Shown: in pieces, positions 1 to 64,000 of the stretch
Position numbering within the stretch: the first letter of the stretch is position 1
How the letters are laid out: every line of letters begins with the position of its first letter
From: a virus
Length of the DNA stretch: 64,000 nt
Reading direction: 5' to 3' (one strand)
Virus record (IMG/VR): IMGVR_UViG_3300005831_000023
The notes under the pieces: generated by a model
Databases searched by the model: none
Told to the model about the DNA's origin: nothing
Seen by the model: only the letters and a program-made list of their open reading frames with translations
Translations under genes and position numbers: made by a program

Positions 1-1448
1 CACAACAAGAGGTTATAACAGACTGGAGACAAATAGGTCTAGGAATATTTGGACTAGCTGATATGCTTATTAAAATGCAAATTAGATATGGTTCGGATGA
101 ATCAATTGATGTTTGTAGGAATATAGCTCATGCAATGGTTAATAAAGCTGTTGAGACTTCTGCTTTACTTGCTAAGGATCAGGGAACTTATAAAATGTAC
201 AATAAAGAAGCTATTTTAAAAAGTGAATTCTTAAAATATAATTGCTCAAATGAAACTATTGACTTAGTAAGACAATATGGACTTAGAAACTCTCAGTTAT
301 TAACTATAGCGCCAACAGGATCACTCTCAACTTTATTTGGAGTTAGTGGTGGTATTGAACCTATTTTTGAAACTCATTATACAAGGAAGACAGAATCATT
401 ACATGGTGAAGATGTATACTATGACGTGTTTACGCCAATTGTTGATAAGTATATGAAACTTAAAAATATAACAAAAGAAGAGTTGCCAGACTTTTTTGTA
501 ACTTCTATGAATTTAGATTACAAAGAGAGAATTAAAATGCAAGCTGTTTGGCAAAGATCAATTGATGCTAGTATTAGTTCTACTGTTAACTTAAACGAAG
601 ATGCAACAATAGAAGATGTTGAAGAGTTATATATGTTAGCATGGGAACATAGTTTAAAGGGTATTACAGTGTTTAGGAACAATTGTAAAAGATTAGGCAT
701 ACTAACTACTCCAATGAAGAAAGAACCTGTTGTAGAGCCTGCAAATGTTGTTGAGAGCGTAACATATGCAAACAATTCACAAGTTCATTATATAGATTCT
801 AATGGAAAATCTATTGAAATAAAAGTTGATACTAAACAACAAGAATTAGAAGTTCCAACAGGTTTACTATATACAAAATATAAGCTTAGAACAGGATGTG
901 GAAATCTCTATTTATTTGTTGGAGCGGACTACAAAAATAAGAAAATTTACGATATTTTCGTAAATACTGATGGAACTAGTGGCTGTATGGTTAATACTAT
1001 ATCAAATGCTAGGTTAATTTCGAAATTATTAAGATTAGGATGTCCTCTAGAAGATATTGTAAAACAATTAAATAGCTCTGGAACTTGTAATAGTTATACT
1101 AATTCTAGAACTAAACAACTTGCGTACAATGAAATGTTGAAAAAAGATATCAGTGATAATTTGAAGAAAGAATTGGAAAATAAAATAGGCGTTCCAATTT
1201 CAAAAGGTAAATCCTGCTCAAGTGCTATTGCCAACATTCTTATTGATATTAACAATAAGTTTATATCAAAAAATAATGAGGCTGCTGCTACTGATCCATT
1301 AGTAGTTAACCTACCTTATTTTCCAGTTACAAATAATGTAATTATTAAACCTTTAAGTTATGAAAATATTGAATGTAAACACGAAAACATGAGATTTCAA
1401 GAAGGTTGTAATGTCTGCCCAGATTGTGGATATTCAAAATGTGATTAA
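1..1448 (+). CDS. nrdJ: Ribonucleotide reductase, class II (B12-dependent, NrdJ-like), C-terminal part; 5' end lies outside the window
   Basis: The reading frame stays open upstream of the M at 63 back to the window start (..RQIGLGIFGLADML). Motifs TIAPTGSLS, SISSTVNL and GITVFR are present. There is a Cys-rich TSCPD-type insert (RTGCGNLY..DGTSGCMVN) and a C-terminal CxxC zinc ribbon (CNVCPDCGYSKC). Confidence 0.85.
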   Translation, partial: QQEVITDWRQIGLGIFGLADMLIKMQIRYGSDESIDVCRNIAHAMVNKAVETSALLAKDQGTYKMYNKEAILKSEFLKYNCSNETIDLVRQYGLRNSQLLTIAPTGSLSTLFGVSGGIEPIFETHYTRKTESLHGEDVYYDVFTPIVDKYMKLKNITKEELPDFFVTSMNLDYKERIKMQAVWQRSIDASISSTVNLNEDATIEDVEELYMLAWEHSLKGITVFRNNCKRLGILTTPMKKEPVVEPANVVESVTYANNSQVHYIDSNGKSIEIKVDTKQQELEVPTGLLYTKYKLRTGCGNLYLFVGADYKNKKIYDIFVNTDGTSGCMVNTISNARLISKLLRLGCPLEDIVKQLNSSGTCNSYTNSRTKQLAYNEMLKKDISDNLKKELENKIGVPISKGKSCSSAIANILIDINNKFISKNNEAAATDPLVVNLPYFPVTNNVIIKPLSYENIECKHENMRFQEGCNVCPDCGYSKCD

Positions 1449-1561
1449 AGATGAGTTTAATAATTAACATTAGTACTTATTTAGAAGTTGAAATGAGTAA
1501 AATAATTGACATTTATGCTTAATTTATATCAAAAAATAAGCACGAAAGTAAAGGAATTAAT

Positions 1562-2062
1562 ATGAATATTAAAGTTGAAATTTGTACTGAAGGAGTATCA
1601 CTTCCGTTTTATGCAAATGAAGGCGATGCAGGAATGGACATTAGAAGTGCTGTTGATATGATAATTGCACCACAACAAACTGTTGTTATACCAACAGGAT
1701 TAAAGATGGCAATACCTAAAGGGTATGAACTCCAAGTACGTGCTAGAAGTGGTTTAAGCCTTAATACACCACTTAGAATTTCAAATGGTATCGGTACTAT
1801 AGATAGTGGTTTTAGAGATGAAATTGGTATTATAGTGACTAATACGTCAATGAAAACTGATAATGACCAATATACTATACAAGAAGCATTCTACACTGAT
1901 TCTAAAGGAAATAACCATGGTTCTTATATAATTAGAAAAGGTGATAGAATTGCTCAAATTGTACTCAATCAAATTCCCACAATTGAATTTGAATTAGTTG
2001 AAGACGTTAAAAACTTTGGAATAGATAGAAATGGTGGATTGGGTAGTACTGGTACTAAATAA
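1562..2062 (+). CDS. dut: dUTP pyrophosphatase (trimeric dUTPase)
   Basis: Motifs GDAGMDIRS, RSGLS, GTIDSGFRDEIG, GDRIAQ and a C-terminal GGLGSTG. SD-like AAAGGA lies upstream of the ATG. Confidence 0.9.
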   Translation: MNIKVEICTEGVSLPFYANEGDAGMDIRSAVDMIIAPQQTVVIPTGLKMAIPKGYELQVRARSGLSLNTPLRISNGIGTIDSGFRDEIGIIVTNTSMKTDNDQYTIQEAFYTDSKGNNHGSYIIRKGDRIAQIVLNQIPTIEFELVEDVKNFGIDRNGGLGSTGTK

Positions 2063-2107
2063 GACTAGAGTGGATATTATTCCACTCTTTACAAAGGAGA
2101 GTTTATT

Positions 2108-2845
2108 ATGTTTCTAACTGAAAATAAAGTAAGTTTAATAAACGAAAATCTAATTAATGAACCTAATATATTAAAAACAATAGAAAAATGTACAAGACTT
2201 TGTTATGATTCTGGACATCTTACAACTCAAGATTCATATAAAAAAATAACTAAAAGTATTATAGATCACAATCATTTAGCAATGTTAGAGCATTATAGTT
2301 TATCATTCGAAATAACTTGTAGTCGTGGTTGTAGCATGGAGATTATAAGACATAGAATGGCAAGCTACGCTCAAAAATCCACAAGATACATTAATTCAAC
2401 TAAAAGAAATTTTAATATCATTAATCCATACTGGACAAAACTAGAACTCGGAGAATATATTTATATCCAAGCTCCAAACATGTTTCAAACAGATGAGATT
2501 GCTATTATTAAAAATGGCGAACAAAATATAGTTACTCATGCATTTAATGAGCTTGACTGGAATTTGCCACACAATCAATTTTTAAGAATGTGCTTAATGT
2601 CAGAGAAATTTTACTTTGAAACTATGACAATGAATAATTCACCTCAAGATTGTAAGTGCTTTATATTAGATTGTTTTGAAACTACTATAGTAATGACTGC
2701 TAATATCCGAGAATGGATTCATTTTATTAATTTAAGATATTATGAAACTACTGGAAAAGTATATCCAGAAATGAAAAAAGTAGCTGAAATGATATTAGAT
2801 ATTCTAAGCATAAAATTACCATTTGTATTTAAAAGAGGTGAATAA
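2108..2845 (+). CDS. thyX: Flavin-dependent thymidylate synthase ThyX
   Basis: ThyX signature RHRMASYAQKSTRY (RHRxxSxxxxSxR) and HLAMLEH. SD AAGGAGAG lies upstream. Confidence 0.9.
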   Translation: MFLTENKVSLINENLINEPNILKTIEKCTRLCYDSGHLTTQDSYKKITKSIIDHNHLAMLEHYSLSFEITCSRGCSMEIIRHRMASYAQKSTRYINSTKRNFNIINPYWTKLELGEYIYIQAPNMFQTDEIAIIKNGEQNIVTHAFNELDWNLPHNQFLRMCLMSEKFYFETMTMNNSPQDCKCFILDCFETTIVMTANIREWIHFINLRYYETTGKVYPEMKKVAEMILDILSIKLPFVFKRGE

Positions 2846-2847
2846 TT

Positions 2848-3384
2848 ATGAATTACTTATATTGTATAATTGGAAAGTCTGGAGTGGGTAAAACTACTGT
2901 TGCTACTGCATTACAACAAGAATATGGGTTGAAGTCAATTGATTCTTATACAACTAGACCTCGCAGATCAGAGAATGAAGTTGGTCATATATTTGTTAGC
3001 AATAAAGAATTCGAAGTTATAAATCAAGATTTAGTTGCATATACATTTTTTGATAATAATCATTATGGAGTTACCTTAGATCAAATAGAAGAATCGGATA
3101 TATATGTTGTTGATTGGGTTGGATATCAAGATTTACTCAAAAACTATGAGGGTAATAAAATTATAAAATCAGTGTATTTAGATGCAAAAGAATCAGTATT
3201 GTTAAGTAGAATGTTGAGACGAGAAAATGATTATCTTAAAGCTCAAACAAGAATTCATCATGATAAAATGAAATTCAACAAGATTAAAAAGAAGTGTGAT
3301 TATTGTATTGAGAATACTTTGTTAAATAAAACTATACAAGAATTCAAGCGCATTATGGACTACAACAATTCTTTGAAAGGCTAA
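2848..3384 (+). CDS. Guanylate-kinase-like nucleoside monophosphate kinase
   Basis: P-loop GKSGVGKTT followed by a guanylate-kinase-type SYTTRPRRxxExxGxxFVS segment. The gene is tightly coupled to thyX (2-nt gap). Confidence 0.7.
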   Translation: MNYLYCIIGKSGVGKTTVATALQQEYGLKSIDSYTTRPRRSENEVGHIFVSNKEFEVINQDLVAYTFFDNNHYGVTLDQIEESDIYVVDWVGYQDLLKNYEGNKIIKSVYLDAKESVLLSRMLRRENDYLKAQTRIHHDKMKFNKIKKKCDYCIENTLLNKTIQEFKRIMDYNNSLKG

Positions 3385-3388
3385 TGCT

Positions 3389-6300
3389 ATGAGATATAAT
3401 AACTACCATAAGCATACACACGAGTCAAATATTAAAACTTTAGATTGTGTAGTCAAACCAATTGACTATATTAAACATAGCCTTAATTTAGGTCATACAA
3501 GCTATTCTAGCGTTGAACATGGTTGGACTGGTAAATACATGTTAAATTATGATTTATGTGTAGAAAATGGATTAAAATTGATATATGGAGTAGAAGCATA
3601 CATTGTATTAGATAGATTCCAAAAAGATAAGTCTAATGCACATATAATTATTATAGCCTTAAATAGATTTGGATTTAAGCAATTAAATTTAATGCTGTCA
3701 GAAGCAAATAAGACTGGTCTATACTATAAAACTAGAATAGACTTGGAATTATTACTTAAACTTAATCCAGATGATTTTATAGTCACTACAGCTTGCTTGG
3801 GTGGAATAGCAAATGCTAAATATAATCTAGACTTTATTGATCCAATCCATAATCATTTCGGGAACCATTTCTATTTAGAGATTCAAAATCATATATCAAA
3901 TGAGCAAGCAGAATTAAATACTAGACTCCATAAGCTATCAATTGATAGGAATATAGAGCTAATACATGCAAATGATAGTCATTATATATTAGGATCAGAT
4001 AGTAAGTATAGAGATTTATTATTGAAAGGCAAAGGCATAAATTACGCTGTAGAAGATGGATTTAAGCTTGATTATCCAGATTATGATGTTATATTAGATA
4101 GATATAATAAACAAGGTGTATTAGCCTCTAAAACGGTAATTAAAGCTATACAAAATACATTGATATTTGATAACTGTGAAGATTTGAAATTTAATAAAGA
4201 AATTAAGATGCCAGCTTTCAAATGCAATGATACTACAAAAGAACTCAAAAAGATATTGAACAAAAAATATAAACAATCTGATGATAGAGATGTTTCTAGG
4301 AATAAAGAATATATAAAGTGTATTAAAGATGAACTTGATATAATAGTTAATACAAATATGCAAGATTATTTTTTGTATAACGAAAAGATAATTAGAGTTT
4401 CAAAAGAAGATTATAACTTAGTTCTAACTAGAACAGGAAGAGGGTCGTGCGTAAGTTTTTATTTAAATAAACTATTAGGATTCACAGAGATTGATAGACT
4501 TGTAAGCCCTATAACTCTATATCCTACAAGATTTATGTCAATTGAAAGAATATTATCTACTAAGAGTTTACCAGACATAGACTTTAATTGTGCCAATGTA
4601 GAACCAGTTGTAAAAGCTTCTAAACAAATTCTTGGCGAGAATGGTATTTATCAGATGATTGCTTTTGGTACTATGCAGAAGTCAGAAGCATTTCGAAACA
4701 TGTGTAGAGCATTAGATTTAGATATAGAATTATATAATGAAGTTGCAAAAGACTTAGATCAATATTCAGAACATCCAGATTGGAAAGATATAATTGAATC
4801 ATCAAAAGTATTTATTGGTACTATAGACAAGATATCTCCAGCGCCATGTTCTTATCTAATGATGGATAAGGATATATCAGAAGAGATTGGATTAATCAGA
4901 GTAAATAATCTTATTTGTTGTGCAATGGATGGAATGACCGCAGAAGTATTTAAATACCTCAAGAACGACTTCTTAGTAGTAAAAGTATGGGATATAATAT
5001 CTAAAACTTTTGAGGCTATAAACAAGCCTATACCCAATATCAAGCAACTAGAAGAATTACTTGATAATAAAGTTTGGGATTTATACGAAAATGGTCTTAC
5101 AGCTACACTAAACCAAGTTGAGACACAGTTATCAACAGGATTAGTCAAACAATATAAGCCTAAAAGTGTAGCAGAACTTTCAGCATTTGTTGCTTCTATT
5201 AGACCAGGATTCGCAAGTCTAGTGAATAAATTTATATCTAGAGAATACCATACAACAGGTATCAAAGAATTAGATGATTTATTAGAAGATAGTTACCATT
5301 ATATGTTATACCAAGAATCTATCATGAAATTTCTAATATGGTGTGGTATAAAGGAATCTGAGACATACGACATCATCAAAAAGATTGCTAAAAAGAAATT
5401 TAAAGAGCATGAATTAATAGAGCTTAAAACTAAACTAATAAATGGATTTAAGGCTAAAACAAATGAAGTTGATAAGTTTAATGAAGTTTGGCAAGTAGTA
5501 GAAGATGCAGCCAATTACAGCTTTAATGCTAGTCATAGTTTATCTGTAGCATATGACAGTTTATACCAAGCTTATCTTAAGGCTAATTATACTATAGAAT
5601 ATTTTACTGTTTGTTTAAATATTTTCAAAGAAGACTTAGAGAAGACCAACAGGATAATAGATGAATTAGATCATTTTAATATAAAATTATTCTCGGTTGA
5701 TTTTGAGCATTGCAATGATGATTATTCATTTGATAAAGAAACTCAGACTATTTATCGAAGTGTATTGTCTATTAAAGGTTTTGGAGAAAAGACTAATATT
5801 AGTTATATAATTAATAAGCTTAACAAGAATAAATTTGATGATTTCATAGACTTACTAAATGCATTGATAGAGAATGGGTTACAACAATCAAAGATCAATA
5901 TATTAATCAAACTTAACTTCTTTAAAAAGTTTGGAGATATTAATTACTTACTAGAAGTATCTAGAATATATAATCTATATAATACTACTAAGATACTATC
6001 AAAAGAGAAAATTGAGAAAGCTAATTTAAATATAGAAATTGTTAAAAAGCACTTTAAAAAAGAGACTGAAAAAAGCTATTCAGATATAGAATCCAATGTA
6101 AATTTTATTAAAGATATTTGTATAGATATAAAATATGAAAATTCCGATATAATAGATATTATACAATATGAAATGCTTTACTATGACATGATTACAAGTA
6201 CATTCAAGATTAGCAAATCAGTATATTATGTTCAAGATATTTTAGGAAAAAAGTCTAAAACTATTAAATGCTATAATCTTAAAACTGGTAAAACAATTAT

Positions 6301-6514
6301 GTTTAAATTAGATTATAGAGTAATATTTAATTCCAAAAAGAATATGTATAATTATAATAAAGTGTTAATAACTAAAAATACATTTATAAAAATTATAAAA
6401 TCTGAGTGGCAAGACAAGATGATGCTAGTTGATAGTAAATGGATACCAAGCGGTGAAAAAATATTAGCAATAAAAAGGTTCGATGGGTTAAATAATAAGC
6501 TTCAAACTATGTAA
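3389..6514 (+). CDS. dnaE: DNA polymerase III alpha subunit (DnaE-type, N-terminal PHP domain)
   Basis: 1041 aa. N-terminal PHP-like YHKHTHES..VEHG. DnaE-type motifs IRPG, YQESIM and SFNASHSLSVAY (FNKSH-like). Confidence 0.85.
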   Translation: MRYNNYHKHTHESNIKTLDCVVKPIDYIKHSLNLGHTSYSSVEHGWTGKYMLNYDLCVENGLKLIYGVEAYIVLDRFQKDKSNAHIIIIALNRFGFKQLNLMLSEANKTGLYYKTRIDLELLLKLNPDDFIVTTACLGGIANAKYNLDFIDPIHNHFGNHFYLEIQNHISNEQAELNTRLHKLSIDRNIELIHANDSHYILGSDSKYRDLLLKGKGINYAVEDGFKLDYPDYDVILDRYNKQGVLASKTVIKAIQNTLIFDNCEDLKFNKEIKMPAFKCNDTTKELKKILNKKYKQSDDRDVSRNKEYIKCIKDELDIIVNTNMQDYFLYNEKIIRVSKEDYNLVLTRTGRGSCVSFYLNKLLGFTEIDRLVSPITLYPTRFMSIERILSTKSLPDIDFNCANVEPVVKASKQILGENGIYQMIAFGTMQKSEAFRNMCRALDLDIELYNEVAKDLDQYSEHPDWKDIIESSKVFIGTIDKISPAPCSYLMMDKDISEEIGLIRVNNLICCAMDGMTAEVFKYLKNDFLVVKVWDIISKTFEAINKPIPNIKQLEELLDNKVWDLYENGLTATLNQVETQLSTGLVKQYKPKSVAELSAFVASIRPGFASLVNKFISREYHTTGIKELDDLLEDSYHYMLYQESIMKFLIWCGIKESETYDIIKKIAKKKFKEHELIELKTKLINGFKAKTNEVDKFNEVWQVVEDAANYSFNASHSLSVAYDSLYQAYLKANYTIEYFTVCLNIFKEDLEKTNRIIDELDHFNIKLFSVDFEHCNDDYSFDKETQTIYRSVLSIKGFGEKTNISYIINKLNKNKFDDFIDLLNALIENGLQQSKINILIKLNFFKKFGDINYLLEVSRIYNLYNTTKILSKEKIEKANLNIEIVKKHFKKETEKSYSDIESNVNFIKDICIDIKYENSDIIDIIQYEMLYYDMITSTFKISKSVYYVQDILGKKSKTIKCYNLKTGKTIMFKLDYRVIFNSKKNMYNYNKVLITKNTFIKIIKSEWQDKMMLVDSKWIPSGEKILAIKRFDGLNNKLQTM

Positions 6515-6530
6515 ATAGGATAATTATTAC

Positions 6531-6559
6531 TTGATATGTTTTATGCAACATGTTAAAAT
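6531..6559 (+). promoter_or_regulatory. Sigma-A-type promoter candidate upstream of the acidic protein gene
   Basis: TTGATA (6531-6536), 17-nt spacer, TAAAAT (6554-6559). Located about 40 nt upstream of the SD/ATG at 6597. Confidence 0.45.
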
Positions 6560-6596
6560 ATAAATTGAATACAATATTATTATTGGAGGATTTCAT

Positions 6597-6950
6597 ATGA
6601 AAATCAAATTAAATTTCTACATAGACATTGGCAATCAATTAAAGCCAACAGAAGTGTCTAGTCTAATGAGCGACTTAAATCGTCAAGTATTAAATAATCT
6701 AGTTTTAAACTCAAAAGTATTAGGAATTGAAGTATTATCAACTAATAAGGAATTTGAAGCATATATGCCAGAACTTACTAGTTGTAATGAGTGCAAAAAT
6801 AAATGTGAAGAATGTGAAGAAGATGTTGAGGAAACTGAAACTGAGAGCGATGTTGAATATATTGATATGTCAGATATTTCAACAGATGAATTATTAGAGG
6901 AGTTGCGTTCTAGAATTGAACAAGGCAATGAAGAAGAGGACGAAGAATAA
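6597..6950 (+). CDS. Small, highly acidic hypothetical protein (Cys cluster plus Glu/Asp-rich tail)
   Basis: SD GGAGGA lies 6 nt upstream of the ATG. The C-terminal half is dominated by E/D (EECEEDVEETETESDVEY..EEEDEE). Confidence 0.65.
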   Translation: MKIKLNFYIDIGNQLKPTEVSSLMSDLNRQVLNNLVLNSKVLGIEVLSTNKEFEAYMPELTSCNECKNKCEECEEDVEETETESDVEYIDMSDISTDELLEELRSRIEQGNEEEDEE

Positions 6951-6956
6951 TTCGCC

Positions 6957-7229
6957 CTATATATAACTACCAACTATATTCTTATCATCATTATGTTGTC
7001 TAGGCATAAATACTAGACCATGTGATTCGAAATAAGATTTACAAACATTTAAATCTTCGAATTTCTTAATTGTACTAGTAGTTTTTACACTTCCTTTACT
7101 TACTTCAAATAATCTTGATACTATGCTTTCTGGATAGTCTAAAGGTTGCTTATATATAGCATATATGTATATAGTATTATTTGTATTATTACATATTATT
7201 ATATCTTGTTTTTCAATGTCACCTTGCAA
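6957..7229 (-). CDS. Hypothetical protein (90 aa), convergent with the early operon
   Basis: Protein-like composition (..IYAIYKQPLDYPESIVSRLFEV..HGLVFMPRQHNDDKNIVGSYI). SD AGGAAGGTG lies upstream on the minus strand. Confidence 0.55.
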   Translation of the reverse strand: MQGDIEKQDIIICNNTNNTIYIYAIYKQPLDYPESIVSRLFEVSKGSVKTTSTIKKFEDLNVCKSYFESHGLVFMPRQHNDDKNIVGSYI

Positions 7230-7355
7230 ATTTTATTCACCTTCCTTTCTATTTCATATTACTACAACCAAAACTTTTTTTCAAATTAACTTTTTTGGTT
7301 AAATTGTTTTGGTATAAATTTAATAATTAATTTAATATGTTTATTGAAAGATATG

Positions 7356-7390
7356 AACCTATGAACTTATATATTAAATATTCATAGGTT
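7356..7390. promoter_or_regulatory. 10-bp perfect inverted repeat (operator or terminator candidate) in a divergent intergenic region
   Basis: AACCTATGAA (7356-7365) and TTCATAGGTT (7381-7390) separated by 15 nt. TTGACT at 7424-7429 follows, upstream of the recU-like gene. Confidence 0.35.
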
Positions 7391-7485
7391 TACATCTATT
7401 TTACAATAGTCTATTGACTAAGTGTATTAATTTAACATAAAGTCCATCGACTTTGCGTTAAAAAAATAAATTAGAGGTATTTTAT

Positions 7486-7983
7486 ATGAATGTTGGTAAA
7501 AACTTTGAGAATCAGTTTAGGAAATCAGTTCCAAAAGATGTACTATATTACAGAAATAAAGATACCGACCTATCTTGGTGTGGTGGTAATAGTAAGTTTA
7601 CTCCAAAAAGTGAATTTGATTGTTTATTATTTGATGGATATAATTTATTTATATTAGAACTTAAGTCTACTAAAGAATCAAGGATAAGTTTTGGAGATAA
7701 CGGAATGATTAAGACCCACCAGATCAGATCATTAAATTCTTATTCGCACTATAAAAATTGTATTTCTGGATTTATATTTAATTTCAGAGATAATTCAAAC
7801 TTTACTTGTTTTTTGAGCGTTCGAGATTTTGATATGATAACAACAGATACCGAGAAGAAATCAGTTAATATTAAAGAGATCGCCAAATATTGTATTCCAA
7901 TAGATAATAAACTACTTAGAATACAGTATTCATATGACATAGCAGGATTTTGTTTGAAATTTGCTGAAAATATTAATGTTTAA
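7486..7983 (+). CDS. recU: RecU-like Holliday junction resolvase (PD-(D/E)xK nuclease)
   Basis: N-terminal GKNFENQF. Catalytic-type segment FDCLLFDGYNLFILELKSTKE (D..D..ExK), then SF..HQI as in RecU. Confidence 0.65.
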   Translation: MNVGKNFENQFRKSVPKDVLYYRNKDTDLSWCGGNSKFTPKSEFDCLLFDGYNLFILELKSTKESRISFGDNGMIKTHQIRSLNSYSHYKNCISGFIFNFRDNSNFTCFLSVRDFDMITTDTEKKSVNIKEIAKYCIPIDNKLLRIQYSYDIAGFCLKFAENINV

Positions 7984-8122
7984 TAGGTTAGAATCTTTAA
8001 ATTGTCCAGAGAATTTTACATTTTTGTAGTATTTTTACAGATATGTACATAAAAAAAGCAATATCAAATATATATTACTTTTTTCAACTATGTACAAACT
8101 AATATGTTTACATTAGTTATCT

Positions 8123-8380
8123 GCTTTCAATATAGCAATTATTAGCTTCAATTCTAACAAATTAGTAAAGCTTAGTATCGTTTCAATGTACAATTGTTTA
8201 ATATTTTCAACTGTTTCAATAATAGCAATTGTTGTCAACTAACCGTCAAGTAACCGTCAAGTAACCGCATGTTTTCAGCTTTCAATATACAATTGTCGTT
8301 TATGTCTGCTTGCAACATAGCAATTATTAAATCTAAATTAATATCAGTTTCAATATACAATTGTTTAAATATTTTCAACT
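8123..8380. repeat. Decayed CRISPR-repeat-like units plus an 11-nt tandem repeat flanking the array
   Basis: Six units resemble the CRISPR repeat around a CAATTG core: 8123-8152, 8180-8212, 8213-8240, 8278-8307, 8308-8335 and 8347-8380. Units 8180-8212 and 8347-8380 are nearly identical to each other, and each abuts a repeat-like unit with no spacer. AACCGTCAAGT occurs as 2 full tandem copies plus a degenerate partial third copy (AACCGCATGT) at 8241-8273. Confidence 0.55.
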
Positions 8381-8671
8381 GTTTCAACATAACAATTGTT
8401 GTTTGCAAACTAATTAAGTTGAATTCAATTTAAATTAATGGTTTGCAGTTTCAACATAACAATTGTTGTTTGCAAACCACATACTAACAAAACAAAAGTT
8501 AAAACTCGAACGTTTCAACATAACAATTGTTGTTTGCAAACGCAGAAATAGTTGGTAATGGTAGTAAAAAAACAAGGTTTCAACATAACAATTGTTGTTT
8601 GCAAACACTGCATTTTTCGATTATTAACCATCCACCATAATGTTTCAACATAACAATTGTTGTTTGCAAAC
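8381..8671 (-). CRISPR. CRISPR array: 5 identical 30-nt repeats and 4 unique spacers
   Basis: Repeat GTTTCAACATAACAATTGTTGTTTGCAAAC at 8381-8410, 8448-8477, 8512-8541, 8577-8606 and 8642-8671. Spacers at 8411-8447 (37 nt), 8478-8511 (34), 8542-8576 (35) and 8607-8641 (35). The strand call is tentative. The minus strand matches the adjacent nuclease gene, places the decayed repeats at the distal end, and gives a repeat ending in GTTGAAAC. Confidence 0.9.
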
Positions 8672-8897
8672 GCTTTTCGAAACTAGCTTTCAAAAATTAC
8701 AAAACCTCTAACTAATCATTACAACTAGCTTTTAAGATTTTGTTCCAAGTACAATTGCATTTTGCTATCCAAGTGGATAGGGTGTCTATATAGTTCTTGG
8801 AAACTCAATAGACTTAACGAGCGGAAGCCAACTACCAAGTAGAATTACGACGAATACTCGCTTTTAGCCGCCAAATCGGCTTAAGTACTATTATATA
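8672..8897 (-). ncRNA. Candidate tracrRNA / omega-RNA-like scaffold (or array leader) between the nuclease stop codon and the array
   Basis: Non-coding and visibly richer in G/C than its surroundings. Hairpins CTATCC-AAGT-GGATAG (8765-8780) and GCCG-CCAAAT-CGGC (8867-8880). ACTTAA/TTAAGT long-range pairing (8812-8817 with 8880-8885). A repeat-like segment GTTCCAAGTACAATTGCATTTTGC at 8742-8765. No T-run terminator after the nuclease gene. Confidence 0.4.
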
Positions 8898-10169
8898 TTA
8901 CTTTTTATTTTTTTTCAACTTCTTTTTTATTATTTCTTGATTATCTGGGTTGGAAATATTTTTAGCAGCATTATAATCTGCATCAAGTTTTACTCCACAA
9001 TTAACACAAACAAATTCATCTCTTTTTACTCTATTGTCTTTATCTGTATGCCCACACCCACTACACTTTTGACTAGTGTATCTTGGGTTTATAAGTTTAA
9101 CTTCAATTCCAACTTCATCAGCTTTGTATTTAATCTTTTCTTGTAAATCGAAATAGCTCCAATCTTTAAGAAATAACTTATCTTTTTTAATATTTGATAA
9201 GTCTTCCATCTGTATTATTTTACAGTTATTCTTAACTGCTAATCCTACAATATATTTAGAATATTTATGGTTAATCAAATCTTTAAAATTAGCTATTTTC
9301 TTTCTCACAACTCTTACATATTTAGACCTATGTTTATATCCTCGACCTTTTATAGCATCGCTTTTTATGCTAGATTGCAAAGACTTTAATAAAGATTCTT
9401 GTTTCTTTCTAAAGCTGTCTATTTCGCCTCCTCTTATGTGATATCTTTTTAAATTATTATTAAATGCCATATAAGCAGCATTTACTATTCCCATGTCTAT
9501 ACCCATTATATTTTTATCACTTAAAAGTAACTCTTTCTTTTCCATACAATATGTTAAATTAATGAACCATTTATTCTTACTAAAAATTATCATTGAAGCT
9601 CCGATTTTATACTCTCCAGATAGCACGCTTTCAATTATTTTCTTTTGGTAATTACCATCAACTTTAATTTCTACGCAAACATGGCAACTACCTTCGTTTC
9701 TTGCAAATAACCTTAAGTCTACATAATACTTATTTTCATTTTCAATAACTTCTATGCTCTTAGAATGTAAATCTATAATACTATTTTTATAAGATGGAAT
9801 AGACATCTCACCTTTTAAAAACTTCTTCTTACTATCATTCCATTTCTTGCAACCTCTTTGAATAGAAGTTGAAATATTAGCTTTCGATAGCATTGGGTAT
9901 TCGGTTCTGATTACTTTATCACAATACCCACTAAAAGATTTGTATCCTAATATACTTAATATATCTGGTTTACACTCATGTTTGATATAATAATCCGAAC
10001 AATAATTATTCCATTCCCAATTTAATCTAATTGTTTTGTTCAATACTTTTTGTGTTTGGTCTTGAAACTCCACAAGTTGTTTCTTAAAATCTTTGAAATC
10101 TATACCCTCAGAATCGATTATCTGAAAGCGCATCACTTTATTTATTGTATCAATTTTTATTTCGTCCAT
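8898..10169 (-). CDS. cas12f: Miniature type V effector, Cas12f/TnpB-like RuvC nuclease (423 aa)
   Basis: Split RuvC motifs appear intact: GIDMG (D225, codon 9495-9497), IQMEDL (E322, codon 9204-9206) and DADYNAAKNI (D398, codon 8976-8978). Also RYTSQ plus a CxxC..CxxC zinc ribbon (C369/C372/C388/C391). Strong SD GGAGGA lies 6 nt upstream of the ATG. The gene sits directly next to the array. Confidence 0.85.
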   Translation of the reverse strand: MDEIKIDTINKVMRFQIIDSEGIDFKDFKKQLVEFQDQTQKVLNKTIRLNWEWNNYCSDYYIKHECKPDILSILGYKSFSGYCDKVIRTEYPMLSKANISTSIQRGCKKWNDSKKKFLKGEMSIPSYKNSIIDLHSKSIEVIENENKYYVDLRLFARNEGSCHVCVEIKVDGNYQKKIIESVLSGEYKIGASMIIFSKNKWFINLTYCMEKKELLLSDKNIMGIDMGIVNAAYMAFNNNLKRYHIRGGEIDSFRKKQESLLKSLQSSIKSDAIKGRGYKHRSKYVRVVRKKIANFKDLINHKYSKYIVGLAVKNNCKIIQMEDLSNIKKDKLFLKDWSYFDLQEKIKYKADEVGIEVKLINPRYTSQKCSGCGHTDKDNRVKRDEFVCVNCGVKLDADYNAAKNISNPDNQEIIKKKLKKNKK

Positions 10170-10170
10170 C

Positions 10171-10599
10171 TCATTCCTCCAGCATATTGTATATACAAAG
10201 TATGGACATATTAGCTACTTGACTTTTATTTACACCCCATTTTTTAGCAAGGTGTATTGTCAAATCATTAACGGAATTGAGCATATTGAATGATACATGT
10301 GTTGTATCTTTATTCTTCTTTATTCTATTATATGCAGTTCTAACATCATCAATATCTTTTATTTTAAATTTCAAATCTTCAAAACTTGTTTTTTTATCAA
10401 TTAATTTATTAATTTTCAATAAATCTTCTTGACTCAAGTTTTGTAAGTTTTCTATAATATTATCTATAGAAGTTTTAATTATAATCTTCTCTTTAATATT
10501 TTCTTGAGTTTTATTTTTTTTTGGATAATTAGCAGCTTGTTCTATATCTATATCTACGCCTTCATTTTTATTCTTCTTATTCATTTTCATACCTCTCAT
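10171..10599 (-). CDS. Putative centromere-binding partition protein (ParG-like, C-terminal ribbon-helix-helix)
   Basis: Follows parA with a 23-nt overlap. The C terminus THVSFNMLNSVNDLTIHLAKKWGVNKSQVANMSILCIYNML has a strand-helix-helix pattern. Alternative starts exist at M4 and M6. Confidence 0.5.
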   Translation of the reverse strand: MRGMKMNKKNKNEGVDIDIEQAANYPKKNKTQENIKEKIIIKTSIDNIIENLQNLSQEDLLKINKLIDKKTSFEDLKFKIKDIDDVRTAYNRIKKNKDTTHVSFNMLNSVNDLTIHLAKKWGVNKSQVANMSILCIYNMLEE

Positions 10600-11356
10600 T
10601 AATTTTTTTTATAACTTCATTTGTCAATTTTGCATATTGTCTGGATATTTCTAATTTATTATCAAATAATTCTATAGGAATACTTAGTTCTTGAGATCGT
10701 ATAATATTAACAGATTCAGATAATATTGTATTAAATATTTGGTTACTATCAAAATATTCGCTCATCTTTTCAAAACATTTTTTTGTTAAAGTTGTCCTTT
10801 TATTTGCTCTAGTTAATACAGTTCCCAATATTTCCAAATCGCTATTAGTATTATTTCTAATATCGTTAACTAAATTTATAATCCTGTTAATACCTTCAAA
10901 TGAAAATATTCCCACATCTATTGGTATTATTAAGTAATCGCATGCTGATAGAACATTTAAAGTTGCTATTCCCATTGTTGGTGAACAATCAAATAAAATA
11001 AATTTATAATCATCTTCTACCTCAGATATTCTTTTTTTGATTATCAATTCTCTAGCTAAATAATTTGAAAAGTCTAGATCGATGGAAGTAAGTTCCAAAT
11101 GACTTGGTATCAAATCCAGATTATCAAACTTAGTTTTTAGTATTGCATCTTTAATTCCTATTTCATTTTTAAGAACACTGTAAATATTTCTATCTTTGTG
11201 AGATTCTTTTTTAGTATAAATTCCTTGACTTAAATTTGCTTGGCTATCCATATCTACTAATAATGTTTTATACTTTTTAGATAAATTATATCCAATATTA
11301 ATAGTACTGGTAGTTTTAGCAGTGCCTCCCTTTTGGTTAAACATAGCTATTTTCAT
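10577..11356 (-). CDS. parA: ParA-family partition ATPase (deviant Walker A)
   Basis: MKIAMFNQKGGTAKTTST (KGGxxKT), DMDSQANLS and IIPIDVG. 259 aa with no N-terminal HTH, so it is type Ib-like. Confidence 0.9.
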   Translation of the reverse strand: MKIAMFNQKGGTAKTTSTINIGYNLSKKYKTLLVDMDSQANLSQGIYTKKESHKDRNIYSVLKNEIGIKDAILKTKFDNLDLIPSHLELTSIDLDFSNYLARELIIKKRISEVEDDYKFILFDCSPTMGIATLNVLSACDYLIIPIDVGIFSFEGINRIINLVNDIRNNTNSDLEILGTVLTRANKRTTLTKKCFEKMSEYFDSNQIFNTILSESVNIIRSQELSIPIELFDNKLEISRQYAKLTNEVIKKINERYENE

Positions 11357-11373
11357 ACTTCATCTCCCTTTTT

Positions 11374-11402
11374 TTAATATGTTTATAACTATAACATATC
11401 AA
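11374..11402 (-). promoter_or_regulatory. Candidate par operon promoter overlapping an inverted repeat (operator / parC-like)
   Basis: On the minus strand: TTGATA (11397-11402), 17 nt, TATTAA (11374-11379). Overlaps the inverted repeat ATATGTT..AACATAT (11376-11398). TAATATGT motifs recur at about 11420 and 11430. Confidence 0.3.
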
Positions 11403-11800
11403 AAATAAAAATACAATCATAATATGTTAATAATATGTATTTGTTATGTTTATTATAAAAATATATTAATAATAACTATATTTCGACAAAAAAAATAAGA
11501 CCGACCGAAGCCAATCTTATTCATCTTTAAGCTATCTGAAATAGCATCTTTTTTGAAAGTTATAGAATATTCGACAAAATAATTTAAATTAATCAAATAT
11601 TCCTCTTTTCTTTTGAAATAAAACCTGTTATTATTTTAGTTGTAAGTGACACCCTTATCAAAAAAACTTACATTCACATCAACCGAACTACCAATTCTGT
11701 TGATGTATATACAACTAAAAAATTCCAATTACGCCAATTTAATACAGCCATTGAAAAACAACCCGAAATTAAATATTGGTTATGTAATTGTAATACAAGA

Positions 11801-11847
11801 CCCACTAAGACCCACTAAGATACCACTAAGATACCACTAAGATACCC
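11801..11847. repeat. Iteron-like tandem repeats upstream of rep
   Basis: CCCACTAAGA x2 (11801-11820), then TACCACTAAGA x2 (11821-11842), then a partial TACCC. Confidence 0.7.
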
Positions 11848-12077
11848 TTATTAGGTGTTAAGCAAGTAATTAATTTGTTAGGACTATAGCGAACGAACCC
11901 CATAAGGAACGCCCCATGGATAAATTATAAAATAAAACCTACAATAAAGCAATACTTTTTTATACTTTTTTACATTAACAAAACTTATTAAAAAGTATTG
12001 GTAAAACAAAGTGTTTTTCGACAAATAATCACATGCTATTTATTGACGTTTTAAAGCATGTTTAAGACACTTAATTT

Positions 12078-12112
12078 TTAAAATGTATAAATAATCGTCT
12101 TATACATTTTAA
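12078..12112. promoter_or_regulatory. 13-bp perfect inverted repeat upstream of rep (operator or structural element)
   Basis: TTAAAATGTATAA (12078-12090) and TTATACATTTTAA (12100-12112) with a 9-nt loop. Confidence 0.35.
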
Positions 12113-12166
12113 ATCGTTCAGTATGCTTTTATTTGATAAACAAGATTATATTATAGATATGATGCT

Positions 12167-12304
12167 ATGAATTTTTTGTCTATAGGTTCTAAAAGTACTA
12201 TATCCAAAATATTTAAAAATTTACGAGATGTGGAATTAATTAATGAAATAAAAGTTGGATTTCAAAATACTAATAAAATTTATGTAAAAAATATAAATAT
12301 ATAA
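12167..12304 (+). pseudogene. 45-codon ORF resembling an isolated winged-helix segment of the downstream Rep (remnant or mini-gene)
   Basis: MNFLSIGSKSTISKIFKNLRDVELINEIKVGFQNTNKIYVKNINI parallels Rep residues ..MLNCSEHSSIKYAKELIKYKLIEEDRIGYNQSNRIYL. No clear SD. Confidence 0.25.
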
Positions 12305-12318
12305 AGGAGTTACCAAAA

Positions 12319-13491
12319 ATGATAAAAATTAAAAGATACAAAGCAGAAGATTTAATTAAAAATAAATTTTATGAAATGCCTAAATTTTTACTATATAATG
12401 AGTTTAAAGGTTTATCTTATGGTGCTAAGATATTATATGTGTTACTTAAGGATAGACATAAATTGAGTATGAAAAACAATTGGGTGGATAAATATGGATA
12501 TATATATCTAATTTATACACGAAAAGATATGGCTAAAATGTTAAATTGTTCCGAACATAGTTCTATAAAATATGCTAAAGAATTAATAAAATATAAACTT
12601 ATTGAAGAAGATAGAATTGGTTATAATCAATCAAATAGAATATATTTAACAGAAATTACCATAGATATATACTCCAAACACACTGATATCAAGGACATGA
12701 ACAAATTGCAGTATGGACATGAAGAAAGTTCATGTCCGGACATGAAGAAAGTTCAACCTAATAAGAATAACTTTAATAATAATAATTCTACTAAGAATAA
12801 ATCTGTCTGTTCTGAATCAAAAGATGAACAATCGTTCGAACAAAAAACAGAAACAGACAGACAGACAGATATTGACATAAAAAATGATTTATTGGAAAAG
12901 GTTAACATCAACCTAAAAAATGACAAAAAAAAGGATTCATCAGCAAATACTAATGAAAACCTAAAAAATGACAATAAAAATTGTTTGGGTAAAGATCTTA
13001 AAATCAACACATTAAGCTATCCAATCAATTTTATTAAACAACATTTTAAGTTTAATGAGCTGATAAGTCAACCACCAATACAAGATGAGATTTTTGCAGA
13101 GTTGCATAAAATATTAAATTATAAGTCTCAAACCATTAAGATTGGCGCCAAGATACAAGATGAAGACATTGAGATATTTAAACAAAAGCTTATGAAACTT
13201 ACACCAGAAGACATACAAAATGTGGTAAATAAGGTCTTAGAAGTTGCAAATAAAGAATATGTTCAACATCCAGACTTGCTAATAAGGACTAAGATATACT
13301 ACCAGTTTAAATCTAGCATTAAGGCACTATCTAAAAACAATGCAAAAAGGAAACCAAAAGAACCTATACCAACAGTCAATAACATACCACAAGTACCACA
13401 GGAACGTAATTATGAGCAAAGAGAATACACAAGTGAGTACCTTGAAAGCTTTTATGAAAATTATTGGGATAAACATACTAAACCAGAATAA
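12319..13491 (+). CDS. repA: Plasmid replication initiator, RepA_N family
   Basis: The N-terminus FYEMPKFLLYNEFKGLSYGAKILYVLLKDRHKLSMKNNWVDKYGYIYLIYTRKDMAKMLNCSEHSSIKYAKELIKYKLIEE..NRIYL matches the RepA_N pattern. SD AAAGGAG upstream. Low-complexity central region with DNA-level repeats. Confidence 0.85.
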   Translation: MIKIKRYKAEDLIKNKFYEMPKFLLYNEFKGLSYGAKILYVLLKDRHKLSMKNNWVDKYGYIYLIYTRKDMAKMLNCSEHSSIKYAKELIKYKLIEEDRIGYNQSNRIYLTEITIDIYSKHTDIKDMNKLQYGHEESSCPDMKKVQPNKNNFNNNNSTKNKSVCSESKDEQSFEQKTETDRQTDIDIKNDLLEKVNINLKNDKKKDSSANTNENLKNDNKNCLGKDLKINTLSYPINFIKQHFKFNELISQPPIQDEIFAELHKILNYKSQTIKIGAKIQDEDIEIFKQKLMKLTPEDIQNVVNKVLEVANKEYVQHPDLLIRTKIYYQFKSSIKALSKNNAKRKPKEPIPTVNNIPQVPQERNYEQREYTSEYLESFYENYWDKHTKPE

Positions 13492-13494
13492 TAA

Positions 13495-13977
13495 ACGATT
13501 TAGAGGCTAAATAAGACGTTTAAATATCTAGAGGTCCAATTATACCATTTTGTCATTTAAAGAGCTTTATGACCCATACAGACGTCAAATTAGACCATAT
13601 ATGATGTGGTATAAACATAATCGATTTATTGCTGCTGCTATTAACATAAAATATTAATGTTAATGACAAAAATAAGGACATAATAAAATTAAGCGATTTA
13701 AAGGCTATTTAAGACATTATAATTTCTAGACACAAATTTATATGATTTTAGCATTTAAACTCGAATATGGGCAAACAGACGTTAAATAACACTATTCTGG
13801 ATGGGGTAATAGCATTAAAAGATATTAAGACATATTAAACATTTTATTAAAATATATTGCGAAGCGTTACAAAGCGATTTAAGACAGTTTAACTTTTGAG
13901 AGGTCAAATTATATCACTATGCACTAAAAATATCGTGTATGGGCAAGGAAACGTTAAATAGACCTATTCTGAAATGA
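13495..13977 (+). repeat. Three imperfect ~105-118-nt direct repeats downstream of rep
   Basis: Units at about 13495-13612, 13691-13806 and 13871-13977. They share the blocks GCGATTTAA(A/G)GGCT / TAAGAC / TCTAGAGGTC-AAATTATA / CAGACGT(C/T)AAAT(T/A)A(G/A)AC..TAT. Confidence 0.75.
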
Positions 13978-13992
13978 GAAAGGATATAGACA

Positions 13993-14133
13993 ATGCCTAT
14001 CAAAACTTTAGAGGAAACATTTGACATAATTAATAAAAATAAAGAAATAGCATTAAATGGAAAATATGTTAATGGAAATGAATATGAATTAGAACTTGTT
14101 AATATATACAAGAATTGTATTTTAGAAGAATAA
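13993..14133 (+). CDS. Possible small ORF (46 aa)
   Basis: ATG preceded by AAAGGA at 8-nt spacing. MPIKTLEETFDIINKNKEIALNGKYVNGNEYELELVNIYKNCILEE. Too short for the supplied ORF track. Confidence 0.3.
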   Translation: MPIKTLEETFDIINKNKEIALNGKYVNGNEYELELVNIYKNCILEE

Positions 14134-14298
14134 TTAGAAAATAAGTCGCAATAACCATTTATTGTATGTAACTGCCATAACTATATACTTTTTTAAATAT
14201 AAACTTTATTGGCATTAATAGTAATGCTAGTATAAGTTTTTTAGTTATGTAATTTTATAAAACATTAATAAATATATTACATAATATCAAAAATCTGC

Positions 14299-14323
14299 AA
14301 AAAAAAAGTGATAATAATATCAC
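14299..14323 (-). terminator. Weak intrinsic terminator candidate
   Basis: GTGATA-ATAA-TATCAC hairpin (14308-14323) followed on the minus strand by a T9 run (plus-strand A-run 14299-14307). Confidence 0.35.
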
Positions 14324-14442
14324 ATAAAAAAAATCAATTCTCATGCTCCTAGTGCATCTTAAATAGTATACAAATATATACCTTTTGTCAATAAGTATAG
14401 TGTATAGTGATAATATGTATATTTTGTAAATAGTTTATAAAA

Positions 14443-14493
14443 CAAAAAAAATTAGCCTAACAATACAATATTTAACTATTATATCATTAGGCT
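14443..14493 (-). terminator. Intrinsic terminator candidate at the end of the late gene block
   Basis: AGCCTAA / TTAGGCT stem (14454-14460 with 14487-14493) just after the stop at 14499. Followed on the minus strand by AATTTTTTTT. Confidence 0.4.
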
Positions 14494-14498
14494 TTATA

Positions 14499-14837
14499 CT
14501 ACTTAGTTTTTGGTAATTTAAATACATTACTTTCGATTAAAGTTTTAATCAACTTATCAAATCCGTTTTTCTTACTTAAACCAAGTCTACTTGTCATTTC
14601 AAGAACTATATCAAATGCATTCTTGAATCTATCAATATTTTTATCATTCTTGTATAATTGTTCTGATAGGTTTACAGCATGTCCTACGATCGATTCTAGA
14701 GCCTTAATCTTATCCAAGGTCAAATTATACCTTGATTTATATAAGTCTTTTAAATACAAGAATAACGTGTATAGAACACATACTAACAAAACAAAAGTTA
14801 AAACTCGAACGGAATTATTCATTATTAACGCATACAT
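14499..14837 (-). CDS. Membrane-anchored hypothetical protein (single N-terminal TM), last gene of the lysis cluster
   Basis: 112 aa. N-terminal hydrophobic helix VLTFVLLVCVLYTLFLYL. Lies directly downstream of the endolysin gene. Contains the spacer 2 match. Confidence 0.7.
   Translation of the reverse strand: MYALIMNNSVRVLTFVLLVCVLYTLFLYLKDLYKSRYNLTLDKIKALESIVGHAVNLSEQLYKNDKNIDRFKNAFDIVLEMTSRLGLSKKNGFDKLIKTLIESNVFKLPKTK
14777..14810. other. Protospacer: perfect 34/34 match to CRISPR spacer 2 (8478-8511)
   Basis: CACATACTAACAAAACAAAAGTTAAAACTCGAAC is identical on the plus strand at both sites. The next base (G) also matches the first base of the following repeat. The match covers codons ~10-20 of the 112-aa gene. 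Confidence 0.95.
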
Positions 14838-14855
14838 ACAAAAATCTCTCCATTT

Positions 14856-15611
14856 CTATTTGCCAAACATTTTTAATACTTTACTTAACATTACAGCAAC
14901 TTCTTCTCTTGTTGCAGTATTCTTTGGATTAAAATTACCATTCTCATCTCCAACAATAATTTTGTTTCCGCATAAATGATTTACTGAATCTCTCGCCCAT
15001 TCTGCTATCTCGTCATGGTCATTAAATATTCTAGCTTCGACTTTTTCAATAACTGGATCAGTCAATGGAACATCTAAATAATATAATATTCCAACAGCAA
15101 CATTATTTGAAATTTCATTCATTTGATTTACTATAAAATTAGCATCATCTTTATTATCATGAAATGCAATTTCTACAAGGCTTGCAGGAGCATTAGTGGA
15201 TTCTAATTCATACATGCTTTTACCATCGCCATAAAAATTCTTACCAACCTTTACTCCTCTGTCTTTAGTAGGCGTTAGAGGTTCTAGTTGACCATAAATA
15301 GCACGAGATAACTTCTCACCTTCTCCACCAAACATATGACAAAAAACTTCACAACCACGATCATCACCAGTATTAGCATTTGAATGTATTGCGATATGCA
15401 CATCTACGTTTTTCGAGTTTGAATCTTTTACTATTTTAGATAGCGTCCAAGTATTCTCACTCCTATAAACTATCACTCCTCTAGATTGAAGTATCTTTTG
15501 TATGTTATCAGTTATCAAAGCCATGCGATAAGCTTCTGTGCCATACTCGCCAACTCCAACATTATCAAACTGATTTGATCCACTTAAATAAACACTTTTC
15601 ATAAAATTCAC
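14856..15611 (-). CDS. Endolysin: N-acetylmuramoyl-L-alanine amidase (Amidase_3-type) with a C-terminal SLH-like wall-binding module
   Basis: Motifs HIAIHSNA and SLVEIAFHDN. C terminus EWARDSVNHLCGNKIIVGDENGNFNPKNTATREEVAVMLSKVL is SLH-like. Confidence 0.9.
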   Translation of the reverse strand: MNFMKSVYLSGSNQFDNVGVGEYGTEAYRMALITDNIQKILQSRGVIVYRSENTWTLSKIVKDSNSKNVDVHIAIHSNANTGDDRGCEVFCHMFGGEGEKLSRAIYGQLEPLTPTKDRGVKVGKNFYGDGKSMYELESTNAPASLVEIAFHDNKDDANFIVNQMNEISNNVAVGILYYLDVPLTDPVIEKVEARIFNDHDEIAEWARDSVNHLCGNKIIVGDENGNFNPKNTATREEVAVMLSKVLKMFGK

Positions 15612-15612
15612 C

Positions 15613-16005
15613 TCACATTTTATTAGTTATTTGAAGCACTAAATATGTTAATCCTGCAATGATTATTGGTGGCATAGCTTTTTCAATTACCATTTTGAAT
15701 ATTTCTTGAAATGACATAGAATTATTCTTTAAATCGTTTATGTTTTGTTGGATTATTTTATTATCTAAGTTATCAATTTTATCATTTAACTTTTGTACAA
15801 GTTCTGTTTGCTGTGATACGTTTGCAGTAAGTTTAATCAACACTTGAGATTGTTTGTCCAGAATATCTTCATGTTTAGTATTTGATTTTGTCAACATCTC
15901 GACTATTGTCTTAAGTTCTGTAACTATATAAGTTAGAGAATTTAAGTTATCGATATCCTTTTGAATTGATTGAAATAAATCTTGTTTTATGCACTCGTGA
16001 GCCAT
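15613..16005 (-). CDS. Putative holin / membrane-anchored coiled-coil protein (C-terminal TM)
   Basis: 130 aa. Helical N-terminal part and a C-terminal hydrophobic helix PPIIIAGLTYLVLQI. Lies immediately upstream of the endolysin. Confidence 0.5.
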   Translation of the reverse strand: MAHECIKQDLFQSIQKDIDNLNSLTYIVTELKTIVEMLTKSNTKHEDILDKQSQVLIKLTANVSQQTELVQKLNDKIDNLDNKIIQQNINDLKNNSMSFQEIFKMVIEKAMPPIIIAGLTYLVLQITNKM

Positions 16006-16037
16006 TTTGATGACCTCTCTTCTATCTATTAAAATAT

Positions 16038-17405
16038 TTACATATTACTTAAATCAATGTTAAATGTAAAACTAAGCTTCATATTGTTTGATGAAGTTTT
16101 TGTTACTGGAGTTGGTAATAATACATGAGAACTAGGTTCTTTAAATAAATAATACTTATCACCATAATATGATTCTATCATTTTATGGTCATTATTATAA
16201 GTTAGCATTGCAACCAATGAGCCATGACTATTTGACCCGTAATCTGCAAGAATGTTCCCATGCTCATCTACTTCTATAATTGAGTATGAATAACTAGATA
16301 CATTAGTACCAGTTGATCCCACTAATATAATAAGAGTATTTCCATCTGTTATCATTCTATGTGTGTCATTTTTAGTTCCATAAGTGTTAAAATTACTATT
16401 TTCAGTATATAGATTATATGTTGCTTCAAGAGTTCCAGTTAAATTAAGTTTATATAAACTCAAATGTGTTGAGTCTACGTATTTTATAAAAAATAATTTA
16501 TTTTTGAAAAAACAAAATTGACAATAGGATGAAATGTAACTACTATCAATATTCCAAGAATCTATAACATTAAAATTCGCATCAAATTTAAACATTTTAC
16601 TAACAAGTGATCCATATGACCAAAAATAAGTACCATCAAATTGAATTCCTCTAAATTTAGGATCTATTTCTTTTAACATAGCCAATGTTATAGTATAATC
16701 TTTATAGTCTTGTACAGAATATTTATGAATTCTTTTGTAAAATGTACTTCTATTAACATAATATGTTTCATTATTTATAACGCACATTGAACCATAATAT
16801 CCAGCACTTGGACTATCATAAAATTCATTAGTGCTAGAACTATACTGTTCAATCGTACATATTTCTGGCTGGTATCGTTCACCAGCAGTAATCTCATATC
16901 CTGGCATCCAATAAATCGATTGAAAAGTTCCATTAGATGAATTTGATGGAAAATCAAATACAAACTTTACACTATTCTTACTCAAAACTTTACTTTCAGC
17001 AAAATTAATTGATCCTCTTTTTGGATCAGCACCGACATAACCAGAAAATCTGTTTGCCCAACCTATAGTAGAACCTTTAATATATTTCATGTTAGCATCT
17101 TCGGAATCAGAATTAGTTGTAAGTGCTATTGTTCCGAATAGATTTGCTAAAACTTTGTCAGAAGTTCTACTATATTTATTAAAGATTTGATTCAAACATA
17201 ACATTTGTACAAAATATCTATTAAAAACGTTACCGACTACATTTTCAGAAACGCATTCTTCAATTTTTTTATTATCTAAATTAAACAATTCTATTTTACA
17301 TTCATTAATCATATTTTGTTGTGGTTTAACTTTATCAAACTGTATTTCTTGACCAGTTTCGAAGTTTTTATAATAATTATTACTTGTAACCCTCATTATT
17401 TTCAC
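16038..17405 (-). CDS. Hypothetical tail-fibre-region structural protein (455 aa)
   Basis: Long ORF in the late operon with a 3-nt gap to the upstream gene. No recognisable motif. Confidence 0.7.
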   Translation of the reverse strand: MKIMRVTSNNYYKNFETGQEIQFDKVKPQQNMINECKIELFNLDNKKIEECVSENVVGNVFNRYFVQMLCLNQIFNKYSRTSDKVLANLFGTIALTTNSDSEDANMKYIKGSTIGWANRFSGYVGADPKRGSINFAESKVLSKNSVKFVFDFPSNSSNGTFQSIYWMPGYEITAGERYQPEICTIEQYSSSTNEFYDSPSAGYYGSMCVINNETYYVNRSTFYKRIHKYSVQDYKDYTITLAMLKEIDPKFRGIQFDGTYFWSYGSLVSKMFKFDANFNVIDSWNIDSSYISSYCQFCFFKNKLFFIKYVDSTHLSLYKLNLTGTLEATYNLYTENSNFNTYGTKNDTHRMITDGNTLIILVGSTGTNVSSYSYSIIEVDEHGNILADYGSNSHGSLVAMLTYNNDHKMIESYYGDKYYLFKEPSSHVLLPTPVTKTSSNNMKLSFTFNIDLSNM

Positions 17406-17408
17406 CTC

Positions 17409-19043
17409 CTAATATTCAGCTGTTGGTGGAGTAAAATTAGATGTCCATTTAGCGTTTCCATTTACAATTCTAAATTCATCCATAAATCCATCGAAATAAG
17501 ATGCAGGAGTATTGCCTAAACATCCAATTAATAAATCATAACTTGAATTTGAGTAAAATGAATTAGTTCCAATATCAGTAGTTGATTGGGAAGTACCGTT
17601 TATATATATACTTAAATCTGTAGAATTTCTAATGACTGATATATGATACCATTCATTTATATTAAATGAATAAGTCATATTTATAGTGTTAATAGCTGAT
17701 CCAGTATATGAATATAGATATTGTAATTTAATAGTTCCACCATCATTAAATATACTTAAACTATATGACAAAGATGCAGAAGAAGAACCTCTAAAACTTA
17801 ATAATCCATAAAATTTAGTGCTTGCTGGAAGCGATTTTAAGTTTATCCAAAAATCTATAGTAAAATTTTTATCTAAAAAATTGAAATCTGAACTCCAAGG
17901 TATTTGAAGATAAGAATAATTAGCTGGAATAAATTGACCAATGCCATTAAACTTAGTAGGTGTATTCCATACAGAAGCGCTATTTGGAGTAACAGCATGA
18001 CCAGTAGTACTAGAATCTATTGGAGTTGATTTGTGTGTTGTATCAAAATGCAATAATAACTTGGTTTCAGAATCATTATCAAATTGATTTGTAGAAGGAG
18101 TAAAATTCGAAGTATATCTTGCAATGTTTGAGTATCTTATTTCATCTAAATATCCATGGAAAAATAAACTTGTTCCTTGTGAACCTATATTTAGCGGAGA
18201 AGTACTATCGTATATTGTAGCAGTACCTATGTTATAACTACCACAACTTACTCCATTAGAATAAACTGTTAAAGAAGTTCCATTCCTAACAATAGCTATG
18301 TGATACCATTTATAAATCTCGTAATAAGGCAATGAAAATGTGGCAGTAGTACCTGATGTACCATTCGTAGAATAGTAAAAATATAAAGTATTTACTGACG
18401 TAATTTCATTAAAATAAATTTTATAACTATATTGAGATGAACTTGCCCATTTAAAAAATAACATACGTTCAGATGTTAGATTAGCAGTTGGCATTACCCA
18501 TAGTTCGATTGTAAAATCAGTATTTCTTAGGTCTAAATCAGAATGATCTGATAATGTTAAGTAAGAACCAGTTGAACCATCTAATCTTAAACTGCCATTT
18601 CCGAATTTTGATAAAGTATTATAAATATTACAAGCATAAGCCATATTAAATACAGTTTTATTGTAGCTAGAATCAGAAATAACTACAGAAAAGTTATCTC
18701 CATTAAAGTGAAGTAACAATGCTGTATTATCCAAAGGATCAATAGTATCAAAGTTATTTTCATCAGTTAAAACTAACCCACCCACCGCACCACTAGAAAC
18801 TACCTCCCAATCTGATGTTTCAGTTGAAGGATTTTTATTAATATTACTATTAGTTTTAGATTTATAAAATGAACCACTATGATAACAAGCTTCATTAATG
18901 CTATATGTTATAAGACTAGACCATACTTTAATTGTAGTATCTACAATCTGTTGAATTGCAGTTTGAGTATCAGTAGCAGTAAGATTTTTATATGGCATAA
19001 ATACCATTTCTTCCGCACTCGTATCATCTTTAAAGAATCCCAT
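17409..19043 (-). CDS. Tail fibre / receptor-binding protein with two LamG (concanavalin-like lectin) domains
   Basis: Two copies of the LamG-type signature: WYHIAIVRNGTSLTVYSNG..GYLDEIRYSNIARYTSNFTP and WYHISVIRNSTDLSIYINGT..GFMDEFRIVNGNAKWTSNFTP. Confidence 0.8.
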   Translation of the reverse strand: MGFFKDDTSAEEMVFMPYKNLTATDTQTAIQQIVDTTIKVWSSLITYSINEACYHSGSFYKSKTNSNINKNPSTETSDWEVVSSGAVGGLVLTDENNFDTIDPLDNTALLLHFNGDNFSVVISDSSYNKTVFNMAYACNIYNTLSKFGNGSLRLDGSTGSYLTLSDHSDLDLRNTDFTIELWVMPTANLTSERMLFFKWASSSQYSYKIYFNEITSVNTLYFYYSTNGTSGTTATFSLPYYEIYKWYHIAIVRNGTSLTVYSNGVSCGSYNIGTATIYDSTSPLNIGSQGTSLFFHGYLDEIRYSNIARYTSNFTPSTNQFDNDSETKLLLHFDTTHKSTPIDSSTTGHAVTPNSASVWNTPTKFNGIGQFIPANYSYLQIPWSSDFNFLDKNFTIDFWINLKSLPASTKFYGLLSFRGSSSASLSYSLSIFNDGGTIKLQYLYSYTGSAINTINMTYSFNINEWYHISVIRNSTDLSIYINGTSQSTTDIGTNSFYSNSSYDLLIGCLGNTPASYFDGFMDEFRIVNGNAKWTSNFTPPTAEY

Positions 19044-19055
19044 TAAATCACCGCC

Positions 19056-19334
19056 TTAATATGCACCTAAATAATTATATTCTACACTTGCAGTAACTAT
19101 TATAAAGCTTGAAATAGGAAAATCATAATAGTCACATGAAAAACCTTGATTAGCTTTTAAATATATAGCATCGCCATTATTAATTTTTATTTGACATGCT
19201 AAATTATTCATAAAACTTAGTTTATAAGCACTAAAATTAGTATAGCTAGATGGCTTATGTTGTTGGATTATTTCTACGTTTGCTGTAGATGTTTGAGTAG
19301 ATGAACATCCAAAATAACCAGAACCGATAATCAT
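19056..19334 (-). CDS. Hypothetical protein (92 aa)
   Basis: ORF in operon context. SD AAAGAGGTG upstream on the minus strand. Confidence 0.6.
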   Translation of the reverse strand: MIIGSGYFGCSSTQTSTANVEIIQQHKPSSYTNFSAYKLSFMNNLACQIKINNGDAIYLKANQGFSCDYYDFPISSFIIVTASVEYNYLGAY

Positions 19335-19373
19335 ATAAGATCACCTCTTTCGAATAGTTAGGTTTAGTTTATG

Positions 19374-19409
19374 GTTAAAAACAAAAAAAGAGTGTTGTTA
19401 GCACTCTTT
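19374..19409 (-). terminator. Rho-independent terminator after the 1231-aa fibre gene
   Basis: Stem AAAGAGTG / CACTCTTT (19387-19394 with 19402-19409), 7-nt loop, followed on the minus strand by TTTTTTTGTTTTT. Confidence 0.6.
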
Positions 19410-19500
19410 AATTATTTAAAAAAAATTGTTGACAGATTACTTAAAAATATGTTACTATTTCAAAGTAGAAATGAACTTCGAAAACTAAATATAAAGCTTA

Positions 19501-22500
19501 TTAAGTGTAGCTACCACCAGGATTTACACCATAATAAATTAATACTAATCCATTTGCACCATTAGCACCGTTATTAGTTCCTGTAGCTCCACCATATCCA
19601 CCTGCTCCGTAACCAGAGCCAGAATGATAATTAGAATCATATGGTGCAATTTGTATAGTACCATATCCGCCTGCTCCTTGACCTCCTCTATACACAGTAG
19701 CAGAACCACCTACACCACCATAACCACCACCACCAGCTCCACCACGACCATCTGGTGATCCATTACTTCCAGTTCCACCAGAACCAGAGCCAGAAAAGTC
19801 TGAAATTGTAGCTGTAGTATTAGTTCCTGCTCCACCATTACCAGATACAGTACCAGAAGCGTTTGATCCATTAGCTGTTTGTCCTGCTCCACCACCTCCA
19901 TATCCTGTTGAGTAACTACCACCTGTGTAACTAGCAGAATTACCACCATTAGAAGCGTGTCCGATGCCTTCTCCACCTCCACCTCCACCGCCTGCCATTC
20001 CACCATTTCCACCAATTCCAGCAATTCCTCCAGAAGAAACTCCTGCTCCTCCAGATCCTCCATTTGCGCTATATGTTGAACCTCCATATACAGCAATAGA
20101 ACTTACACCACCAGAATTTCCATTTCCACCATCACTTCCAGAAATTGTACCACCTGATCCAACGGTTATTGTCATCATTTTTAATGCTGTAACAGTGACT
20201 TGAGTCCTAAGCATATACCCAGATCCACCGCCACCACCACCATTTATGAGTCCAGTACGAGAATTTCCTCCTGCTCCACCTGCACCCACGATTATAAGAT
20301 TATAAGTACCTGTCACAGGTGGCATAAAATAATATGTTCCTGCTATATTATAAACCTCTGCGATAACTTGACTTCCAGTTCCTAACCCATCTAGTTTAGT
20401 CTTATCTGTAGCACTCATTAGACCATTAACACTAGTTGTAGCAACATCTGTACTAGCAATTGCCTTTTCTGAGCCTGCTAATCCAAATTTCCAAACATCA
20501 GCAGTTTCATCCCAAATGATTTGTGCATCAGTAGAAGTACCTCTTTCAGCAATAATATAAGCATTATTGCTTGGTGCTCCAGTAACACTAGAGTTTAAGG
20601 TCAATGCAGTTGAAGCAATACCTAAATTTTGATAAAATGTGCTACCAGATTTTCCAGTTTGAAAAGTTGTAATTGTTGTTACTTCGCTATCTGCTACGCC
20701 ACCGTTACCATAGTTGTAATACATATTTCCATCGTGAAATCTGATAAAACAAGCTTCATCATTAATCTTATATCTCCAAGTTTCAGAACTTGTCCAGACA
20801 TAAGCGTTGTGTATAAGAATTGTTTCTTTACTAGCTGACTCAGCATATTCAGACATTACAGCGCCTAGACCACCAATTTGAATGGCTTTGTAATTTGGAT
20901 GCCATGATTTAAGCGTAGTTGTACCAAATGCATTTCCAGATATACCTGTTTGGAATGATTTTGTCCAAGTGATTTCTGAATCTGCTGCACCTGTATCTGC
21001 GTATTGAAATAAATGGTTTCCATTTACTTGATACATTGCTTCAGCATATCCAGAAGCTATTCTTTTTTCATTTGCACCATTAAAATATGCGTTTCGAAAT
21101 AATCTTGTAACACCAGCAGAATTCATAAAAGATGTATTATTTACTTGCAATATATCAAAATCATCTGCCCATGGTTTAGCACTACCCCCAATTCTAACTT
21201 CTGTAGCTATACCATTTGGCGAAATAAACATAGAATCTATCGCAGTTCCATTTAACATTGTTTGAATTCTAAATTGTCCTGTATTATCTGCTCCGTATCT
21301 TAATGCGCATATATTGGCGATCGGACTTACTATTCCTACATTATCTCTAATAGCGAATTCTATTCCAGAACCAAACCCAGTACCCATATCAGTAGTATGA
21401 GTAGCTAAGAACCTAGCTGAAATCCAACCTGCATCAGATGTTTGATCCGAACGTTCAAATAAAGGACAAGTATCATAAGCAGTATTATTCACATGTAATA
21501 ATCCAATTGGAGAACTAGTTGCTATGCCTATTCTTCCATCAGCTTTGATTCTCATTCTCTCAACTGGATCAATATTAGTTGTTACCGATCTAGTACCAAA
21601 GATTAAATCACCTTTCGTATAATTAGCCACGTCCATTTCTTGATAACCAATAAAAGCAGGCATAATAGAACCACTTGTAGTATATCCGAATCCAATAGTT
21701 CTGTATGAATTAGCAAGATATTCAGCTCCACCAACTTGTAGATAGTTTGATGATATGGAAGTTGGAGCAGTAGATTTAATTAATTTTAAAGTGCCAGAAA
21801 TATTAACATTTGTAGTTCCTGTGGGTATAGTAATTACATCACTACCCAGTTTATTACATATATCAAGATCATAAGTTGTACCGCAACCATATATAACAGT
21901 TCCATTTGAGGAACTATTATAAAAATAAGACTCACTAGTTGTAGCTGTTCCTGGAAAAGATAAGCTTGACGTAGTTTTAAAAAATGGTGCATTAATTCCA
22001 TTACTAGTTGATAGACTACCTGCAAAATAAATCTGAACACTAGTATATCCACTTGGTATTGATCCTGCTGTTGGAGTAATAAATTCCCAACCAGTATTAT
22101 CTATAACGGATATCGAACCATTTGTTATTGGATTTTGTGAAGAGTAAACTTCTAAGTAAGCATAGTTGCCACTATAAGTAGTATGGTACACTATTCTAAC
22201 ATATGAAATTGGTGCTAATTGATAATAACTATGTGATAGTTGATTGAGTTGCATTTGTTGACCATATAAACCACTAGCAGTAAATTTAGTTTGTTGATGA
22301 TATCCAGACATAGCAGTAAATATTGAAAATAATCCATTCAGATGATCTTGTCCACTAGGACTAACTGCAACTCTCCACCATCCAGTCGAGTTTATAGCTG
22401 TTAGTGATTGTGATGATTTATATGGTATATTTGGTGCTGTTAAGTTTCCAGTTATGTTAACTGCTCCGTACAACCCTGTTAGCTTATCTGAGCCACGAAA

Positions 22501-23196
22501 CGATGCAACAGCATTACCTTTTCCATCTCCGATATATAAATCTCTAAATTGTGTTAATCCTGCTTGATAACCACTATAATTAATCCAAAAACTAGCTGGA
22601 CTATTAGCATTATAATTTCCAATAATTTGATTTTGATAAAGTGAAATTCCATCTCCGTTATAACATTTTAATATATCTCCATATAAAGTTGTAGATTTAT
22701 CTGAACCAATGAATTCAGCAATTAAATTATTTTTGCCATCGCCAATATATAAATTCCTAAACTGAGTTGTACCCCATAAATACCCTGTATAATTTAACCA
22801 CATGCTTCCATATCCATTTAATTCTGGTCTAGCGTTAATAGTATTCCCTTTAATTCCAATGGCTTCTCCTTGTGAACTAAATACTATAGCATCTGATTCT
22901 AATACTAATTTATTAGACCATAATGGATAAGATAATGCCGAGTTATAATGTGTAATAAAACTTTTATCAACTCCATTTTCTTGGAATTTAATTCTAGTAT
23001 AACTACCACTTGATGGAGCATTAAAGTATAATATTCCTGCATCTTTATTTATAGTCACATCTCCTGTTATAGTTCCTCCGCCACTACTAAATCCATCTGT
23101 AATGCCATAACCACTCAATGTTGTAGGTTTACTCGTTATGTTTGCCCACGAAGCTGTACCCAAAAAAACTGTATTTGAATCTCCTAATTTAGACAT
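19501..23196 (-). CDS. Tail fibre protein (1231 aa) with a Gly-rich C-terminal region
   Basis: N-terminal KPTTLSGYGITDG motif common in phage fibres. Repeated ..TQFR(D/N)LYIGDGK..GSDK..LYG modules. The C-terminal ~300 aa is dominated by GGxGG tracts. Confidence 0.85.
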   Translation of the reverse strand: MSKLGDSNTVFLGTASWANITSKPTTLSGYGITDGFSSGGGTITGDVTINKDAGILYFNAPSSGSYTRIKFQENGVDKSFITHYNSALSYPLWSNKLVLESDAIVFSSQGEAIGIKGNTINARPELNGYGSMWLNYTGYLWGTTQFRNLYIGDGKNNLIAEFIGSDKSTTLYGDILKCYNGDGISLYQNQIIGNYNANSPASFWINYSGYQAGLTQFRDLYIGDGKGNAVASFRGSDKLTGLYGAVNITGNLTAPNIPYKSSQSLTAINSTGWWRVAVSPSGQDHLNGLFSIFTAMSGYHQQTKFTASGLYGQQMQLNQLSHSYYQLAPISYVRIVYHTTYSGNYAYLEVYSSQNPITNGSISVIDNTGWEFITPTAGSIPSGYTSVQIYFAGSLSTSNGINAPFFKTTSSLSFPGTATTSESYFYNSSSNGTVIYGCGTTYDLDICNKLGSDVITIPTGTTNVNISGTLKLIKSTAPTSISSNYLQVGGAEYLANSYRTIGFGYTTSGSIMPAFIGYQEMDVANYTKGDLIFGTRSVTTNIDPVERMRIKADGRIGIATSSPIGLLHVNNTAYDTCPLFERSDQTSDAGWISARFLATHTTDMGTGFGSGIEFAIRDNVGIVSPIANICALRYGADNTGQFRIQTMLNGTAIDSMFISPNGIATEVRIGGSAKPWADDFDILQVNNTSFMNSAGVTRLFRNAYFNGANEKRIASGYAEAMYQVNGNHLFQYADTGAADSEITWTKSFQTGISGNAFGTTTLKSWHPNYKAIQIGGLGAVMSEYAESASKETILIHNAYVWTSSETWRYKINDEACFIRFHDGNMYYNYGNGGVADSEVTTITTFQTGKSGSTFYQNLGIASTALTLNSSVTGAPSNNAYIIAERGTSTDAQIIWDETADVWKFGLAGSEKAIASTDVATTSVNGLMSATDKTKLDGLGTGSQVIAEVYNIAGTYYFMPPVTGTYNLIIVGAGGAGGNSRTGLINGGGGGGSGYMLRTQVTVTALKMMTITVGSGGTISGSDGGNGNSGGVSSIAVYGGSTYSANGGSGGAGVSSGGIAGIGGNGGMAGGGGGGGEGIGHASNGGNSASYTGGSYSTGYGGGGAGQTANGSNASGTVSGNGGAGTNTTATISDFSGSGSGGTGSNGSPDGRGGAGGGGYGGVGGSATVYRGGQGAGGYGTIQIAPYDSNYHSGSGYGAGGYGGATGTNNGANGANGLVLIYYGVNPGGSYT

Positions 23197-23211
23197 TTAA
23201 ACAACTCCTTT

Positions 23212-26200
23212 CTATAGTAAAGCTAATGTAGTATTGATATGTCTAGCTGTAATAGTACCTCCAACACTGCAATCACCATTTGGAGGAGTTACAGTAATAG
23301 TTAATGTTCCACTTCCTGCCGTTGCTGTTACAACCAAATTATCTGATATAGTGCCACCCATATAATCCTTATAAATTTCATTTAATCTAAATGTTACAGC
23401 ACCTGTTTCTCTGTATATCATCAATAAACCTTTCCAAAAAGTAACACCATTTGGAGCAGTAGTATCTCTACCCATCAAATTGATGTCATATGAGCCATAT
23501 GCATAGTTTGAAATAGTTAGTGTTATAATATTAGTACCGCCAGATAAGACAGTCTTATCTAGACCGTAAATGAGGTTTCCATTGATATTAATAGCACCAT
23601 AAAATGTTGTTGACTTATCTGAACCTGCAAAGCTAACTATAGTAGAGTTCTTGCCATCGCACACATTAGTATTTCTAAATTGAGTTGTACTATTTAGATA
23701 TCCATTATAGTTTAAATTTAAAGTTGCAACTCCGTTATAATCTGGTCTAGATACTATTCCACCACCATCAATTAGCATCATTTCAGAACTACTTGTAAAT
23801 AGAATTTGTTTTGTTGCTGTAATAGCTAGACATTCTCTCTGATAAGTAGTATCCCATGCACTTCCTAATGATGATATTGAACTCTTATAAACACCATTTT
23901 CATCAAATCTAATTTGATTGTAACTAGAAGTTGTAAGGTGGTTAAAATATAATACGCCTGCATCTTTATTAATAGTCAAATCACCTGTTAATGTACCACC
24001 TGTTAAAGGCAAACATCCACTAGCAATACCAGTTAATGCACCAACAAAAGTAGTAGCTGTAACGACTCCATTTGATGTTACAGTAAACTTATCATCTCTA
24101 GATCCAATCAATTTAGTATTATTAGTATCACTTCTATAAGCATCTAGATATAAAACATTTCTGTTAACATCACCTGCTCCAACAATATTATTTAATGTTA
24201 AAGCATATCCACTTGTATTAGAGAAATTAAAAGTAGCTGTACCACTACCATTTATTACTGCTCTCTGAGTATTATTAGTTCCAAATATTAATGGAGCAGA
24301 GTTATAAGTTCCAATTACAAAATCATATACTCCAACACTTGTCAACTCGCACGCACCAACATTTGTTGAAAAGTTTCCTGCACTAGTTGATTTGCGTTTA
24401 ACTAATTGAACATAACTTGCATCTGACCTTACAGCAATTGTAGATGTTATTGATTGCAGAGTACTATTAATATCTAGTTCGCAAGTTGTACCATTTACAT
24501 TTACTTGTCCATTAAAAGTAGTAGACTTATCAGATCCAGTAAATGTAGCTATAGTTCCATATTTACCATCACATATATTTAAGTTTCTATTTCTAGAATC
24601 AGCACCATTGAATCCTCTATAGTTAATATAACCATCACAAGTTGCATCATAGCTATTTCCAAACCATATTTCATTATCATTACCAATTGAAATGCCATAA
24701 GTTGTTGGGCAAAATGTACCAGTACCACGACCATTCATTGTAAATACATTAGTTCCCCAATTTTCAATTGCAAGTAATTTCTCTGTATTAGCTAGAGTAG
24801 TATATCCAGTACCAGAAACATTTGATTTACCACCTGCAATTACAATTGGATAAGCACTAGTTGGAGTAGTACTGCCTGTCAAGCCTATTAATACTAATCC
24901 TCTGTGATCCGTATCACTTACACCCCAAATATCTAATCCACCATTAGTTGAACTATCTATTGTAAACTTACCAAATGTTGCTGTAGTTAATCCATTAGCG
25001 TTTATACCACTCATATCATCATCAATTAGATATAATGAGTTATTATTCATTGTCAAGTTTCCAGTACCATCAAATGCCGAATAATCTCCATTTGGAATAT
25101 CTCCAAACATGTATGGTATTTCATTGATCTTAACTAATATCCATCCATCTGTGCCATGTTCCTTTATAACCATTCCGATTGGGAATCTTCGATAACCATA
25201 TGTTGGAACAGTTGTGGTATAATCTCCGTTACTAGAAGCATATAAACGAGTTCCTTCTGCTATTCCAGTTGTATTCAATCCTCTTACAATACCACTTGTA
25301 CATACAAAACCATTTTCATTATTTAATATATCTTCTGTTGCCATTCCAAGAATACAATCTTGTGTTAAATCTGTCATGTCACTTAATTCAATTTTTGGTT
25401 TATTGCCTAAAGCACCAATAACATGAACTAGTTTACCATTTGCTATAGTAGTTCCTGTACTGTTAACTGCTTTTATTAACTGTTCTTGTCCAACTTGAAG
25501 CACTACATCATTTGATAAATTAATACTTACTGTGCTATATTTGTTATCCCAATACATATTTCCTAATCCAGTTGGTTCGGTTACTATTGCTGTATTGAAG
25601 TTAATATAATCTGGTGTGATACTCATCTTTTCAGAATCTAATTCATTAATTGCATTTTGAACAGTTGTTGAAGAGATATCACCATTTGGAGTGTTAACAA
25701 TCGCACTCGCAGGATGATCTAAATTAGTCAATCCACTTAATGTGCTATGGCTTGTAGCAACGTATGATCCAGTTGCAACCAAAGAAGCTGTTCTAAAATC
25801 AGTTGCTTCAACATATGGAGTAGCATCATTTTGAAGAATTACTCTATATAATAACTTGAACTCAACATATGGTAGATTGCCAAAGTTAATTGTTTCATAA
25901 GTATTATTAGTTCTTGCTTCTGCAATAGTATTATCTTGACGTTGTCCCATTAATGATATTATTGGACATTCTAAATCATTTGTAGCAAATATCCAGTATG
26001 CAACATATTTACTGTTACCTACTGCTGTGATTGTTCCTGCATTATCGTAATAAACATTTCCACCACTAGAATAGTAATATAAGCTTTGTAAAGCAGTCCA
26101 ATTAAAAGCTGTAGAATTTCTGTAGAATACTCTAAGTTGCGATTTAGTAACTATATCATGTCTAATATCTTCGTCAAAAAATACTCCTGCTGTTGTTGCA

Positions 26201-27432
26201 AATGTTGTATTATCAAATGTTCCTGCAAAACCACTTGAATATCTAGCACCAATTGTTTTATGCAAATATTCATGAGTTCTACCATCCATTATGCAACCAT
26301 GACGTTCGTCATATAATCTTGCTGTAGTTCCTGTCCAATAAACAGTAACTATTTGAGCAGTATTAACAATATCCCATGCAACCATAGATTTAGTTAATGT
26401 TCCAGATGAATTGTAATAAATATAATGTGTTCCAATAGTATTATCAAATATAATTGATTCACTAGTTTTAGTATATTTAACACCAGAAACATAATAATAA
26501 TAGTTACCACTTACAGCACTAATTGTTACTTCTCTTGTTGTATCATTAACGCTAATAGTACATTGTGTACGATCTATAAATCCACTTGGTTCAAAAGTAT
26601 CCGTATTTATAGCAATTAAATTGTTAACACTTGTAACACTTGCTTTAGAGTCGAGAGTTGTTTGTAACTCATCAACTTCTGAAATTGAATGATGATGGTT
26701 TGGAGTGCAAGCATCTGTTATGCCATATCCTGCAAGAGTTGTAGGTGTGTCTGTAATAGTACTAAAAGCTTGAGTATGTGAAGTATTCGCTTTACCAGTA
26801 AGCAGAGTATCAACCTCGGATTCAGTATAAGCATCAGTAATCCCATAACCAGTTAGAGTTGTTGGAGTGCTTGATAAATCAGAAAAAGCAACGCTTGTAT
26901 GTTCATATTTGGATGTAGTAGAATTATATTTTAAAAATAATCCATTAACTGCTGTATCAAGTTTTAATCCATGGACACCTAAAGCATCATAAACACTCTT
27001 ACTTTCATGCGTGGATACTGCTCCATAAGCTTCAAATGTATTAGCCTTAACTCTAAGTCTATTGTATACATCAACTACCAATGAATCTTGATCAAATTGC
27101 AATGATATTACTCCACTATTGTATGCAAGTGGTGTGGTAGCTGTTAGAGTAGCCATATTACGCTGTGTATACCAGTTAGTTCCATCAGATAAATATAATA
27201 CTGCTTCGGAGTTTAATAGTTGCAAATCTGGAGTACCAGATCCAGTAATATATATACTACAAGTTCCAGTTCCAATAAATATAATGCTATACCATAACCC
27301 AACAGCACCAGTCGCAACAGGTATTGTAATACTTGGATTAGCAGAGTTAGAAACTATATCTCCCATGTCTTGATAGCCTAGAACCGCTGTGTCTGTAAGA
27401 ACTAATACATTTTTTTGTCGAATCATTGACAT
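23212..27432 (-). CDS. Tail fibre protein (1406 aa)
   Basis: Two TPTTL(T/A)GYGITDA motifs. The C-terminal third is homologous to the N terminus of the next fibre (GGTLTGDLTINKDAGVLYFN..). Confidence 0.85.
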   Translation of the reverse strand: MSMIRQKNVLVLTDTAVLGYQDMGDIVSNSANPSITIPVATGAVGLWYSIIFIGTGTCSIYITGSGTPDLQLLNSEAVLYLSDGTNWYTQRNMATLTATTPLAYNSGVISLQFDQDSLVVDVYNRLRVKANTFEAYGAVSTHESKSVYDALGVHGLKLDTAVNGLFLKYNSTTSKYEHTSVAFSDLSSTPTTLTGYGITDAYTESEVDTLLTGKANTSHTQAFSTITDTPTTLAGYGITDACTPNHHHSISEVDELQTTLDSKASVTSVNNLIAINTDTFEPSGFIDRTQCTISVNDTTREVTISAVSGNYYYYVSGVKYTKTSESIIFDNTIGTHYIYYNSSGTLTKSMVAWDIVNTAQIVTVYWTGTTARLYDERHGCIMDGRTHEYLHKTIGARYSSGFAGTFDNTTFATTAGVFFDEDIRHDIVTKSQLRVFYRNSTAFNWTALQSLYYYSSGGNVYYDNAGTITAVGNSKYVAYWIFATNDLECPIISLMGQRQDNTIAEARTNNTYETINFGNLPYVEFKLLYRVILQNDATPYVEATDFRTASLVATGSYVATSHSTLSGLTNLDHPASAIVNTPNGDISSTTVQNAINELDSEKMSITPDYINFNTAIVTEPTGLGNMYWDNKYSTVSINLSNDVVLQVGQEQLIKAVNSTGTTIANGKLVHVIGALGNKPKIELSDMTDLTQDCILGMATEDILNNENGFVCTSGIVRGLNTTGIAEGTRLYASSNGDYTTTVPTYGYRRFPIGMVIKEHGTDGWILVKINEIPYMFGDIPNGDYSAFDGTGNLTMNNNSLYLIDDDMSGINANGLTTATFGKFTIDSSTNGGLDIWGVSDTDHRGLVLIGLTGSTTPTSAYPIVIAGGKSNVSGTGYTTLANTEKLLAIENWGTNVFTMNGRGTGTFCPTTYGISIGNDNEIWFGNSYDATCDGYINYRGFNGADSRNRNLNICDGKYGTIATFTGSDKSTTFNGQVNVNGTTCELDINSTLQSITSTIAVRSDASYVQLVKRKSTSAGNFSTNVGACELTSVGVYDFVIGTYNSAPLIFGTNNTQRAVINGSGTATFNFSNTSGYALTLNNIVGAGDVNRNVLYLDAYRSDTNNTKLIGSRDDKFTVTSNGVVTATTFVGALTGIASGCLPLTGGTLTGDLTINKDAGVLYFNHLTTSSYNQIRFDENGVYKSSISSLGSAWDTTYQRECLAITATKQILFTSSSEMMLIDGGGIVSRPDYNGVATLNLNYNGYLNSTTQFRNTNVCDGKNSTIVSFAGSDKSTTFYGAININGNLIYGLDKTVLSGGTNIITLTISNYAYGSYDINLMGRDTTAPNGVTFWKGLLMIYRETGAVTFRLNEIYKDYMGGTISDNLVVTATAGSGTLTITVTPPNGDCSVGGTITARHINTTLALL

Positions 27433-27477
27433 TGTATATCAATTCCTTTCAATCCTTAATTTTCCTTAAAAGTATGT

Positions 27478-27509
27478 AAAAAAAAGAAGCATTGTTTACA
27501 ACACTTCTT
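27478..27509 (-). terminator. Rho-independent terminator candidate upstream of the 1406-aa fibre gene
   Basis: Imperfect stem AAGAAGCATTG / CAACACTTCTT with loop TTTA, followed on the minus strand by T8 (plus-strand A-run 27478-27485). Confidence 0.5.
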
Positions 27510-27549
27510 TCTATTAGGTAGCCTTATTCAATTAAATTACTCAAAATAT

Positions 27550-28281
27550 TTAAGCTTCAATTGTAACTGGTGTCAATTTGATAGAAACTAATCTCATTGA
27601 AAAATAATAATCCGTTCCATCATAAATTACTTGATTGTTGTATAAACTTGCTCCACAGTATGCATTTGTCAAAACATAAGTTGTATAGTAAGTAGTTGAA
27701 ATATATTGATAGATTACTCCTATATCTAATATTTGTTTATTAGCAGTAGGATATGATCTACCATTAGCATCAAATCGTTCTAATGATTCAGCATATGCAG
27801 AAGCCGAAACAGTAATGTAATGACTAGAACTATCCATATATAAAGCATATACGGTATTACCAGTACTTAGTTGTAAACAATTAATACCTATTAAAACTGG
27901 TGTATATTGATTAACATCTGTTGTGGTATTAATCATCATTACAAATCCAGTTGTACATTTCATAAACCTAAACTTTAAGTATAACTTTGGATAGTCAAAA
28001 AATACATTAAAACTAGTTGAAAATGAGCCACCACTATATCTAAATACAACTATATTCATATGTCCAATTGTTGAACTATTCTGATATATTCTAATTAATA
28101 AACTATTCCATGTGCAAGCTGAATAGTTACTACTGCTACTAGCAACAGCTTCATTCGCTCTTGTAACTTCGACACAGCCACATTGAAGAATTAATTCATC
28201 CATTATTTTATTAGAAACTTCTGAATTTACATATGCTCCAAACACAAAAGTTCTATCATAATCGTCATAAAAACTAATCAT
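27550..28281 (-). CDS. Hypothetical tail-region protein (243 aa), member of a local paralogue family
   Basis: Shares motif order with 30355-31317 and with the C-terminal half of 28298-30340 (for example NYSACTWNSLLIRIYQ, LYLKFRF). Confidence 0.7.
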   Translation of the reverse strand: MISFYDDYDRTFVFGAYVNSEVSNKIMDELILQCGCVEVTRANEAVASSSSNYSACTWNSLLIRIYQNSSTIGHMNIVVFRYSGGSFSTSFNVFFDYPKLYLKFRFMKCTTGFVMMINTTTDVNQYTPVLIGINCLQLSTGNTVYALYMDSSSHYITVSASAYAESLERFDANGRSYPTANKQILDIGVIYQYISTTYYTTYVLTNAYCGASLYNNQVIYDGTDYYFSMRLVSIKLTPVTIEA

Positions 28282-28297
28282 TTATTCACCTCAAATC

Positions 28298-30340
28298 TCA
28301 TAATCTATATGCATGATAGTCATATCTTGCATAAGTTATACCATTGACAGAAAATATTTCATATGATGGATAAGAACTCGTTAGTTTACCATAATATATA
28401 TTGTCTGCAACATAAGTATATACTTTATCAGCAGGAGTATCTTGGCAGAAATATCTTTTACCCATCATTACAGCATTATAACCCATATAATAATACCCAT
28501 TTCCATATACGTCACTAACTAAACTTTGCTCAGTACTAGCTATTTTAGTAGCATCATTTATACATCCCTTAACAACAAAAACTTCTTGACCATCGTGAAT
28601 TCTAGTAGCACTAAAATCTCTATATAGCGGATAAGCACTATTAATATCTGAAAATGGTAACATATACTGACCATTTAATCCATCGATAACTTTAAACTTT
28701 ACAGTATAGTTACTATTGTCAATATAGAAGAATAATTCACCCATGTAAAAAGCTTGGATTGATTCATTACTTGGAAGTCTAACAGATACATCTATGATCT
28801 TTTGTACAGCAATAGAACGTGCCATTCGAATACTAATACCATTCTTAGTTAGACTAGCGTAGTTAGTTGTTAAATTACTTGCAAGTGCATCATCGCAATA
28901 AAAATTAATTGTCCAACCTAGCAAGTCTTGAAACATTGTAGCACAAGTATTTACAACTCTAGAATTAATACTTTTTCCTGCTTCGGATGTAGTAATTCTA
29001 GCTGTTGTAATGCCATAAGAATCTGTTCCTGCACTAGTACTTAAAACAGTTTTAACACCATAAACATAATCATCATTTTTCATGCTAGAAACTACATTGA
29101 AATTATATCTATTTGAACCAGTGCCAGTAAATACTTTAATGCTTCTAGCACGTTTGAAAGATGAATCATAGTAATATAATTTAGATTTTTCACCAAGACT
29201 TATAACAGGAGGAGTAAAATTAGGATATCCGTCATTATAAGCGTTAAGATACCAACACGTTGTAAAATCCCATCCAACAAATGTTGATTGAGTTTTCATT
29301 TCAGAAGTTGTTTTAGGAGTTGCATAAAGTTCTGGAAATATACAAGTATCTGAGTTATAATAACAAGATGTCATAACAATTGGTGGATCGCTTATAGCAC
29401 CAAGAAAAGCTCCAGGCTCTTCTTCCGTTAATTCGGTTTGATTTGTATAATTAAGTACACAATAGCTATTAATATAAGTGTTATCATAATAGGTAAATGG
29501 TACAAATCCTGCTACAAAGCGAGGATTGATTGTAACTATTAGATTACAAATAGAAAAACAGTTTATAACATAAATAGCATCAAGTTCAGAAGCAAAACCG
29601 CCAGTATATCCATATTGACAAGTAATTGTTGAAACAGAACTACATTTTTCGATTCTTAACCATCCACCATAATTTACAAATCCACCAAAAGAATCTATAC
29701 CACCAAAAGTTGCTGTTGAATGACAATTTTCTATATAGTTATATTCTTCAAAATTAGCACTCCATCCTTCGCAACCTCCAATAAATCCTCCGACATTATA
29801 AGGTAATTTTGAACCAGTATTGTTAATTATAAGACTTGTAGTACAATCTTTTATATAACTAAATGTATTACTTGGATAAAACTCACCAGACAAACCTCCA
29901 ATTGTACTAGGGAAATAAACATTACAATTTGAGTTTATAGTTAAACTTGTAGTTATGTTTTCAATTTTACCAGAATAAATACCACCCGCTAATGCACCTA
30001 ATTTCAAAACTGAATCAGTCCAAGTTGCATCATTTAAATTTATTATAGCATTTTCTATATTAATATTCTTTATAGTATAAGCTGTTGTAATATCACTAAA
30101 TAGCCCCCAATACCAAGTATCAAATGGATTCATAACTAGATTAGTGATTTTAAATCCACCGCCATCATATCCTCCTGTAAATTCTCCACCAATTGGCGAC
30201 CAACTTGGGTAATCACTTAAGTCAATATCAGCTGTCTGTAAGAAAAATGATGATAAATAATTTCTAACATAGTTTAATTGTATTGAATTGCTTACAAGGT
30301 ATGGATCAAACTCCGTACCAGTACCGCCATCAAAAGACAT
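28298..30340 (-). CDS. Tail-associated protein with a GLUG-motif beta-helix-like N-terminal half
   Basis: The N terminus GTGTEFDPYLVSNSIQLNYVRNYL..ADIDLS..WSPIG..FTGGYDGGGFKITNL is typical of GLUG-motif proteins. Repeated GG(L/F)xG motifs. Confidence 0.75.
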   Translation of the reverse strand: MSFDGGTGTEFDPYLVSNSIQLNYVRNYLSSFFLQTADIDLSDYPSWSPIGGEFTGGYDGGGFKITNLVMNPFDTWYWGLFSDITTAYTIKNINIENAIINLNDATWTDSVLKLGALAGGIYSGKIENITTSLTINSNCNVYFPSTIGGLSGEFYPSNTFSYIKDCTTSLIINNTGSKLPYNVGGFIGGCEGWSANFEEYNYIENCHSTATFGGIDSFGGFVNYGGWLRIEKCSSVSTITCQYGYTGGFASELDAIYVINCFSICNLIVTINPRFVAGFVPFTYYDNTYINSYCVLNYTNQTELTEEEPGAFLGAISDPPIVMTSCYYNSDTCIFPELYATPKTTSEMKTQSTFVGWDFTTCWYLNAYNDGYPNFTPPVISLGEKSKLYYYDSSFKRARSIKVFTGTGSNRYNFNVVSSMKNDDYVYGVKTVLSTSAGTDSYGITTARITTSEAGKSINSRVVNTCATMFQDLLGWTINFYCDDALASNLTTNYASLTKNGISIRMARSIAVQKIIDVSVRLPSNESIQAFYMGELFFYIDNSNYTVKFKVIDGLNGQYMLPFSDINSAYPLYRDFSATRIHDGQEVFVVKGCINDATKIASTEQSLVSDVYGNGYYYMGYNAVMMGKRYFCQDTPADKVYTYVADNIYYGKLTSSYPSYEIFSVNGITYARYDYHAYRL
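29639..29673. other. Near-protospacer: 33/35 match to CRISPR spacer 4 (8607-8641)
   Basis: Genome ACTACATTTTTCGATTCTTAACCATCCACCATAAT versus spacer ACTGCATTTTTCGATTATTAACCATCCACCATAAT. Same orientation as the spacer 2 match. Confidence 0.9.
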
Positions 30341-30354
30341 TCATATCACCTACT

Positions 30355-31317
30355 TTAATTTAATTCATATATTATTTGACCTTGTCTAACAAATTTTTGA
30401 GAATTAATTGTAAACAACTCGTATTGAGATGTGCTAACATACGCACCAGAATATACATCATTAATATAATATCTGTAATAGTCCCTATGTGCATCTAAAT
30501 AACTTTGCGTAACAAGATAAGAGTCCTCGCTCTTAAGAATAAGTTTTGACATAAAATAACCAGTTTGACTACTTGCAAAACAAGTATATTTAGTTAGAGG
30601 ATGTATCATTCCATGCAATTCTTCTGCTCTTTGTAAATAAGTCCAGATTTCCATATCATCTATTAAATAATATGAATAATATCTAATTCCATATTGAAGC
30701 GTTAGAGTTGGATTAATCATATTATAACAATTAAAATCGCAAAATATAAATAATCCTTGATTAGCAGTAAACATACTAATTACATAATTACCACCATTTT
30801 TAGTTGAAAAAAATTTAATATGAACTCTTGTATAATCTCCAACTAAATAGAACGCAAACTTATTACCTAAATATCCCATGCTAATAATTGGTAAAGTACT
30901 ACCAACATTTGAAATAGCTGTTCTGCACTCACTGGAAGAATAATAAATTGTAATCCATATGTTTCCTTTAGTAATTCTAGCATAATTTGTATCACTACAA
31001 GTATAATATATATTTGCATAGGAAACTAGTGTAAATCCACAATTATTACAGAGTAAATCAGCGATTGCATTGGCACAAAGAGAATTAAGATATTCGTATT
31101 GCTGAGCAAAACAATCTATATATGCAAATGAATAATAGCTTGTATTAGCAGTTTCACCAAGATTTGTTTCTATGACATTTTTAGTTCCATAAATATATTC
31201 ATCGCTCTTAAATATATCTACTTCATACGTATTCATGTCTTGAGCCTCATTCTCGATCATTCTAGCTTTGCATGCTCTTACCCAATCAGTACCATTATAA
31301 TAACTCATTCTAGGCAT
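30355..31317 (-). CDS. Hypothetical tail-region protein (320 aa), paralogue of the C-terminal half of the GLUG protein
   Basis: Collinear similarity by eye: SYYNGTDWVRACKARMI / YYYDSSFKRARSIKVF; DEYIYGTKNVI / DDYVYGVKTVL; NYARITKGNIWITIY / NYASLTKNGISIRMA. Confidence 0.7.
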   Translation of the reverse strand: MPRMSYYNGTDWVRACKARMIENEAQDMNTYEVDIFKSDEYIYGTKNVIETNLGETANTSYYSFAYIDCFAQQYEYLNSLCANAIADLLCNNCGFTLVSYANIYYTCSDTNYARITKGNIWITIYYSSSECRTAISNVGSTLPIISMGYLGNKFAFYLVGDYTRVHIKFFSTKNGGNYVISMFTANQGLFIFCDFNCYNMINPTLTLQYGIRYYSYYLIDDMEIWTYLQRAEELHGMIHPLTKYTCFASSQTGYFMSKLILKSEDSYLVTQSYLDAHRDYYRYYINDVYSGAYVSTSQYELFTINSQKFVRQGQIIYELN

Positions 31318-31326
31318 TTAACCACC

Positions 31327-34300
31327 TCAATTCAAAGACCATAAATTATTTACAGCAACTAGATTAATAGACTCTTTTGGATAGACTACCATATTTCCAT
31401 TTGCTAAATTAGTGCTTAGAAATACTAAATAATTACTAGCATTTACTATCTTTCTAATTGCACCATTTGAACCTGTACAGGATGGCATTGTGAGGGTAAT
31501 GTTGCCTGTATTTCCATAAACATTTATAATATCATATCCACTTATTAAAAGCGTCGTATTGGCTGTTACAGTCTGTATATCATACATTGTATAGTCGTTA
31601 GTATCAATCCAGCAATCTTTTGCAGTTGGAGCAGTAGGTGGATCATCTTGAACCGCTATGATCTGCATGGTTTCCACAACTTCTTCAACTTTTGTAACGA
31701 AATCTGGTAATCCATCAGCACTAATCGAATATTGACCATCTTTATATAATTGACTCCACTTGCCTGTAAAGTCTGGTGACATCTGTACGCCATCAACATA
31801 AGCTGTTTGAGTTGCATGAATATTTGTAATTACTAATATCATTCCAGTACATCCACTATGCCCTGCTTCGGAAGGATTAAAAGATGCTGAGCATCTAGAA
31901 TCTTGCCAACTAGTTGTGACAGGAAAATCAATAGCAGTACCAGTTAAGTCGTTCTCGCTATCAGTTAGGGTAAAGTAATTTGTATTAGTTACATCATAGA
32001 CTTGCAATCTGATCTGACCTTGGTTTCTAAATAAGCTTATTCTAGATGGTAGACTATTAAACCAGTTAGGATTAACTTTAGCGGTTTCGGATTGTGAAGT
32101 TGATATTCCTGCAAGTAACTTTAATGAATATGAACCATAGTAACTTGAGTTATTATCTGACGTACCATTCGACCAATAAAGTGGTATAAGCGTATCTGGA
32201 TCAAATACCTCAAAACTACTATTCCAAATCATATTTTTAAAGTAGTCTAAGAACCTCGGATCAATACCATATTGATCTATCATAGTAGTAGTATTTTCAC
32301 CTTTAATTGTAATTCCTTCTGGTGTAATAGTCACAATACCATTATCGTCCCCAATGTATGCATTTTTAATATATAAACTGCCACTTGTGTCTGCATAAAA
32401 CACAGGAGTAGTGCCTTTCTCGATTACAATTCCATCAGTTGTATTCAATTTAATAGTGCTATCTTTAGTATCTGAATTAATTATAAAGTCAACATTAGTT
32501 GCTATCAACTCATTATCATTAATTGTAACTGATCCATCTTTGTTAGTAAGTACCCATAAAGCATTGCAATATATACCATGACTTGTTATAGCAGTAGTAT
32601 AAGTTGCCCAGTTATCATCTGACATTACAATCTTATCTTCTAAAATACGCATAGAACCAGTTATTTCAGAATCCTCAATTGCTTGCATAAACATACCACG
32701 TCTATTTAGTACTATATCGCTTGTAACGGCTATTGGATTACTATCGGTTGTTATAACGCTATCTGTCGTTAGAATAGTATCTTTATCATCTGAATACTCT
32801 TCGTAAGTAGATTTATTCTTTTCAAGAACTACACTAGATTTCTTACTATTAGCGATGATAGCTGTAATATAGTCTACATCATCGTTGTAGTAAGGCTTCG
32901 TACTTACAGTTACAGATAAGCTATTACCACTAGGATTATGTTTGATCTCAGTTATTCTTGGCGTATAAGCTATTTCTAATGGACTATATTCAACATCAAT
33001 TTCAGCACCTAAAATAAGTTTATTCCATGTAAAATTCTCACTAGCATAGTTATACACATTTACCATATCAATTGAAAATTCTATTGGTGGACTAGCTTTA
33101 AGTGCAAGTACTTGAATACCAAATTGTAATAATTCTGTTTTATCAGAAGTATCACATTTTACAGTGTCTTCATTAATAAATTGAAGCAATTCTTGTAGCT
33201 GTATAGTTGTTAAGTTATTTTCGTAAGCTAATAGATCTGTAATATCGTCCATGTCTGCATTAATGTATTGAATATCTAGAACTTTACCATTAATAGCACC
33301 ATTATTACTTGCAATTTCAATACCTTTAAGATAAGATTCATTATGCCAATAAGTATAATCGTGTCCATCTATAAGGGTATCTCTCTTAATACAGCTATCT
33401 TCATTCTCTTGCAAATTCTCAAGCTCAGTATTTAAACCTTCATCTATAACATATAATGCATCTAACTCAGATTGAGCAGTAGACAAGTTCGATTGCAATG
33501 TTGCGTACTCTGTACCTTTAGAATCTTTTAATGCATCATGAGCCTCTAATGCATCAATTAGGCTTTGTGACATATAATCAGTAGTCATAAAATAAGTAAA
33601 ATCATCAATGTATGATTGACCAGTTATATTAACAGAGCTTATTGTAATTAAGTCTTTGCCCTCAACATAAAGCCTTGTTATTATCTCATCAACTTTAATA
33701 TCTTGGTTAAAAGACTTCATATAATTCTCAGCGCTAATTATCAATCCTGTGTTAGCTGGAAGTTCATCATAAGTCTTTACTTGAATAGTATAATTATAAT
33801 TATCAAAAAATACGATACAGTTATATAAATTTTCTATAGTTCGAATGACTTCTAAAACACTAGCTTCGGTTATCTCAAATACTCTATAAGAATTTTCAAT
33901 ACTAGCGCTAACATAAGACACCGTCCAAGTATTAATTAATAAGTTTTGAATAATATAATCTAGTATTCCACCTTGTGTTCCATCTGTTGGTACAAACGTT
34001 GTTCCAGTGTATATTCTTCTAGTATTAACAAGTCCAGTAGAGTTCTTGAATTCTTTGAGTTTAATTTTATTTAATGCATAATGTTTAGAATAACAACTTA
34101 TATTTTTTACATCTCTATCAACACCTTGTGTCTGTATCTTATAGATATACATATACTCTCGTCTTAAAAATGTATCATCCATATATACTTCTACCAATAA
34201 TATTTGACCAGTTTGAATATTATCAAAATGAGGATTATCTGTATTATCTATATCATTCCAACTCTTATATATTGTAAAGTCAAATTCATTCACAGTTTTA

Positions 34301-34446
34301 ATTTTTTGAGAATAGTTAGTTATCTCTATACAATTAGTAATACAATGTACTACTTCGTGAATTGGAGTAGATGTAATATTAGTAAATGGTTTGCATATAT
34401 ATACTTCATATCTATATTCTTGATAAGTAATATTATCATTAAGCAC
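31327..34446 (-). CDS. Tail-associated (Tal-like) minor structural protein / baseplate hub with a long C-terminal extension
   Basis: 1039 aa, directly downstream of Dit as in siphovirus tail-tip modules. Has a central coiled-coil segment. Confidence 0.7.
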   Translation of the reverse strand: MLNDNITYQEYRYEVYICKPFTNITSTPIHEVVHCITNCIEITNYSQKIKTVNEFDFTIYKSWNDIDNTDNPHFDNIQTGQILLVEVYMDDTFLRREYMYIYKIQTQGVDRDVKNISCYSKHYALNKIKLKEFKNSTGLVNTRRIYTGTTFVPTDGTQGGILDYIIQNLLINTWTVSYVSASIENSYRVFEITEASVLEVIRTIENLYNCIVFFDNYNYTIQVKTYDELPANTGLIISAENYMKSFNQDIKVDEIITRLYVEGKDLITISSVNITGQSYIDDFTYFMTTDYMSQSLIDALEAHDALKDSKGTEYATLQSNLSTAQSELDALYVIDEGLNTELENLQENEDSCIKRDTLIDGHDYTYWHNESYLKGIEIASNNGAINGKVLDIQYINADMDDITDLLAYENNLTTIQLQELLQFINEDTVKCDTSDKTELLQFGIQVLALKASPPIEFSIDMVNVYNYASENFTWNKLILGAEIDVEYSPLEIAYTPRITEIKHNPSGNSLSVTVSTKPYYNDDVDYITAIIANSKKSSVVLEKNKSTYEEYSDDKDTILTTDSVITTDSNPIAVTSDIVLNRRGMFMQAIEDSEITGSMRILEDKIVMSDDNWATYTTAITSHGIYCNALWVLTNKDGSVTINDNELIATNVDFIINSDTKDSTIKLNTTDGIVIEKGTTPVFYADTSGSLYIKNAYIGDDNGIVTITPEGITIKGENTTTMIDQYGIDPRFLDYFKNMIWNSSFEVFDPDTLIPLYWSNGTSDNNSSYYGSYSLKLLAGISTSQSETAKVNPNWFNSLPSRISLFRNQGQIRLQVYDVTNTNYFTLTDSENDLTGTAIDFPVTTSWQDSRCSASFNPSEAGHSGCTGMILVITNIHATQTAYVDGVQMSPDFTGKWSQLYKDGQYSISADGLPDFVTKVEEVVETMQIIAVQDDPPTAPTAKDCWIDTNDYTMYDIQTVTANTTLLISGYDIINVYGNTGNITLTMPSCTGSNGAIRKIVNASNYLVFLSTNLANGNMVVYPKESINLVAVNNLWSLN

Positions 34447-34460
34447 TTATATCACCACCT

Positions 34461-35228
34461 TTAAGAGTATATTGGAAACTGGAGTCTGAATTGTAATGTA
34501 CATTGAGATGAAACAACTAAGTTATTAGTTCCTTGTACAAGTCTAAACCAGTTCTTATTAAAGTTTAGATATTTACTTTGACCAGTGGAGCTAATTATTT
34601 GTTTCTTAGCATTATCTATATAAACTGTTTCTCCTATAGCTACAACATTCTGGACAGTACTTCTACCTCCATCACTGTTGTTTTGGATACTAAAAGAACT
34701 AGTTCCAGTTATAGTAAACTCGAATTGTGGATAGTAATAAGTAGCTACATTTGAGAGGTTATTTATTACAATAGATTGAGATCCACTTATTGTATAGGTT
34801 GGAGTACTAGCAGTTGTTAGAGCATATGGATATTTAGATTTGAATGCTACTTCGAAATAACCTTCATTCATTCCATTTGTTAGAAAATCGACTTGATTAG
34901 TTGCAAACAAGTAATATATCTTTTCTGGTTCATCTTCACTGTAAAACGGCTTATAAGTATCTTTAAATAGCCATGAAGCAATTGTCTTTAATTTAGCAGT
35001 AGTCATATCATTTGTTAGCGTAGAAAATGCTAATGTAAACTGATATTGTTGAGCTTTAGACCTACATGTATATGGAGCAGAAGCCATTGTTGGAAAATCT
35101 TCTATCATATCTCTAGCTGGTATGTATGGTACATTAATCATTCCGCTATTAGTTCTTATTAATGAAACTCCCATAGAATCACTAGAGATTCCATCATAGT
35201 AAAATTTAGTTCCAATCATTAAAATCAT
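34461..35228 (-). CDS. Distal tail protein (Dit-like)
   Basis: Lies between the tape measure and Tal. The start is probably the internal ATG at 35228 (MILMIGTKFYYDGISSDSMGV..), which is preceded by AAGGAA/GAAAGGA. The ORF track start at 35270 has no SD. Confidence 0.7.
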   Translation of the reverse strand: MILMIGTKFYYDGISSDSMGVSLIRTNSGMINVPYIPARDMIEDFPTMASAPYTCRSKAQQYQFTLAFSTLTNDMTTAKLKTIASWLFKDTYKPFYSEDEPEKIYYLFATNQVDFLTNGMNEGYFEVAFKSKYPYALTTASTPTYTISGSQSIVINNLSNVATYYYPQFEFTITGTSSFSIQNNSDGGRSTVQNVVAIGETVYIDNAKKQIISSTGQSKYLNFNKNWFRLVQGTNNLVVSSQCTLQFRLQFPIYS

Positions 35229-35388
35229 CCTTTCATTCCTTAAAATAAAAAAATCTGGTGCATTATACAAAAGAGGACTCCAAATATCTAAAATACCTTA
35301 ATAAAGAAATTAGAGATTATCTTTATTATAAATACTTGCATTAAAGATATTATAGAGTTTCTTTAATATAATACACCAGTTAAGTTAA

Positions 35389-38300
35389 TTATTTATAAAT
35401 ACCTACTTTATTTAGTTCTCTTCTCATATCGCTTATGACTTGAACGCTAGCACCCTTAATTTGGCTCACAACGTCATTTGTTGCATTTCCTTGTATATTA
35501 ATGCTTAAATTAATATCACCTAAATTAGTGCCTTTATTGCCCAATACAGAGGTCATGTTATTTGACATATTTCTTACAAGATTATACATTTGTGAATTAG
35601 TTAATACCCATTCTGGATCATTGCTAGAACCATGCAATAAGTAAGTTCCAGTTTTGTTAATCAACCCACCATTAATACCATTAGCATATGATCCACTAAT
35701 CTTATATTGTGCTGGTATAGTATTCTCATACAATCTTTTCCAGTTTTCATTAGAATATATTTTAGCAGCTCTTTTCTCCTGTATAGCTACAACCATAGGG
35801 TCGTTTTCAGTATAGCCTTGGTTATATGCATCTCTAAGCATTTGAGAATAATCTATACTAGAATCAAAGTACATTCTTTCATAATCTCTTTTAGTATACT
35901 TTGTTGGCTTTGGAGCGTTTATTTCTGCTTTATCCAGTTCAACATTTGCTTGATTTATACCTGTTGTAATCTTAGATTGTCTATACTTCTCTGGTATAAA
36001 TTGTTCATATAAAGCTGTTAACTTAGGATCAGAATAAATTTTAGCAGCTTGTTTCTTTCTAAGTTCAACAATTTCTGGCGAATCTTCTGTTAATCCCTGT
36101 GCCTTATATTCATTGATTTTAGCTGAATAATCAAAGTCTTTATTGAACTCAGCTTGAGAATAATCAATATTATTTATACCGCTCTCAATATCCCTTAATG
36201 CTTGTACAGCTCTAAGTAAATCTGGAAGAATTTCATCTTTAAACTTTTTAGCAAAATCACCAACAACATTACCAAACTTTAATTCATATGATTCAAATGT
36301 ACCAAAAAAGTCACTAGTAGCCACATCAAGTTCTTTAAACAATTCTGGGAACTTAAGTCTAATCTTATCAAAAGATTGGTCTATTAATATATCATGAGCA
36401 ATTAATCTTTTATTTGACTCACTAAATTCTTCATCCAGTGCATTAATAGCATTTTCCTTCTCTTTAGCCTTTGAATCCTTCTGATCTTCTAAACCTTGTT
36501 TAATCAAATCCCTATTTCTTTTAGTTTTCATATCATTTATTTTTTCATTTTGTTCATTTAACTTTTCTTCAAGTTCTATAGTTCTTTGATATCCTACAAG
36601 ACTAGTATCATACTTATAGCCATTAATCTTATCTTGAATTTCCTGTTTAATTTTAAGTTCTTTTTTAAGATCTTTTTCATAATCAGTAGCATCATTTTCT
36701 TTATCACGAGCTTTAATTTTTTCATCTATAAAGTCATTAAAATCATCAAGTTCTTTATCAAGAGCCTTCTTCCTAAGCTCTACACCTTTATCAATAATAG
36801 CAATGATTCTACTTTCAGCATCAGCAAGAGCAGTTTCATTAGCATCTATTTCTTGATTCTTAAGGTCATTTAAACTAGCTATCTCTTCTTTTATTTTGTC
36901 TACTAATTCTAACTTTTTCTTAATGAAAGTTGCATTTTTAGTTATGTTTTCATCAGTAATACTATTTAATTCATTTAATAAAGAAGTCTCTCTTTTAATT
37001 TCATTTTGATACAATTCTGATTTTTGAGCTAAAATTTCATATTGTTTAGTCTTATCTTTATTTGCTATTCTTAATTCATAATCTAAGTCTTTTAAAGCTT
37101 TTTCAAATACTAGTATCGATGATTCTACTCCATCAAATTTCTTAGCAACTTCAATATCTGTAATTTCTAATAGATTTTTATTGATACCAGAAACTATACC
37201 AGAAAAATCGATATCTGTTTGTGATATATCTTTGGCTAAATCAGTATATCTATTAAATAGATTTTTAACCTCAGTATAATCGTTGTTAGCTCTATTATAT
37301 TCTTCATCAGAAGCTCCAACTCTAGCATTTACATAATCAACATATTCCTGTAGTTTTTCAGTACCATTAGTAATTACACCCTCTTCATCAAATGCAAAAC
37401 CTTTATCAGATAGTTTATTTTTTAATTCACTTTGCTCAACTTTTTCCTCAGTTACAATATCGCTTAAAATAACTTTTTTACGCTCAAGAAGCTCGTTCTC
37501 TCTTTCTAATGACTCTATTTTCTTGTCATAGTCATTATCAGCTAATCCATCAAATAAAGCCTGTTCCTTAGCAAGTAGCTCATTTATGTTGTTTAGTTTA
37601 GATGTTAAATCTTGATATCTAGCATCTTCTAATATTTTGTTTGATAATGATTTGCTGTCTCTACTTCCATCATCATCCTTATTGCCTCTCAAGCCTTTAA
37701 CATACTTTGCTAAATCTTCCTTACCAATTGTGTCTAATTGAGATTTAAGTTGTTTAATTCTAAGCACATGATTGTAAATATCTGTAGTAGTTTTTGATAC
37801 TGCTAATTCTGCTTCTAAAGCATCACCGACCGCTCTAATAATTGGATTATCAGAAGCCTTATATTCTTTGGCTAAACGTTCATTGTCCTTAGTTGATTCT
37901 TTCCTCGCTGCTTCTAACTCTCCTAAAGATTCAATATCCATACCTCTTAAATCAAGAATTTTATATAAAGCATCTGTCTCAGCATTAACCTCTTGAAGTC
38001 TATGGCTTATTACTGCTAATGTCTTCTCTTTATCGGCTTTAAATACTTCATTTAAAGACTCTTTCTCAATTGTTAAGAACTCGCCTTGTTCTTTAATCTT
38101 ATCAGACAATTGTGGATATAATTCAACTAACTCAGAAATAGTTTGACCACTAAGATGACCAGTATCCTCGATTTCTTTATATGCATTAGCTAAGTCTTTC
38201 TCATTTTTTATAAAACTCTCTACTGATCTTTTTGCAATATCATTTTGCTCATTAAAATATTGCATACCCTCAGTAGCCTTCTTTGATCCAGACATAATTT

Positions 38301-41300
38301 CATTGAAAAAATTATTTACTAAATCAAAATATATTCCACCGTCTTTATTTGTATCTAATAAATTTAACCATTCATCCTTATAACTCATTAAATTAGCATA
38401 TTCAATCTTGAGTTCATATGGTTTCATGGTTTGCATTTTTTTAAGTCTTTGTTCTACAAAATCGAATTGAACTTTATATTTGTTTCTAAAAGCGTCTCCT
38501 TTTGATGATTCTAACAAATTTTTCAATGCCTTTTCATAATTTTTAACAACATCTATAATAGATTGGTATTCGCTTTTAAATTCAACTAGTTTAATAGATG
38601 AATCAGAAATTAATTGATTTAACCAGTCAAAACTTTCTTTTTGTTTTTTATCCATTGATCCATAAGCTTCGGTTAAAGCTTTTACAGTTGAAGTCAATGC
38701 TATCAACTGTTCTTCTTTATTTCCTTGAAAAGATATTCCAGAAATTTGATCTACTGTAACATTATCAATTTCTTTTAATATGTCCCTAACTTTCTCGATT
38801 TTAGATATAGAATCATAAAAACTATCTGTTTTTTTACCAGAATATTTTTGAACGTCTTTTGTTATACCAGAAATTATAGCATCCTCTATACTTGCATTAG
38901 GATCTTTATTAGTCAATACAGAACCTACACTTACAGCATCTTTTTTATTATAAGTCTCTTTAGCATCTGCTATATTTTTTCCAGCAGTTGCGAGAAAATC
39001 TTCTTCTTTAGCCTTTTTAACCTTTTCAATTAAATCAAGTTGTTCTTTTAATGATTTGTTCTGGAAATCTAAACTACCAGTAGTAATACCAAGTTGTTGT
39101 TGTAACTGCTTTTCAATATTAGTCATTTCCATTTTTGTAACAGCAGCATCTTGAATAACTAATTTGTTGTTATAGTAACTTTCTGTCAAGTCTTCTAAAG
39201 AACTAGTGTATGTTTTATAAGTATTTAAGCTCTGCTCCAATTCTGAATTTACTTCTTTAGACTTTTCTTTAAAAAATCCTAAAGCCTCTACAACTGCCCA
39301 AATCACAACAGCAACAGTGCCTATAATTCCAGCCTTAGAAGCAAATGTGCCAACAGCACTAGAACGATTCGCTGCAAGTTGACCGACTGCTACCGCTTCA
39401 CTTAAAGCAATTCTCTCTCTATCTGTAGCCATATCTACACGTTTTAATGCTGTAGTTCGAGCTAATACAGCTTGATATTCTACTTCTGTCAAGACTCCAT
39501 TTTGATACATTGCATTAACATATCTTTGAGCTTCTGCAACTCCAAACATAGCAGTTCTTTGTTTAAACATAGCAGAAGTAGCGAATTGAATATTAAATGC
39601 CATAGATGTAAATATATTGCCTAAAGTAGATATACCAAATGTTTTAAGTATTAAATTTAATCCTTGTAAAGCTAATCCTAATTCGATTGCATACATCAAC
39701 ACGGATTTTATTGGAGTAGGCAATGATCCCAACACATTTGCAACATTAGTCATAAGTTCTACAAATGTTTTTAACTGGTCTAATAATCCAGATTGACCAA
39801 TAGAGATAGCTAACTCAGAAAAAGCAACCTTTAATACTTCAACTTTTTTAGCGTATGTTTCCATTATCTTAGCATTTTCTATAACAGAATATGAAGTAGC
39901 TGGATCGAGTGAATTAGCTCCAATTTCTTTAGCTTCGGATCTAATTTTACCGAGTTGATCCCACGAATCGGCGAGCAAAGAAACCCAGTTCTTTCTCCAA
40001 GCGCCTCCTAATTTATCCAATATATCGTTACTTGCTTGAGATTCATCTCCAAACTCTTTAAGCTTAACAGATACTTGAGACATAATATCTTTGAAGCCAT
40101 AAAATTCAGTCTCATTCTTTTTAATTGTTATTCCATATTTCTCTAAAGCTTTGATAGTTTCTGGTCTATATGCATAAGATTCCAAAGTTTTCAAGGCATT
40201 TCCAATTTCATTCCCCGAAGTTGCGGTGCGCTCCCCTAATAATACAACGAGCGAGTTTATGTCTTCGAGGTCTAATCCCAGCTTTTTAGAGCTTGCACCA
40301 GCCTTGGATATAGCCTCAGCAAAGTCTTTTGAACTTACAGCATATCTATCAGCTAATCCATTCCATTCATCAATAATACGATTACTGTCACTAAACTGTA
40401 ACCCTAATTGTTTTACAGTTGAAACAAGATATTTAACCATTTCAGCGCTATCTTTGATTTCTGTAGTATTTACACCAAGTAAAACAGATTCAGTCATTTG
40501 TTTTAAAGTGCTTGGGTCATTAATACCAGCCTTAGCTAAATCAGCCATAGCCTTTTGAGTATCAGATATATTATTACCAAACTTTTTAGATAATTCAATA
40601 CTAGCTTGACCAATTTTAGGCATTTCAGATTGAGATAAATTATTCATAACTCTTGTTATGTTTATTAATCCACTTTCGTAATCTGAGTTTACTTTGATCA
40701 AATTAGTCATAGATTGTTGAACATAACCATAAGCAGCTCCAGAAATGGAATACACTAACGAGTTGCTAAACTTATCCATTAATGTAGCTCTTCTGTCTCC
40801 AGAACCCAATACTCCATTGGTTAATGCATTCATTTTTTGAGATATATCATATTGCCTTCTCATTTGTTCAAGCTCAGCATTAGCACTTATATTTGAATTT
40901 AATTGAGCATTTGAGTATCTACTTCTTTGAGTAATTAAATCAGATAACTGTCTACGTTCTATATCAGTAGCTTCATTGAGGTTTTCTTTCTGCTCTATAA
41001 TGCTAGTTAATATGTTGATTTGCTGTGAAAGCTCTCTGTTTAAAGCATCAACAGCAGAAGCATATTCAGAAGTTCCCTTGGTTGATGATTTAACTATATT
41101 AGTATATTCTTGAATGGAGCTTTTCAGCATATCAGACTCATATTTTTGTTTTTGAGATCTTTGCATAGAAATTTCTGAACTTTTCAACTGTCTTTGAAGT
41201 AATTCTTCATTATCATCTGTAAGTTTAAAATCGCTAGAATTACGATAAGAAGTAAGCTTTGAATAATATTCTTCTATGGCAACTTTACCTTTTTTAAAAT

Positions 41301-42714
41301 TGCTAATAAGCTCAGTGAATCCTCTATTATAATCATCTAGACCTTGTTTTGCAACAGTTGGTTTATTGAGTAAATTATCAAGAGTTTTAATCTTAGTTTG
41401 AACAGTTGTATATTCATTGGAAGTAAGTTCTAATGTATCTCTAAGTGTAGTTAAATCTCTAATAGTATCTTGTATATTTTTAGTGCTTTTTCTTTCAGAT
41501 GCATCAAGTGAATTATAAGTATTCATTATAGTATTAAGTTGAGTTGTAAAGTTTAATTTATTATATGAATCTATATAACCTTTTCTAGTCTTAACAAGAC
41601 TTCCAGTCTCTTTTTCTTCTAAAACTAGTCTATTTATAATATCATCATATACCTTTTTAATGCTTGTTAAAGCTTCTAGTCTAGATTTATCTGTATTTGC
41701 ATTATTAATTAAATCTTTAGCATTATTAACATTAATTATATCTTGTCTAGTCAATAATTCATTTTGTTTAGACAATTCTGAATTAGCAGCTTTTATAGCA
41801 TTATTAAATTCTTTTTGAAGAGAAACTTTTAAAACAATCTCTTTATCGGATGTTTTTGAAGCATCTATTTGTTTTTTAGAACTTTCGGCAAATGTTAAAA
41901 ACTCGTCAGCTGAGCTTAAACCAGCTTTATATTTAGTTACCATTGCTTTTATATTAGCGCCAAATGAATCCTCTGTAGTACTAGTTGTACCTCTTTTGGT
42001 AAGCTCTTTTTGAAGAGTTGCTATTTCTTTATTTATTGCAATAAACTCTTTAGATGCAGAAGGCAATGTATTACGAAGATCTATAAAATCTTGCATAAAC
42101 CCTTGTAAGGCTTCATCACCATCTTTGAATTCAAGCTTTGCGCTCTGGACACTACTTTTTATCTGGTTAAATGTAGTAGTAACTATTTTGGAGTTAAATT
42201 TTTCTGTCATACTATCTATCATTTTGATTTCTGGAGAATCTTTTGTAAATGCCGAAACACCTTCACTATCTGGTCTTAATGACTTTTCTTTTAAAATTTC
42301 AAATTCCTTTTTTTTGCTTTTGAGAAACTCTATGCTATTCCTATCTTTAGCAGAAGAACTTGCGTATGCATAATCCATTTCTTTAAGTATTTCTTTCAAT
42401 ACCCTTTTTGAATTAAATAGTTCTTGAGTTATTCCGGCAAACTTACCTTCTACATCTTTATCTAAGTCAAACTTCATAGTCTTAGTTGCTAACAATCCAG
42501 TTTTATCAATAAATTTACGATGTTCTATAAATCTACGCTTTTCTTCATCTAAGTATCTTCTAGTTATCATAAATGGTTTTTCAAGGTCTTTTTCATTAAT
42601 TTCTATGTCGACTGATGTTTGTAAGTTTTGAGATGCTAAATGCTTCTTTACAACTTTAATTTTATTTAAAAAATCATCTATGTCTAAACTCAGTTTATGT
42701 TCTAAATTAGCCAT
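35389..42714 (-). CDS. Tape measure protein (2441 aa)
   Basis: Very long, largely alpha-helical/coiled-coil protein with central hydrophobic segments (..IIGTVAVVIWAVVEALGFF..). Position is after the chaperone pair. Confidence 0.9.
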   Translation of the reverse strand: MANLEHKLSLDIDDFLNKIKVVKKHLASQNLQTSVDIEINEKDLEKPFMITRRYLDEEKRRFIEHRKFIDKTGLLATKTMKFDLDKDVEGKFAGITQELFNSKRVLKEILKEMDYAYASSSAKDRNSIEFLKSKKKEFEILKEKSLRPDSEGVSAFTKDSPEIKMIDSMTEKFNSKIVTTTFNQIKSSVQSAKLEFKDGDEALQGFMQDFIDLRNTLPSASKEFIAINKEIATLQKELTKRGTTSTTEDSFGANIKAMVTKYKAGLSSADEFLTFAESSKKQIDASKTSDKEIVLKVSLQKEFNNAIKAANSELSKQNELLTRQDIINVNNAKDLINNANTDKSRLEALTSIKKVYDDIINRLVLEEKETGSLVKTRKGYIDSYNKLNFTTQLNTIMNTYNSLDASERKSTKNIQDTIRDLTTLRDTLELTSNEYTTVQTKIKTLDNLLNKPTVAKQGLDDYNRGFTELISNFKKGKVAIEEYYSKLTSYRNSSDFKLTDDNEELLQRQLKSSEISMQRSQKQKYESDMLKSSIQEYTNIVKSSTKGTSEYASAVDALNRELSQQINILTSIIEQKENLNEATDIERRQLSDLITQRSRYSNAQLNSNISANAELEQMRRQYDISQKMNALTNGVLGSGDRRATLMDKFSNSLVYSISGAAYGYVQQSMTNLIKVNSDYESGLINITRVMNNLSQSEMPKIGQASIELSKKFGNNISDTQKAMADLAKAGINDPSTLKQMTESVLLGVNTTEIKDSAEMVKYLVSTVKQLGLQFSDSNRIIDEWNGLADRYAVSSKDFAEAISKAGASSKKLGLDLEDINSLVVLLGERTATSGNEIGNALKTLESYAYRPETIKALEKYGITIKKNETEFYGFKDIMSQVSVKLKEFGDESQASNDILDKLGGAWRKNWVSLLADSWDQLGKIRSEAKEIGANSLDPATSYSVIENAKIMETYAKKVEVLKVAFSELAISIGQSGLLDQLKTFVELMTNVANVLGSLPTPIKSVLMYAIELGLALQGLNLILKTFGISTLGNIFTSMAFNIQFATSAMFKQRTAMFGVAEAQRYVNAMYQNGVLTEVEYQAVLARTTALKRVDMATDRERIALSEAVAVGQLAANRSSAVGTFASKAGIIGTVAVVIWAVVEALGFFKEKSKEVNSELEQSLNTYKTYTSSLEDLTESYYNNKLVIQDAAVTKMEMTNIEKQLQQQLGITTGSLDFQNKSLKEQLDLIEKVKKAKEEDFLATAGKNIADAKETYNKKDAVSVGSVLTNKDPNASIEDAIISGITKDVQKYSGKKTDSFYDSISKIEKVRDILKEIDNVTVDQISGISFQGNKEEQLIALTSTVKALTEAYGSMDKKQKESFDWLNQLISDSSIKLVEFKSEYQSIIDVVKNYEKALKNLLESSKGDAFRNKYKVQFDFVEQRLKKMQTMKPYELKIEYANLMSYKDEWLNLLDTNKDGGIYFDLVNNFFNEIMSGSKKATEGMQYFNEQNDIAKRSVESFIKNEKDLANAYKEIEDTGHLSGQTISELVELYPQLSDKIKEQGEFLTIEKESLNEVFKADKEKTLAVISHRLQEVNAETDALYKILDLRGMDIESLGELEAARKESTKDNERLAKEYKASDNPIIRAVGDALEAELAVSKTTTDIYNHVLRIKQLKSQLDTIGKEDLAKYVKGLRGNKDDDGSRDSKSLSNKILEDARYQDLTSKLNNINELLAKEQALFDGLADNDYDKKIESLERENELLERKKVILSDIVTEEKVEQSELKNKLSDKGFAFDEEGVITNGTEKLQEYVDYVNARVGASDEEYNRANNDYTEVKNLFNRYTDLAKDISQTDIDFSGIVSGINKNLLEITDIEVAKKFDGVESSILVFEKALKDLDYELRIANKDKTKQYEILAQKSELYQNEIKRETSLLNELNSITDENITKNATFIKKKLELVDKIKEEIASLNDLKNQEIDANETALADAESRIIAIIDKGVELRKKALDKELDDFNDFIDEKIKARDKENDATDYEKDLKKELKIKQEIQDKINGYKYDTSLVGYQRTIELEEKLNEQNEKINDMKTKRNRDLIKQGLEDQKDSKAKEKENAINALDEEFSESNKRLIAHDILIDQSFDKIRLKFPELFKELDVATSDFFGTFESYELKFGNVVGDFAKKFKDEILPDLLRAVQALRDIESGINNIDYSQAEFNKDFDYSAKINEYKAQGLTEDSPEIVELRKKQAAKIYSDPKLTALYEQFIPEKYRQSKITTGINQANVELDKAEINAPKPTKYTKRDYERMYFDSSIDYSQMLRDAYNQGYTENDPMVVAIQEKRAAKIYSNENWKRLYENTIPAQYKISGSYANGINGGLINKTGTYLLHGSSNDPEWVLTNSQMYNLVRNMSNNMTSVLGNKGTNLGDINLSINIQGNATNDVVSQIKGASVQVISDMRRELNKVGIYK

Positions 42715-42743
42715 TAAATCATTCCTTTCTATCCTTATATGTA

Positions 42744-42772
42744 AATAAAAAAAGTGACCCTAAAAGCCACTT
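42744..42772 (-). terminator. Terminator-like hairpin about 30 nt upstream of the tape measure start
   Basis: Minus strand AAGTGGC-TTTTAGG-GTCACTT followed by TTTTTTTATTT. Lies in a 237-nt gap between the chaperone ORF and the tape measure gene. Confidence 0.35.
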
Positions 42773-42951
42773 AAAATTAAATAAAACAAATATATTAAAT
42801 TAAACATAACAAAAGTATTTATAATATAAATCAAGCATATTCTATATAAAATATCTTGACAATCTAATTGAAATTGAGAGTCTATAAATAAGTACGACAT
42901 AAAACAAGTTCCGTATATTATATTGAATATAATTCCAGTCATAATATCAAC

Positions 42952-43170
42952 TCATTCTTTATTATTTAGTATTCCAAAACCTCTAAGAGTATTCATTGTT
43001 ACTTTTTGAGGCTTAGGAGCTACTTCTTTAACAATCATAGGATTTTTAAGAGCTATACCTTTAACTCCTTCTTCATCGAGATAATCCCTGCTAAGTAATG
43101 CTATATTAAATTGCCAATCAAATTTATATGATATCTCTTTAATTAATGTTTTGTAGAATGGATAAGTCAT
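42952..43170 (-). CDS. Tail assembly chaperone, downstream (T-like) frame; probably expressed as a -1 frameshift extension of the upstream ORF
   Basis: This frame stays open upstream of its ATG and overlaps the end of 43230-43664 in the -1 frame. An A-run slip site lies at 43264-43271. Confidence 0.55.
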   Translation of the reverse strand: MTYPFYKTLIKEISYKFDWQFNIALLSRDYLDEEGVKGIALKNPMIVKEVAPKPQKVTMNTLRGFGILNNKE

Positions 43171-43229
43171 GTTATCTAATTGATATTCTGTATATCCAGT
43201 TTCTAAAGCAATAATACCTAACGACCTAT

Positions 43230-43664
43230 CTAAACTGAGTCCTTCTTCGCCTCCATTCGCTTCATTTTTTCTAAAAAATCTTCATCTTTTATACCATTCA
43301 TATTATTAGCAATAGTTATAATATCTAATAAATTTTGAGTGGTTAAATTATCTATAAAATCCTGCGTTGGTTCTTTATCAAATACAGCTGTCAAGTATTT
43401 ATTTAGTATACTATCTCCATCTTCATATCTCAATATTTCAGATACACCTATTGTTTTAATTATCATAAAACTATTATAGTCACCAGACTTGAAATATTTG
43501 ATCTTAGTAGCCTTAATAGTGATTATACCTATACCATCCACTTCAATTTGATTATTCTCTAATTTAGGCTTTTTAACGTTTGTAGAGGTATCTATATCTT
43601 CTTTCATTGTGTCAAAGCTTTCTGTAGCTTTTAATAACATTTCTCTTTCAACTTTATTGCTCAT
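43230..43664 (-). CDS. Tail assembly chaperone (G-like)
   Basis: 144-aa acidic protein upstream of the tape measure gene. Confidence 0.6.
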   Translation of the reverse strand: MSNKVEREMLLKATESFDTMKEDIDTSTNVKKPKLENNQIEVDGIGIITIKATKIKYFKSGDYNSFMIIKTIGVSEILRYEDGDSILNKYLTAVFDKEPTQDFIDNLTTQNLLDIITIANNMNGIKDEDFLEKMKRMEAKKDSV

Positions 43665-44544
43665 TAAAGTATCTCCTATCGTTTGTTAGTAAAGGCTCAT
43701 CACCTTTTTTAAGTTTAGGACATAGATGTAAGTTAGGCTTAACAACGTTATCTATATATTTATACTGATAAACTAAAATATTGCCATTTCTAATACATGG
43801 ATTTTGACAGCAATTATCAATACAATATTGTTGGTATTCACACATTATATGATCCTGGAATAAAGAAGTATCAACATACAATTTAAACCCATTCTCTTTG
43901 GCGCTTAAACAAAATGGTATATCTTCGCCAAATTCATGAAAATCATATCTGCATTTTGTATATGCATTCTTACTTATTAGGTACACTGCTCCAGTGTAAT
44001 CACATTCTACAATTGAGTTAAGTGGAAATTCATAAAAATGTGATATTGAGTTATATCTATTATTTATCAATACATTAGTTCTTATATGTGGATATTCTCT
44101 ATAAGGTTGGAGTATACTATCATTATTGATTAAGCAAGCAATTATATCTTTTTTACTTTTTAACAACTTTTTAAGTGTATTAGGAACTAAAATAATATCG
44201 CTATCAACGCTTAAAAAATAATCAGTATCTAAATTTTCTAAGATATGGTTTCTAAGAAGTGTTAATCTTCTATACGTTTCATTTCTATAAGTATCTAATC
44301 GCTTGTCTTTAAAAGCTGGAAGTTTATACTTCTCAAGTTTAATTTCTAGATATTCTTTATCATGAATTGATTTAAATCTTCTTAAAGTAGAATCAGTTCC
44401 ATCTTGACAGTTATTAATTAAGAAATATAGTTTAATTTTATCCTTGGGATAATCTAGATTATAGATAGCTTCTAAATATCTATCTATTAAATATTCTCTA
44501 TTAGATATTGGACATCCAATTGTTATAGTACGCAAATCAATCAC
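43654..44544 (-). CDS. Glycosyltransferase, family 2 (GT-A fold)
   Basis: N terminus ITIGCPISNREYLIDRYLEAIYNLDYPKDKIKLYFLINNCQDGT and a DSD motif (SVDSDIILV). Overlaps the chaperone gene start by 11 nt. Confidence 0.75.
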   Translation of the reverse strand: MIDLRTITIGCPISNREYLIDRYLEAIYNLDYPKDKIKLYFLINNCQDGTDSTLRRFKSIHDKEYLEIKLEKYKLPAFKDKRLDTYRNETYRRLTLLRNHILENLDTDYFLSVDSDIILVPNTLKKLLKSKKDIIACLINNDSILQPYREYPHIRTNVLINNRYNSISHFYEFPLNSIVECDYTGAVYLISKNAYTKCRYDFHEFGEDIPFCLSAKENGFKLYVDTSLFQDHIMCEYQQYCIDNCCQNPCIRNGNILVYQYKYIDNVVKPNLHLCPKLKKGDEPLLTNDRRYFNEQ

Positions 44545-44611
44545 CTCGTATTAGTGTCTAATTTGCTTTATATGGATTTGTTTAAAAAGACATGTAATTA
44601 TAGCTTAAAAC

Positions 44612-44660
44612 TAAATAAGAGGCTTATAAGGCATCTAGACGTCAAATAAGCCTATATATA
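44612..44660 (+). repeat. Short copy of the rep-proximal repeat family
   Basis: TAAATAAGAGGCTTATAAGGCATCTAGACGTCAAATAAGCCTATATATATC shares AGAGGCT, TAAG, ATCTAGA and GACGTCAAAT(A/T)AG(C/A)C..TATAT blocks, in the same order and orientation, with unit 13495-13612. Confidence 0.55.
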
Positions 44661-45284
44661 TCATTGTATAACGAATAATGCATTTCCCATTCCAAGATAG
44701 TTATATTCATTATCATCATGAATTAATGTAAATCCATTTTTCTCTAAGAATTTAGTATAGTCTTCAAATAGACATAGACCAGTGTAGCGCTCTTTTATAG
44801 AGTACTCAGTATATATAAGCTTAATTTGTTTTATAGCTATTCTAGATGCGCTAAGGACGTTATACTCATTGCCTTCCATATCAAACCAACAAACTATATC
44901 TCCAGTTATTTTGTTATTCTTAACAAACTTGTCTAAAGTAATAGTTTCAACAGTTTGTTTAGTTTTAAAATATACATCTGGATGAATAGTCAAATGTTCC
45001 TTTGGTTCTAACAAAGTATCTGATCCAGTTGTATTTCCAGAACTTACAAACATCTCAGAAGTACCATTCTTGTTGTGCAATGCAAGATTAAACAACTTAA
45101 CATTAGCTAGGTCTTTAGTTCTATCAGTTAACTCAGCAAAATGATGAGTAATAGGTTCTATTCCATACACAATTCCATTAGAAAATACATTGCTTAATTG
45201 AACTGTATCAAAACCTTTATTAGCTCCTGCATCAATTACTGTAGCATTATTTCCAACATACTTAAGAAAATCAAGTTTGTTCAT
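44661..45284 (-). CDS. FkbM-family SAM-dependent methyltransferase
   Basis: VIDAGANKGFDT (SAM-binding Gly-rich motif). LDKFV..I..DIVCWFDMEGNEYNVL is typical of FkbM-type methyltransferases. Confidence 0.7.
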   Translation of the reverse strand: MNKLDFLKYVGNNATVIDAGANKGFDTVQLSNVFSNGIVYGIEPITHHFAELTDRTKDLANVKLFNLALHNKNGTSEMFVSSGNTTGSDTLLEPKEHLTIHPDVYFKTKQTVETITLDKFVKNNKITGDIVCWFDMEGNEYNVLSASRIAIKQIKLIYTEYSIKERYTGLCLFEDYTKFLEKNGFTLIHDDNEYNYLGMGNALFVIQ

Positions 45285-45285
45285 A

Positions 45286-45984
45286 TCACAACTCCTTTAT
45301 TTTTATTCTTTCTAATACATTCAAGCTAAGTCTTTTAACAAAATTATCATGGTCATTTTCCCAGTTTATATGATAAGCTTCATCATTTGAATCTTTACTT
45401 CTTTTGCCAAGCACAAAATGTCTATGCTCAAATAATGTATTATCATTAATTCTATTATCTTTTAAGACACCTAAATCTCTAACATTAAAGTAAAGCTCGG
45501 TATCACTAAACATATGAGTATATGAAGGATGATAGATGGCTTTGTTTAATAACTTAAGACACTTAAAAGTCATTATTGGAATTGTAATAGATGGTCTATA
45601 TCCAAGATTATATGGATCTTGATACCCATCATTAACAAATAAACATCCAGCAAAGTCATTAAATTGGTCAAATAAATATAAATCCCAGTCAATTGGTGCG
45701 AAAAAATCGTCGGAACTCAATATTATAATATCATTATCATTAGCATCTAAATTAGAAGTTAAGTAATAAGTTGGATATACAACACCTCTAGTTCCATTGT
45801 CTGCAACGAATACTTCACAGTTAGATATATTATAACTATCTATTATTGATTTTTGAGAATCATTCGATACAGCTACTTTTAATATAATATTATCAATATT
45901 ACTACATTTAGATTTCCAGTCATTATATGTATCATAAAACATTTGTGGTCTTACAGTTGACCAAAGTAAATATATATTCATCAC
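45286..45984 (-). CDS. Hypothetical protein in the glycosylation cluster (possible glycosyltransferase)
   Basis: Operon context. IIILSSDDFFAP could be a DxD-like motif. No secure family assignment. Confidence 0.6.
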   Translation of the reverse strand: MMNIYLLWSTVRPQMFYDTYNDWKSKCSNIDNIILKVAVSNDSQKSIIDSYNISNCEVFVADNGTRGVVYPTYYLTSNLDANDNDIIILSSDDFFAPIDWDLYLFDQFNDFAGCLFVNDGYQDPYNLGYRPSITIPIMTFKCLKLLNKAIYHPSYTHMFSDTELYFNVRDLGVLKDNRINDNTLFEHRHFVLGKRSKDSNDEAYHINWENDHDNFVKRLSLNVLERIKIKEL

Positions 45985-46685
45985 TTACCCCAATTCCACT
46001 TTTCTCTAAAGTAACTTGCTCTATCATAGTAGTTTGTTTCAGATAATACATGAGTCTTATTCCATTTACTAGTTTGTTTAGCATGGTAGTAAGAACAGTC
46101 TAATTGGTACACATCCCATTTTAAAGCTTGCATTTGGAAAAACAAATCATCATCCTCAAACCCCCATCCTACTTTATAATTTTCATCAAACATGCATTTA
46201 TCAAATACTTCACTTTTAAACAATCCATATTGAGTTAATGCATATGAAGCAAATGAAACTTCATGTTTTAAAAGTTCATGTTCAATCGAAGGGAGTTGAG
46301 GAGTATAAGTTTTCAAGTCGTTTGTAAAATACTTAGGATTGAATCCAATGCATTTAGCATTAAAATTTAAATCATCAAATCTGTTTTTAAAGTAATTTAA
46401 ACTTCCGTTAATATATAATATATCAGAATCCATCATTAGTATAAAATCACCTTTAGCAACTCTAATCATTTGATTCCTACCAATTGCAGAGCCAACATTT
46501 TCACTATTCAAGATACTTATAAGGTCATTTTGATCTTTCAACCATTCTTGTGATCCATCTACTGAACCATTATCCAATATAATAATTTCTAAGTCTACAG
46601 TTTTACGCTCTTCACGTAAATTATCTATTGTAGGTTTTAATATTTCTAACCAATTCCAATTAATAATGCAAACACTAAATGTCAT
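45981..46685 (-). CDS. Glycosyltransferase, family 2
   Basis: FSVCIINWNWLEILKPTIDNL..IIILDNGSVDGSQEWL and MDSDILY (DxD). Confidence 0.8.
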   Translation of the reverse strand: MTFSVCIINWNWLEILKPTIDNLREERKTVDLEIIILDNGSVDGSQEWLKDQNDLISILNSENVGSAIGRNQMIRVAKGDFILMMDSDILYINGSLNYFKNRFDDLNFNAKCIGFNPKYFTNDLKTYTPQLPSIEHELLKHEVSFASYALTQYGLFKSEVFDKCMFDENYKVGWGFEDDDLFFQMQALKWDVYQLDCSYYHAKQTSKWNKTHVLSETNYYDRASYFREKWNWGK

Positions 46686-46690
46686 GGTGA

Positions 46691-47422
46691 TTACTCCTTA
46701 TTTAAATAATATCTACCATTATATTTTTGATAAATATCTAGTAAAGTATCCATTCCTTGACCATAATCAATACATACTTTACCACATTGTTTAGCCATTA
46801 TATTTGATATAATCTTTGCATTTACACCAGCCGAAACTAGACTCCAATCATGATCTACACTATTCATATACTCAATAGTCTTATCAATATCATTTGGATT
46901 AGTAATATCTGTGTAATATCCTTTAGCGACAACTCCTAATTCTTCTAATAAAAAATCAGCAAATAGTTTAGACAGTGAACCAATCAATAATGGAGGATTG
47001 AGTCTAATCAAGTTAACAAAATCTTTACTATAACATAATCCTACATTTACAAATGCATAACATAAATTTTTTGGTTTATAATCTAAAGCCGAAAACATTC
47101 TACTTGTAAAATCATCATCTGGAAATACACCAACAAAATCAGCTTCTTTAATTGCATTAATAAGCCTATCTCTTGTTTTGATATCTGGTGTTGATACTCC
47201 ACAATAAGCAGTTCCAGTTGACCATGCTACATCTTTGCGTATATAATCTTGGCTAAGCAATATTTCTTGAGACATAATTATTAATTCGCCATCACCAATT
47301 CTAGTTATATAAAATGGTTCTTTATTTTGTATTTTAGTATATATAATATTAATTAAATCTTCTTGAGATATTAAATCAGAGTGATTAAATTTAATATGAT
47401 TAGCATTTGTTAAATAACTCAT
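46691..47422 (-). CDS. Putative GT-D-type glycosyltransferase (DUF1792-like)
   Basis: The RIGDGE motif (ITRIGDGELIIM) recalls the GT-D/DUF1792 family. The assignment is tentative. Confidence 0.55.
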   Translation of the reverse strand: MSYLTNANHIKFNHSDLISQEDLINIIYTKIQNKEPFYITRIGDGELIIMSQEILLSQDYIRKDVAWSTGTAYCGVSTPDIKTRDRLINAIKEADFVGVFPDDDFTSRMFSALDYKPKNLCYAFVNVGLCYSKDFVNLIRLNPPLLIGSLSKLFADFLLEELGVVAKGYYTDITNPNDIDKTIEYMNSVDHDWSLVSAGVNAKIISNIMAKQCGKVCIDYGQGMDTLLDIYQKYNGRYYLNKE

Positions 47423-47910
47423 ATGCTATCCCTTTCGATATCATCTACATAACCAATAATTCTAGCAGGATTTCCAACAACTATAGCATAGTCTGGGACA
47501 TCCTTGGTAACTACTGATCCAGCTCCAACCATAGCGTATTTGCCAATTATTAAATCTGGTAATATAGTGCAATTAGCACCTATAGAAGCTCCTTTTTTAA
47601 CTAAAGTTTTCTCGATACTCCAATTATCTTTAAATGCTCTTGGAAACTTATCATTAGTAAATTGAGTGCCTTGACCAATATAAACTTGATTTCTTATGGT
47701 TACACCATTGTATATATTTACCGAGTTTTGTATCTTGCAATGATTGCCAATACTTACACTCTTATCTATATATGAATTAGCTCCAATACTAGTTCCAAAG
47801 CCTATTATTGCATGATCTCTAACTTGAACATTGTTCCAGATTTTAGCACCATTTTTTATAGTAGATTTATCACTTATTTCTGATATTTTGTGAATAAATG
47901 CTTCTGCCAT
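47419..47910 (-). CDS. Sugar N-/O-acetyltransferase with left-handed beta-helix hexapeptide repeats
   Basis: Repeated [LIV]-G-x-x-x-x hexapeptide pattern (IGFGTSIGANSYI, IGNHCKIQNSVNI, IGANCTI, VGAGSVV, VGNPARI). Confidence 0.8.
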   Translation of the reverse strand: MAEAFIHKISEISDKSTIKNGAKIWNNVQVRDHAIIGFGTSIGANSYIDKSVSIGNHCKIQNSVNIYNGVTIRNQVYIGQGTQFTNDKFPRAFKDNWSIEKTLVKKGASIGANCTILPDLIIGKYAMVGAGSVVTKDVPDYAIVVGNPARIIGYVDDIERDSI

Positions 47911-47912
47911 AA

Positions 47913-49034
47913 TTACACCTCGTTTAATATTTGTTTAATAGTATTACCAATATAATCTATTTCATTCTTTGTTAAACTAAAATGAACAGGAATAGATAAT
48001 ATTTCATCCTTTACTTTATCAGCGATTTCAAATACCTCTCTAGAAGCTATATGAGCTTGATGAGGCATTAAAATAGGATAGCATATATCAGAACCAATAT
48101 TATGTTTAAATAACTCATCCTTAAGCCTATTTCGACTTATAGAGCATATATCTTTAATACGTATAGAATATTGATTATAAACAGTAATTCCTTGAGAATA
48201 CTCTTCTTGGAACTTGATATATTTACAGTCTTTTAATAATATATAATAGTTTCTAGCATTCTCATGTCTAAACATATTCCGTTTAGTTATATGTTTAAGT
48301 TGGCATAAACCAATAGAAGCTGATATATTTGTCATCATATAATTATATCCAAGCATAGTAGAAACATATTTTTCAGCTTGACCATGATTCCTAATCATTT
48401 TGAGTTTCTTATATATATTAAAGTCGTTAGTGGTTACCATTCCACCTTCTCCAAGATACATATTATTAGTTGGGTAGAAACTAAAACAACCACAATCTCC
48501 AAAAGTACCTACATATTGAATGTCTTTATCATTTAATAATATCTCAGCAAAATGAGCTTGACAACAGTCTTCTATAACTCTTAAATTATACTTGTATGCA
48601 ATTTTATTAATAGTAATCATATCACATGGATTACCAAATAAATGAACTACTAATATTGCTTTAGTTTTATTAGTTATCTTATCTTCAATCTGATCAATGT
48701 TCATGTTTAAAGTCTTATCATCAATATCAACAAAAACTGGTTTAGCTCCACACATTAGAATACTATTAGCAGTAGATATAAATGAAAAACAAGTAGTAAT
48801 TACTTCATCGCCTTGACCAATACTATTGGATATTAAAGCCATATGCAAAGCGCTAGTGCCACTATTACAAGCTACTGCATAATCACAATTCATTTTTGTA
48901 GCAAACTCATATTCAAATTTTTCAACTACTTTTCCATATCCAAGTTGTTTGGAGTGCAATACTTCATTTACAGCATTTATTTCTTCGCCAGTTATTATAT
49001 TGTTTGTCATACTAATAAAATCCATTTTAATCAT
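47913..49034 (-). CDS. DegT/DnrJ/EryC1/StrS-family (PLP-fold) sugar aminotransferase-like protein; the Schiff-base lysine appears replaced by Asn
   Basis: Motifs NSGTSALHMAL, VIEDCCQAH and CFSFYPTNNMYLGEGGMV (the family consensus has K at the first N of NN; N190 is codon 48465-48467). Confidence 0.8.
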   Translation of the reverse strand: MIKMDFISMTNNIITGEEINAVNEVLHSKQLGYGKVVEKFEYEFATKMNCDYAVACNSGTSALHMALISNSIGQGDEVITTCFSFISTANSILMCGAKPVFVDIDDKTLNMNIDQIEDKITNKTKAILVVHLFGNPCDMITINKIAYKYNLRVIEDCCQAHFAEILLNDKDIQYVGTFGDCGCFSFYPTNNMYLGEGGMVTTNDFNIYKKLKMIRNHGQAEKYVSTMLGYNYMMTNISASIGLCQLKHITKRNMFRHENARNYYILLKDCKYIKFQEEYSQGITVYNQYSIRIKDICSISRNRLKDELFKHNIGSDICYPILMPHQAHIASREVFEIADKVKDEILSIPVHFSLTKNEIDYIGNTIKQILNEV

Positions 49035-49037
49035 CTC

Positions 49038-50018
49038 CTAACTATGAAGACCATTGTAGACATCTAATATTTGATAAGCTTTAAGTCTGTAATTATGATT
49101 TCTATAGACAAATTCTTGAGCATTGGTTGCAAATTCTTTTCTCATAGCATCAGTCATACCCAATATCTCTTTAGCCATATCTCTCATTTCTGGATAGTCT
49201 TTAGCGAGGTATACATGCTTATAAAAGCATATTTCTTGAGCTTTAGTATAATAACTAAGTAAGATACTGTGACCACATCCAAGTACCTCAAAATCCCTCA
49301 TGCTTTGTTGCGTAAAACTTCTATCACTACACTGAGAACCTAAAGCAATTGTAGCACTAGAATACATTGATGGTAATTCTTCATATGGTAATACGCCATG
49401 ATAACAATTCATATGATTAGCTAAGTTAACTGGTCTAGTAAAATCATCCCAACAAAGACCATATACATCAACTTTAAAATCATCTAACAATGGCATTATA
49501 AATTGTTTAGACTTATCAAATCTATTACTATAGTTACTAGCACATAATGCAATATCATGAGCATATTTTGGGTTAAAACCAACATTTTTATGATATTCTG
49601 GATTAACACCAAACATTAACAATGAAGCGCTTTTTCCATTCTTTCTATATCTAGGTAAGCATTCTAATGTAGTTGTAAATATATGATCTGAATGCTCTGA
49701 AAAATAATCTCCGATTTGAGTTGTAACAGGGTCTTCTATTGCCCATGCAAATATTGGTATACCTAATACATTAGTACATTTTCTTAATTGTATTAAAGGC
49801 AATCCGCCATAACCCTCTGTAAATATTAAATCTGGCTTGAAATTATGTATTTTAGTAAGTAATAATTTTAAATGTTCTTCAAATGGTTGCTCCCAAATCT
49901 TGTGATGTTCCGGATCGCTTAAATAATCAACTTCCATACCAATCTGTTGAAACCCACTCATTAATCCAAATTTAATTAATGGGACTTGTGATAAGAATAA
50001 TACTCTTATTTTTTTCAT
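49038..50018 (-). CDS. Glycosyltransferase-like protein (CgeB / GT1-related C-terminal domain)
   Basis: C-terminal RDFEVLGCGHSILLSY..AKEILGMTDAMRKEFATNAQEFV resembles the CgeB-type Glyco_trans_1 segment. Confidence 0.55.
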   Translation of the reverse strand: MKKIRVLFLSQVPLIKFGLMSGFQQIGMEVDYLSDPEHHKIWEQPFEEHLKLLLTKIHNFKPDLIFTEGYGGLPLIQLRKCTNVLGIPIFAWAIEDPVTTQIGDYFSEHSDHIFTTTLECLPRYRKNGKSASLLMFGVNPEYHKNVGFNPKYAHDIALCASNYSNRFDKSKQFIMPLLDDFKVDVYGLCWDDFTRPVNLANHMNCYHGVLPYEELPSMYSSATIALGSQCSDRSFTQQSMRDFEVLGCGHSILLSYYTKAQEICFYKHVYLAKDYPEMRDMAKEILGMTDAMRKEFATNAQEFVYRNHNYRLKAYQILDVYNGLHS

Positions 50019-51013
50019 ATGTTAATCACCTTTTCATAGTATTTTTCTATAGATTCTGAAATTAAATCAGCTCTTATTTTCCAAGAATTATTATTAGCAA
50101 CTTCTAAACATTTTGATTTTATAATCTCATCATTTTTAAGTCTTAATGCTTTTTCGATATTCATAATATAACCTTCTCTTGTAGAACTTGTTAAAACAAT
50201 ATCTTTATATTCTGGATCACATGCTTCTGGGATATCTGTAGATACTGTTATTTTTCCATGAGACATGCCTTCGTACATCTTGATTGGGTTACTATAGTCT
50301 GATATTTGACAGCGCTTAAATGGTAATAAATTGACGTCACAATGATGATAATAAGCTTGAAGTTCCTCATAACTTTTGTTACCAATGAATATACAGTTAC
50401 TTGGAATATCTTTTATCCCCCAAGTCAAACCAACTACAACAACATTATATCTGACTGACAAAGCTCCGATTAATTCTAAATCACACCAGAATGCTAATGC
50501 TCCACTAAATAATAATATAGGTCTACCATTCATTCGAATATTTTGATATTCAATTGGTATAGGATAATCTATTAATCCAAGCTCTGGAAAACATCCATTT
50601 CTACAAAGATGAATATTATTATGTTCAGATTCTCTAAGGTTATATAAAGTTTTAGATGTGGTAAATAAAATGTTAGATTTAGAAATCATACTGGTTTCAT
50701 GCATAGAATTAGCTTCGAAATTATCTAAGCTATCATATATTACTAAGTCGCTCCTTATGCTATCTAAGTCAATAAATCTGCTAGACCAGCTAGAAAAGTA
50801 GATATCCACTTTTGGAACTCTTTTTACAAATACATCCCAATTATAATGAATTTCTAAATTATTATTAATAATATCTTTAGCCTTATCTTTAACTTGAGTT
50901 TGATTAACCCAGTATACTTTATAGTTGTTAGAAAGTAACTTCATAAGATGATGAGGTCTTTGTTGCAATGCAAAATCAAAATCTATAGTATTGGCATATA
51001 ATAAAGTTTTCAT
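50015..51013 (-). CDS. Glycosyltransferase (GT-B-like)
   Basis: C-terminal NPIKMYEGMSHGKITVSTDIPE is a GT4-like motif. The start is probably M15 of the ORF-track protein (ATG at 51013, preceded by AAAGGAA). The track start at 51055 abuts a terminator T-run and has no SD. Confidence 0.6.
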   Translation of the reverse strand: MKTLLYANTIDFDFALQQRPHHLMKLLSNNYKVYWVNQTQVKDKAKDIINNNLEIHYNWDVFVKRVPKVDIYFSSWSSRFIDLDSIRSDLVIYDSLDNFEANSMHETSMISKSNILFTTSKTLYNLRESEHNNIHLCRNGCFPELGLIDYPIPIEYQNIRMNGRPILLFSGALAFWCDLELIGALSVRYNVVVVGLTWGIKDIPSNCIFIGNKSYEELQAYYHHCDVNLLPFKRCQISDYSNPIKMYEGMSHGKITVSTDIPEACDPEYKDIVLTSSTREGYIMNIEKALRLKNDEIIKSKCLEVANNNSWKIRADLISESIEKYYEKVINI

Positions 51014-51055
51014 TTTTTTTAATTCCTTTTGTTTATTTTTTCTAAAAATGGACAT

Positions 51056-51110
51056 AAAAAAAATCGGGTAATAAATTGTTTACTATTAAATAGTGTTCAA
51101 TCTATTACCC
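51056..51110 (-). terminator. Rho-independent terminator after the major tail protein gene
   Basis: Stem GGGTAATA / TATTACCC (51066-51073 with 51103-51110) with an inner ACTATT/AATAGT stem. Followed on the minus strand by T8 (plus-strand A-run 51056-51063). Confidence 0.65.
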
Positions 51111-51171
51111 ATAATTTTAATATAATATTTATATAAAGTCAATTAAAAGGAGAATTATATTAATTTCTAAT

Positions 51172-51939
51172 TTATACTGGTTTAACAATTAATTGGTACA
51201 TATTTCCATCAGATCTTCTTGGATCTAATCCAGTTAAGTCTAATTTAAATGTACTTGCTGATTTATAAGAACCACTAATTTCATAAGTAGGCATAATCTT
51301 ACATTTATAAATCATTAATTGCGCATATGCTTCAATGATACTATCTGTAGCATCTGCTGAACTATAAATTGGAAATTGAATAACACAACTAGCAGCAGCT
51401 GCAAAATCTGTGGTTTGTACAGTTAATATATCAGTAGTAGCAGCAGTCGCTACTCTATAAGCTGGATATACTTTATCTCCAATAGCAGTAGCTTCAAAAT
51501 GTATAACTGTATCAGAACCAGAAGTTGATACCCAAAATTGAGTTGCAGTTGGAGTTGTTCCAGATGATTCAGTAAATCCATTAATTTCTACTGATCCAGC
51601 AACAGCTACTACACCAGTTAATGTAATTACTGCATTAGCATCAATTGTATATGGATCACCAAAGTAGTAATACTCACTTGCGCCAGTAGTTCTAGCACCA
51701 CCAGAAGTTAACTTTAATGCATCTAAATCCCATTGTGCATCTGTAATACTTGCTGTTATTGTCTTTTTTGTGTCGATTTGGGCTAAATTGTAAAATGACC
51801 ACCCACCAGTAATTTCCAGGGAATCACCGCCTAGTGTGATTTGTCCTTGAGTAGCAGTAGCCAAATGTGAATTTCCATTAGCAGTTTTTACCAACACTTT
51901 AGGAGCGTCGATAATAAACCCTTTACCTGTAAAAGCCAT
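51172..51939 (-). CDS. Major tail (tube) protein
   Basis: 255 aa, Thr/Ser/Ala-rich. Position is after the neck genes. Strong SD AAGGAGG. Followed by a terminator, which is typical of an abundant structural protein. Confidence 0.65.
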   Translation of the reverse strand: MAFTGKGFIIDAPKVLVKTANGNSHLATATQGQITLGGDSLEITGGWSFYNLAQIDTKKTITASITDAQWDLDALKLTSGGARTTGASEYYYFGDPYTIDANAVITLTGVVAVAGSVEINGFTESSGTTPTATQFWVSTSGSDTVIHFEATAIGDKVYPAYRVATAATTDILTVQTTDFAAAASCVIQFPIYSSADATDSIIEAYAQLMIYKCKIMPTYEISGSYKSASTFKLDLTGLDPRRSDGNMYQLIVKPV

Positions 51940-51990
51940 AAAAATGACCTCCTTTATTTTAATTCAATTAAATTCATATATAAAAAAGGC

Positions 51991-52437
51991 TCAAACATAA
52001 ATCTTTTTATATTCAAACCTTATAGCATATCGTTTAAAGTAATTTGTTCCAGAAATAGATTCATAAGCTGTTGTATATATAAGCTTGACGTCATTGAAAC
52101 TTTGCCTATTTAAAAGAGCAATTAACCTATCAGATACTTGATTTATCCTTGTTTCAAAACCAGAGACTAAATCTTTATATGAAGGTATATAGACCTCTAT
52201 AATAACGCTGTCACGCTTTACATAGTCTGAATTAGTTTGTGATCCAAATCCTTTTCTAACTAATAGTCTGCATACTCCATCATCTGTGAACACATCAGAT
52301 ACAAATTGCTGTAAGAAGTATTTTGTTACCAATAAACCATAATCAGTTAACTCATTTGAAGGTATCAACATTAGTTGCTTTAAAGTCGTATCATTAACTA
52401 ATGTTTGCATTATAAGTCCGAACTCTTTAGCAATCAT
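51991..52437 (-). CDS. Tail completion / tail terminator-like protein (assigned by position)
   Basis: 148-aa ORF immediately upstream of the major tail gene. Confidence 0.5.
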   Translation of the reverse strand: MIAKEFGLIMQTLVNDTTLKQLMLIPSNELTDYGLLVTKYFLQQFVSDVFTDDGVCRLLVRKGFGSQTNSDYVKRDSVIIEVYIPSYKDLVSGFETRINQVSDRLIALLNRQSFNDVKLIYTTAYESISGTNYFKRYAIRFEYKKIYV

Positions 52438-52450
52438 AATATCACCACCT

Positions 52451-53065
52451 TTATTCTAGTGTTACATACTTGTCTAAATCTACAATCAGATGAAATTCTC
52501 TAACTATTCTTTCAAATTCGTCATCTAATTCAGCTAAAACGCTATCAAAGAAATATGAAGGACTTTGTCTAAAATATGGTATCTCATGACGAGTTCTAGC
52601 TGTACTTAATTTCCAGCCATAACTATCTGATTCATAATCATAAACTTCTTCGTTTGGTCTAGTATAAACATTATTTGAAACTCTTTTGTTATCATAATAA
52701 TTGCTATTCATATATTTCTTTAAAAATGGATTAGCAGAACTCATTAAATTTCCCATTCCGAAGTTTATAAGTAATGCTTGTTTAAGTAAATTATCATCAT
52801 CACTATAATGATAAAGTAACCCAGCTTTTGCAATTATAGTATGTGCATATACTTTAACATTATGACTCATATTATCAGCAACGTCTTGTCTCCATTCTAG
52901 CGCTCCAACAGCTGAATAAGAACCTCTATCTGGAATATCTTCTATATTACTAATCATTAAGTGTTTAAAGTGTTCAACAAGTTTATCCATCTCTCTTGTA
53001 AAATAATTAATTATTTCTTTTTTCATACCTTCATCGTCAAATTTAATTGTAAAATGATTTTTCAT
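52451..53065 (-). CDS. Neck / head-tail joining protein (assigned by position)
   Basis: 204-aa ORF in the head-to-tail gene series. Confidence 0.5.
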   Translation of the reverse strand: MKNHFTIKFDDEGMKKEIINYFTREMDKLVEHFKHLMISNIEDIPDRGSYSAVGALEWRQDVADNMSHNVKVYAHTIIAKAGLLYHYSDDDNLLKQALLINFGMGNLMSSANPFLKKYMNSNYYDNKRVSNNVYTRPNEEVYDYESDSYGWKLSTARTRHEIPYFRQSPSYFFDSVLAELDDEFERIVREFHLIVDLDKYVTLE

Positions 53066-53073
53066 AAAATCAC

Positions 53074-53727
53074 CTAATCTTTTCTACTCGTGACTAGAAT
53101 TTGAGCATAAATAACTAGCAATCCAGTATTTTCAGAAACATTAAGCTGTGAATAATCTATATCAGTAATAATATATCTATTATTACGTATACTAAATTCA
53201 TCAGTTATTCTAAGTTGATAAGTAGTATCATTACATTGCATACTCAAACCAATTCTTTGAGATGGTACAATACCAACATCACTCTCATTAGCATTAAATA
53301 CGGTCATACCATTTCTAAACTCAAATGACTTAATACTATCAGCAATTGTTAAATAACCAGCTGGAGTAGTACTATTTCCCATACTATCAAAGACGGTGTT
53401 GCTATATCTTTCAAATGTTATAGTTTGGGTACATAATTGTATTTTAGTATTATTGCAATTTATATCTGAAATAGGTTTCCATACAACTAAATAATCAGAA
53501 TTTTCTATATTTATTAAATCGCCTTTTCTTAAAGGAGTAGCAACATTTCTAGAATACTCGATTACAAATGTACCATCACCAATATTTCTTACATTAGATT
53601 TCAAATCTCCTATGTTAACATTTATAGTAATTGGAGTAGTTGAACCATTTACATAACATAACTTTCCATTCACACTTAATGAATCATCAAAATCTTGATT
53701 TAAGTAATCTGGGACATAAAAATACAT
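53074..53727 (-). CDS. Neck / head-closure protein (assigned by position)
   Basis: 217-aa ORF, tightly packed in the operon. Confidence 0.5.
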   Translation of the reverse strand: MYFYVPDYLNQDFDDSLSVNGKLCYVNGSTTPITINVNIGDLKSNVRNIGDGTFVIEYSRNVATPLRKGDLINIENSDYLVVWKPISDINCNNTKIQLCTQTITFERYSNTVFDSMGNSTTPAGYLTIADSIKSFEFRNGMTVFNANESDVGIVPSQRIGLSMQCNDTTYQLRITDEFSIRNNRYIITDIDYSQLNVSENTGLLVIYAQILVTSRKD

Positions 53728-53728
53728 G

Positions 53729-54016
53729 TTACCTCCTCTTCAAAAAGTCGAAGAAAGACTTATCTGGTTTCCTAAACTTAGACTCTTTAATGTCTACATC
53801 TATTATATTGTCTGGAATCCTCTGTATATTACCAGCTAAATTAAATATATACTTTTTAATATCTGAATAATCTAACTTTCCATTCTGTAAATCTTCTATT
53901 TGGTATAATAAACTTAATGTCTTTTGACTGAGTAAGTGGCAATATTCATCAAAAGTAAATGTATCTGAGCCTACAATCTCTAAATCTTTGTTTTTATAAG
54001 TTATCTCAATTTTCAT
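53729..54016 (-). CDS. Hypothetical small structural-module protein
   Basis: 95-aa ORF with a 1-nt gap to the next gene. Confidence 0.55.
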   Translation of the reverse strand: MKIEITYKNKDLEIVGSDTFTFDEYCHLLSQKTLSLLYQIEDLQNGKLDYSDIKKYIFNLAGNIQRIPDNIIDVDIKESKFRKPDKSFFDFLKRR

Positions 54017-54027
54017 AATATTATCTC

Positions 54028-54483
54028 CTAACTATCAAAGTTATAAGTTATAGCTTCAACGGACACAGCACTTATGCTTGATTGGTTAGAAACATCTGTC
54101 ATTCTGTGGAATATTTGAATTAGATGATTTTCATGTTCATTGATTTGTTTAGTTAAAAACTCGAATGGCTTAAATGCATTACTAATAGTTAAAGCGTTTG
54201 TTGTATAGCTTACTAGAGTATTCCATGCATTTCTGATATTCTTTAATACTTCTATCTCGGAACACTTTAAACCATATTCTAATTCTAATAAACTTAAATC
54301 TCTGCTCAAAGAGTCTGTTGAAAATTCATTTGCCCAATCATCTTCTTTACCAGTATCGTCATACAAGCGTTTAAAGCCAGTAATAACGAAGTTTAAGTAA
54401 TCAGCATCAGAATATGTTGTTGGAGTTCTTTGATTAGTAAAATTAGCCTTTAATTGCGTTACAATACTATTTAAATCTGTCAT
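54028..54483 (-). CDS. Head-tail connector-like protein (assigned by position)
   Basis: 151-aa ORF downstream of the capsid genes. Confidence 0.5.
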   Translation of the reverse strand: MTDLNSIVTQLKANFTNQRTPTTYSDADYLNFVITGFKRLYDDTGKEDDWANEFSTDSLSRDLSLLELEYGLKCSEIEVLKNIRNAWNTLVSYTTNALTISNAFKPFEFLTKQINEHENHLIQIFHRMTDVSNQSSISAVSVEAITYNFDS

Positions 54484-54495
54484 ATAATCACATCC

Positions 54496-54912
54496 TTATA
54501 TAGGACTAACTTCTCTGTTGCAAAATTGAGATATAAACTTTAATTTAGAACCATTCAAATCATCATAAATTTTAGTTGTAACTAAGTAAACTAAATCTTT
54601 AATATGTGGCTCAGTTATTTTACCTAAAGATGATTTCATTTTAAGAAAATTACCTTTTAAAATTTCTTCAATTTCTTTTTCAGTTTTAATACCTTCATTG
54701 TTTTCTATGTAGCCTAATTCTTCTTTAACTTCTTCGCTTTGAATAGTTAAATAACCTCTCTTAAATAAAGTGCAAATAGAGTCTAAATAATATATATCTT
54801 CACTATCTAACATTGTAAAGCTTCCAGCTCTTATATTCTGCTCTCTTGGAGGATTTATTAAACTAATTCCAACATCGAATTTATTAGTGTTTAAAACTTT
54901 TATTTTAGCCAT
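54496..54912 (-). CDS. Hypothetical head-module protein
   Basis: The start is probably the ATG at 54912 (MAKIKVLNTN..), preceded by AAGGAG at 8-nt spacing. The ORF-track start at 54963 has no SD. Confidence 0.6.
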   Translation of the reverse strand: MAKIKVLNTNKFDVGISLINPPREQNIRAGSFTMLDSEDIYYLDSICTLFKRGYLTIQSEEVKEELGYIENNEGIKTEKEIEEILKGNFLKMKSSLGKITEPHIKDLVYLVTTKIYDDLNGSKLKFISQFCNREVSPI

Positions 54913-54987
54913 ATACTTATCTCCTTTTAATCCTTTATAAACAAAAAAAACAGGGAGATTCAATTAAGAATCCCCCTATCACTACTT

Positions 54988-55977
54988 CTATAAACTAGTA
55001 TCTTCATAAACCATAATTTGTGGGAAATCTCCACTAATTACAGCACTTCCAAAATATTGTCTTAAACAAACTTCCATTGTATTATCATTCATATTTGTTT
55101 GTTCAGTAGATTCTACTCCACCCTCTAAAACAACTTTAAGAGGCATTTCTGCGCCTGTAGGAATAATATATAAACAATCTTGTCTTAATACTGTATCGCT
55201 CAAACTAGAAGCTATAAACGGATTGCTCAAAGAAATAACTCTAGCTCCCTTATAAGTACCAATAACTCCATTAGAGATGAATTCATTCATAACGCTTTCT
55301 GAATATTGAACAACACTAGTTGTGGTTACGAAACCAGTTGCACCAGCTAATTTATATACTACATTAATATCTCCAACAAGTGATACTCCATTACCAAATC
55401 TCATTGCTGATCTTATTTGAGGATCTAATGTACCTGTTACGATACCAGAACCAGAAGCATAAGATGGACTAGAATATCCTGAGAATGCAGCATATAAAGT
55501 AGCTTCAACATTTTGTACAAGCTTTTTAACCATTTCTTCGCTCGCAGAATTTATGATTTCATCGAATGAAACTTTTCCAGCAGCGAGTTCATATAAATTT
55601 ACATATGGTCTACTAGAAACTTCCATAGTATCAATACTTGTATAAGCATTCATGATTTTACTTCTTGCAGTTGTTCCATTCTTAGCTTGGATATATGCTT
55701 GAATACCATTCTTTTTAATTTTGAACATTGCTTTTTCGCCAATTGAAGTTGACTTAACATCAGCAATAGTTTCTAAGAAATTAGTTTTTTGGTTAATTAT
55801 ATTAGAAACTACATAAGCCATCAATTGAGCAATTTCATATCTATTTATAGGATTAGGATTAGAAGCCAATTCTTTAATTGCTGATCTTGCTTCTCTTACC
55901 TCAATCTCAGATTCTTTAATTTGACCTAAATTTAATGCTGAGAATATTTCTACAGCTTTATCACTTCTTAATGCCAT
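54988..55977 (-). CDS. Major capsid protein
   Basis: 329 aa. Position is after the scaffold and decoration-like genes. SD AAAGGGGTGAG upstream. Confidence 0.7.
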   Translation of the reverse strand: MALRSDKAVEIFSALNLGQIKESEIEVREARSAIKELASNPNPINRYEIAQLMAYVVSNIINQKTNFLETIADVKSTSIGEKAMFKIKKNGIQAYIQAKNGTTARSKIMNAYTSIDTMEVSSRPYVNLYELAAGKVSFDEIINSASEEMVKKLVQNVEATLYAAFSGYSSPSYASGSGIVTGTLDPQIRSAMRFGNGVSLVGDINVVYKLAGATGFVTTTSVVQYSESVMNEFISNGVIGTYKGARVISLSNPFIASSLSDTVLRQDCLYIIPTGAEMPLKVVLEGGVESTEQTNMNDNTMEVCLRQYFGSAVISGDFPQIMVYEDTSL

Positions 55978-55995
55978 TACACACTCACCCCTTTA

Positions 55996-56427
55996 TTAGT
56001 TTAATACAATACATTTATAAACAGTCTTGTTCCACATTGTAGGTTTCTCGATTACTTGGAATGTCTGTAATGGAGAGCCACTAGTTGCAGTTATTTTACC
56101 AGTTGTACTTATATCTACAATATCTCCAACAGCTGGAGTTCCAGTTACTTTATCAGTTACAAAAATCTCACCAGCTAATAGTCTTTTAACTCTAATATAG
56201 TTTCCAGCAGTAACAGAGAAATCTAAATCATTAATCATCTCTTCATCCACTGTATCAATAACATTTTCAACGAAATATGGAATAACAGTGTTAGCACTTG
56301 GAGTTGAAGCCATACCAGTAGACCAAGTAATAGCAACAAACATACCATTTTCGATAGCTGTTTCTCCTGTGTTCAATTTAACTGTTCCAATATACTCGTT
56401 ATTGCCTTTAGCAATAAAACCTGCCAT
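55996..56427 (-). CDS. Head decoration / DUF2190-like small capsid-associated protein
   Basis: 143-aa beta-rich protein between the scaffold and major capsid genes. SD GAGGAGG. Confidence 0.5.
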   Translation of the reverse strand: MAGFIAKGNNEYIGTVKLNTGETAIENGMFVAITWSTGMASTPSANTVIPYFVENVIDTVDEEMINDLDFSVTAGNYIRVKRLLAGEIFVTDKVTGTPAVGDIVDISTTGKITATSGSPLQTFQVIEKPTMWNKTVYKCIVLN

Positions 56428-56447
56428 AATTCACGACCTCCTCATAA

Positions 56448-57944
56448 CTATTGAATAGTTATATATTTATTAATAATATTTGTTGAATTTATAGATATAT
56501 CATCATTTATTTTTGATGATACATATTTGACTTGCTTAACTTCTGGTTTCTTGTTGCTAGCCTTTTCTAAAGCAATTCTAACAACTTCATTTTGAAGAAT
56601 AGACTCATTCAAGCTTTCAATAGCTTCTGCTACTTCTACCTTGTTTAATATCTCATCTCCAAGTATTTCACTATACTTATTTCTTAAAGAGATTTTCTTC
56701 TCAGATAACTCTTTTTCGAGTTTTACTTTATTAATTTCATCGAGTTGTAGTTTACACTCAGTTAACTCAGCAATCTCTTTATCCTTTGCAATCAAGCTTT
56801 CACTAAGTATTGCAAGTTTTTCTTTTAACTCAGATAACTCAGTATTAGAAGTTTCAAGTATTTCAGCATTCTCTTCACATTTTGCTTTTTCTTTCGAATC
56901 TTCAATTTGAGAAGTTTCATCTTCCATACCTTTCTTTTTACCGCAAGCAGAATCTTCAATTTCAGACTCTTCTTGAGCATCTTCCATTTCTGGTTCATCT
57001 TTTATTGGTTCTCCATCTTTTACTGGCTCAGCAGAGTTTTCAATTTCATTAATGTCTAAAGTTTCTGAATCTTCCATATCTGAATCTTGAACTCTTGTAT
57101 AAGATTTATTAACCTTATAACAATCAGAAACAGTAACACTATCACCAACAACTAAAAAGTCAACTTTACAAAGTTCGCCTTCATAATCAACTAATACCAT
57201 GTAATTAGTGCCTATCTCTAAACAATACATATCACAGCAATCTGGATAAGCTTCACAGCATTTTTCATAAACTAAAGATTGAACTCTTTGAATGTCTAAC
57301 TCGCTTATATCAATTACTTTAGTGTTCTCAAAAAACTTTTTAATATTCAATTTCTCACCACCCATGTCTATATTTAAAGCTTCGGCAATAAGCATATGTG
57401 CTTTGCTTCTTTCCTCGGCTGGTTTGGACACGATACAATCTCCAAATAATTCATTTCCTGCAATAACATCTATAGTTCTTGTGCCATCGTCATTATAGGT
57501 ATATTCAGCAACTAAACATTCAATACTAAAAAATAAAGAATCTTGTTCATATAAAGTTTGTATTGCATCACATACTAATGGAAATCTTTTAGATACTCTT
57601 GCAGTACCAAATAAAGATGTTACTCCGTTATCATCAGTTGACTTATAAAAGTCTACATATGAACCAATTTGATCTGTATGAAACTCTCCATTCTTATCTA
57701 AAGTATGACCTAAAAATCTAGATAATCTTTCAAGTTTTACTCTCTCAGCAACTAATGGTAAACCTATATAAAAATCTTTATTTTGGACAACATAATCAAT
57801 GAATTCATTTGAAAATATAGCTTTGTTTTGATTAACTTGATTAGTTAACAATAAGACTTGTAGTGTCATATAAATATCATTATTACCACTAGATATCTCA
57901 ATGACTCTAGCATTTAATTTTTCATGCAATTTATACACCTCCAC
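56448..57944 (-). CDS. Scaffolding protein (possibly a protease-scaffold fusion)
   Basis: 498 aa. The C-terminal half is acidic and coiled-coil (..EDSETLDINEIENSAEP..ELSELKEKLAILSESLIAKDKEIAELTECKLQLDEINK..). Position is after the portal gene. Confidence 0.6.
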   Translation of the reverse strand: MEVYKLHEKLNARVIEISSGNNDIYMTLQVLLLTNQVNQNKAIFSNEFIDYVVQNKDFYIGLPLVAERVKLERLSRFLGHTLDKNGEFHTDQIGSYVDFYKSTDDNGVTSLFGTARVSKRFPLVCDAIQTLYEQDSLFFSIECLVAEYTYNDDGTRTIDVIAGNELFGDCIVSKPAEERSKAHMLIAEALNIDMGGEKLNIKKFFENTKVIDISELDIQRVQSLVYEKCCEAYPDCCDMYCLEIGTNYMVLVDYEGELCKVDFLVVGDSVTVSDCYKVNKSYTRVQDSDMEDSETLDINEIENSAEPVKDGEPIKDEPEMEDAQEESEIEDSACGKKKGMEDETSQIEDSKEKAKCEENAEILETSNTELSELKEKLAILSESLIAKDKEIAELTECKLQLDEINKVKLEKELSEKKISLRNKYSEILGDEILNKVEVAEAIESLNESILQNEVVRIALEKASNKKPEVKQVKYVSSKINDDISINSTNIINKYITIQ

Positions 57945-59437
57945 TATGTATTAGAAGGTTTAGGCTGTGCCGATGTTTTACTATTATTCTTATCTTGTTT
58001 TAATTCATTTAATGGCTTCTCGGGTTTAGTATCTGTAGATGTAATATTACTAGAATGGAATGGACTAGTTGGAGGATAGAATATTAATTCATCACCAGAT
58101 GTAAATTCATTAGATTTACGTTCCTTTTCCTGTTCATAATCCATGCTATAGTAATCATTTAACAAGGTCTTTCTAGACACGCATCCTTGTTGCCATAATT
58201 GGAAAGCTTCTTCCCTCATCTTGCCTGTATTCATTAAATCAAGACGGTTAAACACAAACACAGGAATCTTAGTTTCTGAAATACGCCACAGCATAGCAAG
58301 TTTACGATTATACTTCTTCATCATTTCAGCAAAGTTATTTTGATTTTGGGTAATTCTCTGTGAAGCAATCTCTACAGACACATTAGCCTGAGCGAAAGAA
58401 CCACCATCAGACTCTCCAGTAACAACCAAAGGTGATATACCACCACTAGACATTATTTGTGCATTAACCTCTTTATACTTGCTATTATCAAACATTCCTT
58501 TAGTATCAATAGAAATAAATTTAGCATCTACAAAATGACTAGTAACAGCCAATGGAAATTTATTTAAAGCATCTTGAAATAATCTAGCTGTAACATCTAA
58601 TTGTCTTCCAGTTGGTTTAGGTAATAAAGCATCGTTTCCAAGTTTTACATGCAAGAATCCTTTAGCACCAATATTAAGTTGAACATCTTCGTAATAACTA
58701 ATTAATTCTTTTTTAGCAAGTGGTTTTAAACAAGTTGATATAAAGGGTATTGAGTATCTTTGCCACATAGGCTTAGACTCTTGTAATACAAATGTGTTTT
58801 CTGGATTTAATTGTATCCAACTTGAAGCAGAACCGCCTTTTAAAGATTGTGCTATTTCTGGTGGATAGCCTTGATATTTAATAGCCAATGCATCTAAAAA
58901 TCCCTCTTGACCACCATAGTTAAGCCTTCTATTTAACTCTACAACATTAAACTCAATAACAGGTTCGCCATTAATACAAACCTCAGATATTCTAACTCTA
59001 TGAGGTGGTAATGTAATTAAGCTACCATCTGGCATAAAGTAAATAAAACAATTACCAAATGTATATAATTCTATAAATATACTTCTAGCAATATCGCTAA
59101 ACCCTACCATGTCATAATAGTCATAATACCTCTGTTTAGCCTTCTCTCCTCCACCCTTTAGTTTATACCCACAACTCAAACTAAATGGCGTAAGCACCCT
59201 CTTAACGACTCCAGAAATGATATCATCAGCATCAACATAATAAGAAGCCAATTCATATAGTTTATATATATTTTTCTGCTTATCTTTTAATATTTGAGTA
59301 TAATCATAGTTCTTGAGTTCGCCTTTAAAGGTATACTCTTTATTTTCATAAGAAAACACTTGAGTAGATTGATTCTTTAAATCAGCTCCAACAAGTATTT
59401 CTTCTGCAATATCCAAAATATCTTCCAAAAACTTCAC
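57944..59437 (-). CDS. Portal protein
   Basis: 497 aa, directly downstream of the large terminase gene. The size and position are typical of a portal. Confidence 0.7.
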   Translation of the reverse strand: MKFLEDILDIAEEILVGADLKNQSTQVFSYENKEYTFKGELKNYDYTQILKDKQKNIYKLYELASYYVDADDIISGVVKRVLTPFSLSCGYKLKGGGEKAKQRYYDYYDMVGFSDIARSIFIELYTFGNCFIYFMPDGSLITLPPHRVRISEVCINGEPVIEFNVVELNRRLNYGGQEGFLDALAIKYQGYPPEIAQSLKGGSASSWIQLNPENTFVLQESKPMWQRYSIPFISTCLKPLAKKELISYYEDVQLNIGAKGFLHVKLGNDALLPKPTGRQLDVTARLFQDALNKFPLAVTSHFVDAKFISIDTKGMFDNSKYKEVNAQIMSSGGISPLVVTGESDGGSFAQANVSVEIASQRITQNQNNFAEMMKKYNRKLAMLWRISETKIPVFVFNRLDLMNTGKMREEAFQLWQQGCVSRKTLLNDYYSMDYEQEKERKSNEFTSGDELIFYPPTSPFHSSNITSTDTKPEKPLNELKQDKNNSKTSAQPKPSNT

Positions 59438-59443
59438 TCCTTT

Positions 59444-61108
59444 CTACTCATCAAATTTATAAGAACAACCAATAAGGAACTCGTCAAATCCGACTTCTCC
59501 CTTAAATTCCTGTTCTAATGTGTATATATATTCAAGACCCATAGCAAGGCTTGAATACCTATCCTTATGTAGTCTAGGGGATGATGTTTCATAAATAACA
59601 TTACCAGACGTAGTTATCTTAGGTATTATATTTCCAAGTTCATATTGCAAAGCATCAGTTTCAATAAATACAGATAACTTTTCTAAAACTAATTCTTTAT
59701 CCTTTTCAGACTGCTCAATATCATATCTGATTAACGTGCTTGTAACTGGTATTTGTAAGCTCATATTCTCAAAATACATTCTAGTTGCAGTAGCTATTCT
59801 ATTATTATATTGATTGTTGGCTTTAATACCTCTAATAATAGGAATGCAATTATCCATTGTAACTTTAGAATCATCTAATATTAAAGGTAGATGTTCCTTA
59901 TCATTATCATCAACAAAAGGTGATCCCAATAAAGAAACTATTCCTTCACCAATACCATTAATATCTATTATTATCTTTTCAGTGTTTGGAAAACGTATAG
60001 ACAGTTTTCTGATCTCTTTAGCGAGCTTATCAAGAGAATAGCCATTATATGATTTGATATAAACTAATTGCTTTAAAAAGGTCTTAGGAGCGTTGGGAAA
60101 GGATGATTGTTGTTCAGAAAATTTAAGAACGATCAATACTGCATTGTCAGAATTTTTACCAGCACTTGTTGCAATATCGCAACTTATTATATATCTAGAC
60201 TTAGAACCTTTAGGCATTAATAATTCAATCTTTTCAAGTACTCTACAAGGTTCAGTAATTTCATAACTAAAATAACTCATCTCAGAGTTGCCAATAAAAC
60301 GTGCGTTCCATTCCATTTCCCACGATGAAATAGGCATTTGACGCTTCTGTTGGAATACAAAATCATCATCGATAATGCCATATCTTACACCAGTTTTATA
60401 ATTAATAGCGCATGAAAAAAATGAAGTAGATTTATCATTCATAAACTTTAAAGACATCTTAAATCTATCATAAAACTCACAAGACTTAAGATAAGCAGAA
60501 CTTGTTTGAATTATTTTTGAGTTATAATCAATAAATCCAGACTCAGCATACTTCCAATAAATATCTCTCTTGTATTGTATAATTGGTCTAATAACAGAGT
60601 TTATAACATCAGATTTAACCCATGCAGATTCATCTATATATAGTATCTTAGCACGATTACCACGAAGATTTGATCCATCGCTAGACAATGCACCAGACTC
60701 AATTCTAGATCCATTTTTAAATATACAAACAGCTGATTCTCGTGATACCTTTATAGAGGCTATTTCTTTGGCAACGTTGGGGTTAGTTTGAGAAATAGTA
60801 TCTATATACTTTATAACGAACATAGCTTGTCTAAGGGTCTTAGAAACGACTATAATAGGTGATGAAGGATATAGTATTGCAATACCCATTAATGCATAAG
60901 CCATTTTCCATGTTTTGCCCAATGATCTAGACTCTACATCGATTATATCATCATGGTTACCTACAGCTCTTATTATAGCCTTTTGAAATGGCATGAACTT
61001 AATTGGCTTATTTGGATGAGATAATACTTGTTCAATGAATACATCTAAATGAGTTCTCCAATACCATATCTGCTTACTCCAAGCCTCGATGTTATTAGTT
61101 TCCATCAA
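59444..61108 (-). CDS. terL: Terminase large subunit
   Basis: Walker A-like SRSLGKTW and Walker B ILYIDESAW. C-terminal nuclease-like region with conserved acidic residues. 554 aa. Confidence 0.85.
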   Translation of the reverse strand: MMETNNIEAWSKQIWYWRTHLDVFIEQVLSHPNKPIKFMPFQKAIIRAVGNHDDIIDVESRSLGKTWKMAYALMGIAILYPSSPIIVVSKTLRQAMFVIKYIDTISQTNPNVAKEIASIKVSRESAVCIFKNGSRIESGALSSDGSNLRGNRAKILYIDESAWVKSDVINSVIRPIIQYKRDIYWKYAESGFIDYNSKIIQTSSAYLKSCEFYDRFKMSLKFMNDKSTSFFSCAINYKTGVRYGIIDDDFVFQQKRQMPISSWEMEWNARFIGNSEMSYFSYEITEPCRVLEKIELLMPKGSKSRYIISCDIATSAGKNSDNAVLIVLKFSEQQSSFPNAPKTFLKQLVYIKSYNGYSLDKLAKEIRKLSIRFPNTEKIIIDINGIGEGIVSLLGSPFVDDNDKEHLPLILDDSKVTMDNCIPIIRGIKANNQYNNRIATATRMYFENMSLQIPVTSTLIRYDIEQSEKDKELVLEKLSVFIETDALQYELGNIIPKITTSGNVIYETSSPRLHKDRYSSLAMGLEYIYTLEQEFKGEVGFDEFLIGCSYKFDE

Positions 61109-61998
61109 ATATCACCATCCCCAAGAGACATAAGTGTCCATTTAAAATCATCTATTACCTTATCAATATCATCCTTTTCAAACTTATAAGGATTATTATT
61201 CAAGAACCCATCATTCTCGATTCTTCTTATTAAGTCTCCTAAATTATCAGTGCTATTTTGCTCAGTTTCATTTCTTGTTTTCTCAGCAAATTTAGCAGAC
61301 TGTGATAACTGGTCAAATATATCCTTTAAATCCTTAAACTTCTTTTCAGCACCTATCTTACCATCGCACATATCACTGAATGCTTTATCCATTGCAAGAC
61401 TAGCTTTACATACCTTTTTAGCATAATCAATATGTGAAACCCTATCTATCTTATAGTCATTAAGCAGACCGTTGAAATACTCTTTTAAATAAGCCAACTC
61501 ACTATCTGTATAAAATCCAGACCACTCTTTATTAAATGTTTTCTTAACAAGAGAATGAGTATATTCAAATGCATCAACTTCATCACTATCTTCTTTAAGC
61601 TCTATATCATTACCATTAGGATCTTTGAACACAACCTTTTTAGTATCATAATATTGTCTCATGTTCATTCTTGAAAAATATATCTTAATAGATTTCTTGT
61701 CAATAAAATCGGTTTGAGATACTTCGTCTTTAGATAAACTAGTATACTCTTTAGCCTCTTTATATTTATTCAAGCAATATTCTGTTGCTATAGACCACAA
61801 ATAAGGATGAAACAGTCTTTGGTTAAAATCACAATATTGAATAAGTGACTCTCTATCAGTTACATGTATAGCGATGCAATCTTTACACCAACTATCTCTC
61901 ATCATCTCTTGTTCCCATTTCCTATTCATGAAGAACCTTGAGAACACTTTGACTTGACCACATTTATTACATTTCTTCTTAGACTCTTTAAGTGCCAT
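61105..61998 (-). CDS. Putative terminase small subunit / DNA-binding packaging protein with an N-terminal zinc ribbon
   Basis: CNKCGQ..CKDC motif. Overlaps the terL start by 4 nt. Confidence 0.4.
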   Translation of the reverse strand: MALKESKKKCNKCGQVKVFSRFFMNRKWEQEMMRDSWCKDCIAIHVTDRESLIQYCDFNQRLFHPYLWSIATEYCLNKYKEAKEYTSLSKDEVSQTDFIDKKSIKIYFSRMNMRQYYDTKKVVFKDPNGNDIELKEDSDEVDAFEYTHSLVKKTFNKEWSGFYTDSELAYLKEYFNGLLNDYKIDRVSHIDYAKKVCKASLAMDKAFSDMCDGKIGAEKKFKDLKDIFDQLSQSAKFAEKTRNETEQNSTDNLGDLIRRIENDGFLNNNPYKFEKDDIDKVIDDFKWTLMSLGDGDI

Positions 61999-62030
61999 TA
62001 AACCACCTCTTATTTTGAAATAAAAAAAGA

Positions 62031-62348
62031 CTATTTTAAATAGTCCTTGAATTCTTTTACAGCTTTATTTTTTAATGAATTAATTAGAATTTTATTTTCA
62101 GATATTGTTTTATTATAAGAGTTTGATAAGTCAATTTGACCATCATAATACCCAATATTATAAGCATTATCCATAGATTTATTGACGATATCTCTATCTT
62201 CTTTTTTATTTGAATTATCAGAACTATAAAGATTAATTAATGTATAATAAACTTCTTTTGTAACTATAGAATCATTAACGAAATAATTAATATCATAATC
62301 GCATCCGTTAACAGACACCTCTAATTTAAAACTTAACTTTACTTTCAT
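62031..62348 (-). CDS. Hypothetical protein (105 aa)
   Basis: ORF in the late gene block. Confidence 0.55.
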   Translation of the reverse strand: MKVKLSFKLEVSVNGCDYDINYFVNDSIVTKEVYYTLINLYSSDNSNKKEDRDIVNKSMDNAYNIGYYDGQIDLSNSYNKTISENKILINSLKNKAVKEFKDYLK

Positions 62349-62526
62349 ATAATCACCATTAAATATATATTAAACATACTCAAAACTTTTAAACTTGTAT
62401 GTTGTAGTTTTAAAGACTAGGCACATGTATATTAAATAAATCAAACACATTTAGGAGGAAAGCTAAAATGTAATCAATAAAATTAATTGCTATTATCTTG
62501 GGTTCTGCTGTATGTGCCTAAATATA

Positions 62527-62724
62527 CTATTCTGCGAACGTTTCAGAATTTGAGAATGAAAAATTAACTTCTTTATCTAAAAAAGAATCTAAGTCACTTA
62601 AGTTAAATGCCATTAATCCATTCTTAGAATCTTCAACTAATAACTCATTAGTATTTGGATTGAAACCTTTGAAAGTTCCTTTTAAACTTATATTATATTT
62701 ATTCGATCTTACAACACTAATCAT
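62527..62724 (-). CDS. Hypothetical protein (65 aa)
   Basis: ORF with SD GGGAG upstream, downstream of the regulator gene. Confidence 0.5.
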   Translation of the reverse strand: MISVVRSNKYNISLKGTFKGFNPNTNELLVEDSKNGLMAFNLSDLDSFLDKEVNFSFSNSETFAE

Positions 62725-62744
62725 AATAATACTCCCATCTAAAC

Positions 62745-63737
62745 TTATATTTTAATATAATCTTTAAACATATTATCAATTTCTTTTAATACAGGAAGGA
62801 TTGTACAAGATGAGTCTATGCTTTGTAAATAAGCGACTCCAACTTTACAAGATATTCTATATATAGCTTTAGACACTTTTTGTTGTTTACAATTTATAAA
62901 AGCTCTTATAGACTCTTGTCTCATAAACTTATATCTATATAAGTATAAAACAAGCTTTTCGAATTTATTTAAGGTGCATTTAGATAAATAATACTCCAGA
63001 TCTAGATTTAATATATAAATATCACTAAGATTATTAATATATTTAGTTGATAGCAATTCTTTAACATGCTTATACTTAGTAAAGTCAAACTTGTCAAAGT
63101 CTATATCAGTACTATCTCTCAGGGTATCTTTAAAATAAATAGTTCCATTAATACTATCCTTGCAATAAAGCATATCTGCTTTGATATCCTTCATAAGCTG
63201 GACATATCTTCTTTGTAGCTTTATATTCTCTTTATTTAATCTAAGATGACGAAGTCTAGTAAAGAATAATTGTTTTAAATCTTCATATTCTTTTATAACA
63301 CCAACTAAGTCTTTTTTAGTTATTTTCTGCATAATATCTTTTTTGAAATTCTTTTTATTATTTATTAGAATATTAACTTGAAATTCATTAGACACTTCAA
63401 AACTTTTTTGAAGCATTTCATCAAGACTTGAATTTTTTCCAAACTTACTTCTAAGTTGGTCAATTGTATAATAATTATATTCTTGCTTTCGTACTTTAGT
63501 TATATCTGGAGAATTAAGTATATAATTAGCCATATACTCTAGAGTACTGCATTTACCAACATTAGAGCTTAAATAATCATCTTTTTTAAGAATAAATTGA
63601 TTTGGATTGTCTAGTAAATCATATAATTTATTATCCTCAATTATATTGTTTACAAGTTTAATCCTGTCAGAAAGATTATAAGAAAAGTCAAGTTTACCTA
63701 TTAGACTAGTATTTCTATAATTTCTTGTTTTAGTCAT
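62745..63737 (-). CDS. Putative late-transcription regulator with a sigma-70 region-4-like C-terminal HTH
   Basis: C terminus LNKFEKLVLYLYRYKFMRQESIRAFINCKQQKVSKAIYRISCKV has the region 4.2 pattern. It is the first gene of the ~49-kb minus-strand block and is preceded by a consensus promoter. Confidence 0.35.
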   Translation of the reverse strand: MTKTRNYRNTSLIGKLDFSYNLSDRIKLVNNIIEDNKLYDLLDNPNQFILKKDDYLSSNVGKCSTLEYMANYILNSPDITKVRKQEYNYYTIDQLRSKFGKNSSLDEMLQKSFEVSNEFQVNILINNKKNFKKDIMQKITKKDLVGVIKEYEDLKQLFFTRLRHLRLNKENIKLQRRYVQLMKDIKADMLYCKDSINGTIYFKDTLRDSTDIDFDKFDFTKYKHVKELLSTKYINNLSDIYILNLDLEYYLSKCTLNKFEKLVLYLYRYKFMRQESIRAFINCKQQKVSKAIYRISCKVGVAYLQSIDSSCTILPVLKEIDNMFKDYIKI

Positions 63738-63772
63738 ATTTAGAAATACCTCTATTTACTTTGAATAAGTAT

Positions 63773-63801
63773 ATTATAATATTAAAAATATAACTTGTCA
63801 A
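63773..63801 (-). promoter_or_regulatory. Consensus sigma-A promoter driving the regulator / late block
   Basis: On the minus strand: TTGACA (63796-63801), exactly 17 nt, TATAAT (63773-63778). About 35 nt upstream of the ATG at 63737. Confidence 0.7.
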
Positions 63802-63844
63802 CAATATAATTTGAAACTAACTATGTATATTGATTAAATTTTTA

Positions 63845-63873
63845 TTGACAATTGGTTGTATGCAATATATAAT
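63845..63873 (+). promoter_or_regulatory. Consensus sigma-A promoter pointing rightward out of the window
   Basis: TTGACA (63845-63850), exactly 17 nt, TATAAT (63868-63873). Divergent from the promoter at 63773-63801. Confidence 0.65.
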
Positions 63874-64000
63874 ATTATTAAGATTTCAATTTGCTTTAAA
63901 TATGGTTTTTGTTATTGGTTTTTCATTTGTTTTCTAATCTTTCTTTGCAAAGGCTTCTGTAGCCTTTGTTTCTTTTTGTACAAATTTACAATATGCTAAT

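Follow-up and report, generated by a model that had tools for sequence, protein, structure and literature searches.

The closest described relatives of the locus reported here belong to the Cas12f1 lineage (type V-F1, formerly V-U3). AsCas12f1 of Acidibacillus (Sulfoacidibacillus) sulfuroxidans (PDB 7WJU, 8J12, 8DZJ) is a protein of 422 residues, and its locus comprises the gene, a long tracrRNA in the gap and an array of 30-nt repeats and 33-39-nt spacers, without cas1, cas2 or cas4. The locus on plasmid p02 of Bacillus thuringiensis HD-771 (L005), which we take to be the archetypal V-U3 locus, has its gene, tracrRNA and array in the same direction. Studies of As and Sp Cas12f1 placed the tracrRNA between gene and array, and described 5'-PAM-dependent cleavage of double-stranded DNA and interference with plasmids (PMC7229846, PMC8548392). 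Type V-F systems are statistically enriched on plasmids, systems borne by mobile genetic elements often lack adaptation genes (PMC9071438), and related viruses are common targets of viral arrays (PMC11656645).

We analyzed a 64-kb stretch of viral DNA (the window), which is part of a JGI metagenome contig of 118 kb. It very probably carries a type V-F1 CRISPR-Cas12f system of the AsCas12f/V-U3 lineage, with the same set of components as the AsCas12f1 locus. Unlike that locus, the window has a divergent tracrRNA, found only by a broadened model, and a nearly palindromic repeat, and the effector gene is joined to a partition operon on a predicted phage-plasmid. The B. thuringiensis plasmid protein, as well as BtCas12f1 and BfCas12f1 (Kong et al., 2023; PMC10090079), are ~39-40% identical to the effector described here. 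The B. thuringiensis repeat, GTTTAAACATAACAATAGATGTATTGAAAT, is similar to the gene-strand form of the window repeat, GTTTGCAAACAACAATTGTTATGTTGAAAC. Unlike the window, the B. thuringiensis locus contains a duplicated unit of tracrRNA and mini-array, has no linkage to parA, and shows no self-matching spacer within the 7.2 kb of the locus examined. The tracrRNA, the operon, six decayed repeats and the self-matching spacers described below had not been part of the original prediction for this DNA.

The Cas12f protein and its separation from TnpB

The effector gene lies on the minus strand, and a gap of 226 nt (8672-8897) separates its stop codon from the last repeat, a distance already given in the original prediction.

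8898..10169, minus strand: cas12f, 423 aa, type V-F1 effector of the AsCas12f/V-U3 lineage (phmmer, PADLOC, AF2/Foldseek)

A phmmer search against the PDB matched residues 10-419 to AsCas12f (8j1j/8j12/7wju/8dzj) with E=1e-95, and full-length matches were obtained with the PADLOC models Cas12f (3e-119, 397 bits) and Cas12u3 (1.5e-115, 385 bits). The AF2 model of the protein (pLDDT 84) was closest to AsCas12f in Foldseek (E~1e-43, 40-41% identity). Next came Os, Sp, Cn and Un1 Cas12f, whereas TnpB scored much lower; all of the best 24 matches were Cas12f chains. These three lines of evidence support the type V Cas12f assignment put forward earlier. The predicted motif set is complete, with GIDMG starting at residue 223, MEDL at 321, RYTSQ at 363, CSGC at 369, CVNC at 388 and DADYNAAKNI at 396. 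The RuvC triad proposed earlier (D225/E322/D398) and the zinc-ribbon cysteines C369, C372, C388 and C391 are invariant in an alignment of 30 homologs. AsCas12f1, which is ~41-42% identical over the full length, has the same triad and C-terminal zinc ribbon. By analogy with its characterized relatives, the system is probably a functional nuclease system.

IS200/IS605 TnpB nucleases (ISDra2 TnpB, PDB 8EXA/8H1J) have the RuvC and zinc-ribbon core fold and ancestry in common with this protein, and we therefore considered an ordinary TnpB transposon nuclease with repeats adjacent by chance. The protein passed the threshold of the broad NCBIfam guided_TnpB subfamily model, it matched Pfam OrfB_IS605 weakly (E=3e-4, under the cutoff), and its homologs are labelled 'transposase' in databases. 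However, the TnpB-specific models were far from their cutoffs, with 70 bits against 425 for IS200_TnpB (NF038281) and 44 bits against 350 for IS607_TnpB, and sequence and structure scores for TnpB were much weaker than those for Cas12f, which provided the best full-length matches. Moreover, the window has a CRISPR array and predicted tracrRNA instead of an omega-RNA and transposon ends, and TnpA was not found among the scanned ORFs. Taken together, these results effectively refute an IS200/IS605 TnpB identity, which we regard as hardly credible. The profile and structure comparisons, which had been named as checks, also run against the earlier suggestion of an intermediate between TnpB and Cas12, because the protein nests within the Cas12f1/V-U3 lineage and is accompanied by a tracrRNA and an array. 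Its size, earlier singled out as being at the very small end of Cas12 effectors, is not new, given the published AsCas12f (422 aa), RhCas12f1 (415 aa) and OsCas12f1 (433 aa). A search for close Cas12f relatives in isolate genomes gave one distant TnpB-like match.

CRISPR array, decayed repeats and predicted tracrRNA

The features between the effector gene and the distal end of the array are as follows.

8890..8918, minus strand: promoter-like site TTGAAA-17-TATAAT (11/12; consensus match only)
8741..8887, minus strand: predicted tracrRNA (fold, covariance model R2, homology to L001)
8672..8740, minus strand: leader between tracrRNA and array (read from sequence)
8381..8671, minus strand: CRISPR array, five identical 30-nt repeats and four spacers
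8125..8378, minus strand: six decayed repeat copies at the leader-distal array end (gapped alignment to the repeat)

The repeat, GTTTCAACATAACAATTGTTGTTTGCAAAC on the plus strand, occurs in five copies without mismatches, starting at 8381, 8448, 8512, 8577 and 8642. The spacers (8411-8447, 8478-8511, 8542-8576 and 8607-8641) are 37, 34, 35 and 35 nt long, all four are distinct, and their lengths fall inside the ~33-39 nt of the V-F1 family, whose arrays, like this one, adjoin cas12f. Both the repeats and the unique spacers were thus as originally described. A dispersed repeat had been raised as a refuting possibility, and no further copy was found elsewhere in the 64 kb with up to three mismatches (none expected in shuffles). 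The exact repeat had no match in IMG/VR, JGI metagenome contigs or GTDB genomes, and megablast of the DNA at 7000-12000 found no match among phages and plasmids.

The locus had earlier been taken to begin at 8123. While the canonical array at 8381-8671 stands, the DNA at 8125-8378 contains decayed rather than canonical repeats, which extend the array to 8125. The copies (8347-8378, 8310-8337, 8280-8301, 8213-8243, 8180-8210 and 8125-8151) are identical to the canonical repeat at 20-24 of 30 positions in gapped alignment, the spacers between them are shortened or rearranged, and the stretch includes an 11-nt tandem repeat at 8234-8267 (TRF). We rejected a reading of these units as par centromere iterons, since their alignments to the CRISPR repeat cover most of that repeat and the region upstream of parA has repeats of its own. 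An 18-nt match between 8361-8378 and position 5611 in the PolIII gene did not extend, and is plausibly due to chance in AT-rich DNA.

On the gene strand, the gap is predicted to encode a tracrRNA that is homologous to those of the family but divergent. RNA from the minus strand of the gap folded with -59.9 kcal/mol (z=-3.5), compared to z=+0.1 for the plus strand. The predicted RNA consists of a 5' hairpin (8866-8881), a GCGAG...CGCTCG stem with a TTAAG motif (8813-8861), a terminal hairpin (8765-8780) and a repeat-complementary segment (8742-8765). A covariance model built from published tracrRNAs only (R1) gave no match in the gap, even with filters off, and Rfam held no family matching the region. 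The broadened model (R2), built from published tracrRNAs and other loci with the window sequence left out, gave a single match in the window (8887-8772, minus strand), with a modest score of 24.6 bits and an E-value of 3e-4 whose calibration is rough. The promoter-like site, which is the top score in 7900-9000, overlaps the 3' end of cas12f and would start the tracrRNA near 8883-8887. The leader holds a weak promoter-like TTGTAA-N17-TGTAAT (8696-8724), which is short of the scanner criteria and is a tentative candidate.

Further insight came from L001, a Logan contig (SRR21620677) that carries the closest homolog found and ends inside the first repeat. Its Cas12f is 53% identical to that of the window, and it shares the surrounding cassette, with a ParA (71%), a 139-aa protein in the position of the gene we call parX (36%), and a homologous tracrRNA followed by the first repeat; in L001, unlike in the window, parX and cas12f are separated by an additional AcrVA2-like gene. 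The two tracrRNA regions show compensatory changes in 7 of 21 pairs, and at only 53% protein identity this points to purifying selection on the RNA.

These data bear on whether the system might be a decaying or silent relic, no longer active in interference. Its self-matching spacers, possibly taken from the element's own DNA by host Cas1-Cas2 in trans, would then be tolerated because effector, tracrRNA or crRNAs are not produced or fail to assemble. Decayed copies make up more than half of the repeats, the tracrRNA diverges from the family consensus and adaptation genes were not found. Against this, the five canonical repeats are 100% identical, the ORF is intact with all catalytic residues and zinc ligands invariant, the gene has a strong ribosome-binding site and is tightly coupled to its operon, and the tracrRNA structure has been kept through compensatory change. 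We consider a relic improbable, though it deserves some weight.

The direction of the array is less firmly placed than its boundaries. As the repeat is nearly palindromic, either orientation pairs with the putative anti-repeat at 8742-8765 (-12.5 kcal/mol if co-directional, -20.3 kcal/mol if convergent), and in a hand comparison with published repeats both orientations fit the family consensus about equally. As duplex energy favored the convergent direction and repeat similarity neither, we assigned the orientation from the architecture of family loci: gene, tracrRNA and array were co-directional in six of six comparison loci, including B. thuringiensis HD-771 and L003. The array is therefore quite likely, though not certainly, transcribed from the minus strand in the direction of cas12f, and the uncertainty extends to which protospacer flank is the PAM.

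Partition operon and phage-plasmid context

Upstream of cas12f lie genes of plasmid maintenance.

10171..10599, minus strand: parX (name given here), 142 aa, between parA and cas12f
10577..11356, minus strand: parA, 259 aa (Pfam AAA_31 2e-50, CbiA 2e-20)
12319..13491, plus strand: RepA_N replication initiator (Pfam RepA_N 3e-23)

The stop codon of parX is 1 nt before the ATG of cas12f (junction ...GGAGGAATGAGATG), and this spacing places cas12f at the end of an operon that starts with parA and runs parA-parX-cas12f. ParX matched no Pfam family; from its position it is probably the small centromere-binding partner of ParA. The RepA_N gene contains internal tandem repeats (12693-12804, TRF), and its best plasmid match is a C. 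botulinum plasmid. The window also encodes TerL, portal, tape measure, Dit, baseplate and amidase proteins. The TerL is closest to that of phage c-st, a plasmid prophage. Pfam matches and structural genes thus bear out the earlier placement of the locus in the maintenance region of a tailed phage. Judged by gene content, the carrier appears to be a large tailed phage with a RepA_N replicon and a partition system, and a distant relative of Clostridium phage c-st. Tailed-phage structural and lysis genes, ParA and RepA_N are found on one molecule, as would be expected of a phage-plasmid.

The scanned ORFs of the window included no integrase gene, and an AcrVA2-like gene is absent from the window. 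Cas1, Cas2 and Cas4 domains were likewise not found in scanned ORFs of at least 90 aa in the window, in line with the original prediction, which had treated their absence as a surprise. It is an ordinary property of the family, as characterized V-U3/Cas12f1 loci are minimal (gene, tracrRNA and array) and systems on mobile elements often lack adaptation genes. Nor is a phage-plasmid the unusual vehicle it was thought to be, given the plasmid enrichment of V-F (PMC9071438) and the homologous mini-loci, hitherto unremarked, that we found on the cultured phages MMB025 and Mgbh1.

Self-matching spacers and proposed use

The locus is genuine and of an already well-known kind (V-F1, AsCas12f-like), with one unexpected feature: two of the four spacers match late genes of the phage that carries them.

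14777..14811, no strand assigned: self-protospacer of spacer 2, 34/34 identity (35 nt including one repeat base)
29639..29673, no strand assigned: self-protospacer of spacer 4, 33/35 identity

Shuffled spacers reached at most 24-28 matches, with a maximum of 24 in the comparison for spacer 2. Spacer 2 targets codons 10-21 of a 112-aa membrane-protein gene (14499-14837, minus strand) just downstream of the amidase endolysin in the lysis cassette, and spacer 4 falls inside a 680-aa tail-region gene (28298-30340, minus strand). Of the two differences between spacer 4 and the resident allele, one is non-synonymous (R/I) and the other synonymous. The 5' flanks, read along the gene strand, are TTCC for protospacer 2 and GTAA for protospacer 4. 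TTCC includes TTC, as does the published PAM of SpCas12f1, and is similar to the TTCA employed with orthologs from Bacillus. Protospacer 2 could therefore be a lethal self-target, which would argue for inactivity or repression; this perfect match beside a TTC-containing flank is hard to square with an active nuclease, and counts in favor of the relic weighed above.

External targets were not found in the phage, plasmid, IMG/VR or metagenome collections: the four spacers had none among phages and plasmids (blastn, word 11, E<=1), and IMG/VR gave no match to codon-degenerate patterns of both self-protospacers or to the exact cores of spacers 1 and 3. The 680-aa protein had no relatives in IMG/VR or metagenomes.

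As self-targeting is otherwise unexpected and the source is a metagenome contig, we asked whether the array and protospacers were ever on one molecule. In a consensus or chimeric assembly, the array of one strain, or of a separate plasmid, could stand beside protospacers that belong to a sibling strain or to a phage under targeting. The tetranucleotide correlation of the CRISPR/par/rep module with the rest of the window was slightly lower (0.94-0.95, compared to 0.98-0.99), but this is expected of a short, partly non-coding module. Phage genes lie on both sides of the module, so that two false joins would be needed, composition is uniform and codon usage similar throughout, and the module sits at a natural switch of strand and GC skew. 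An assembly artefact is thus unlikely.

A further possibility is that the lysis-cassette and tail genes of the element itself are what the crRNAs of spacers 2 and 4 act on. Under expression from the partition operon, these guides might keep late functions low while the lysogen is in the plasmid state, through binding at sub-optimal PAMs that does not lead to productive cleavage, or they might provide a self-destruct or abortive switch upon induction. Both matches lie in late genes and are perfect or nearly so, cas12f would be co-transcribed with maintenance genes, and external targets are wanting in the collections searched. The target strand would be the template strand for both if the array is co-directional with cas12f, although with two spacers this is not significant. 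Self-regulation is difficult to reconcile with the intact RuvC triad and with characterized relatives, which are PAM-dependent cleavers that do not bind PAM-less double-stranded DNA (PMC8548392). The targets are within ORFs rather than promoters, and the two differences of spacer 4 from the resident allele suggest a foreign source. In addition, other phage-borne V-F arrays lack self-matches: the spacers of MMB025 and Mgbh1 had none when searched against the whole phage collection, nor was any seen within the comparison loci L002-L005. We find guides directed at the carrier itself doubtful.

We favor the view that the self-matching spacers are aimed at competitors, to which we would give a little less than an even chance. 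The locus as a whole is likely to be a V-F1 Cas12f system on a phage-plasmid whose most probable use is RNA-guided interference against competing mobile elements. By analogy with the As, Sp and Os orthologs, each crRNA would pair with the tracrRNA through its repeat part, the guide would be loaded by a Cas12f dimer that recognizes a 5' PAM, and the single RuvC site (D225/E322/D398) would cut double-stranded DNA. The array would be static, or extended in trans by host machinery, because cas1 and cas2 were not found in the window. The predicted co-transcription with the partition genes leads us to expect expression during maintenance as a plasmid prophage. The likeliest targets would be near-identical sibling phage-plasmids (superinfection exclusion or incompatibility), because two of the four spacers match late genes of the phage's own lineage, one of them with allele differences; resident copies would be spared by a non-permissive PAM. 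As no relatives of the carrier phage were found, we can only infer these siblings. A similar logic of competition between related elements applies to virus mini-arrays and to plasmid type IV and V-M systems, which also have arrays without adaptation genes and spacers matching their own lineage (PMC11656645; PMC9071438). Unlike those, the present element brings a tracrRNA and an effector of its own, apparently nuclease-active, instead of using the host's, and one of its spacers matches the resident genome perfectly.

As a Cas12f system, the locus adds little to a lineage that has been structurally and biochemically characterized and is already used for genome editing. Tool developers gain one more 423-aa ortholog, which shares ~41% identity with AsCas12f; its guide scaffold is divergent and its PAM may differ. 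The value of the locus is ecological, in that a miniature effector, nuclease-competent as far as its sequence tells, forms part of a phage-plasmid's partition operon, in a cassette also present with the closest homolog. Together with the MMB025 and Mgbh1 mini-loci, this suggests that V-F1 systems, which current annotation labels 'transposase', recur in phages of Firmicutes. The self-matching spacers raise the questions of whether phage-plasmids turn CRISPR against their siblings, for incompatibility or superinfection exclusion, and of how the carrier avoids cutting itself. If the guides were instead self-directed, a virus would be using a miniature Cas12, predicted to be nuclease-competent, for self-regulation.

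The Cas12f1 effector

The open reading frame at 8898..10169 (minus strand) encodes 423 aa and its stop codon lies 226 nt from the nearest CRISPR repeat, as the original prediction had it; the motifs named there were all in place, including D225, E322 and D398. This triad had been called intact, and the RuvC triad and the four zinc-ribbon cysteines were invariant in a 30-sequence alignment.

The protein matched the Pfam family Cas12f1-like_TNB (4e-23), and NCBIfam placed it in the broad guided_TnpB subfamily, with the TnpB-specific models far under their cutoffs (70 bits vs 425 for IS200_TnpB, 44 vs 350 for IS607_TnpB). PADLOC models for Cas12f (the V-F effector, 3e-119) and Cas12u3 (1.5e-115) matched end to end. 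Among PDB sequences, chains of 422-446 aa from 8J1J, 8J12, 8J3R, 8DZJ and 7WJU gave the best matches, all full-length (E between 1e-95 and 8e-94); 9NZQ (1.7e-84), SpCas12f1, CnCas12f1 and Un1Cas12f1 followed. An AlphaFold2 model (30 homologs, pLDDT 84) matched AsCas12f at E~1e-43 and 40-41% identity, with TnpB structures far lower, and the top PDB entries named by Foldseek were AsCas12f and OsCas12f. The full-length Cas12f matches, the weak TnpB scores and the invariant residues therefore identify the protein as a Cas12f1, from the lineage once named V-U3. It is not the TnpB-to-Cas12 intermediate that had been suggested. Nor is its length unusual within this lineage, since AsCas12f1, RhCas12f1 and OsCas12f1 have 422, 415 and 433 aa, respectively (PMC7229846, PMC10090079). 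The nearest relative among 5.8 billion proteins was only 52% identical, and the window's Cas12f is therefore a divergent member.

A partition operon on a probable phage-plasmid

Within the phage genome, cas12f follows the genes for ParA and a 142-aa protein (10171..10599, minus strand; here called parX), with RepA_N divergent. The cas12f ATG lies 1 nt past the stop codon of parX and is preceded by GGAGG, so that parA, parX and cas12f form one operon. Expression from a partition operon would imply activity during plasmid-state lysogeny. The locus of the closest homolog (L001, a contig from Logan SRR21620677) has a ParA 71% identical and the same gene order. Unlike the window, which has no counterpart, it carries an AcrVA2-like gene (Pfam PF26125; L001 1774-2664) between parX and cas12f; an anti-CRISPR-like gene adjoining the mobile element's own cas12f is curious.

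The tailed phage with ParA and RepA_N beside the locus, as first described, was borne out. This large phage genome encodes a terminase and a portal, a tape measure of 2441 aa, Dit and baseplate proteins, and an SLH-domain amidase endolysin; genes for ribonucleotide reductase, ThyX, dUTPase and the alpha subunit of PolIII are present as well. The closest match of TerL is in Clostridium phage c-st (34%), and that of RepA_N is in a C. botulinum plasmid. At the CRISPR/par/rep module both the coding strand and the GC skew switch, and in composition the module resembles the remaining window. A phage-plasmid is thus the natural reading, drawn from 64 kb of a 118-kb source contig. The absence of cas1, cas2 and cas4 also held, as no Cas1, Cas2 or Cas4 domain was found among the scanned ORFs (at least 90 aa) of these 64 kb. 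Because cas1-cas2 are lacking here, the array would be static or supplied in trans.

Several other features were observed. Tandem repeats occur in the RepA_N coding sequence at 12693-12804 (23-nt units x2.8, then 15-nt units x3.1), and an 11-nt unit, CCACTAAGATA, is repeated x4.2 at 11802-11846 between parA and repA; going by RepA_N replicons in general, such repeats could represent iterons or an origin inside the gene, and possibly a centromere or operator. A sigma-factor-like protein (phrog_5767, 2e-32) is encoded at 62745-63737 (minus strand), upstream of the packaging genes. The virion-structural block also contains a run of sugar-modification genes, which may serve virion or host-surface glycosylation:

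43654-51055, minus strand: GT2/Anp1-like, FkbM methyltransferase, GT2, GT-D-like, hexapeptide acyltransferase, aminotransferase and two GT1-like genes

The array and its predicted tracrRNA

The array consists of five mismatch-free copies of a 30-nt repeat (plus strand GTTTCAACATAACAATTGTTGTTTGCAAAC; at 8381, 8448, 8512, 8577 and 8642), separated by four spacers of 37, 34, 35 and 35 nt with no resemblance to one another. No further copy occurred in the 64 kb with three mismatches allowed, and shuffles gave zero matches; the claim of identical repeats with unique spacers is thereby upheld. The extent first given for the locus (8123-10169) takes in a stretch, 8125-8378, that is not canonical array: it holds six decayed repeat copies, each identical at 20-24/30 positions, and the spacers between them are shortened or rearranged. 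Within this decayed part, an 11-nt unit (GTCAAGTAACC x3.1) is tandemly repeated where a spacer would be expected (8234-8267). A 165-aa ORF at 7486-7983 (plus strand) adjoins the decayed end; it had no Pfam family and no match to Cas4, and a weak PADLOC match to CARF_PDDEXK (E=0.002 over 24 residues), and may be a small PD-(D/E)xK nuclease.

Characterised As and Sp Cas12f1 systems encode a tracrRNA of 153-169 nt in the interval from gene to array (PMC8548392). Our results point to a similar arrangement in the window, with a predicted tracrRNA in the 226-nt gap (8672-8897). Read from the minus strand, the gap RNA has a folding energy of -59.9 kcal/mol (z=-3.5), and the plus strand was no better than shuffles (z=+0.1). 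The top promoter-like site of the region, TTGAAA-17-TATAAT at 8918-8890 on the minus strand, has its predicted start just beyond the cas12f stop codon. A covariance model from 13 published tracrRNAs detected tracrRNAs beside cas12f in four other loci, on the gene's strand every time, and did not detect the window's gap RNA; Rfam had no family for the region. A second model, built on seven published sequences and six new matches with the window and its closest relative left out, gave a single match in the whole window, both strands included, at 8887-8772 (minus strand, 24.6 bits, E=3e-4), and also matched the equivalent position in L001. The gap aligns over its whole length with the region 3' of the L001 gene, where the contig ends in a homologous first repeat, and 7/21 predicted pairs show compensatory changes between the two. 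A repeat-complementary segment (8742-8765) follows the final hairpin. Among the comparison loci, B. thuringiensis HD-771 p02 has two tandem units at 4381-5253 of its locus, each a tracrRNA with a 3-repeat array, and in L002 tracrRNA-like matches flank cas12f on both sides (9411-9528 and 11301-11414).

The array repeat is nearly palindromic, and either orientation resembles published repeats about equally. The anti-repeat duplex is more stable if the array is convergent (-20.3 kcal/mol vs -12.5 otherwise). We nevertheless assign transcription to the minus strand with good confidence, because all comparison loci with unambiguous orientation had the crRNA-orientation repeat on the same strand as the gene (including the HD-771 plasmid and L003, where the 3' 18 nt of the repeat are also those of the published Pt1 repeat), the decayed repeats would then fall at the leader-distal end, the repeat would end in TTGAAAC like several published ones, and a promoter scan found no promoter-like site on the plus strand ahead of the array. 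The scan also scored the TTGAAAC ends of the gene-strand repeats as a -35-like hexamer (e.g. 8648-8620, 10/12), and promoters inside the repeats of the array (8381-8671) are conceivable. By analogy with the As, Sp and Os orthologs, the tracrRNA would pair with the repeat part of every crRNA, and the guide would be bound by a Cas12f dimer that recognises a PAM on the 5' side and cuts dsDNA with its RuvC site.

Self-matching spacers and their significance

Two spacers match the window itself, a feature absent from the original prediction. Spacer 2 is identical to 14777-14810 (34/34; 35 nt with one repeat base), corresponding to codons 10-21 of a 112-aa membrane-protein gene directly downstream of the endolysin. 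The match of spacer 4 (33/35) is at 29639-29673, within a 680-aa tail-region gene; the most that shuffled spacers reached across the window was 24-28 matches. Self-regulation of late genes through these matches is improbable. Relative to the resident allele, spacer 4 has one non-synonymous (AGA/ATA) and one synonymous (TGT/TGC) change, and therefore came from a diverged allele, or the resident mutated later. That the matches reflect an assembly consensus or chimera is equally improbable.

The 5' flanks on the gene strand are TTCC (protospacer 2) and GTAA (protospacer 4), and AGAA and CAGA in the other orientation. The PAMs published for the lineage are YTTN for As, TTC for Sp and YTTH for Os, and work on Bacillus and Parageobacillus orthologs employed TTCA and TTTA (PMC8548392, PMC10090079). 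GTAA agrees with none of the published lineage PAMs; TTCC holds TTC one position out of register, so protospacer 2 may have a permissive PAM. No targets outside the window were found for any spacer in phage, plasmid, IMG/VR or metagenome collections, nor did the searches retrieve any relative of this phage. In the other V-F loci that were compared, no spacer matched its own element. Our best explanation, tentatively held at somewhat under even odds, is that the self-matching spacers would be directed at sibling elements nearly identical to the resident, which its own flanks would protect from cutting. A silent or decaying locus is an unlikely alternative.

V-F systems are significantly enriched on plasmids, and those on mobile elements commonly lack adaptation modules (PMC9071438); that viral arrays are aimed at related viruses, and that plasmids compete with each other through CRISPR systems, are established ideas (PMC11656645). 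We found cas12f homologs labelled 'transposase', with tracrRNA-like RNA and mini-arrays, in phages MMB025 and Mgbh1 and in large phage-like metagenomic contigs. Alicyclobacillus phage MMB025 (PV686781.1) has a tracrRNA-like RNA (32 bits), two mini-arrays and a cas12f homolog at 2295-4341 of its locus, annotated only 'transposase' and 'CRISPR', and in Bacillus phage Mgbh1 a mini-array of two repeats lies upstream of the homolog (2801-4296). Both phages are cultured, and their V-F1-type mini-loci had gone unrecognised; their spacers had no other match in the phage collection. No paper linking Cas12f to phage-plasmids was found. The window's locus is therefore a divergent addition to known V-F1 systems. 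The observation behind the original prediction was sound, and its interpretation held for the Cas12f identity, the active-site residues, the lack of adaptation genes and the tailed-phage context with ParA and RepA_N, and failed for the intermediate and for the size and the vehicle as unusual features. The significance of the locus lies in its par-operon linkage and its self-matching spacers, rather than in the effector itself.

Follow-up and report, generated by a model that had tools for sequence, protein, structure and literature searches.

No CRISPR editors in use are smaller than the Cas12f nucleases, whose performance leans heavily on a long tracrRNA. In the Un1Cas12f1 (Cas14a1) and SpCas12f1 systems this RNA is a multi-stem molecule (~150-200 nt) that is encoded beside the effector gene and the array and is bound by a Cas12f dimer. 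A similar order is found in the related TnpB nucleases of IS200/IS605 elements, where the nuclease gene, a structured scaffold and the guide lie on one strand. The TnpB omega-RNA (also called reRNA) overlaps the 3' end of tnpB, stops at the right end of the transposon and carries a single fixed guide. The third system to be considered is AsCas12f1 from Acidibacillus sulfuroxidans (type V-F, formerly V-U3), in which cas12f, tracrRNA and array follow one another on one strand. The AsCas12f tracrRNA (169 nt) was mapped experimentally between cas12f and the array and contains an anti-repeat, and separate tracrRNA and 40-50-nt crRNAs were recovered from the AsCas12f complex (PMC8548392). [quoted passage not shown]

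The region considered here is a 226-nt non-coding stretch (8672-8897) of the window, the whole 64-kb piece of viral DNA that was analysed. The sequence evidence argues, with a probability of roughly 0.85, that the tracrRNA of a type V-F CRISPR-Cas12f system of the AsCas12f kind is encoded in this region, on the genome of a phage or phage-plasmid. An initial reading made from the sequence only (the sequence-only reading) had offered a tracrRNA or an omega-RNA-like scaffold as candidates. The first term is supported by the Cas12f effector and a covariance-model match in the right place and on the right strand; the predicted RNA is to be read as the tracrRNA of a CRISPR system and not as a transposon omega-RNA. 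What is new is a divergent example of such a tracrRNA, since the need of this nuclease family for a tracrRNA and the gene-scaffold-array order are already known.

The Cas12f gene and its genome

The window belongs to a phage or phage-plasmid, with genes for ribonucleotide reductase, DNA polymerase, a DnaD-like loader, a 2441-aa tape measure protein, portal, terminase, holin, endolysin and ParA; the neighbours of the cas12f locus are ParA, a 142-aa protein, a Holliday-junction resolvase and DNA polymerase. Many Cas12f homologs likewise lie on IMG/VR contigs. The A+T-rich phage genome is one of the points in which the locus is unlike that of AsCas12f1.

Judged from its sequence, the product of ORF 8898-10169 is a Cas12f of the AsCas12f clade with intact catalytic residues. 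In phmmer searches of the PDB, residues 10-419 match 8j1j, 8j12, 7wju and 8dzj (E 1e-94 to 1e-95), and 9nzq, a 433-aa Cas12f, matches at 2e-84. The ORF also contains the Pfam domain Cas12f1-like_TNB (3.9e-23), and the effector matches the NCBIfam model guided_TnpB (6e-55). The invariant columns in an alignment of 36 homologs include D224, E321 and D397 as well as C368/C371/C387/C390. The effector is ~50% identical to AsCas12f1 over the aligned stretch and of nearly the same length (423 versus 422 aa). In contrast, Un1Cas12f1 and SpCas12f1 are more distant (E 1e-25 to 1e-34), their tracrRNAs have a different stem arrangement, and no sequence similarity between those tracrRNAs and this one was detected.

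The nearest protein among 5.8 billion is just 52% identical to the window Cas12f, which places the latter on a distant branch of the AsCas12f clade. This protein (P0002) is encoded on locus L162, where the order is ParA, a 139-aa ORF, an AcrVA2-like gene, Cas12f, 232 nt and the start of an array at the contig end. In both genomes (L162 1774-2664 and window 10171-11356) cas12f follows directly downstream of parA (71% identical) and a small ORF (36% identical), which encodes the 139-aa protein in L162 and the 142-aa protein in the window; the AcrVA2-like gene (PF26125) between parA/small ORF and cas12f in L162 has no homolog in the window. A BLAST search of the locus against plasmids and phages returned just short, distant matches, all inside the nuclease gene.

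A predicted tracrRNA between cas12f and the array

The region is bounded by the stop codon of ORF 8898-10169, at 8898, and by the first perfect repeat (8671-8642, minus strand), and it contains no ORF longer than 37 aa. Its G+C content is 0.42 in 8778-8889, compared to 0.27-0.30 in the surrounding window. The sequence-only reading had called it a structured region between the nuclease stop and the array, and folding bears this out: minus-strand RNA 8890-8672 folds at -59.9 kcal/mol, compared to a shuffle mean of -45.9 (z -3.6; none of 200 shuffles as good). The plus strand of the same stretch gives z 0.03, arguing that the structure is strand-specific. An Rfam search at permissive thresholds returned only chance matches, with E above 3.

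The order of nuclease, structured RNA and array on the minus strand, also pointed out at the outset, is the standard layout of the AsCas12f clade. Its likeness to the TnpB arrangement is real, but it is a known evolutionary echo rather than a new arrangement. Unlike the TnpB omega-RNA, the predicted RNA has its own predicted promoter; its scaffold starts 8 nt past the stop codon and is followed by five repeats and four spacers. The neighbouring genes, which include no transposase, gave no sign of membership in IS200/IS605 or IS607.

The family evidence for a scaffold comes from a covariance model, R1, built from alignment A2, in which the AsCas12f tracrRNA was joined by sequences from 14 homologous loci (metagenomes and IMG/VR) and the window was left out (the AsCas12f tracrRNA and repeat sequences were those of Supplementary Table 3 of PMC8548392). 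For A2, RNAalifold predicted 25 pairs, of which 18 show compensatory changes. When R1 was run over the whole 64-kb window, on both strands and with filters off, the sole significant match was on the minus strand, at 8889-8778, with 22.9 bits and an E-value of 1.7e-4 (next best, 8.1 bits and 1.3; both E-values are rough, the model calibration having been shortened). The aligned part consists of stem 1, the base of stem 2 (GCGAG:CUCGU) and UAAG; the 3' part is skipped. The match begins 8 nt past the cas12f stop codon, a layout common to 74 homolog loci, in which the match starts between -8 and +56 nt from the stop codon (median 20).

Covariance analysis over homologous loci, put forward in the sequence-only reading as a check, came out in favour of the scaffold. 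Of 99 homolog loci, 89 contain a match to model R1, and the match is without exception on the gene strand. In an alignment of 109 hits, 92.5% of helix cells are paired (29-46% in slid controls) and 442 cells are changed on both sides (55-87 in slid controls), a count that leans towards structure because the alignment was fitted to the model. Some loci (L035/L036/L040, L070, L091) carry three or four copies of the scaffold.

Transcription of the RNA would begin at a predicted sigma-70-type promoter (8918-8890, minus strand) that has 11 of 12 consensus positions and a 17-nt spacer (Table 1). The RNA would start with AGUACUU, a sequence that can be aligned with AUACUU at the 5' end of the published AsCas12f tracrRNA, and L162 has TTGAAA-N17-TATATT at the equivalent place.

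Table 1. Positions of the cas12f gene, the array and the predicted RNA elements in the window, with the corresponding sequences of the closest relative (L162)
Feature	Positions	Strand	Description	L162
cas12f gene	8898-10169	-	423 aa, AsCas12f clade; RuvC D224/E321/D397 and CCCC zinc finger present	
-35-like hexamer TTGAAA	8918-8913	-	inside last cas12f codons; promoter scan	
-10 hexamer TATAAT	8895-8890	-	promoter scan; predicted RNA 5' end about 8886-8883	
Stem 1	8866-8881	-	AGCCG / loop AUUUGG / CGGCU; aligned to model R1 helix 1	GGCUA:UAGCU
Stem 2	8817-8861	-	2a (base) GCGAG (8861-8857):CUCGU (8821-8817), then 2b GUCG:UGGC, then CUAC:GUAG	2a UAGAA:UUCUG; 2b GACA:UGUU
UAAG linker	8813-8816	-	part of family-invariant UAAGGUA (window: UAAGUCUA); A2 columns, cmsearch alignment	
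Stem 3	8784-8813	-	3a GUCUAU:AUAGAC and 3b AGUUU:GAACU; loop CCAA inside conserved UUUCCAAG; in minimum-free-energy fold	3a GUGCAA:UUGCAU; 3b AUUUU:GCAAU, one mismatch
Stem 4	8765-8780	-	CUAUCC / ACUU / GGAUAG; without family loop ACAAAGACC	UCACUA:UAGUGA
Predicted anti-repeat GCAAAAUGCAAUUGUACUUGGAAC(A)	8741-8766	-	straight after stem 4, as in AsCas12f; best RNAduplex site	
A+U-rich 3' hairpin	8693-8741	-	AAAAUCUUAAAA:UUUUGUAAUUUU, inner CUAGUU:GAUUAG; ends in U run	perfect AAAAUUAUAAA:UUUAUAAUUUU at the aligned place
Short linker or leader to first repeat	8672-8692	-	carries second AAAGCUAGUU copy	
CRISPR array	8381-8671	-	five identical 30-nt repeats (minus reading GTTTGCAAACAACAATTGTTATGTTGAAAC), four spacers of 34-37 nt	first repeat GTTTGTATACAACAGTTGTACTTTTGAAAG, on gene strand
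Degenerate repeat-like copies	8120-8376	-	irregular spacing; array end far from tracrRNA	

The four stems of the predicted scaffold (8889-8765, minus strand) are all conserved in L162, where R1 matches at the equivalent place with 24 bits and the intergenic region can be aligned with that of the window throughout. Stem 1, whose family helix is 97% paired, has two compensatory pairs in L162. The base of stem 2 is homologous to the family-invariant CGAG:CUCG and has three. Stem 3 has three in its outer helix and one in its inner helix, and stem 4 has five. In all, the window and L162 differ at both positions of 15 pairs in stems 1-4, support that comes from one close relative. The unpaired segments AUUUGG, UAAG, UUUCCAAG, CAAUUG and CUUGGRACAAAAU are constant between the two. 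Identity is 53% in the scaffold, 63% in the gene and 77% in the repeat; the predicted anti-repeat, at 69%, is the best-conserved segment outside the repeat.

Several elements picked out in the sequence-only reading can now be assigned to this structure. The G/C-containing hairpins at 8765-8780 (CTATCC AAGT GGATAG) and 8867-8880 (GCCG CCAAAT CGGC) are present and correspond to stem 4, which covaries in L162, and to stem 1, which covaries in relatives; the minus-strand arms GCGAG (8861-8857) and CUCGU (8821-8817) are the base of stem 2, again with covariation in relatives. The long-range arms fared less well. ACTTAA (8812-8817) does have its complement TTAAGT, at 8881-8886 and thus one base away from the 8880-8885 first given for it, but the pairing is only weakly mirrored in L162 and competes with another 5' pairing.

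The scaffold resembles that of AsCas12f1 in its stem 1 hairpin, in a stem 2 closed by (C/G)CGAG:CUCG(G/U) and followed by UAAG, and in stems 3 and 4 with a predicted anti-repeat straight after stem 4. A shared motif lies at 75 nt on the minus strand (GCUCGUUAAG) and at 71 nt in the AsCas12f tracrRNA (GCUCGGUAAG). The downstream regions of homologous loci have in common a hairpin, UAAA, CGAGAAGU, a variable hairpin, ACACUCGAUAAGGUA, a hairpin, GAAA, and a hairpin with the loop ACAAAGACC. The family-invariant tertiary motifs UAAGGUA, GAAA(C/U) and the stem-4 loop ACAAAGACC are not found in the window, which has UAAGUCUA, ACCC and the loop ACUU in their places. It therefore differs from AsCas12f1, where GGUA, GAAA and the stem-4 loop form base triples; its stem 3, which holds the conserved UUUCCAAG, is also longer, and CAAUUG is followed by a conserved CUUGGRACAAAAU. 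L162 deviates at the same motifs (UAAGGUG, ACCU and the loop UAAAU), arguing that the two form a divergent subgroup. A pattern search of IMG/VR with the window-type 3' half yielded no further member, only chance matches in unrelated sequence that has no cas12f close by. Among other relatives, L164 (protein P0004) has a scaffold of the mainstream type, and L163 (P0003) has no scaffold downstream.

RNAalifold on the window and L162 proposed two other pairings. The long-range pair between GCGAG and the first repeat was rejected, CGAG:CUCG being the family-supported helix. The pairing UUCCAAG:CUUGGAA is kept only as a possible pseudoknot, since the local stem 3 has four compensatory pairs. In this form the UUUCCAAG loop region could pair with the CUUGGRAC that follows CAAUUG in a 5-bp pseudoknot, CCAAG:CUUGG; both of its sides are invariant in the window and L162, so we can only infer this pairing.

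Array orientation and spacers

The repeat of the window is 30 nt long (29 in AsCas12f1) and, read on the minus strand, begins with GUUUGC and ends with GAAAC (GAAC in AsCas12f). The sequence-only reading had suggested that a repeat-like segment with a CAATTG core could pair with the CRISPR repeat, and that co-folding should be tried in both orientations. The segment does lie at the family position of the anti-repeat, and 8766-8741 is the best RNAduplex site for the repeat whichever orientation is used. The same-strand (minus) repeat, however, pairs weakly, at -12.5 kcal/mol over ~13-17 bp, a value reached by 273 of 500 shuffled repeats. The plus-strand repeat reaches -20.3 kcal/mol, a value matched by 8 of 1000 shuffled repeats and by 4 of 979 other windows. 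Segment 8743-8757, which holds CAATTG, is 87% identical to a repeat copy and is a degenerate direct copy; in this respect the window is unlike AsCas12f1, for its repeat is nearly palindromic and its anti-repeat resembles a direct, not an inverted, repeat copy.

These energies raise the alternative that the same tracrRNA serves an array read convergently, from the plus strand, so that the crRNA repeat GUUUCAACAUAACAAUUGUUGUUUGCAAAC would pair with the anti-repeat over ~20 bp, as a direct-copy anti-repeat would allow. We regard this as rather unlikely. The repeat is 73% self-complementary, so that both orientations pair to some degree, and in the family the stronger pairing is with the same-strand repeat at 23 of 24 loci. 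The AsCas12f crRNA has the orientation of the gene strand, and the minus-strand repeat of the window starts with GUUUGCAAAC, resembling GUUUGCGAGC of AsCas12f. The degenerate repeats are found where a minus-strand reading would put the trailer, at the far array end, and the scan found no plus-strand promoter to the left of the array. Finally, an A-to-G change in the L162 repeat keeps a same-strand G-U pair and creates an A.C mismatch in the opposite-strand duplex. It is likely, on balance, that the crRNAs come from the minus strand.

The 3' end of the minus-strand repeat (GTTGAAAC) yields a TTGAAA -35-like hexamer, so that promoter-like sites recur within the array (8620-8648, 8427-8454 and 8360-8387, minus strand); these may be chance occurrences or internal crRNA promoters. 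About six degenerate copies lie to the left of the five perfect repeats, with start-to-start distances of 34-60 nt. Within this stretch, a 56-nt unit is duplicated (8180-8235 and 8347-8402, 73% identical), and an 11-nt sequence, GTCAAGTAACC, occurs three times in tandem at 8234-8267. The whole tracrRNA-plus-array module is flanked by a perfect 15-nt direct repeat, TATATATTACTTTTT (8069-8083 and 8892-8906), whose far copy lies within a second TTGAAA-containing promoter-like sequence (minus strand; 8060-8087) resembling the tracrRNA promoter. This repeat may have arisen by duplication or be a scar of recombination.

The phage's own genome contains matches to two of the four spacers, and the ends of the matches coincide exactly with the spacer ends. 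Spacer 2 (8478-8511) is identical at 34 of 34 positions to 14777-14810, inside the holin gene (ORF 14499-14837, phrog_608) beside the endolysin gene, and spacer 4 (8607-8641) at 33 of 35 to 29639-29673, in a 680-aa ORF (28298-30340). An AsCas12f-type NTTR PAM was found at neither flank of either site in either orientation; the flanks are TTCC and GTAA in the minus orientation and AGAA and CAGA in the plus orientation. No convincing external protospacer was found in phages or plasmids, and hence no PAM was obtained. Spacer 2 has a 27/30 match in Clostridium phages CS266P1-4, but this match extends into the repeat and is probably due to chance. A 20-mer of spacer 3 matches ten viral contigs, with just 24-25 of 35 positions in agreement, and a 20-mer of spacer 4 has no match in IMG/VR. 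For the holin and endolysin region, no related DNA was found in the phage collection.

From scaffold to first repeat, and the proposed working of the RNA

The anti-repeat is followed by the A+U-rich hairpin at 8741-8693, which is possibly the 3' end of the tracrRNA or a connector to the first repeat. The direct repeat AACTAGCTTT that had been pointed out at 8681-8690 and 8723-8732 is present. On the minus strand it reads AAAGCUAGUU, with one copy following the anti-repeat and the other preceding the first repeat; as it contains the quasi-palindrome AGCUAGUU, an 8-bp duplex between the copies, with two G-U pairs, would be possible. In L162 the aligned places hold a weaker pair, AAACUCAG and GAACUCGC. 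The AGC directly before the repeat is kept in L162 and at the 3' end of the AsCas12f tracrRNA.

Stretch 8672-8740, directly upstream of the first repeat, is A+U-rich and 52% conserved with L162, and the scan found no promoter there. The final ~70-95 nt (8740-8672) are probably 3' hairpin and leader rather than conserved scaffold. The scan detected no canonical terminator-like or promoter-like site in the interval that separates the anti-repeat from the first repeat, which makes it plausible that transcription of the tracrRNA runs on into the array. In many family loci (L029, L033, L047, L060, L071, L075 and others) just 11-22 nt separate the scaffold end from the first repeat, a distance into which a separate terminator or leader would hardly fit.

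Both observations would suit a natural fused guide, that is, one transcript running from scaffold through anti-repeat, 3' hairpin and first repeat to the spacer and acting in cis for at least the first spacer, in the manner of a TnpB omega-RNA or an engineered single-guide RNA, rather than as a separate RNA in trans, and so would the resemblance of the AsCas12f tracrRNA 3' end (AAUAGC) to the pre-repeat sequences of L162 (UAUAGC) and the window (AAAAGC). Such a guide is nevertheless improbable, as the AsCas12f complex gave separate tracrRNA and 40-50-nt crRNAs (PMC8548392) and, with five repeats, the remaining spacers would still require pairing in trans.

A more elaborate proposal treats the window and L162 as a remodelled phage-plasmid subfamily of guide RNAs. 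Here the CCAAG:CUUGG pseudoknot, between the stem-3 loop and the segment after the anti-repeat, would replace the base-triple module; the anti-repeat, a direct copy of the palindromic repeat, would pair best with antisense array transcripts; and spacers against the phage's own holin and a structural-block gene would serve lysis control or the exclusion of near-identical kin. Taken jointly, these steps are hardly probable. Least probable of all is that the region is a mere CRISPR leader and cas12f 3' UTR, whose hairpins are incidental or a terminator with no scaffold role: it does adjoin the first repeat, and its final ~70 nt are A+U-rich and just 52% conserved with L162, but the covariance-model match is specific in place and strand, the stems are kept in L162 through 15 pairs changed on both sides and covary across the family, an RNA would start just past the stop codon from a near-consensus promoter, and the scan detected nothing terminator-like.

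If the region is a tracrRNA gene of the AsCas12f kind, the pathway would run as follows. From the sequence evidence, transcription would begin at about 8886 on the minus strand, with the -35 box of the promoter in the last cas12f codons, and the RNA would fold into four stems (8881-8765), followed by the anti-repeat (8766-8741) and the A+U-rich 3' hairpin. By analogy with AsCas12f, a Cas12f dimer would then bind the scaffold, and the anti-repeat would pair with the repeats of an array transcript. This transcript would most likely come from the same strand, possibly by read-through, which is proposed because neither a terminator nor a separate leader promoter is evident. A host RNase would trim the duplex, again as in AsCas12f, and the tracrRNA:crRNA:Cas12f complex would cut spacer-matching DNA beside a PAM.

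Current understanding is unchanged by the predicted window tracrRNA. As a natural 423-aa ortholog whose scaffold is clearly delimited but divergent, the system allows a comparison that tells indispensable parts of the AsCas12f guide RNA from others, pointing to stem 1 and the stem-2 base with UAAG as essential and to the stem 3/4 tertiary module as replaceable. It also adds a phage-borne example, located beside a partition module, of the gene-scaffold-array order that links TnpB to Cas12.

Follow-up and report, generated by a model that had tools for sequence, protein, structure and literature searches.

We consider it somewhat probable that the locus described here is a minimal AsCas12f1-type CRISPR cassette carried as 3' cargo of a plasmid partition (par) operon, expressed from par and aimed at sibling phage-plasmids. 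The window, i.e. the whole stretch of 64,000 nucleotides from IMG/VR virus record IMGVR_UViG_3300005831_000023 that was analysed, encodes phage functions (terminase, tape measure, tail proteins, holin, endolysin and DNA polymerase III), the nearest terminase being that of Clostridium phage c-st (34%). Judged from its gene content, the carrier is an AT-rich Clostridium-type phage-plasmid, in which rep and par represent the plasmid module of a tailed phage. The features of the plasmid module and of the cassette are as follows.

11797-13491, plus strand: iteron-like repeats (11797-11846) and RepA_N initiator gene (12319-13491; Pfam RepA_N, E 3e-23), divergent from par.
11493-11522, minus strand: terminator-like hairpin with T-run, which ends the upstream unit and delimits the par transcription unit on its 5' side.
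11357-11492, minus strand: par promoter/operator region with short repeats (ACATATTA three times in direct orientation, AACATAT inverted).
10577-11356, minus strand: parA, encoding a small Walker-type partition ATPase of 259 aa, type Ib-like, without N-terminal HTH.
10171-10599, minus strand: gene of a small orphan protein at the position of a centromere-binding partner; the longest ORF has 142 aa, and from the likely start at 10584 the product has 137 aa.
10167-10180, minus strand: coupling junction GGAGGA-A-TGA-G-ATG (SD GGAGGA, A, stop TGA, G, cas12f ATG).
8898-10169, minus strand: cas12f, encoding an AsCas12f1-type (V-F1/V-U3) RNA-guided nuclease of 423 aa, predicted from homology and motifs.
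8890-8918, minus strand: promoter-like TTGAAA-17-TATAAT (11/12) overlapping the cas12f stop, candidate tracrRNA/array promoter.
8672-8897, minus strand: non-coding tracrRNA/scaffold-like region between cas12f and the array.
8381-8671, minus strand: CRISPR array of five identical 30-nt repeats (GTTTGCAAACAACAATTGTTATGTTGAAAC) and four unique spacers of 34-37 nt.
8124-8380, minus strand: decayed array trailer, with degenerate repeats including a 167-nt duplication.
8044-8096, no strand assigned: AT-rich bidirectional terminator-like hairpin (-17 kcal/mol, z -4.6) between the array and the convergent resolvase gene.

The rechecked coordinates placed parA (10577-11356), the small ORF (10171-10584 or 10171-10599) and cas12f (8898-10169) in a tight series on the minus strand. 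A terminator scan of this strand from 11490 to 7900 returned no terminator-like site, and a more lenient scan of our own for hairpins followed by T-runs found none either between the par promoter region and the array end. The three-gene, same-strand, terminator-free arrangement of the initial annotation, which had seen no terminator between the three genes or up to the array, is thus real. Over the interval from 11560 to 7990, the hairpin at 11522-11493 was in two scans the sole intrinsic-terminator-like site on the minus strand, and an equivalent hairpin (284-316) precedes parA in contig L002, which carries the closest relative of this Cas12f (52%). At the other end of the unit, the hairpin at 8044-8096 is likely to be its 3' end.

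The junction between the small gene and cas12f consists of GGAGGA at 10180-10175, an A, the stop TGA at 10173-10171, a G at 10170 and the cas12f ATG at 10169-10167. The two genes are therefore separated by 1 nt, with the SD located 5 nt before the nuclease start codon and inside the upstream gene, as had been claimed from the first inspection and is borne out by the sequence. No significant RNA structure was found across this junction (z -1.2). The small gene likely starts at its third ATG (10584-10582), with GAGAGG located 7 nt before it; this start agrees with a public gene call of 137 aa (P0150) and falls near the beginning of the alignments with homologs. From this start parA overlaps the small gene by 8 nt (ATGAATAA), so that the 23-nt overlap proposed earlier holds for the longest ORF (142 aa) and not for the likely gene. 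Going by this arrangement, parA, the small gene and cas12f are likely co-transcribed.

ParA itself was readily recognized by its deviant Walker A motif KGGTAKT and by profile matches to Pfam AAA_31 (E 2e-50), CbiA and PHROG 164, a ParA-like partition protein family (E 4e-57); its scores with the NCBIfam PrgP/ParA models were under the cutoffs of these models. The small protein, described at first as an RHH protein similar to ParG, had homologs only in four sibling contigs and no match in Pfam, NCBIfam or PDB, and two AlphaFold runs gave unusable models with pLDDT values of about 41-43. The ~45 aa at its C-terminus conform to a strand-helix-turn(G-x-N/S-K-S)-helix pattern. An RHH fold was not demonstrated, the one line of support for it being a weak hhalign match (probability 54%, E 1e-4) to CopG. 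Upstream of parA, the repeats are candidate small-protein binding sites or a candidate centromere, with motifs that are short and lie in AT-rich DNA. At the equivalent place, the short repeats of contigs L002 and L104 are different ones, and both contigs have a clear TTGACA-17-TAGTAT/TATAAT promoter there.

This organization resembles the type Ib ParF/ParG system of TP228 in having a small Walker ParA without HTH, an overlapping small gene and short upstream repeats, and differs from it in the third cistron and in the partner protein, which is about twice the size of ParG and belongs to an orphan family. In pSM19035, the small ParA protein delta acts together with omega, an RHH repressor that binds the centromere, and omega is co-transcribed with the downstream epsilon-zeta toxin-antitoxin genes, that is, with a 'weapon' under the partition regulator. 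The cargo here is, unlike that of pSM19035, an RNA-guided nuclease with a CRISPR array and not a toxin-antitoxin, and the small protein could not be shown to be homologous to omega or ParG.

The product of the third gene is a divergent AsCas12f1 relative (~42-45% identity) in an AT-rich host. It aligned over its full length (residues 7-419) with the structures 8j1j, 8j12, 8j3r, 7wju and 8dzj (E 1e-95 to 8e-94) and matched Pfam Cas12f1-like_TNB with E 4e-23 (81.8 bits vs a cutoff of 26.3). In an alignment of 13 sequences, the RuvC residues D225, E322 and D398, as well as C369, C372, C388 and C391, which make up two CxxC pairs, were invariant, and by these motifs the effector looks cleavage-competent. 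Adaptation genes (cas1, cas2, cas4) were absent from the locus, which is flanked by the par genes and a Holliday-junction resolvase gene. We give next to no credence to the notion that the gene is the TnpB of an IS200/IS605 insertion next to par and not a CRISPR effector. A score of 187 bits with NCBIfam guided_TnpB and PHROG 'transposase' annotations point that way, against which stand the array of five identical repeats and unique spacers directly downstream, the full-length homology to the structurally characterised AsCas12f1 and the cas12f-scaffold-array layout shared by the relatives. The flanks contain no TnpA ORF, and with a CRISPR array present the locus was not classified as an IS200/IS605 TnpB insertion sequence.

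The array begins 227 nt past the cas12f stop, and its repeat was found in five exact copies where none is expected by chance. The order cas12f-scaffold-array is common to the relatives, and homologous non-coding DNA (~66-69% identity) corresponds in L002 to the scaffold-like region, for which no Rfam match was obtained. Within this region the anti-repeat is weakly defined (8768-8741; repeat/anti-repeat duplex of -12.5 kcal/mol). The promoter-like element overlapping the cas12f stop has a counterpart in L002 (TTGAAA-17-TATATT, 3904-3932, equivalent position), and because this site is conserved, scaffold and array need not rely on the par promoter. The putative tracrRNA and the array are probably driven separately, by this element at the cas12f 3' end.

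The ParA lineage comprises four contigs, three of them of 1.2-4.2 kb, and has three informative members; ParA proteins of at least 69% identity numbered only three among 5.8 billion clusters. In all three informative members (the window, L002 and, as a remnant, L103) cas12f stands behind the small gene. L002 encodes an orthologous ParA (71%) and small protein (36%), and its order is ParA, small protein, AcrVA2-like, Cas12f, scaffold, first repeat; cas12f is coupled there to the AcrVA2-like gene and not to par, with a structured 94-nt spacer before the AcrVA2-like gene. The sister contig L103 (1.2 kb) is ~89.5% identical at the nucleotide level on both sides of a 2.0-kb gap, in which cas12f from about codon 29 onward, the scaffold and the whole array are missing; the missing segment ends at 8083, within the hairpin at 8044-8096. 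What is left in L103 comprises the 3' end of parA, the small gene (product 86% identical), an identical GGAGGAATGAGATG junction (GGAGGAATGAGATGG), the first ~24 codons of cas12f and the flanking resolvase gene. With the closest Cas12f relative standing behind an orthologous ParA and small protein in L002 and the junction preserved in L103, the linkage is not explained by chance in a single genome.

Outside this lineage, no ParA was found within 6-8 kb of the nuclease at 80 viral Cas12f/TnpB loci and in L003-L005, and par linkage was also absent from the V-U3 prototype plasmid locus of B. thuringiensis HD-771 and from Clostridium plasmid loci. A location of the nuclease at unrelated positions, which would have spoken against the proposed operon, was thus seen for all examined homologs of at most 49% identity but not inside the par lineage. 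Since the distant phage and plasmid homologs are not linked to par, the cassette appears to be lineage-specific cargo and not segregation machinery.

A possible though doubtful alternative is that the adjacency has no regulatory meaning, the cassette having inserted into a permissive gap between par and the convergent resolvase gene and been compacted against par. Most cas12f expression would then start at a separate promoter within the 3' part of the small gene, outside the control of par. This alternative is consistent with a dispensable cassette that behaves as a unit and is wholly gone from L103, with the gene interposed between par and cas12f in L002, with the many different positions of the distant homologs and with weak promoter-like matches within the small gene, such as that at 10374-10345 (9/12). 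These internal matches are, however, no better than chance: promoter-like matches in this AT-rich DNA occurred at chance frequency (39 found vs 33.8 +/- 6.6 expected), and because their number equals chance they speak neither for nor against an internal cas12f promoter. The 1-nt gap, the SD in the upstream ORF and the lack of a terminator are in turn the standard signature of co-transcription and translational coupling, and the junction was preserved in L103.

The comparison with L103 also bears on the more speculative suggestion of the initial annotation, that RNA-guided DNA binding might be linked to segregation, with Cas12f serving as an RNA-guided DNA-binding adaptor of the ParA system. 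Operon position is what speaks for it. L103, however, has the parA 3' end and the small protein without Cas12f, the RuvC triad and the other nuclease motifs are intact, no spacer matched the repeats around par or rep, and the small protein already occupies the centromere-binding position, all of which leaves such an adaptor disfavoured and scarcely credible.

Two of the four spacers matched the element itself, at the following sites.

14777-14810, minus strand: self protospacer of spacer 3, 34/34 identical, in the holin gene 14499-14837; PAM-side flank ...AATTCC.
29639-29673, minus strand: near-self protospacer of spacer 1, 33/35 identical, in a 680-aa tail-module gene (28298-30340); flank ...TTTGTAA.

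The holin gene was identified by Pfam Phage_holin_6_1 (31 bits, above the cutoff) and PHROG 608. The mismatches of spacer 1 lie at positions 19 and 32 and amount to an Ile in the spacer vs an Arg in the window plus one synonymous change, the coding difference being as expected if the spacer had been taken from a relative. In both cases the crRNA is expected to base-pair with the template strand of the gene that it matches, and the PAM-side flanks (TTCC vs GTAA) have no common motif. Searches of phages, plasmids, IMG/VR and JGI metagenome contigs yielded no external target for any spacer. A complete plasmid with a related system had no self-matches. The perfect match of spacer 3 sits uneasily with an active nuclease, except if the site lacks a PAM; as the window is a metagenome contig, it could also be a strain chimera.

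One explanation of these matches, which we regard as unlikely, is that the self spacers are inert by-products: host adaptation acting in trans would have sampled the abundant resident replicon, only PAM-less, non-functional self spacers would have survived, and the array would now be without real targets in a decaying cassette. The locus lacks adaptation genes, a property of V-U3 systems (PMC7229846), and in-trans acquisition has been documented for plasmid type IV-A3, adaptation preferring mobile elements (bioRxiv 10.1101/2023.06.23.546257). The dissimilar flanks of the two self-matching sites, the long decayed array trailer and the loss of the cassette from the sister contig L103 would also fit. 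This explanation is at odds with the retention of every Cas12f catalytic and zinc-binding residue and of five identical repeats, with the coding change in spacer 1, which suggests an origin in a relative, and with the plasmid free of self-matches.

Self-regulation, in which Cas12f expressed from par in the plasmid prophage would be directed by its crRNAs to holin and tail genes of the element and would control lytic gene expression or, under defined conditions, bring about self-destruction, seems very improbable to us. The perfect match to a lysis gene, the near-perfect one to a tail gene and the expected pairing of both crRNAs with the template strand are in line with it, and a position in a maintenance operon would tie expression to maintenance. 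With an intact RuvC site, on the other hand, stable binding normally leads to cleavage; in addition, the PAM-side flanks differ between the two sites, the cassette is gone from L103, where the neighbouring par and resolvase genes persist, and the AsCas12f1-type clade offers no precedent. Somewhat less remote, yet still improbable, is a scheme in which Cas12f would be made from par only in the plasmid prophage and the self-crRNAs would act on its holin and tail genes, either to control the lytic programme or as a guided switch for self-destruction or curing. A more modest version is a heritable, RNA-programmed incompatibility that would eliminate sibling phage-plasmids and spare PAM-less resident copies.

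The most likely role of the cassette remains competition with sibling phage-plasmids. In our preferred reading, transcription of cas12f would start at the par promoter, and its translation would be coupled to that of the small gene upstream. As long as the element is kept as a plasmid prophage, a small amount of Cas12f would then be present, with plasmid copy number acting as a buffer, and a separate promoter at the cas12f 3' end would probably supply the tracrRNA and crRNAs. Incoming DNA that carries a protospacer next to a PAM would be cut by the ribonucleoprotein. Because two spacers derive from the holin and tail genes of the lineage, sibling phage-plasmids are the most likely targets, and the outcome would be RNA-guided superinfection exclusion or incompatibility against siblings. 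Resident copies would presumably be spared, either for want of a functional PAM or because they belong to a co-assembled sister strain. The competitor-exclusion weapon envisaged at the outset is compatible with spacers that match phage genes of this lineage and with the enrichment of V-F systems on plasmids (PMC9071438).

The cassette has the traits of AsCas12f1-type V-F1 (formerly V-U3) systems, namely an effector of ~420-430 aa in which RuvC triad and zinc ribbon are conserved, a tracr-like region and a short array behind the effector gene, and no cas1, cas2 or cas4 (PMC7229846), and its repeat resembles that of the B. thuringiensis HD-771 prototype (GTTTAAACCAAACAATAGATGTATTGAAAT). V-U3 systems are found in Clostridia and Bacilli and have no adaptation genes, and AsCas12f1 blocks plasmid transformation (PMC7229846). 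The cassette departs from those systems in that cas12f lacks an upstream region of its own and begins 1 nt after a partition-operon gene ends, that a phage-plasmid serves as the carrier and that two spacers match this carrier. V-F systems are over-represented on plasmids, the CRISPR systems of plasmids are directed against other mobile elements (PMC9071438, PMC11656645), and phage-borne type V systems join in conflicts between mobile elements (bioRxiv 10.64898/2026.04.20.719267). With type IV-A3, V-M Cas12m, phage Cas12r and viral mini-arrays, the cassette shares its mobile-element carrier, the lack of adaptation genes, spacers against other mobile elements, often relatives, and possible in-trans acquisition (PMC9071438, PMC11656645, 10.1101/2023.06.23.546257, 10.64898/2026.04.20.719267). 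All of these have operons of their own, unlike this cassette, and in the literature we found no mobile-element CRISPR system described as a partition-operon cistron. IV-A3 and V-M act by binding or repression, whereas the effector described here appears able to cleave.

The enrichment of miniature V-F systems on plasmids raises the question of how their carriers express and use them. If our reading is true, a Cas12f encoded by the last cistron of par would tie an RNA-guided nuclease to a copy-number-sensing maintenance circuit, which would be a simple means of keeping the dose of a dangerous nuclease low and steady in lysogens, and the nuclease would join the incompatibility or superinfection-exclusion repertoire of the element. 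The self-matching holin and tail spacers offer a testable case of either sibling-directed phage-plasmid warfare or tolerated self-targeting. Ready points of comparison are the natural deletion variant (L103) and the variant with an interposed AcrVA2-like gene (L002).

Three open reading frames, directly observed in the window, followed one another uninterrupted on the minus strand, ahead of a scaffold-like region and a CRISPR array:

10577-11356, minus strand: parA, the first of the three
10171-10599, minus strand: small ORF in its longest form, between parA and cas12f
8898-10169, minus strand: cas12f ORF of 423 aa, the third of the series

The 1-nt gap that the initial annotation had placed between the last two genes was present, the TGA of the small ORF (10173-10171) being followed by one G and the cas12f ATG (10169-10167), and so was the SD sequence described inside the upstream gene (GGAGGA, 10180-10175), which lies 5 nt ahead of that ATG. 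The 23-nt overlap with parA held for the longest form of the small ORF only, but not for its likely start at 10584. This third ATG of the ORF has GAGAGG upstream at proper spacing, agrees with a public 137-aa gene call for the small protein (P0150) and lies near the point where homolog alignments start, so that the two genes probably overlap by 8 nt (ATGAATAA).

Two independent scans of the minus strand, from the par promoter region to the array end, found no terminator, in agreement with what had been claimed, and their sole terminator-like match (11522-11493) closed the unit upstream of par. Two further elements were located downstream:

8044-8096: AT-rich bidirectional terminator-like hairpin past the array (-17 kcal/mol, z -4.6)
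8918-8890: promoter-like TTGAAA-17-TATAAT (11/12), overlapping the cas12f stop

The hairpin, which sits between the array and a convergent Holliday-junction resolvase gene (7486-7983), was missed by the standard terminator scan because it lacks G-C pairs. With no terminator within and hairpins at both limits, the stretch from parA to the array has, judging by its layout, the anatomy of one transcription unit. The promoter-like site recurs in the same place as TTGAAA-17-TATATT in the sibling contig L002, whose DNA is only about 66% identical, and the scaffold RNA and array probably have their own promoter.

The decisive part of the evidence is comparative. Only three ParA proteins of at least 69% identity were present in the protein collection, the next best reaching 37%, and the small protein was found in two further contigs, L103 and L002 (P0152 in the latter), the whole par lineage amounting to four metagenomic contigs. 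One of them, L104, stops within the small gene and is uninformative on linkage. In L002 (4.2 kb), ParA (71%) and the small protein (36%) are followed by a 94-nt spacer, an AcrVA2-like gene and, 3 nt after it, Cas12f (52%, the closest known relative of the window Cas12f), then by the scaffold and a first repeat. L103 (1.2 kb) aligns with the window at about 89.5% identity on either side of a gap: its positions 1-711 correspond to window 10815-10084 and 768-1176 to window 8082-7672, and a 56-nt filler (712-767) not found in the window stands for window 10083-8083. The 2.0 kb absent from this sister contig comprise the scaffold, the whole array and the part of cas12f that starts at about codon 29; since the junction GGAGGAATGAGATGG and about 24 cas12f codons remain, L103 reads as a deletion derivative. 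Both this loss and the conserved linkage are direct observations. The position assigned to the nuclease within the par operon stood inside the lineage, where cas12f lies behind the small gene, now or formerly, in all three informative members (1-nt junction in two of the three), but did not extend beyond it, since the relatives examined outside are unlinked to par.

The contexts of Cas12f homologs of 44-47% identity were phage or integrative, and lacked ParA. In IMG/VR, ParA was found within 6 kb of none of 80 Cas12f/TnpB loci and Cas12f at none of 17 ParA loci, and par linkage was also absent on the B. thuringiensis HD-771 V-U3 prototype plasmid and on Clostridium plasmids. Because the linkage is confined to the lineage and the cassette was lost in L103, we regard it as dispensable cargo, specific to this lineage and attached to the par operon, and the earlier speculation that it takes part in segregation is rejected on these grounds.

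The variants showed some further peculiarities. The AcrVA2-like gene of L002 (1774-2664, 296 aa) was assigned from a precomputed PF26125 match and a weak match to PDB 7ci1 (E 1e-3), and the window contained no homolog of it; it is odd to see cas12f, which starts 3 nt downstream, in translational coupling with an anti-CRISPR-like gene. The 94-nt spacer ahead of it (1680-1773) forms a long hairpin (-21.3 kcal/mol, z -2.9) that lacks a U-tract; it may serve as an operator, an attenuator or a processing site. The filler of L103 is more GC-rich and carries a small hairpin (CCACTT-CTT-AAGTGG).

ParA (259 aa) is an ATPase with a deviant Walker A motif and no N-terminal HTH, features that make it type Ib-like by its sequence. 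The small protein sits where a centromere-binding protein would, and its family is an orphan: siblings alone were recovered when 1.84 billion representatives were searched exhaustively with phmmer, and likewise in a word-indexed search covering 5.8 billion clusters, and no match was obtained against Pfam, NCBIfam, PHROG or PDB profiles. Two AlphaFold runs gave unusable models (pLDDT 41-43). At the C-terminus, a stretch of ~45 residues follows a strand-helix-G-x-(N/S)-K-S-helix pattern and aligned with CopG by hhalign with a probability of 54% (E 1e-4), a lead rather than a proof. The description of the small protein as RHH ParG-like is plausible as a putative assignment. Upstream of parA we found short repeats (ACATATTA, three copies), and relatives bear different ones at this position, as would be expected for co-evolving, candidate operator or centromere sites.

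The nuclease was homologous along its full length to the solved AsCas12f1 structures 8j1j, 7wju and 8dzj (E 1e-95 to 8e-94), and its motifs were seen to be intact, the RuvC residues D225, E322 and D398 and both CxxC pairs being invariant in 13 homologs. A non-coding, scaffold-like stretch of 226 nt separates cas12f from the array downstream, which has five identical 30-nt repeats and four unique spacers, a layout of cas12f, scaffold and short array that is common to homologs on phage contigs and plasmids. A tracrRNA search of the scaffold region gave no Rfam match and a weak anti-repeat duplex. No cas1, cas2 or cas4 was found at the locus, and V-U3 systems within V-F1 typically lack adaptation genes (PMC7229846). 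An IS-type TnpB was considered and rejected because the CRISPR array is present and TnpA absent. A degenerate repeat pattern gave single chance matches only in IMG/VR, and the 23-nt repeat core had none among JGI metagenome contigs. Beyond the array, a decayed trailer (8124-8380) contains decayed repeats, irregular 'spacers' of 42-65 nt and an internal 167-nt duplication, and appears to be an old stretch of array undergoing erosion.

A transcript started at the par promoter would cover parA and the small gene and continue into cas12f, where ribosomes ending at the TGA could re-initiate at the ATG 1 nt on, assisted by GGAGGA. As a result of this read-through and re-initiation, Cas12f would be made during the plasmid-prophage state in low amounts, as is usual for partition operons, and its level would be autoregulated if the small protein were a ParG/omega-like repressor. 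The tracrRNA and pre-crRNA would arise from the promoter-like site at 8918-8890, and the Cas12f complex would cut incoming DNA with PAM-flanked protospacers. The omega-epsilon-zeta operon of pSM19035 is a parallel for a maintenance regulator and a downstream weapon within one operon.

The AT-rich window (GC 25-36%) encodes a large tailed phage, with terminase, tail proteins, a tape measure of 2441 aa, DNA polymerase III alpha, ribonucleotide reductase, holin and an amidase endolysin, and also carries a plasmid module in which parA is divergent from the RepA_N gene:

12319-13491: RepA_N initiator (Pfam E 3e-23)
11797-11846: iteron-like direct repeats between parA and the RepA_N gene

The closest terminase among reference phages was that of Clostridium phage c-st (34%), and the N-terminus of RepA matched best a C. 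botulinum plasmid. Together with the gene content, these matches make a phage-plasmid, presumably maintained outside the chromosome, a well-supported reading of the element. On the minus strand the iteron-like repeats read CTTAGTGGTAT three times and then CTTAGTGGGT twice, and they are probably a replication origin or centromere; the 5' end of L002 bears other short repeats, TTAATGGTTAA-like, instead. No close DNA relative turned up in PLSDB or INPHARED by megablast with 7900-12300, a genome-contig scan with one protein query gave a sole, irrelevant match (24%), and exact look-up of the window Cas12f and holin found neither on record.

None of the four spacers matched reference phages or plasmids, and spacers 1-3 had no match in IMG/VR. 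Two of the four were directly observed to match the window itself, which covers about half of the 118-kb JGI source contig:

14810-14777: protospacer of spacer 3 (8478-8511), 34/34, inside the holin gene
29673-29639: near-self protospacer of spacer 1 (8607-8641), 33/35, inside a 680-aa tail-module gene

The holin was assigned by Pfam Phage_holin_6_1, above its cutoff, and PHROG 608. Spacer 1 differs from the resident allele by one Ile/Arg coding and one synonymous difference, and the coding change suggests that it was taken from a relative's allele. A 24-nt pattern of spacer 1, with one degenerate position so as to cover spacer and resident protospacer alike, was absent from JGI metagenome contigs, and IMG/VR held no relatives of the protospacer genes. 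The 5' PAMs of V-U3 effectors are rich in T or C (PMC7229846); the PAM-side flanks were unlike (AATTCC for spacer 3 vs TTTGTAA for spacer 1), and a defined PAM would be present at one self site at most, possibly at neither. Our first preference is that the spacers are possibly aimed at sibling phage-plasmids, the resident copies being PAM-less. Next in order, the metagenome contig may merge two co-occurring strains, which would amount to the same biology. Neither self protospacer was flanked by repeat-like sequence. Third, and also possible, these may be harmless self-derived spacers surviving in-trans adaptation (compare 10.1101/2023.06.23.546257). The crRNAs of both self-matching spacers would pair with the template strand, and as a fourth possibility the spacers may serve to regulate genes of the element itself. 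We rejected self-matching as a trait of the clade in general because the related system of C. estertheticum plasmid pCF007-C (complete, 49.5 kb) has two spacers and no self-match.

It is already known that plasmids carry V-F systems and phages type V systems (PMC9071438, PMC11656645, 10.64898/2026.04.20.719267), and the effector type and the missing adaptation genes are not new either. Within our incomplete coverage of the literature, no Cas12f or other cas gene was described as a partition-operon cistron and no paper joined Cas12f and phage-plasmids. The locus is moderately interesting because its par coupling is conserved, natural variants exist (a deletion and an AcrVA2-like insertion) and spacers self-match, an interest limited in that the lineage is represented by just four metagenomic contigs, read as sequence alone.

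Other plasmids provided some minor observations. In PLSDB, pXO1-type plasmids (B. anthracis, B. cereus biovar anthracis) carry a mostly unannotated Cas12f homolog of about 42% identity, aligned in two pieces, which is probably a frameshifted pseudogene. The V-U3 prototype locus on B. thuringiensis HD-771 plasmid p02 (L105) has a ~190-nt scaffold-like segment on both sides of its 3-repeat array:

6378-6560: scaffold-like duplicate
6852-7040: scaffold-like duplicate

In pCF007-C (L111/L113, 31173-32504), a Cas12f homolog of 34% identity with a 3-repeat array lies ~1.1 kb from a divergent replication initiator gene, with an AcrIIA9-family gene nearby.

Follow-up and report, generated by a model that had tools for sequence, protein, structure and literature searches.

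The 64-kb window (the whole stretch of DNA that was analysed, 64,000 nt) covers 54% of an approximately 118-kb phage-plasmid and carries a complete type V-F1 CRISPR system within the partition-gene string of that element. The proteins of the window were recorded only from JGI, on two contigs, the longest of which is 118,010 bp. The genes parA, parB-like and cas12f form one string, in which the parB-like gene ends 1 nt ahead of the cas12f start. The CRISPR array begins 227 nt past the cas12f stop codon, on the gene strand, with five identical repeats. Coordinates of all features are given in Table 1.

Table 1. Features of the CRISPR module and of its two matches within the element
Feature	Position	Strand	Remarks
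Degenerate repeat copies	8120..8380	-	decayed trailer end, past the last perfect repeat
Three tandem GTAACCGTCAA-like units	8241-8270	-	within the decayed trailer region
CRISPR array	8381..8671	-	5 identical 30-nt repeats, minus-strand reading GTTTGCAAACAACAATTGTTATGTTGAAAC; 4 spacers
Spacer 1, 37 nt	8411..8447	-	without match in the window or searched collections
Spacer 2	8478..8511	-	guide 5'-GUUCGAGUUUUAACUUUUGUUUUGUUAGUAUGUG; third counting from the leader end
Spacer 3, 35 nt	8542..8576	-	without match in the window or searched collections
Spacer 4	8607..8641	-	leader-proximal; guide 5'-ATTATGGTGGATGGTTAATAATCGAAAAATGCAGT; 33/35 match to the element
Candidate tracrRNA	8742..8886	-	between cas12f and array
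Promoter-like site, TTGAAA-17-TATAAT	8890..8918	-	11/12; consensus match only
cas12f, 423 aa	8898..10169	-	type V-F1 / former V-U3; RuvC D225/E322/D398 and CxxC...CxxC zinc finger intact
parB-like partner gene, 142 aa	10171..10599	-	36% identical to the gene of relative L002 at the same position
parA (AAA_31/CbiA ATPase)	10577..11356	-	71% identity with the L002 ParA
Terminator-like hairpin and T run	14454..14493	-	immediately past the holin stop codon
Holin gene, 112 aa, Holin_LLH family	14499..14837	-	closes the late/lysis gene string
Spacer-2 protospacer, 34/34	14777..14810	-	guide pairs with plus strand (holin template strand)
PAM-side flank, spacer-2 target	14811..14814	-	minus-strand 5'-TTCC (-4..-1)
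Tail-module protein gene, 680 aa	28298..30340	-	spacer-4 target gene; relatives bear GLUG motifs
Spacer-4 protospacer, 33/35	29639..29673	-	mismatches at guide positions 19 and 32
PAM-side flank, spacer-4 target	29674..29677	-	minus-strand 5'-GTAA

By sequence, the effector is assigned to Cas12f1, in the AsCas12f/V-U3 clade. A phmmer search against PDB matched it to AsCas12f (8J1J/8J12/7WJU, E about 1e-95, residues 10-419 covered) and to OsCas12f (9NZQ, E of 1.7e-84), and the PADLOC models Cas12f and Cas12u3 yielded 3.1e-119 and 1.5e-115, respectively. The RuvC residues D225, E322 and D398 and the four zinc-finger cysteines (C369, C372, C388 and C391) were invariant in an alignment of 22 sequences of the family, with D225 aligned to the catalytic D225 of AsCas12f, which supports the earlier note in predicting an active nuclease. 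A nuclease-dead RNA-guided repressor (Cas12m, TldR-like) was rejected because all three catalytic residues are present. The Pfam OrfB_IS605 match of the effector fell under its cut-off, no Y1 transposase was found among the window ORFs, and a TnpB of an IS200/IS605 transposon was ruled out by the five-repeat array and by the parA and parB-like neighbours.

The parA / parB-like / cas12f linkage is kept in relative L002, and since the Cas12f of that relative is only 52% identical, this conservation points to selection on the module. In L002, an AcrVA2-like gene lies between the parB-like gene and cas12f; tblastn with this gene detected no homologue in the window. Neither PADLOC nor Pfam identified cas1, cas2 or cas4 among the 50 ORFs of the window. 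A PADLOC typeIV_Cas6 match (5e-14) was discarded, as the ORF concerned (46691-47422) is a GT-D glycosyltransferase (Pfam 8e-45).

In the candidate tracrRNA, segment 8790-8886 (minus strand) has its homologue in the 5' portion of the published sgRNA scaffold of AsCas12f, comprising stems 1 and 2 with covariation, while segment 8742-8765 is a degenerate repeat-like stretch that is kept in L002. The promoter-like site is placed for a tracrRNA start near 8883. The same scaffold matches the gene strand just past cas12f in two relatives (L003 and L009), and both stems are retained with compensatory changes, including on the minus strand of the window. Among 80 fetched loci, the order of cas12f followed by the array is common to most array-bearing relatives, with the array located 200-300 nt 3' of cas12f on the gene strand.

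The duplex energy of repeat:anti-repeat pairing was not significant in this AT-rich sequence, being no better than for shuffled repeats, and the quasi-palindromic repeat also pairs with an opposite-strand reading. Because duplex energy does not discriminate, the orientation rests on homology, layout and PAM side. The AsCas12f scaffold, the 80 related loci and four natural protospacers of Bacillus relatives assign the reading of the guide to the minus strand, which the decayed repeats at the distal array end also support. With this orientation, only the GAATAATTCC flank is relevant, and the guide is sense to the holin mRNA; the antisense guide proposed earlier for plus-strand transcription thus fails. 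The module, that is, the tracrRNA and the array, is presumably expressed.

The array repeats read GTTTCAACATAACAATTGTTGTTTGCAAAC on the plus strand (starts at 8381, 8448, 8512, 8577 and 8642) and enclose four spacers of 37, 34, 35 and 35 nt. Decayed copies were seen only past the trailer end. Autoimmunity with a degenerate CRISPR system was rejected, as cas12f is intact and the repeats around the spacers do not differ from one another.

The 34-nt sequence CACATACTAACAAAACAAAAGTTAAAACTCGAAC has exactly two occurrences in the window, 8478-8511 (spacer 2) and 14777-14810, each on the plus strand. The exact search thereby bore out the 34/34 identity reported previously, and 0 of 100 dinucleotide-preserving shuffles yielded any match for spacer 2. 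The identity also extends to 35 nt, as had been stated, once the G that opens the following repeat is counted, position 14811 being G as well. The target corresponds to holin codons 10-21, in good agreement with the earlier placement at about codons 10-20 of the 112-aa gene after the endolysin. Its ORF matched Pfam Phage_holin_6_1 (3.4e-7) and the phrog_608 holin, and it lies directly 3' of the Amidase_3 and SLH endolysin gene (14856-15611, minus strand).

A second self-match, beyond those described in the earlier note, was found for spacer 4 in the tail-module gene. At guide position 19 the mismatch is non-synonymous (spacer Ile, genome Arg), and at position 32 it is synonymous. As position 19 carries the base found in relative L089, the sequence suggests that spacer 4 was probably derived from a related allele rather than exactly from this genome. 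Two of the four spacers thus match late genes (holin and tail module) in the visible 54% of the element, and the array is probably aimed at its own phage-plasmid lineage; 2.2 matches would be expected in this part if all four spacers were lineage-derived.

AsCas12f reads NTTR through H72/Y76/S92/K96. At the corresponding positions, Bacillus enzymes carry S/Y/S/Q and the window enzyme S/D/S/Q, so that both share the residues at the As positions contacting -1 and -2, and the Tyr contacting -3 and -2 (Y76) is replaced by Asp in the window enzyme. With such a pocket, its PAM probably differs from the NTTR of AsCas12f. In gene orientation, 5'-TCA flanks all four independent natural protospacers of Bacillus relatives, and from these four sites, which belong to enzymes only 40% identical to the window Cas12f, we infer that the PAM of the window ortholog resembles TCA.

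The flanks of the two self-matches are TCC (spacer 2) and TAA (spacer 4), each one synonymous third-codon base away from TCA. In the first flank, position -1 is the third base of the Ser9 codon (TCC); in the second, position -2 is the wobble position of a Val codon (GTA). By chance, both flanks would lie exactly one step off TCA with a probability of about 0.03. At the spacer-2 site, TCA was observed in one holin relative (L007), and TCC also occurs in relatives L004 and L005, so that a derived escape mutation is not indicated.

Both 5' flanks of the spacer-2 target quoted in the earlier note proved correct on re-reading the sequence, and neither contains a T-rich motif; the latter point is not decisive, given that the T-specificity residue Y76 is Asp here. 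For the same reason, a T-rich PAM, as suggested by the As-type flanks of holin relatives L091 (CTTA) and L092 (TTTA), was dropped. The substitution of Tyr by Asp also means that TCC could itself be licensing, in which case spacer 2 would be suicidal. Nevertheless, self-tolerance through a missing PAM, as proposed previously, appears to be the best-supported reading when the TCA of the Bacillus protospacers is set against the self flanks.

The collections were also searched for relatives and competitor targets. No near-identical DNA was found by megablast of region 7400-15700 against phage and plasmid collections, and neither the exact repeat nor the cores of spacers 1-4 matched in viral contigs. 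In metagenome contigs, the spacer-2 core was met in a single unrelated 1.1-kb contig, as a chance 20-mer. Low-stringency comparison of the array with phages and plasmids gave chance matches only, among them one to the 3' end of an unrelated ORF of Clostridium phage CS266P1. The spacers of Bacillus and clostridial relatives did not match phages, and the 220 spacers from the arrays of relatives, compared with all fetched loci (±10 kb each), gave no self-matches except the two of the window. Bacillus phage Mgbh1, which has a Cas12f-like gene and no space for an array, was uninformative.

The holin site of six sampled relative loci (five distinct alleles) differed from spacer 2 by 6-16 mismatches, several of them PAM-proximal. 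No competitor allele with the spacer-2 protospacer was detected in the viral and metagenome collections or in these six loci, and the previously proposed comparison of the spacer with relatives therefore did not reveal a PAM-bearing allele. The suggestion that the spacer is aimed at PAM-bearing kin is thus partly upheld: the targeting of related elements fits the behaviour of this Cas12f1 clade on Bacillus plasmids, but no such allele was found in these searches.

We consider interference directed at kin, with the resident copy spared for want of a licensing motif, to be the best explanation, with about an even chance of being right. The module would exclude closely related, incompatible phage-plasmids, the Cas12f-crRNA complex cutting an incoming or co-resident relative whose protospacer lies beside a licensing PAM. 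Competitors carrying this PAM presumably exist. The resident would survive because its own flanks, which read 5'-TCC and 5'-TAA in the guide sense, would not license cleavage. If the PAM reading is right, the element tells itself from near-identical rivals by single synonymous flanking bases, and the parA / parB-like / cas12f / tracrRNA / array string would link CRISPR interference and plasmid incompatibility. The 423-aa Cas12f, with its unusual S/D/S/Q PAM pocket, is also a candidate editing enzyme that could broaden the targeting range of miniature editors.

A rather unlikely alternative is that the array is a functionless relic, whose spacers were taken from the element's own or sibling DNA, for example by host adaptation in trans during replication, and persist because cleavage is not licensed or because the module is unexpressed or inhibited. 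The missing cas1, cas2 and cas4 genes (50 window ORFs), the mere four spacers and the decayed repeats flanking the array would fit such a history. So would the two matches in 54% of the element, close to the lineage-derived expectation of 2.2, the lack of any other spacer match in phage, plasmid, viral and metagenome collections, and the common view of self-targeting spacers as accidents. Neutral decay is, however, difficult to reconcile with five repeats that are 100% identical, an intact cas12f with every catalytic residue kept, conserved tracrRNA stems with a promoter-like site, and a partition-gene linkage conserved in a relative with a 52% identical Cas12f.

Strain merging during assembly, by which the array would come from one strain and the holin and tail alleles from a co-occurring, near-identical one, is distinctly unlikely. 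No single molecule would then possess both spacer 2 and its perfect target, and targeting of kin would mimic self-targeting. The window does derive from a JGI metagenome contig, the source of spacer 4 already differs from the assembled allele, and a 34-nt stretch is identical with a probability of 0.18-0.36 for genomes that are 95-97% identical. On the other hand, only 6 kb of one contig separate the array from the holin gene, without any sign of a junction, and the same Cas12f, holin and 680-aa proteins occur on two contigs.

It is quite improbable that, while the element is in its plasmid (lysogenic) state, Cas12f-crRNA binds the resident holin and tail genes without cleaving them productively, the bound complex blocking RNA polymerase and silencing leaky late and lysis expression. 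Since cas12f, 1 nt after the parB-like gene, shares a gene string with it and with parA, it is probably expressed during plasmid maintenance, as judged from gene order. In both self-matches, the guide pairs with the template strand of a late gene, which is the effective orientation for dCas12a-type repression; nearly all genes lie on one strand, however, and both guides would pair with the template by chance with a probability of about 0.25. Spacer 2 is exact for its own allele and off by 6-16 positions in relatives, and nuclease-dead relatives acting in this manner exist (Cas12m). Against this, the RuvC triad is intact, whereas the natural RNA-guided repressors that are known either are nuclease-dead or rely on guides that are short or partial.

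Other observations also disfavor repression. The non-synonymous mismatch of spacer 4 is unexpected for a selected repressor guide, and a PAM is required for binding as for cleavage. The target of spacer 2 lies in the last ORF of a gene string of about 49 kb rather than at a promoter, and a complete relative plasmid (D17) has no self-matches. Control of lysis by binding without cleavage, one of the alternatives raised in the earlier note, consequently gained no positive support and is disfavored by the intact RuvC together with the full-length match.

Still more doubtful, and best regarded as a long shot, is that an active Cas12f, expressed together with the partition genes, employs near-cognate PAM sites within the element's own late genes as a built-in switch. 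Slow cutting or binding at these sites would hold off holin and tail expression during plasmid maintenance, or would destroy copies entering a mistimed lytic programme. If true, no active type V-F effector that regulates its own mobile element by means of full-length self-guides would have been met in nature before. Genuine autoimmunity, captured as a passing state with a licensed site, an element being cut and a transient, deleterious variant, is very improbable: the perfect match, the intact nuclease and a TCC that could be the PAM of an enzyme with Asp for Tyr speak for it, but the element was assembled to a 118-kb contig with its proteins on two contigs, spacer 2 is third from the leader end and hence not the newest, and a low-copy replicon of which every copy is cut would vanish quickly.

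Among known systems, AsCas12f1 of Acidibacillus / Sulfoacidibacillus (422 aa; PDB 8J12, 7WJU and 8DZJ) is the same size as the window effector and about 45% identical to it over the full length. The two share the zinc-finger and RuvC residues, the latter including an identically numbered D225, a tracrRNA between gene and array with conserved stems 1 and 2, and a similar repeat form (GTTTGC...GAAC). The window is without adaptation genes, as the literature has it for V-U3 systems. In contrast to AsCas12f1, the window copy resides on a phage-plasmid beside partition genes, and its array matches its own replicon.

Cas12f1 relatives were found on 124 plasmid records. Those on large plasmids of the B. 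cereus group, such as the B. cereus D17 plasmid NZ_CP009299.1, have effectors about 40% identical to that of the window, related 30-nt repeats with spacers of 34-37 nt, short arrays without adaptation genes nearby, and three of the four PAM-reading residues. The loci differ in that the Bacillus protospacers carry TCA, whereas the self flanks of the window are TCC and TAA. The spacers of the D17 plasmid match other Bacillus plasmids, and one B. pacificus spacer matches about 25 small plasmid-prophages. The Bacillus plasmid orthologs thus show natural use of 5'-TCA and are aimed at other plasmids and plasmid-prophages. In D17, the one complete relative checked, none of the six spacers matched its own 210,673-bp plasmid, compared with two of four in the window, one of them perfect.

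Arrays on mobile genetic elements target mostly related elements, and type V-F is enriched on plasmids (PMC11656645). The mini-arrays of SPV1/SPV2 and the type IV and V-M plasmid systems likewise place the array on the mobile element itself (PMC11656645). As in such conflict arrays, spacers of the window (two of the four) correspond to genes of its own lineage; an adaptation module is absent from the window. The SPV mini-arrays use a host effector, whereas the window element brings its own nuclease and tracrRNA, and types IV and V-M work without cleavage, whereas the RuvC of the window is intact. The carrier's own copy in SPV differs in the protospacer, while in the window one of the protospacers is a perfect match, which leaves only the flank for discrimination.

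With chromosomal self-targeting spacers (Stern et al. 2010; Wimmer and Beisel 2020, PMC6990116), the window shares a perfect pair on one replicon, whose tolerance a missing PAM or an inactive system would explain most simply. Stern et al. 2010 reportedly set out the established reading of self-targeting spacers in chromosomal arrays as accidents, and according to Wimmer and Beisel 2020 they are said to be usually taken as such. The window differs from these cases in its identical repeats, its intact cas12f, its location on a phage-plasmid, and an array of which half is directed at self or kin.

The 34 nt of spacer 2 recur, on the plus strand in both places, inside the holin gene, and the perfect self-match reported in the earlier note was confirmed as written, together with both copies, the array and the target ORF. 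No match to this spacer was obtained in any shuffle of the window. The identity extends to 35 nt, as position 14811 is G, like the base with which the next repeat opens. The array is regular, with spacers of 37, 34, 35 and 35 nt between its five repeats, and a second match (33/35) was found for spacer 4. Comparison of 8100–8900 with the rest of the window gave no further matches beyond these two. Were all four spacers derived from the lineage, 2.2 hits in the window would be expected, and two are observed. The decayed repeats and tandem units beside the array may represent an old array trailer, or iteron- or centromere-type binding sites next to the partition genes.

Coordinates of the array, its targets and other features in the window
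Feature	Position	Strand	Size	Remarks
Holliday-junction-resolvase-like gene	7486–7983		165 aa	phrog_843, 9e-19; adjoins array trailer
Decayed repeat copies	8120–8380			several; some abutting without spacer, e.g., 8180–8241, 8347–8410
GTAACCGTCAA-like units	8241–8270			three, tandem
CRISPR repeats	8381, 8448, 8512, 8577, 8642		30 nt each	five, 100% identical
Spacer 2	8478–8511		34 nt
Spacer 4	8607–8641		35 nt
Degenerate repeat-like segment	8742–8765			L002 4060–4085
Scaffold-aligned region	8790–8886	-
Promoter-like TTGAAA-17-TATAAT	8918–8890	-
cas12f	8898–10169	-	423 aa
Holin ORF	14499–14837	-	112 aa	Holin_LLH family, Pfam 3.4e-7; phrog_608
Spacer 2 protospacer	14777–14810		34 nt
Holin ORF start	14823–14837			MYALIM
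Tail-module ORF	28298–30340	-	680 aa	GLUG motifs in distant relatives
Spacer 4 protospacer	29639–29673			within tail-module ORF
Sugar-modification cluster	43654–51055			mid virion structural module
PADLOC "typeIV_Cas6" match	46691–47422			spurious
Sigma-factor-like gene	62745–63737		330 aa	phrog_5767, 2.4e-32; heads late gene string

Proteins of the element are recorded on two JGI contigs. The longer one measures 118,010 bp, so the window covers about 54% of the element. Its genes fall into three groups. Nucleotide supply and replication are represented by ribonucleotide reductase, ThyX, dUTPase, a PolIII-alpha-like polymerase and a RepA_N initiator, and partition by genes for a ParA ATPase and a small partner. 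The late module of a tailed phage is complete, comprising terminase, portal, a tape-measure protein of 2441 aa, tail proteins and lysis cassette. This gene content is that of a phage-plasmid. G+C content is 29.6%, and no close DNA relatives were found in phage or plasmid collections. The sigma-factor-like gene may encode the late-gene activator. The sugar-modification cluster, with several glycosyltransferases (GT2, GT-D, GT1-like), a DegT-family aminotransferase, a hexapeptide acyltransferase and an FkbM methyltransferase, may serve glycosylation of virion proteins; the PADLOC match falls in one of its genes.

The spacer 2 target covers holin codons 10–21, the N-terminal hydrophobic segment. 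The holin gene comes after an Amidase_3 + SLH endolysin and an XhlA-like 130-aa gene, and a terminator-like hairpin lies 3' of its stop codon. Just upstream of the protospacer, the ORF has Met at codons 1 and 6, which could be a dual-start (holin/antiholin) arrangement.

The Cas12f protein aligns end to end with structures of AsCas12f (E ~1e-95) and of OsCas12f (1.7e-84), and the PADLOC Cas12f and Cas12u3 models match it at 1e-115 or better. RuvC residues D225, E322 and D398 and four zinc-finger cysteines, invariant in a 22-sequence alignment, are all kept; AsCas12f is inactivated by mutation of D225. None of cas1, cas2 and cas4 was found among the 50 ORFs of the window; the former V-U3 group typically lacks them (PMC7229846). 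The gene starts 1 nt after the stop of a 142-aa parB-like gene, which itself overlaps parA. In the nearest relative, L002 (Cas12f 52% and ParA 71% identical), the gene string is the same except for an inserted 296-aa AcrVA2-like gene (Pfam PF26125; 1774–2664) between the parB-like gene and cas12f, of which the window has no homologue.

Cas12f1 relatives were found in 124 plasmid records, chiefly of large plasmids from Bacillus, as well as in a few phages. Bacillus phage Mgbh1 (L093) carries a Cas12f1-like gene at 39451–41045, 36% identical to that of the window, with only about 290 nt to the next gene, which leaves no space for an array; possibly this is a single-guide form resembling TnpB. 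In the complete B. cereus D17 plasmid (NZ_CP009299.1, 210,673 bp), three of the six spacers have matches in other Bacillus plasmids and none has one on its own replicon, which agrees with reports that arrays on mobile elements mainly target related elements and that V-F systems are enriched on plasmids (PMC11656645). In this sample of one plasmid, same-replicon matches are thus not the rule for the Cas12f1 clade.

The guide strand decides which flank is relevant, and five agreeing lines make it very probable that the guide is read from the minus strand. In most array-bearing relatives from genomes the array is on the gene strand, 200–300 nt downstream of cas12f, with repeats reading GTTT...GAAA(C/T/G) in that orientation; in the AsCas12f sgRNA the scaffold's 3' end is the repeat, followed by the spacer (bioRxiv 10.1101/2022.10.20.513037). 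The published scaffold matches the gene strand right after cas12f in two relatives, L003 and L009, and its stems 1 and 2 are kept in an alignment with these, L010, L012, L002 and the window, with compensatory changes in 9 of 15 pairs. Transcription from the promoter-like sequence would begin where the scaffold's 5' end aligns, and the decayed repeats lie at the opposite end of the array, as a trailer should. Four independent protospacers of Bacillus relatives share one 5' trinucleotide in gene orientation, while their 3' side is inconsistent. Repeat duplex energies were uninformative, the repeat being quasi-palindromic and rich in AT. The degenerate segment that lies between tracrRNA core and first repeat is conserved in both the window and L002, as are the next ~20 nt, which points to a functional role as anti-repeat or leader.

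On the minus-strand reading the guide is 5'-GUUCGAGUUUUAACUUUUGU..., sense to the holin mRNA and pairing with the template strand, so the earlier proposal of a guide antisense to this mRNA fails. The PAM side of spacer 2 is then 14811–14814, minus strand 5'-TTCC; the flank of the spacer 4 target is 5'-GTAA.

AsCas12f reads its NTTR PAM via H72, Y76, S92 and K96, the T preference coming from Y76 and position -1 being contacted by H72 and K96. The window enzyme, like its nearest relative, has S, D, S and Q there, and judging from these residues a T-rich PAM like that of AsCas12f is not a safe assumption. Orthologs of the Bacillus cereus group have S, Y, S and Q. Their natural PAM was derived from three D17 spacers and one B. 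pacificus spacer; the latter, which is widely shared, matches about 25 small plasmid-prophages (e.g., pBMB46) in the ribosome-binding region immediately 5' of a late sigma-factor (Xpf-like) gene. The four protospacer flanks were ATCA, TTCA, CTCA and TTCA, giving 5'-TCA for these arrays of Bacillus plasmids (L100–L105 and L094). As the window enzyme and the Bacillus orthologs agree at the AsCas12f positions contacting -1 and -2, a TCA-like PAM would be a reasonable expectation for the window enzyme.

Against TCA, the self flanks are TCC (spacer 2) and TAA (spacer 4). Both changes are synonymous, at the wobble bases of Ser9 and of a Val codon (GTA for GTC), and two random window flanks would both lie a single step away from TCA with a probability of about 0.03. 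A related holin locus, L007, has TCA at the spacer 2 flank site. AsCas12f contacts -3 and -2 through a Tyr that is Asp here, so TCC could itself be a licensing motif.

Six related holin loci (five distinct alleles, 70–83% protein identity) differ from spacer 2 by 6–16 mismatches, so the spacer corresponds to this allele or to a sibling much nearer than these; four of the six mismatch at guide positions 4–7. Spacer 4 differs from the genome at guide position 19 (Ile in the spacer, Arg in the genome), where an 81% identical relative (L089) has the spacer's base, and synonymously at position 32. This pattern speaks more for capture from a close sibling than for capture from this very genome with later escape in the seed or PAM. 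Between siblings of 95–97% identity, any one 34-nt stretch has an 18–36% chance of being identical, and a perfect self-match is therefore unsurprising if spacer 2 is sibling-derived.

The reading we favour, held with roughly even confidence, is that the array would direct Cas12f interference against kin elements, in a module coupled to the partition genes, with the resident copy spared by flanks that would not license. Its weakest link is the PAM of the window enzyme. That the module is a neutral relic or silent is unlikely; that the assembly merged strains, in which case true self-targeting would occur on no single molecule, is quite unlikely. A regulatory lock on the late genes is improbable too: RuvC is intact, the guide is full-length and one spacer 4 mismatch is non-synonymous, all of which count against it. 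Ongoing autoimmunity is very improbable. The comparative data largely resolve the self-targeting paradox assumed in the earlier note. Discrimination of self from kin possibly rests on single synonymous bases.

Type V-F1 systems and their plasmid carriage are already known, as are arrays of mobile elements directed against relatives and self-targeting spacers tolerated through a missing PAM. New here are the phage-plasmid as carrier, the link of the module to partition genes, the unusual PAM pocket, and a four-spacer array of which half matches its carrier.
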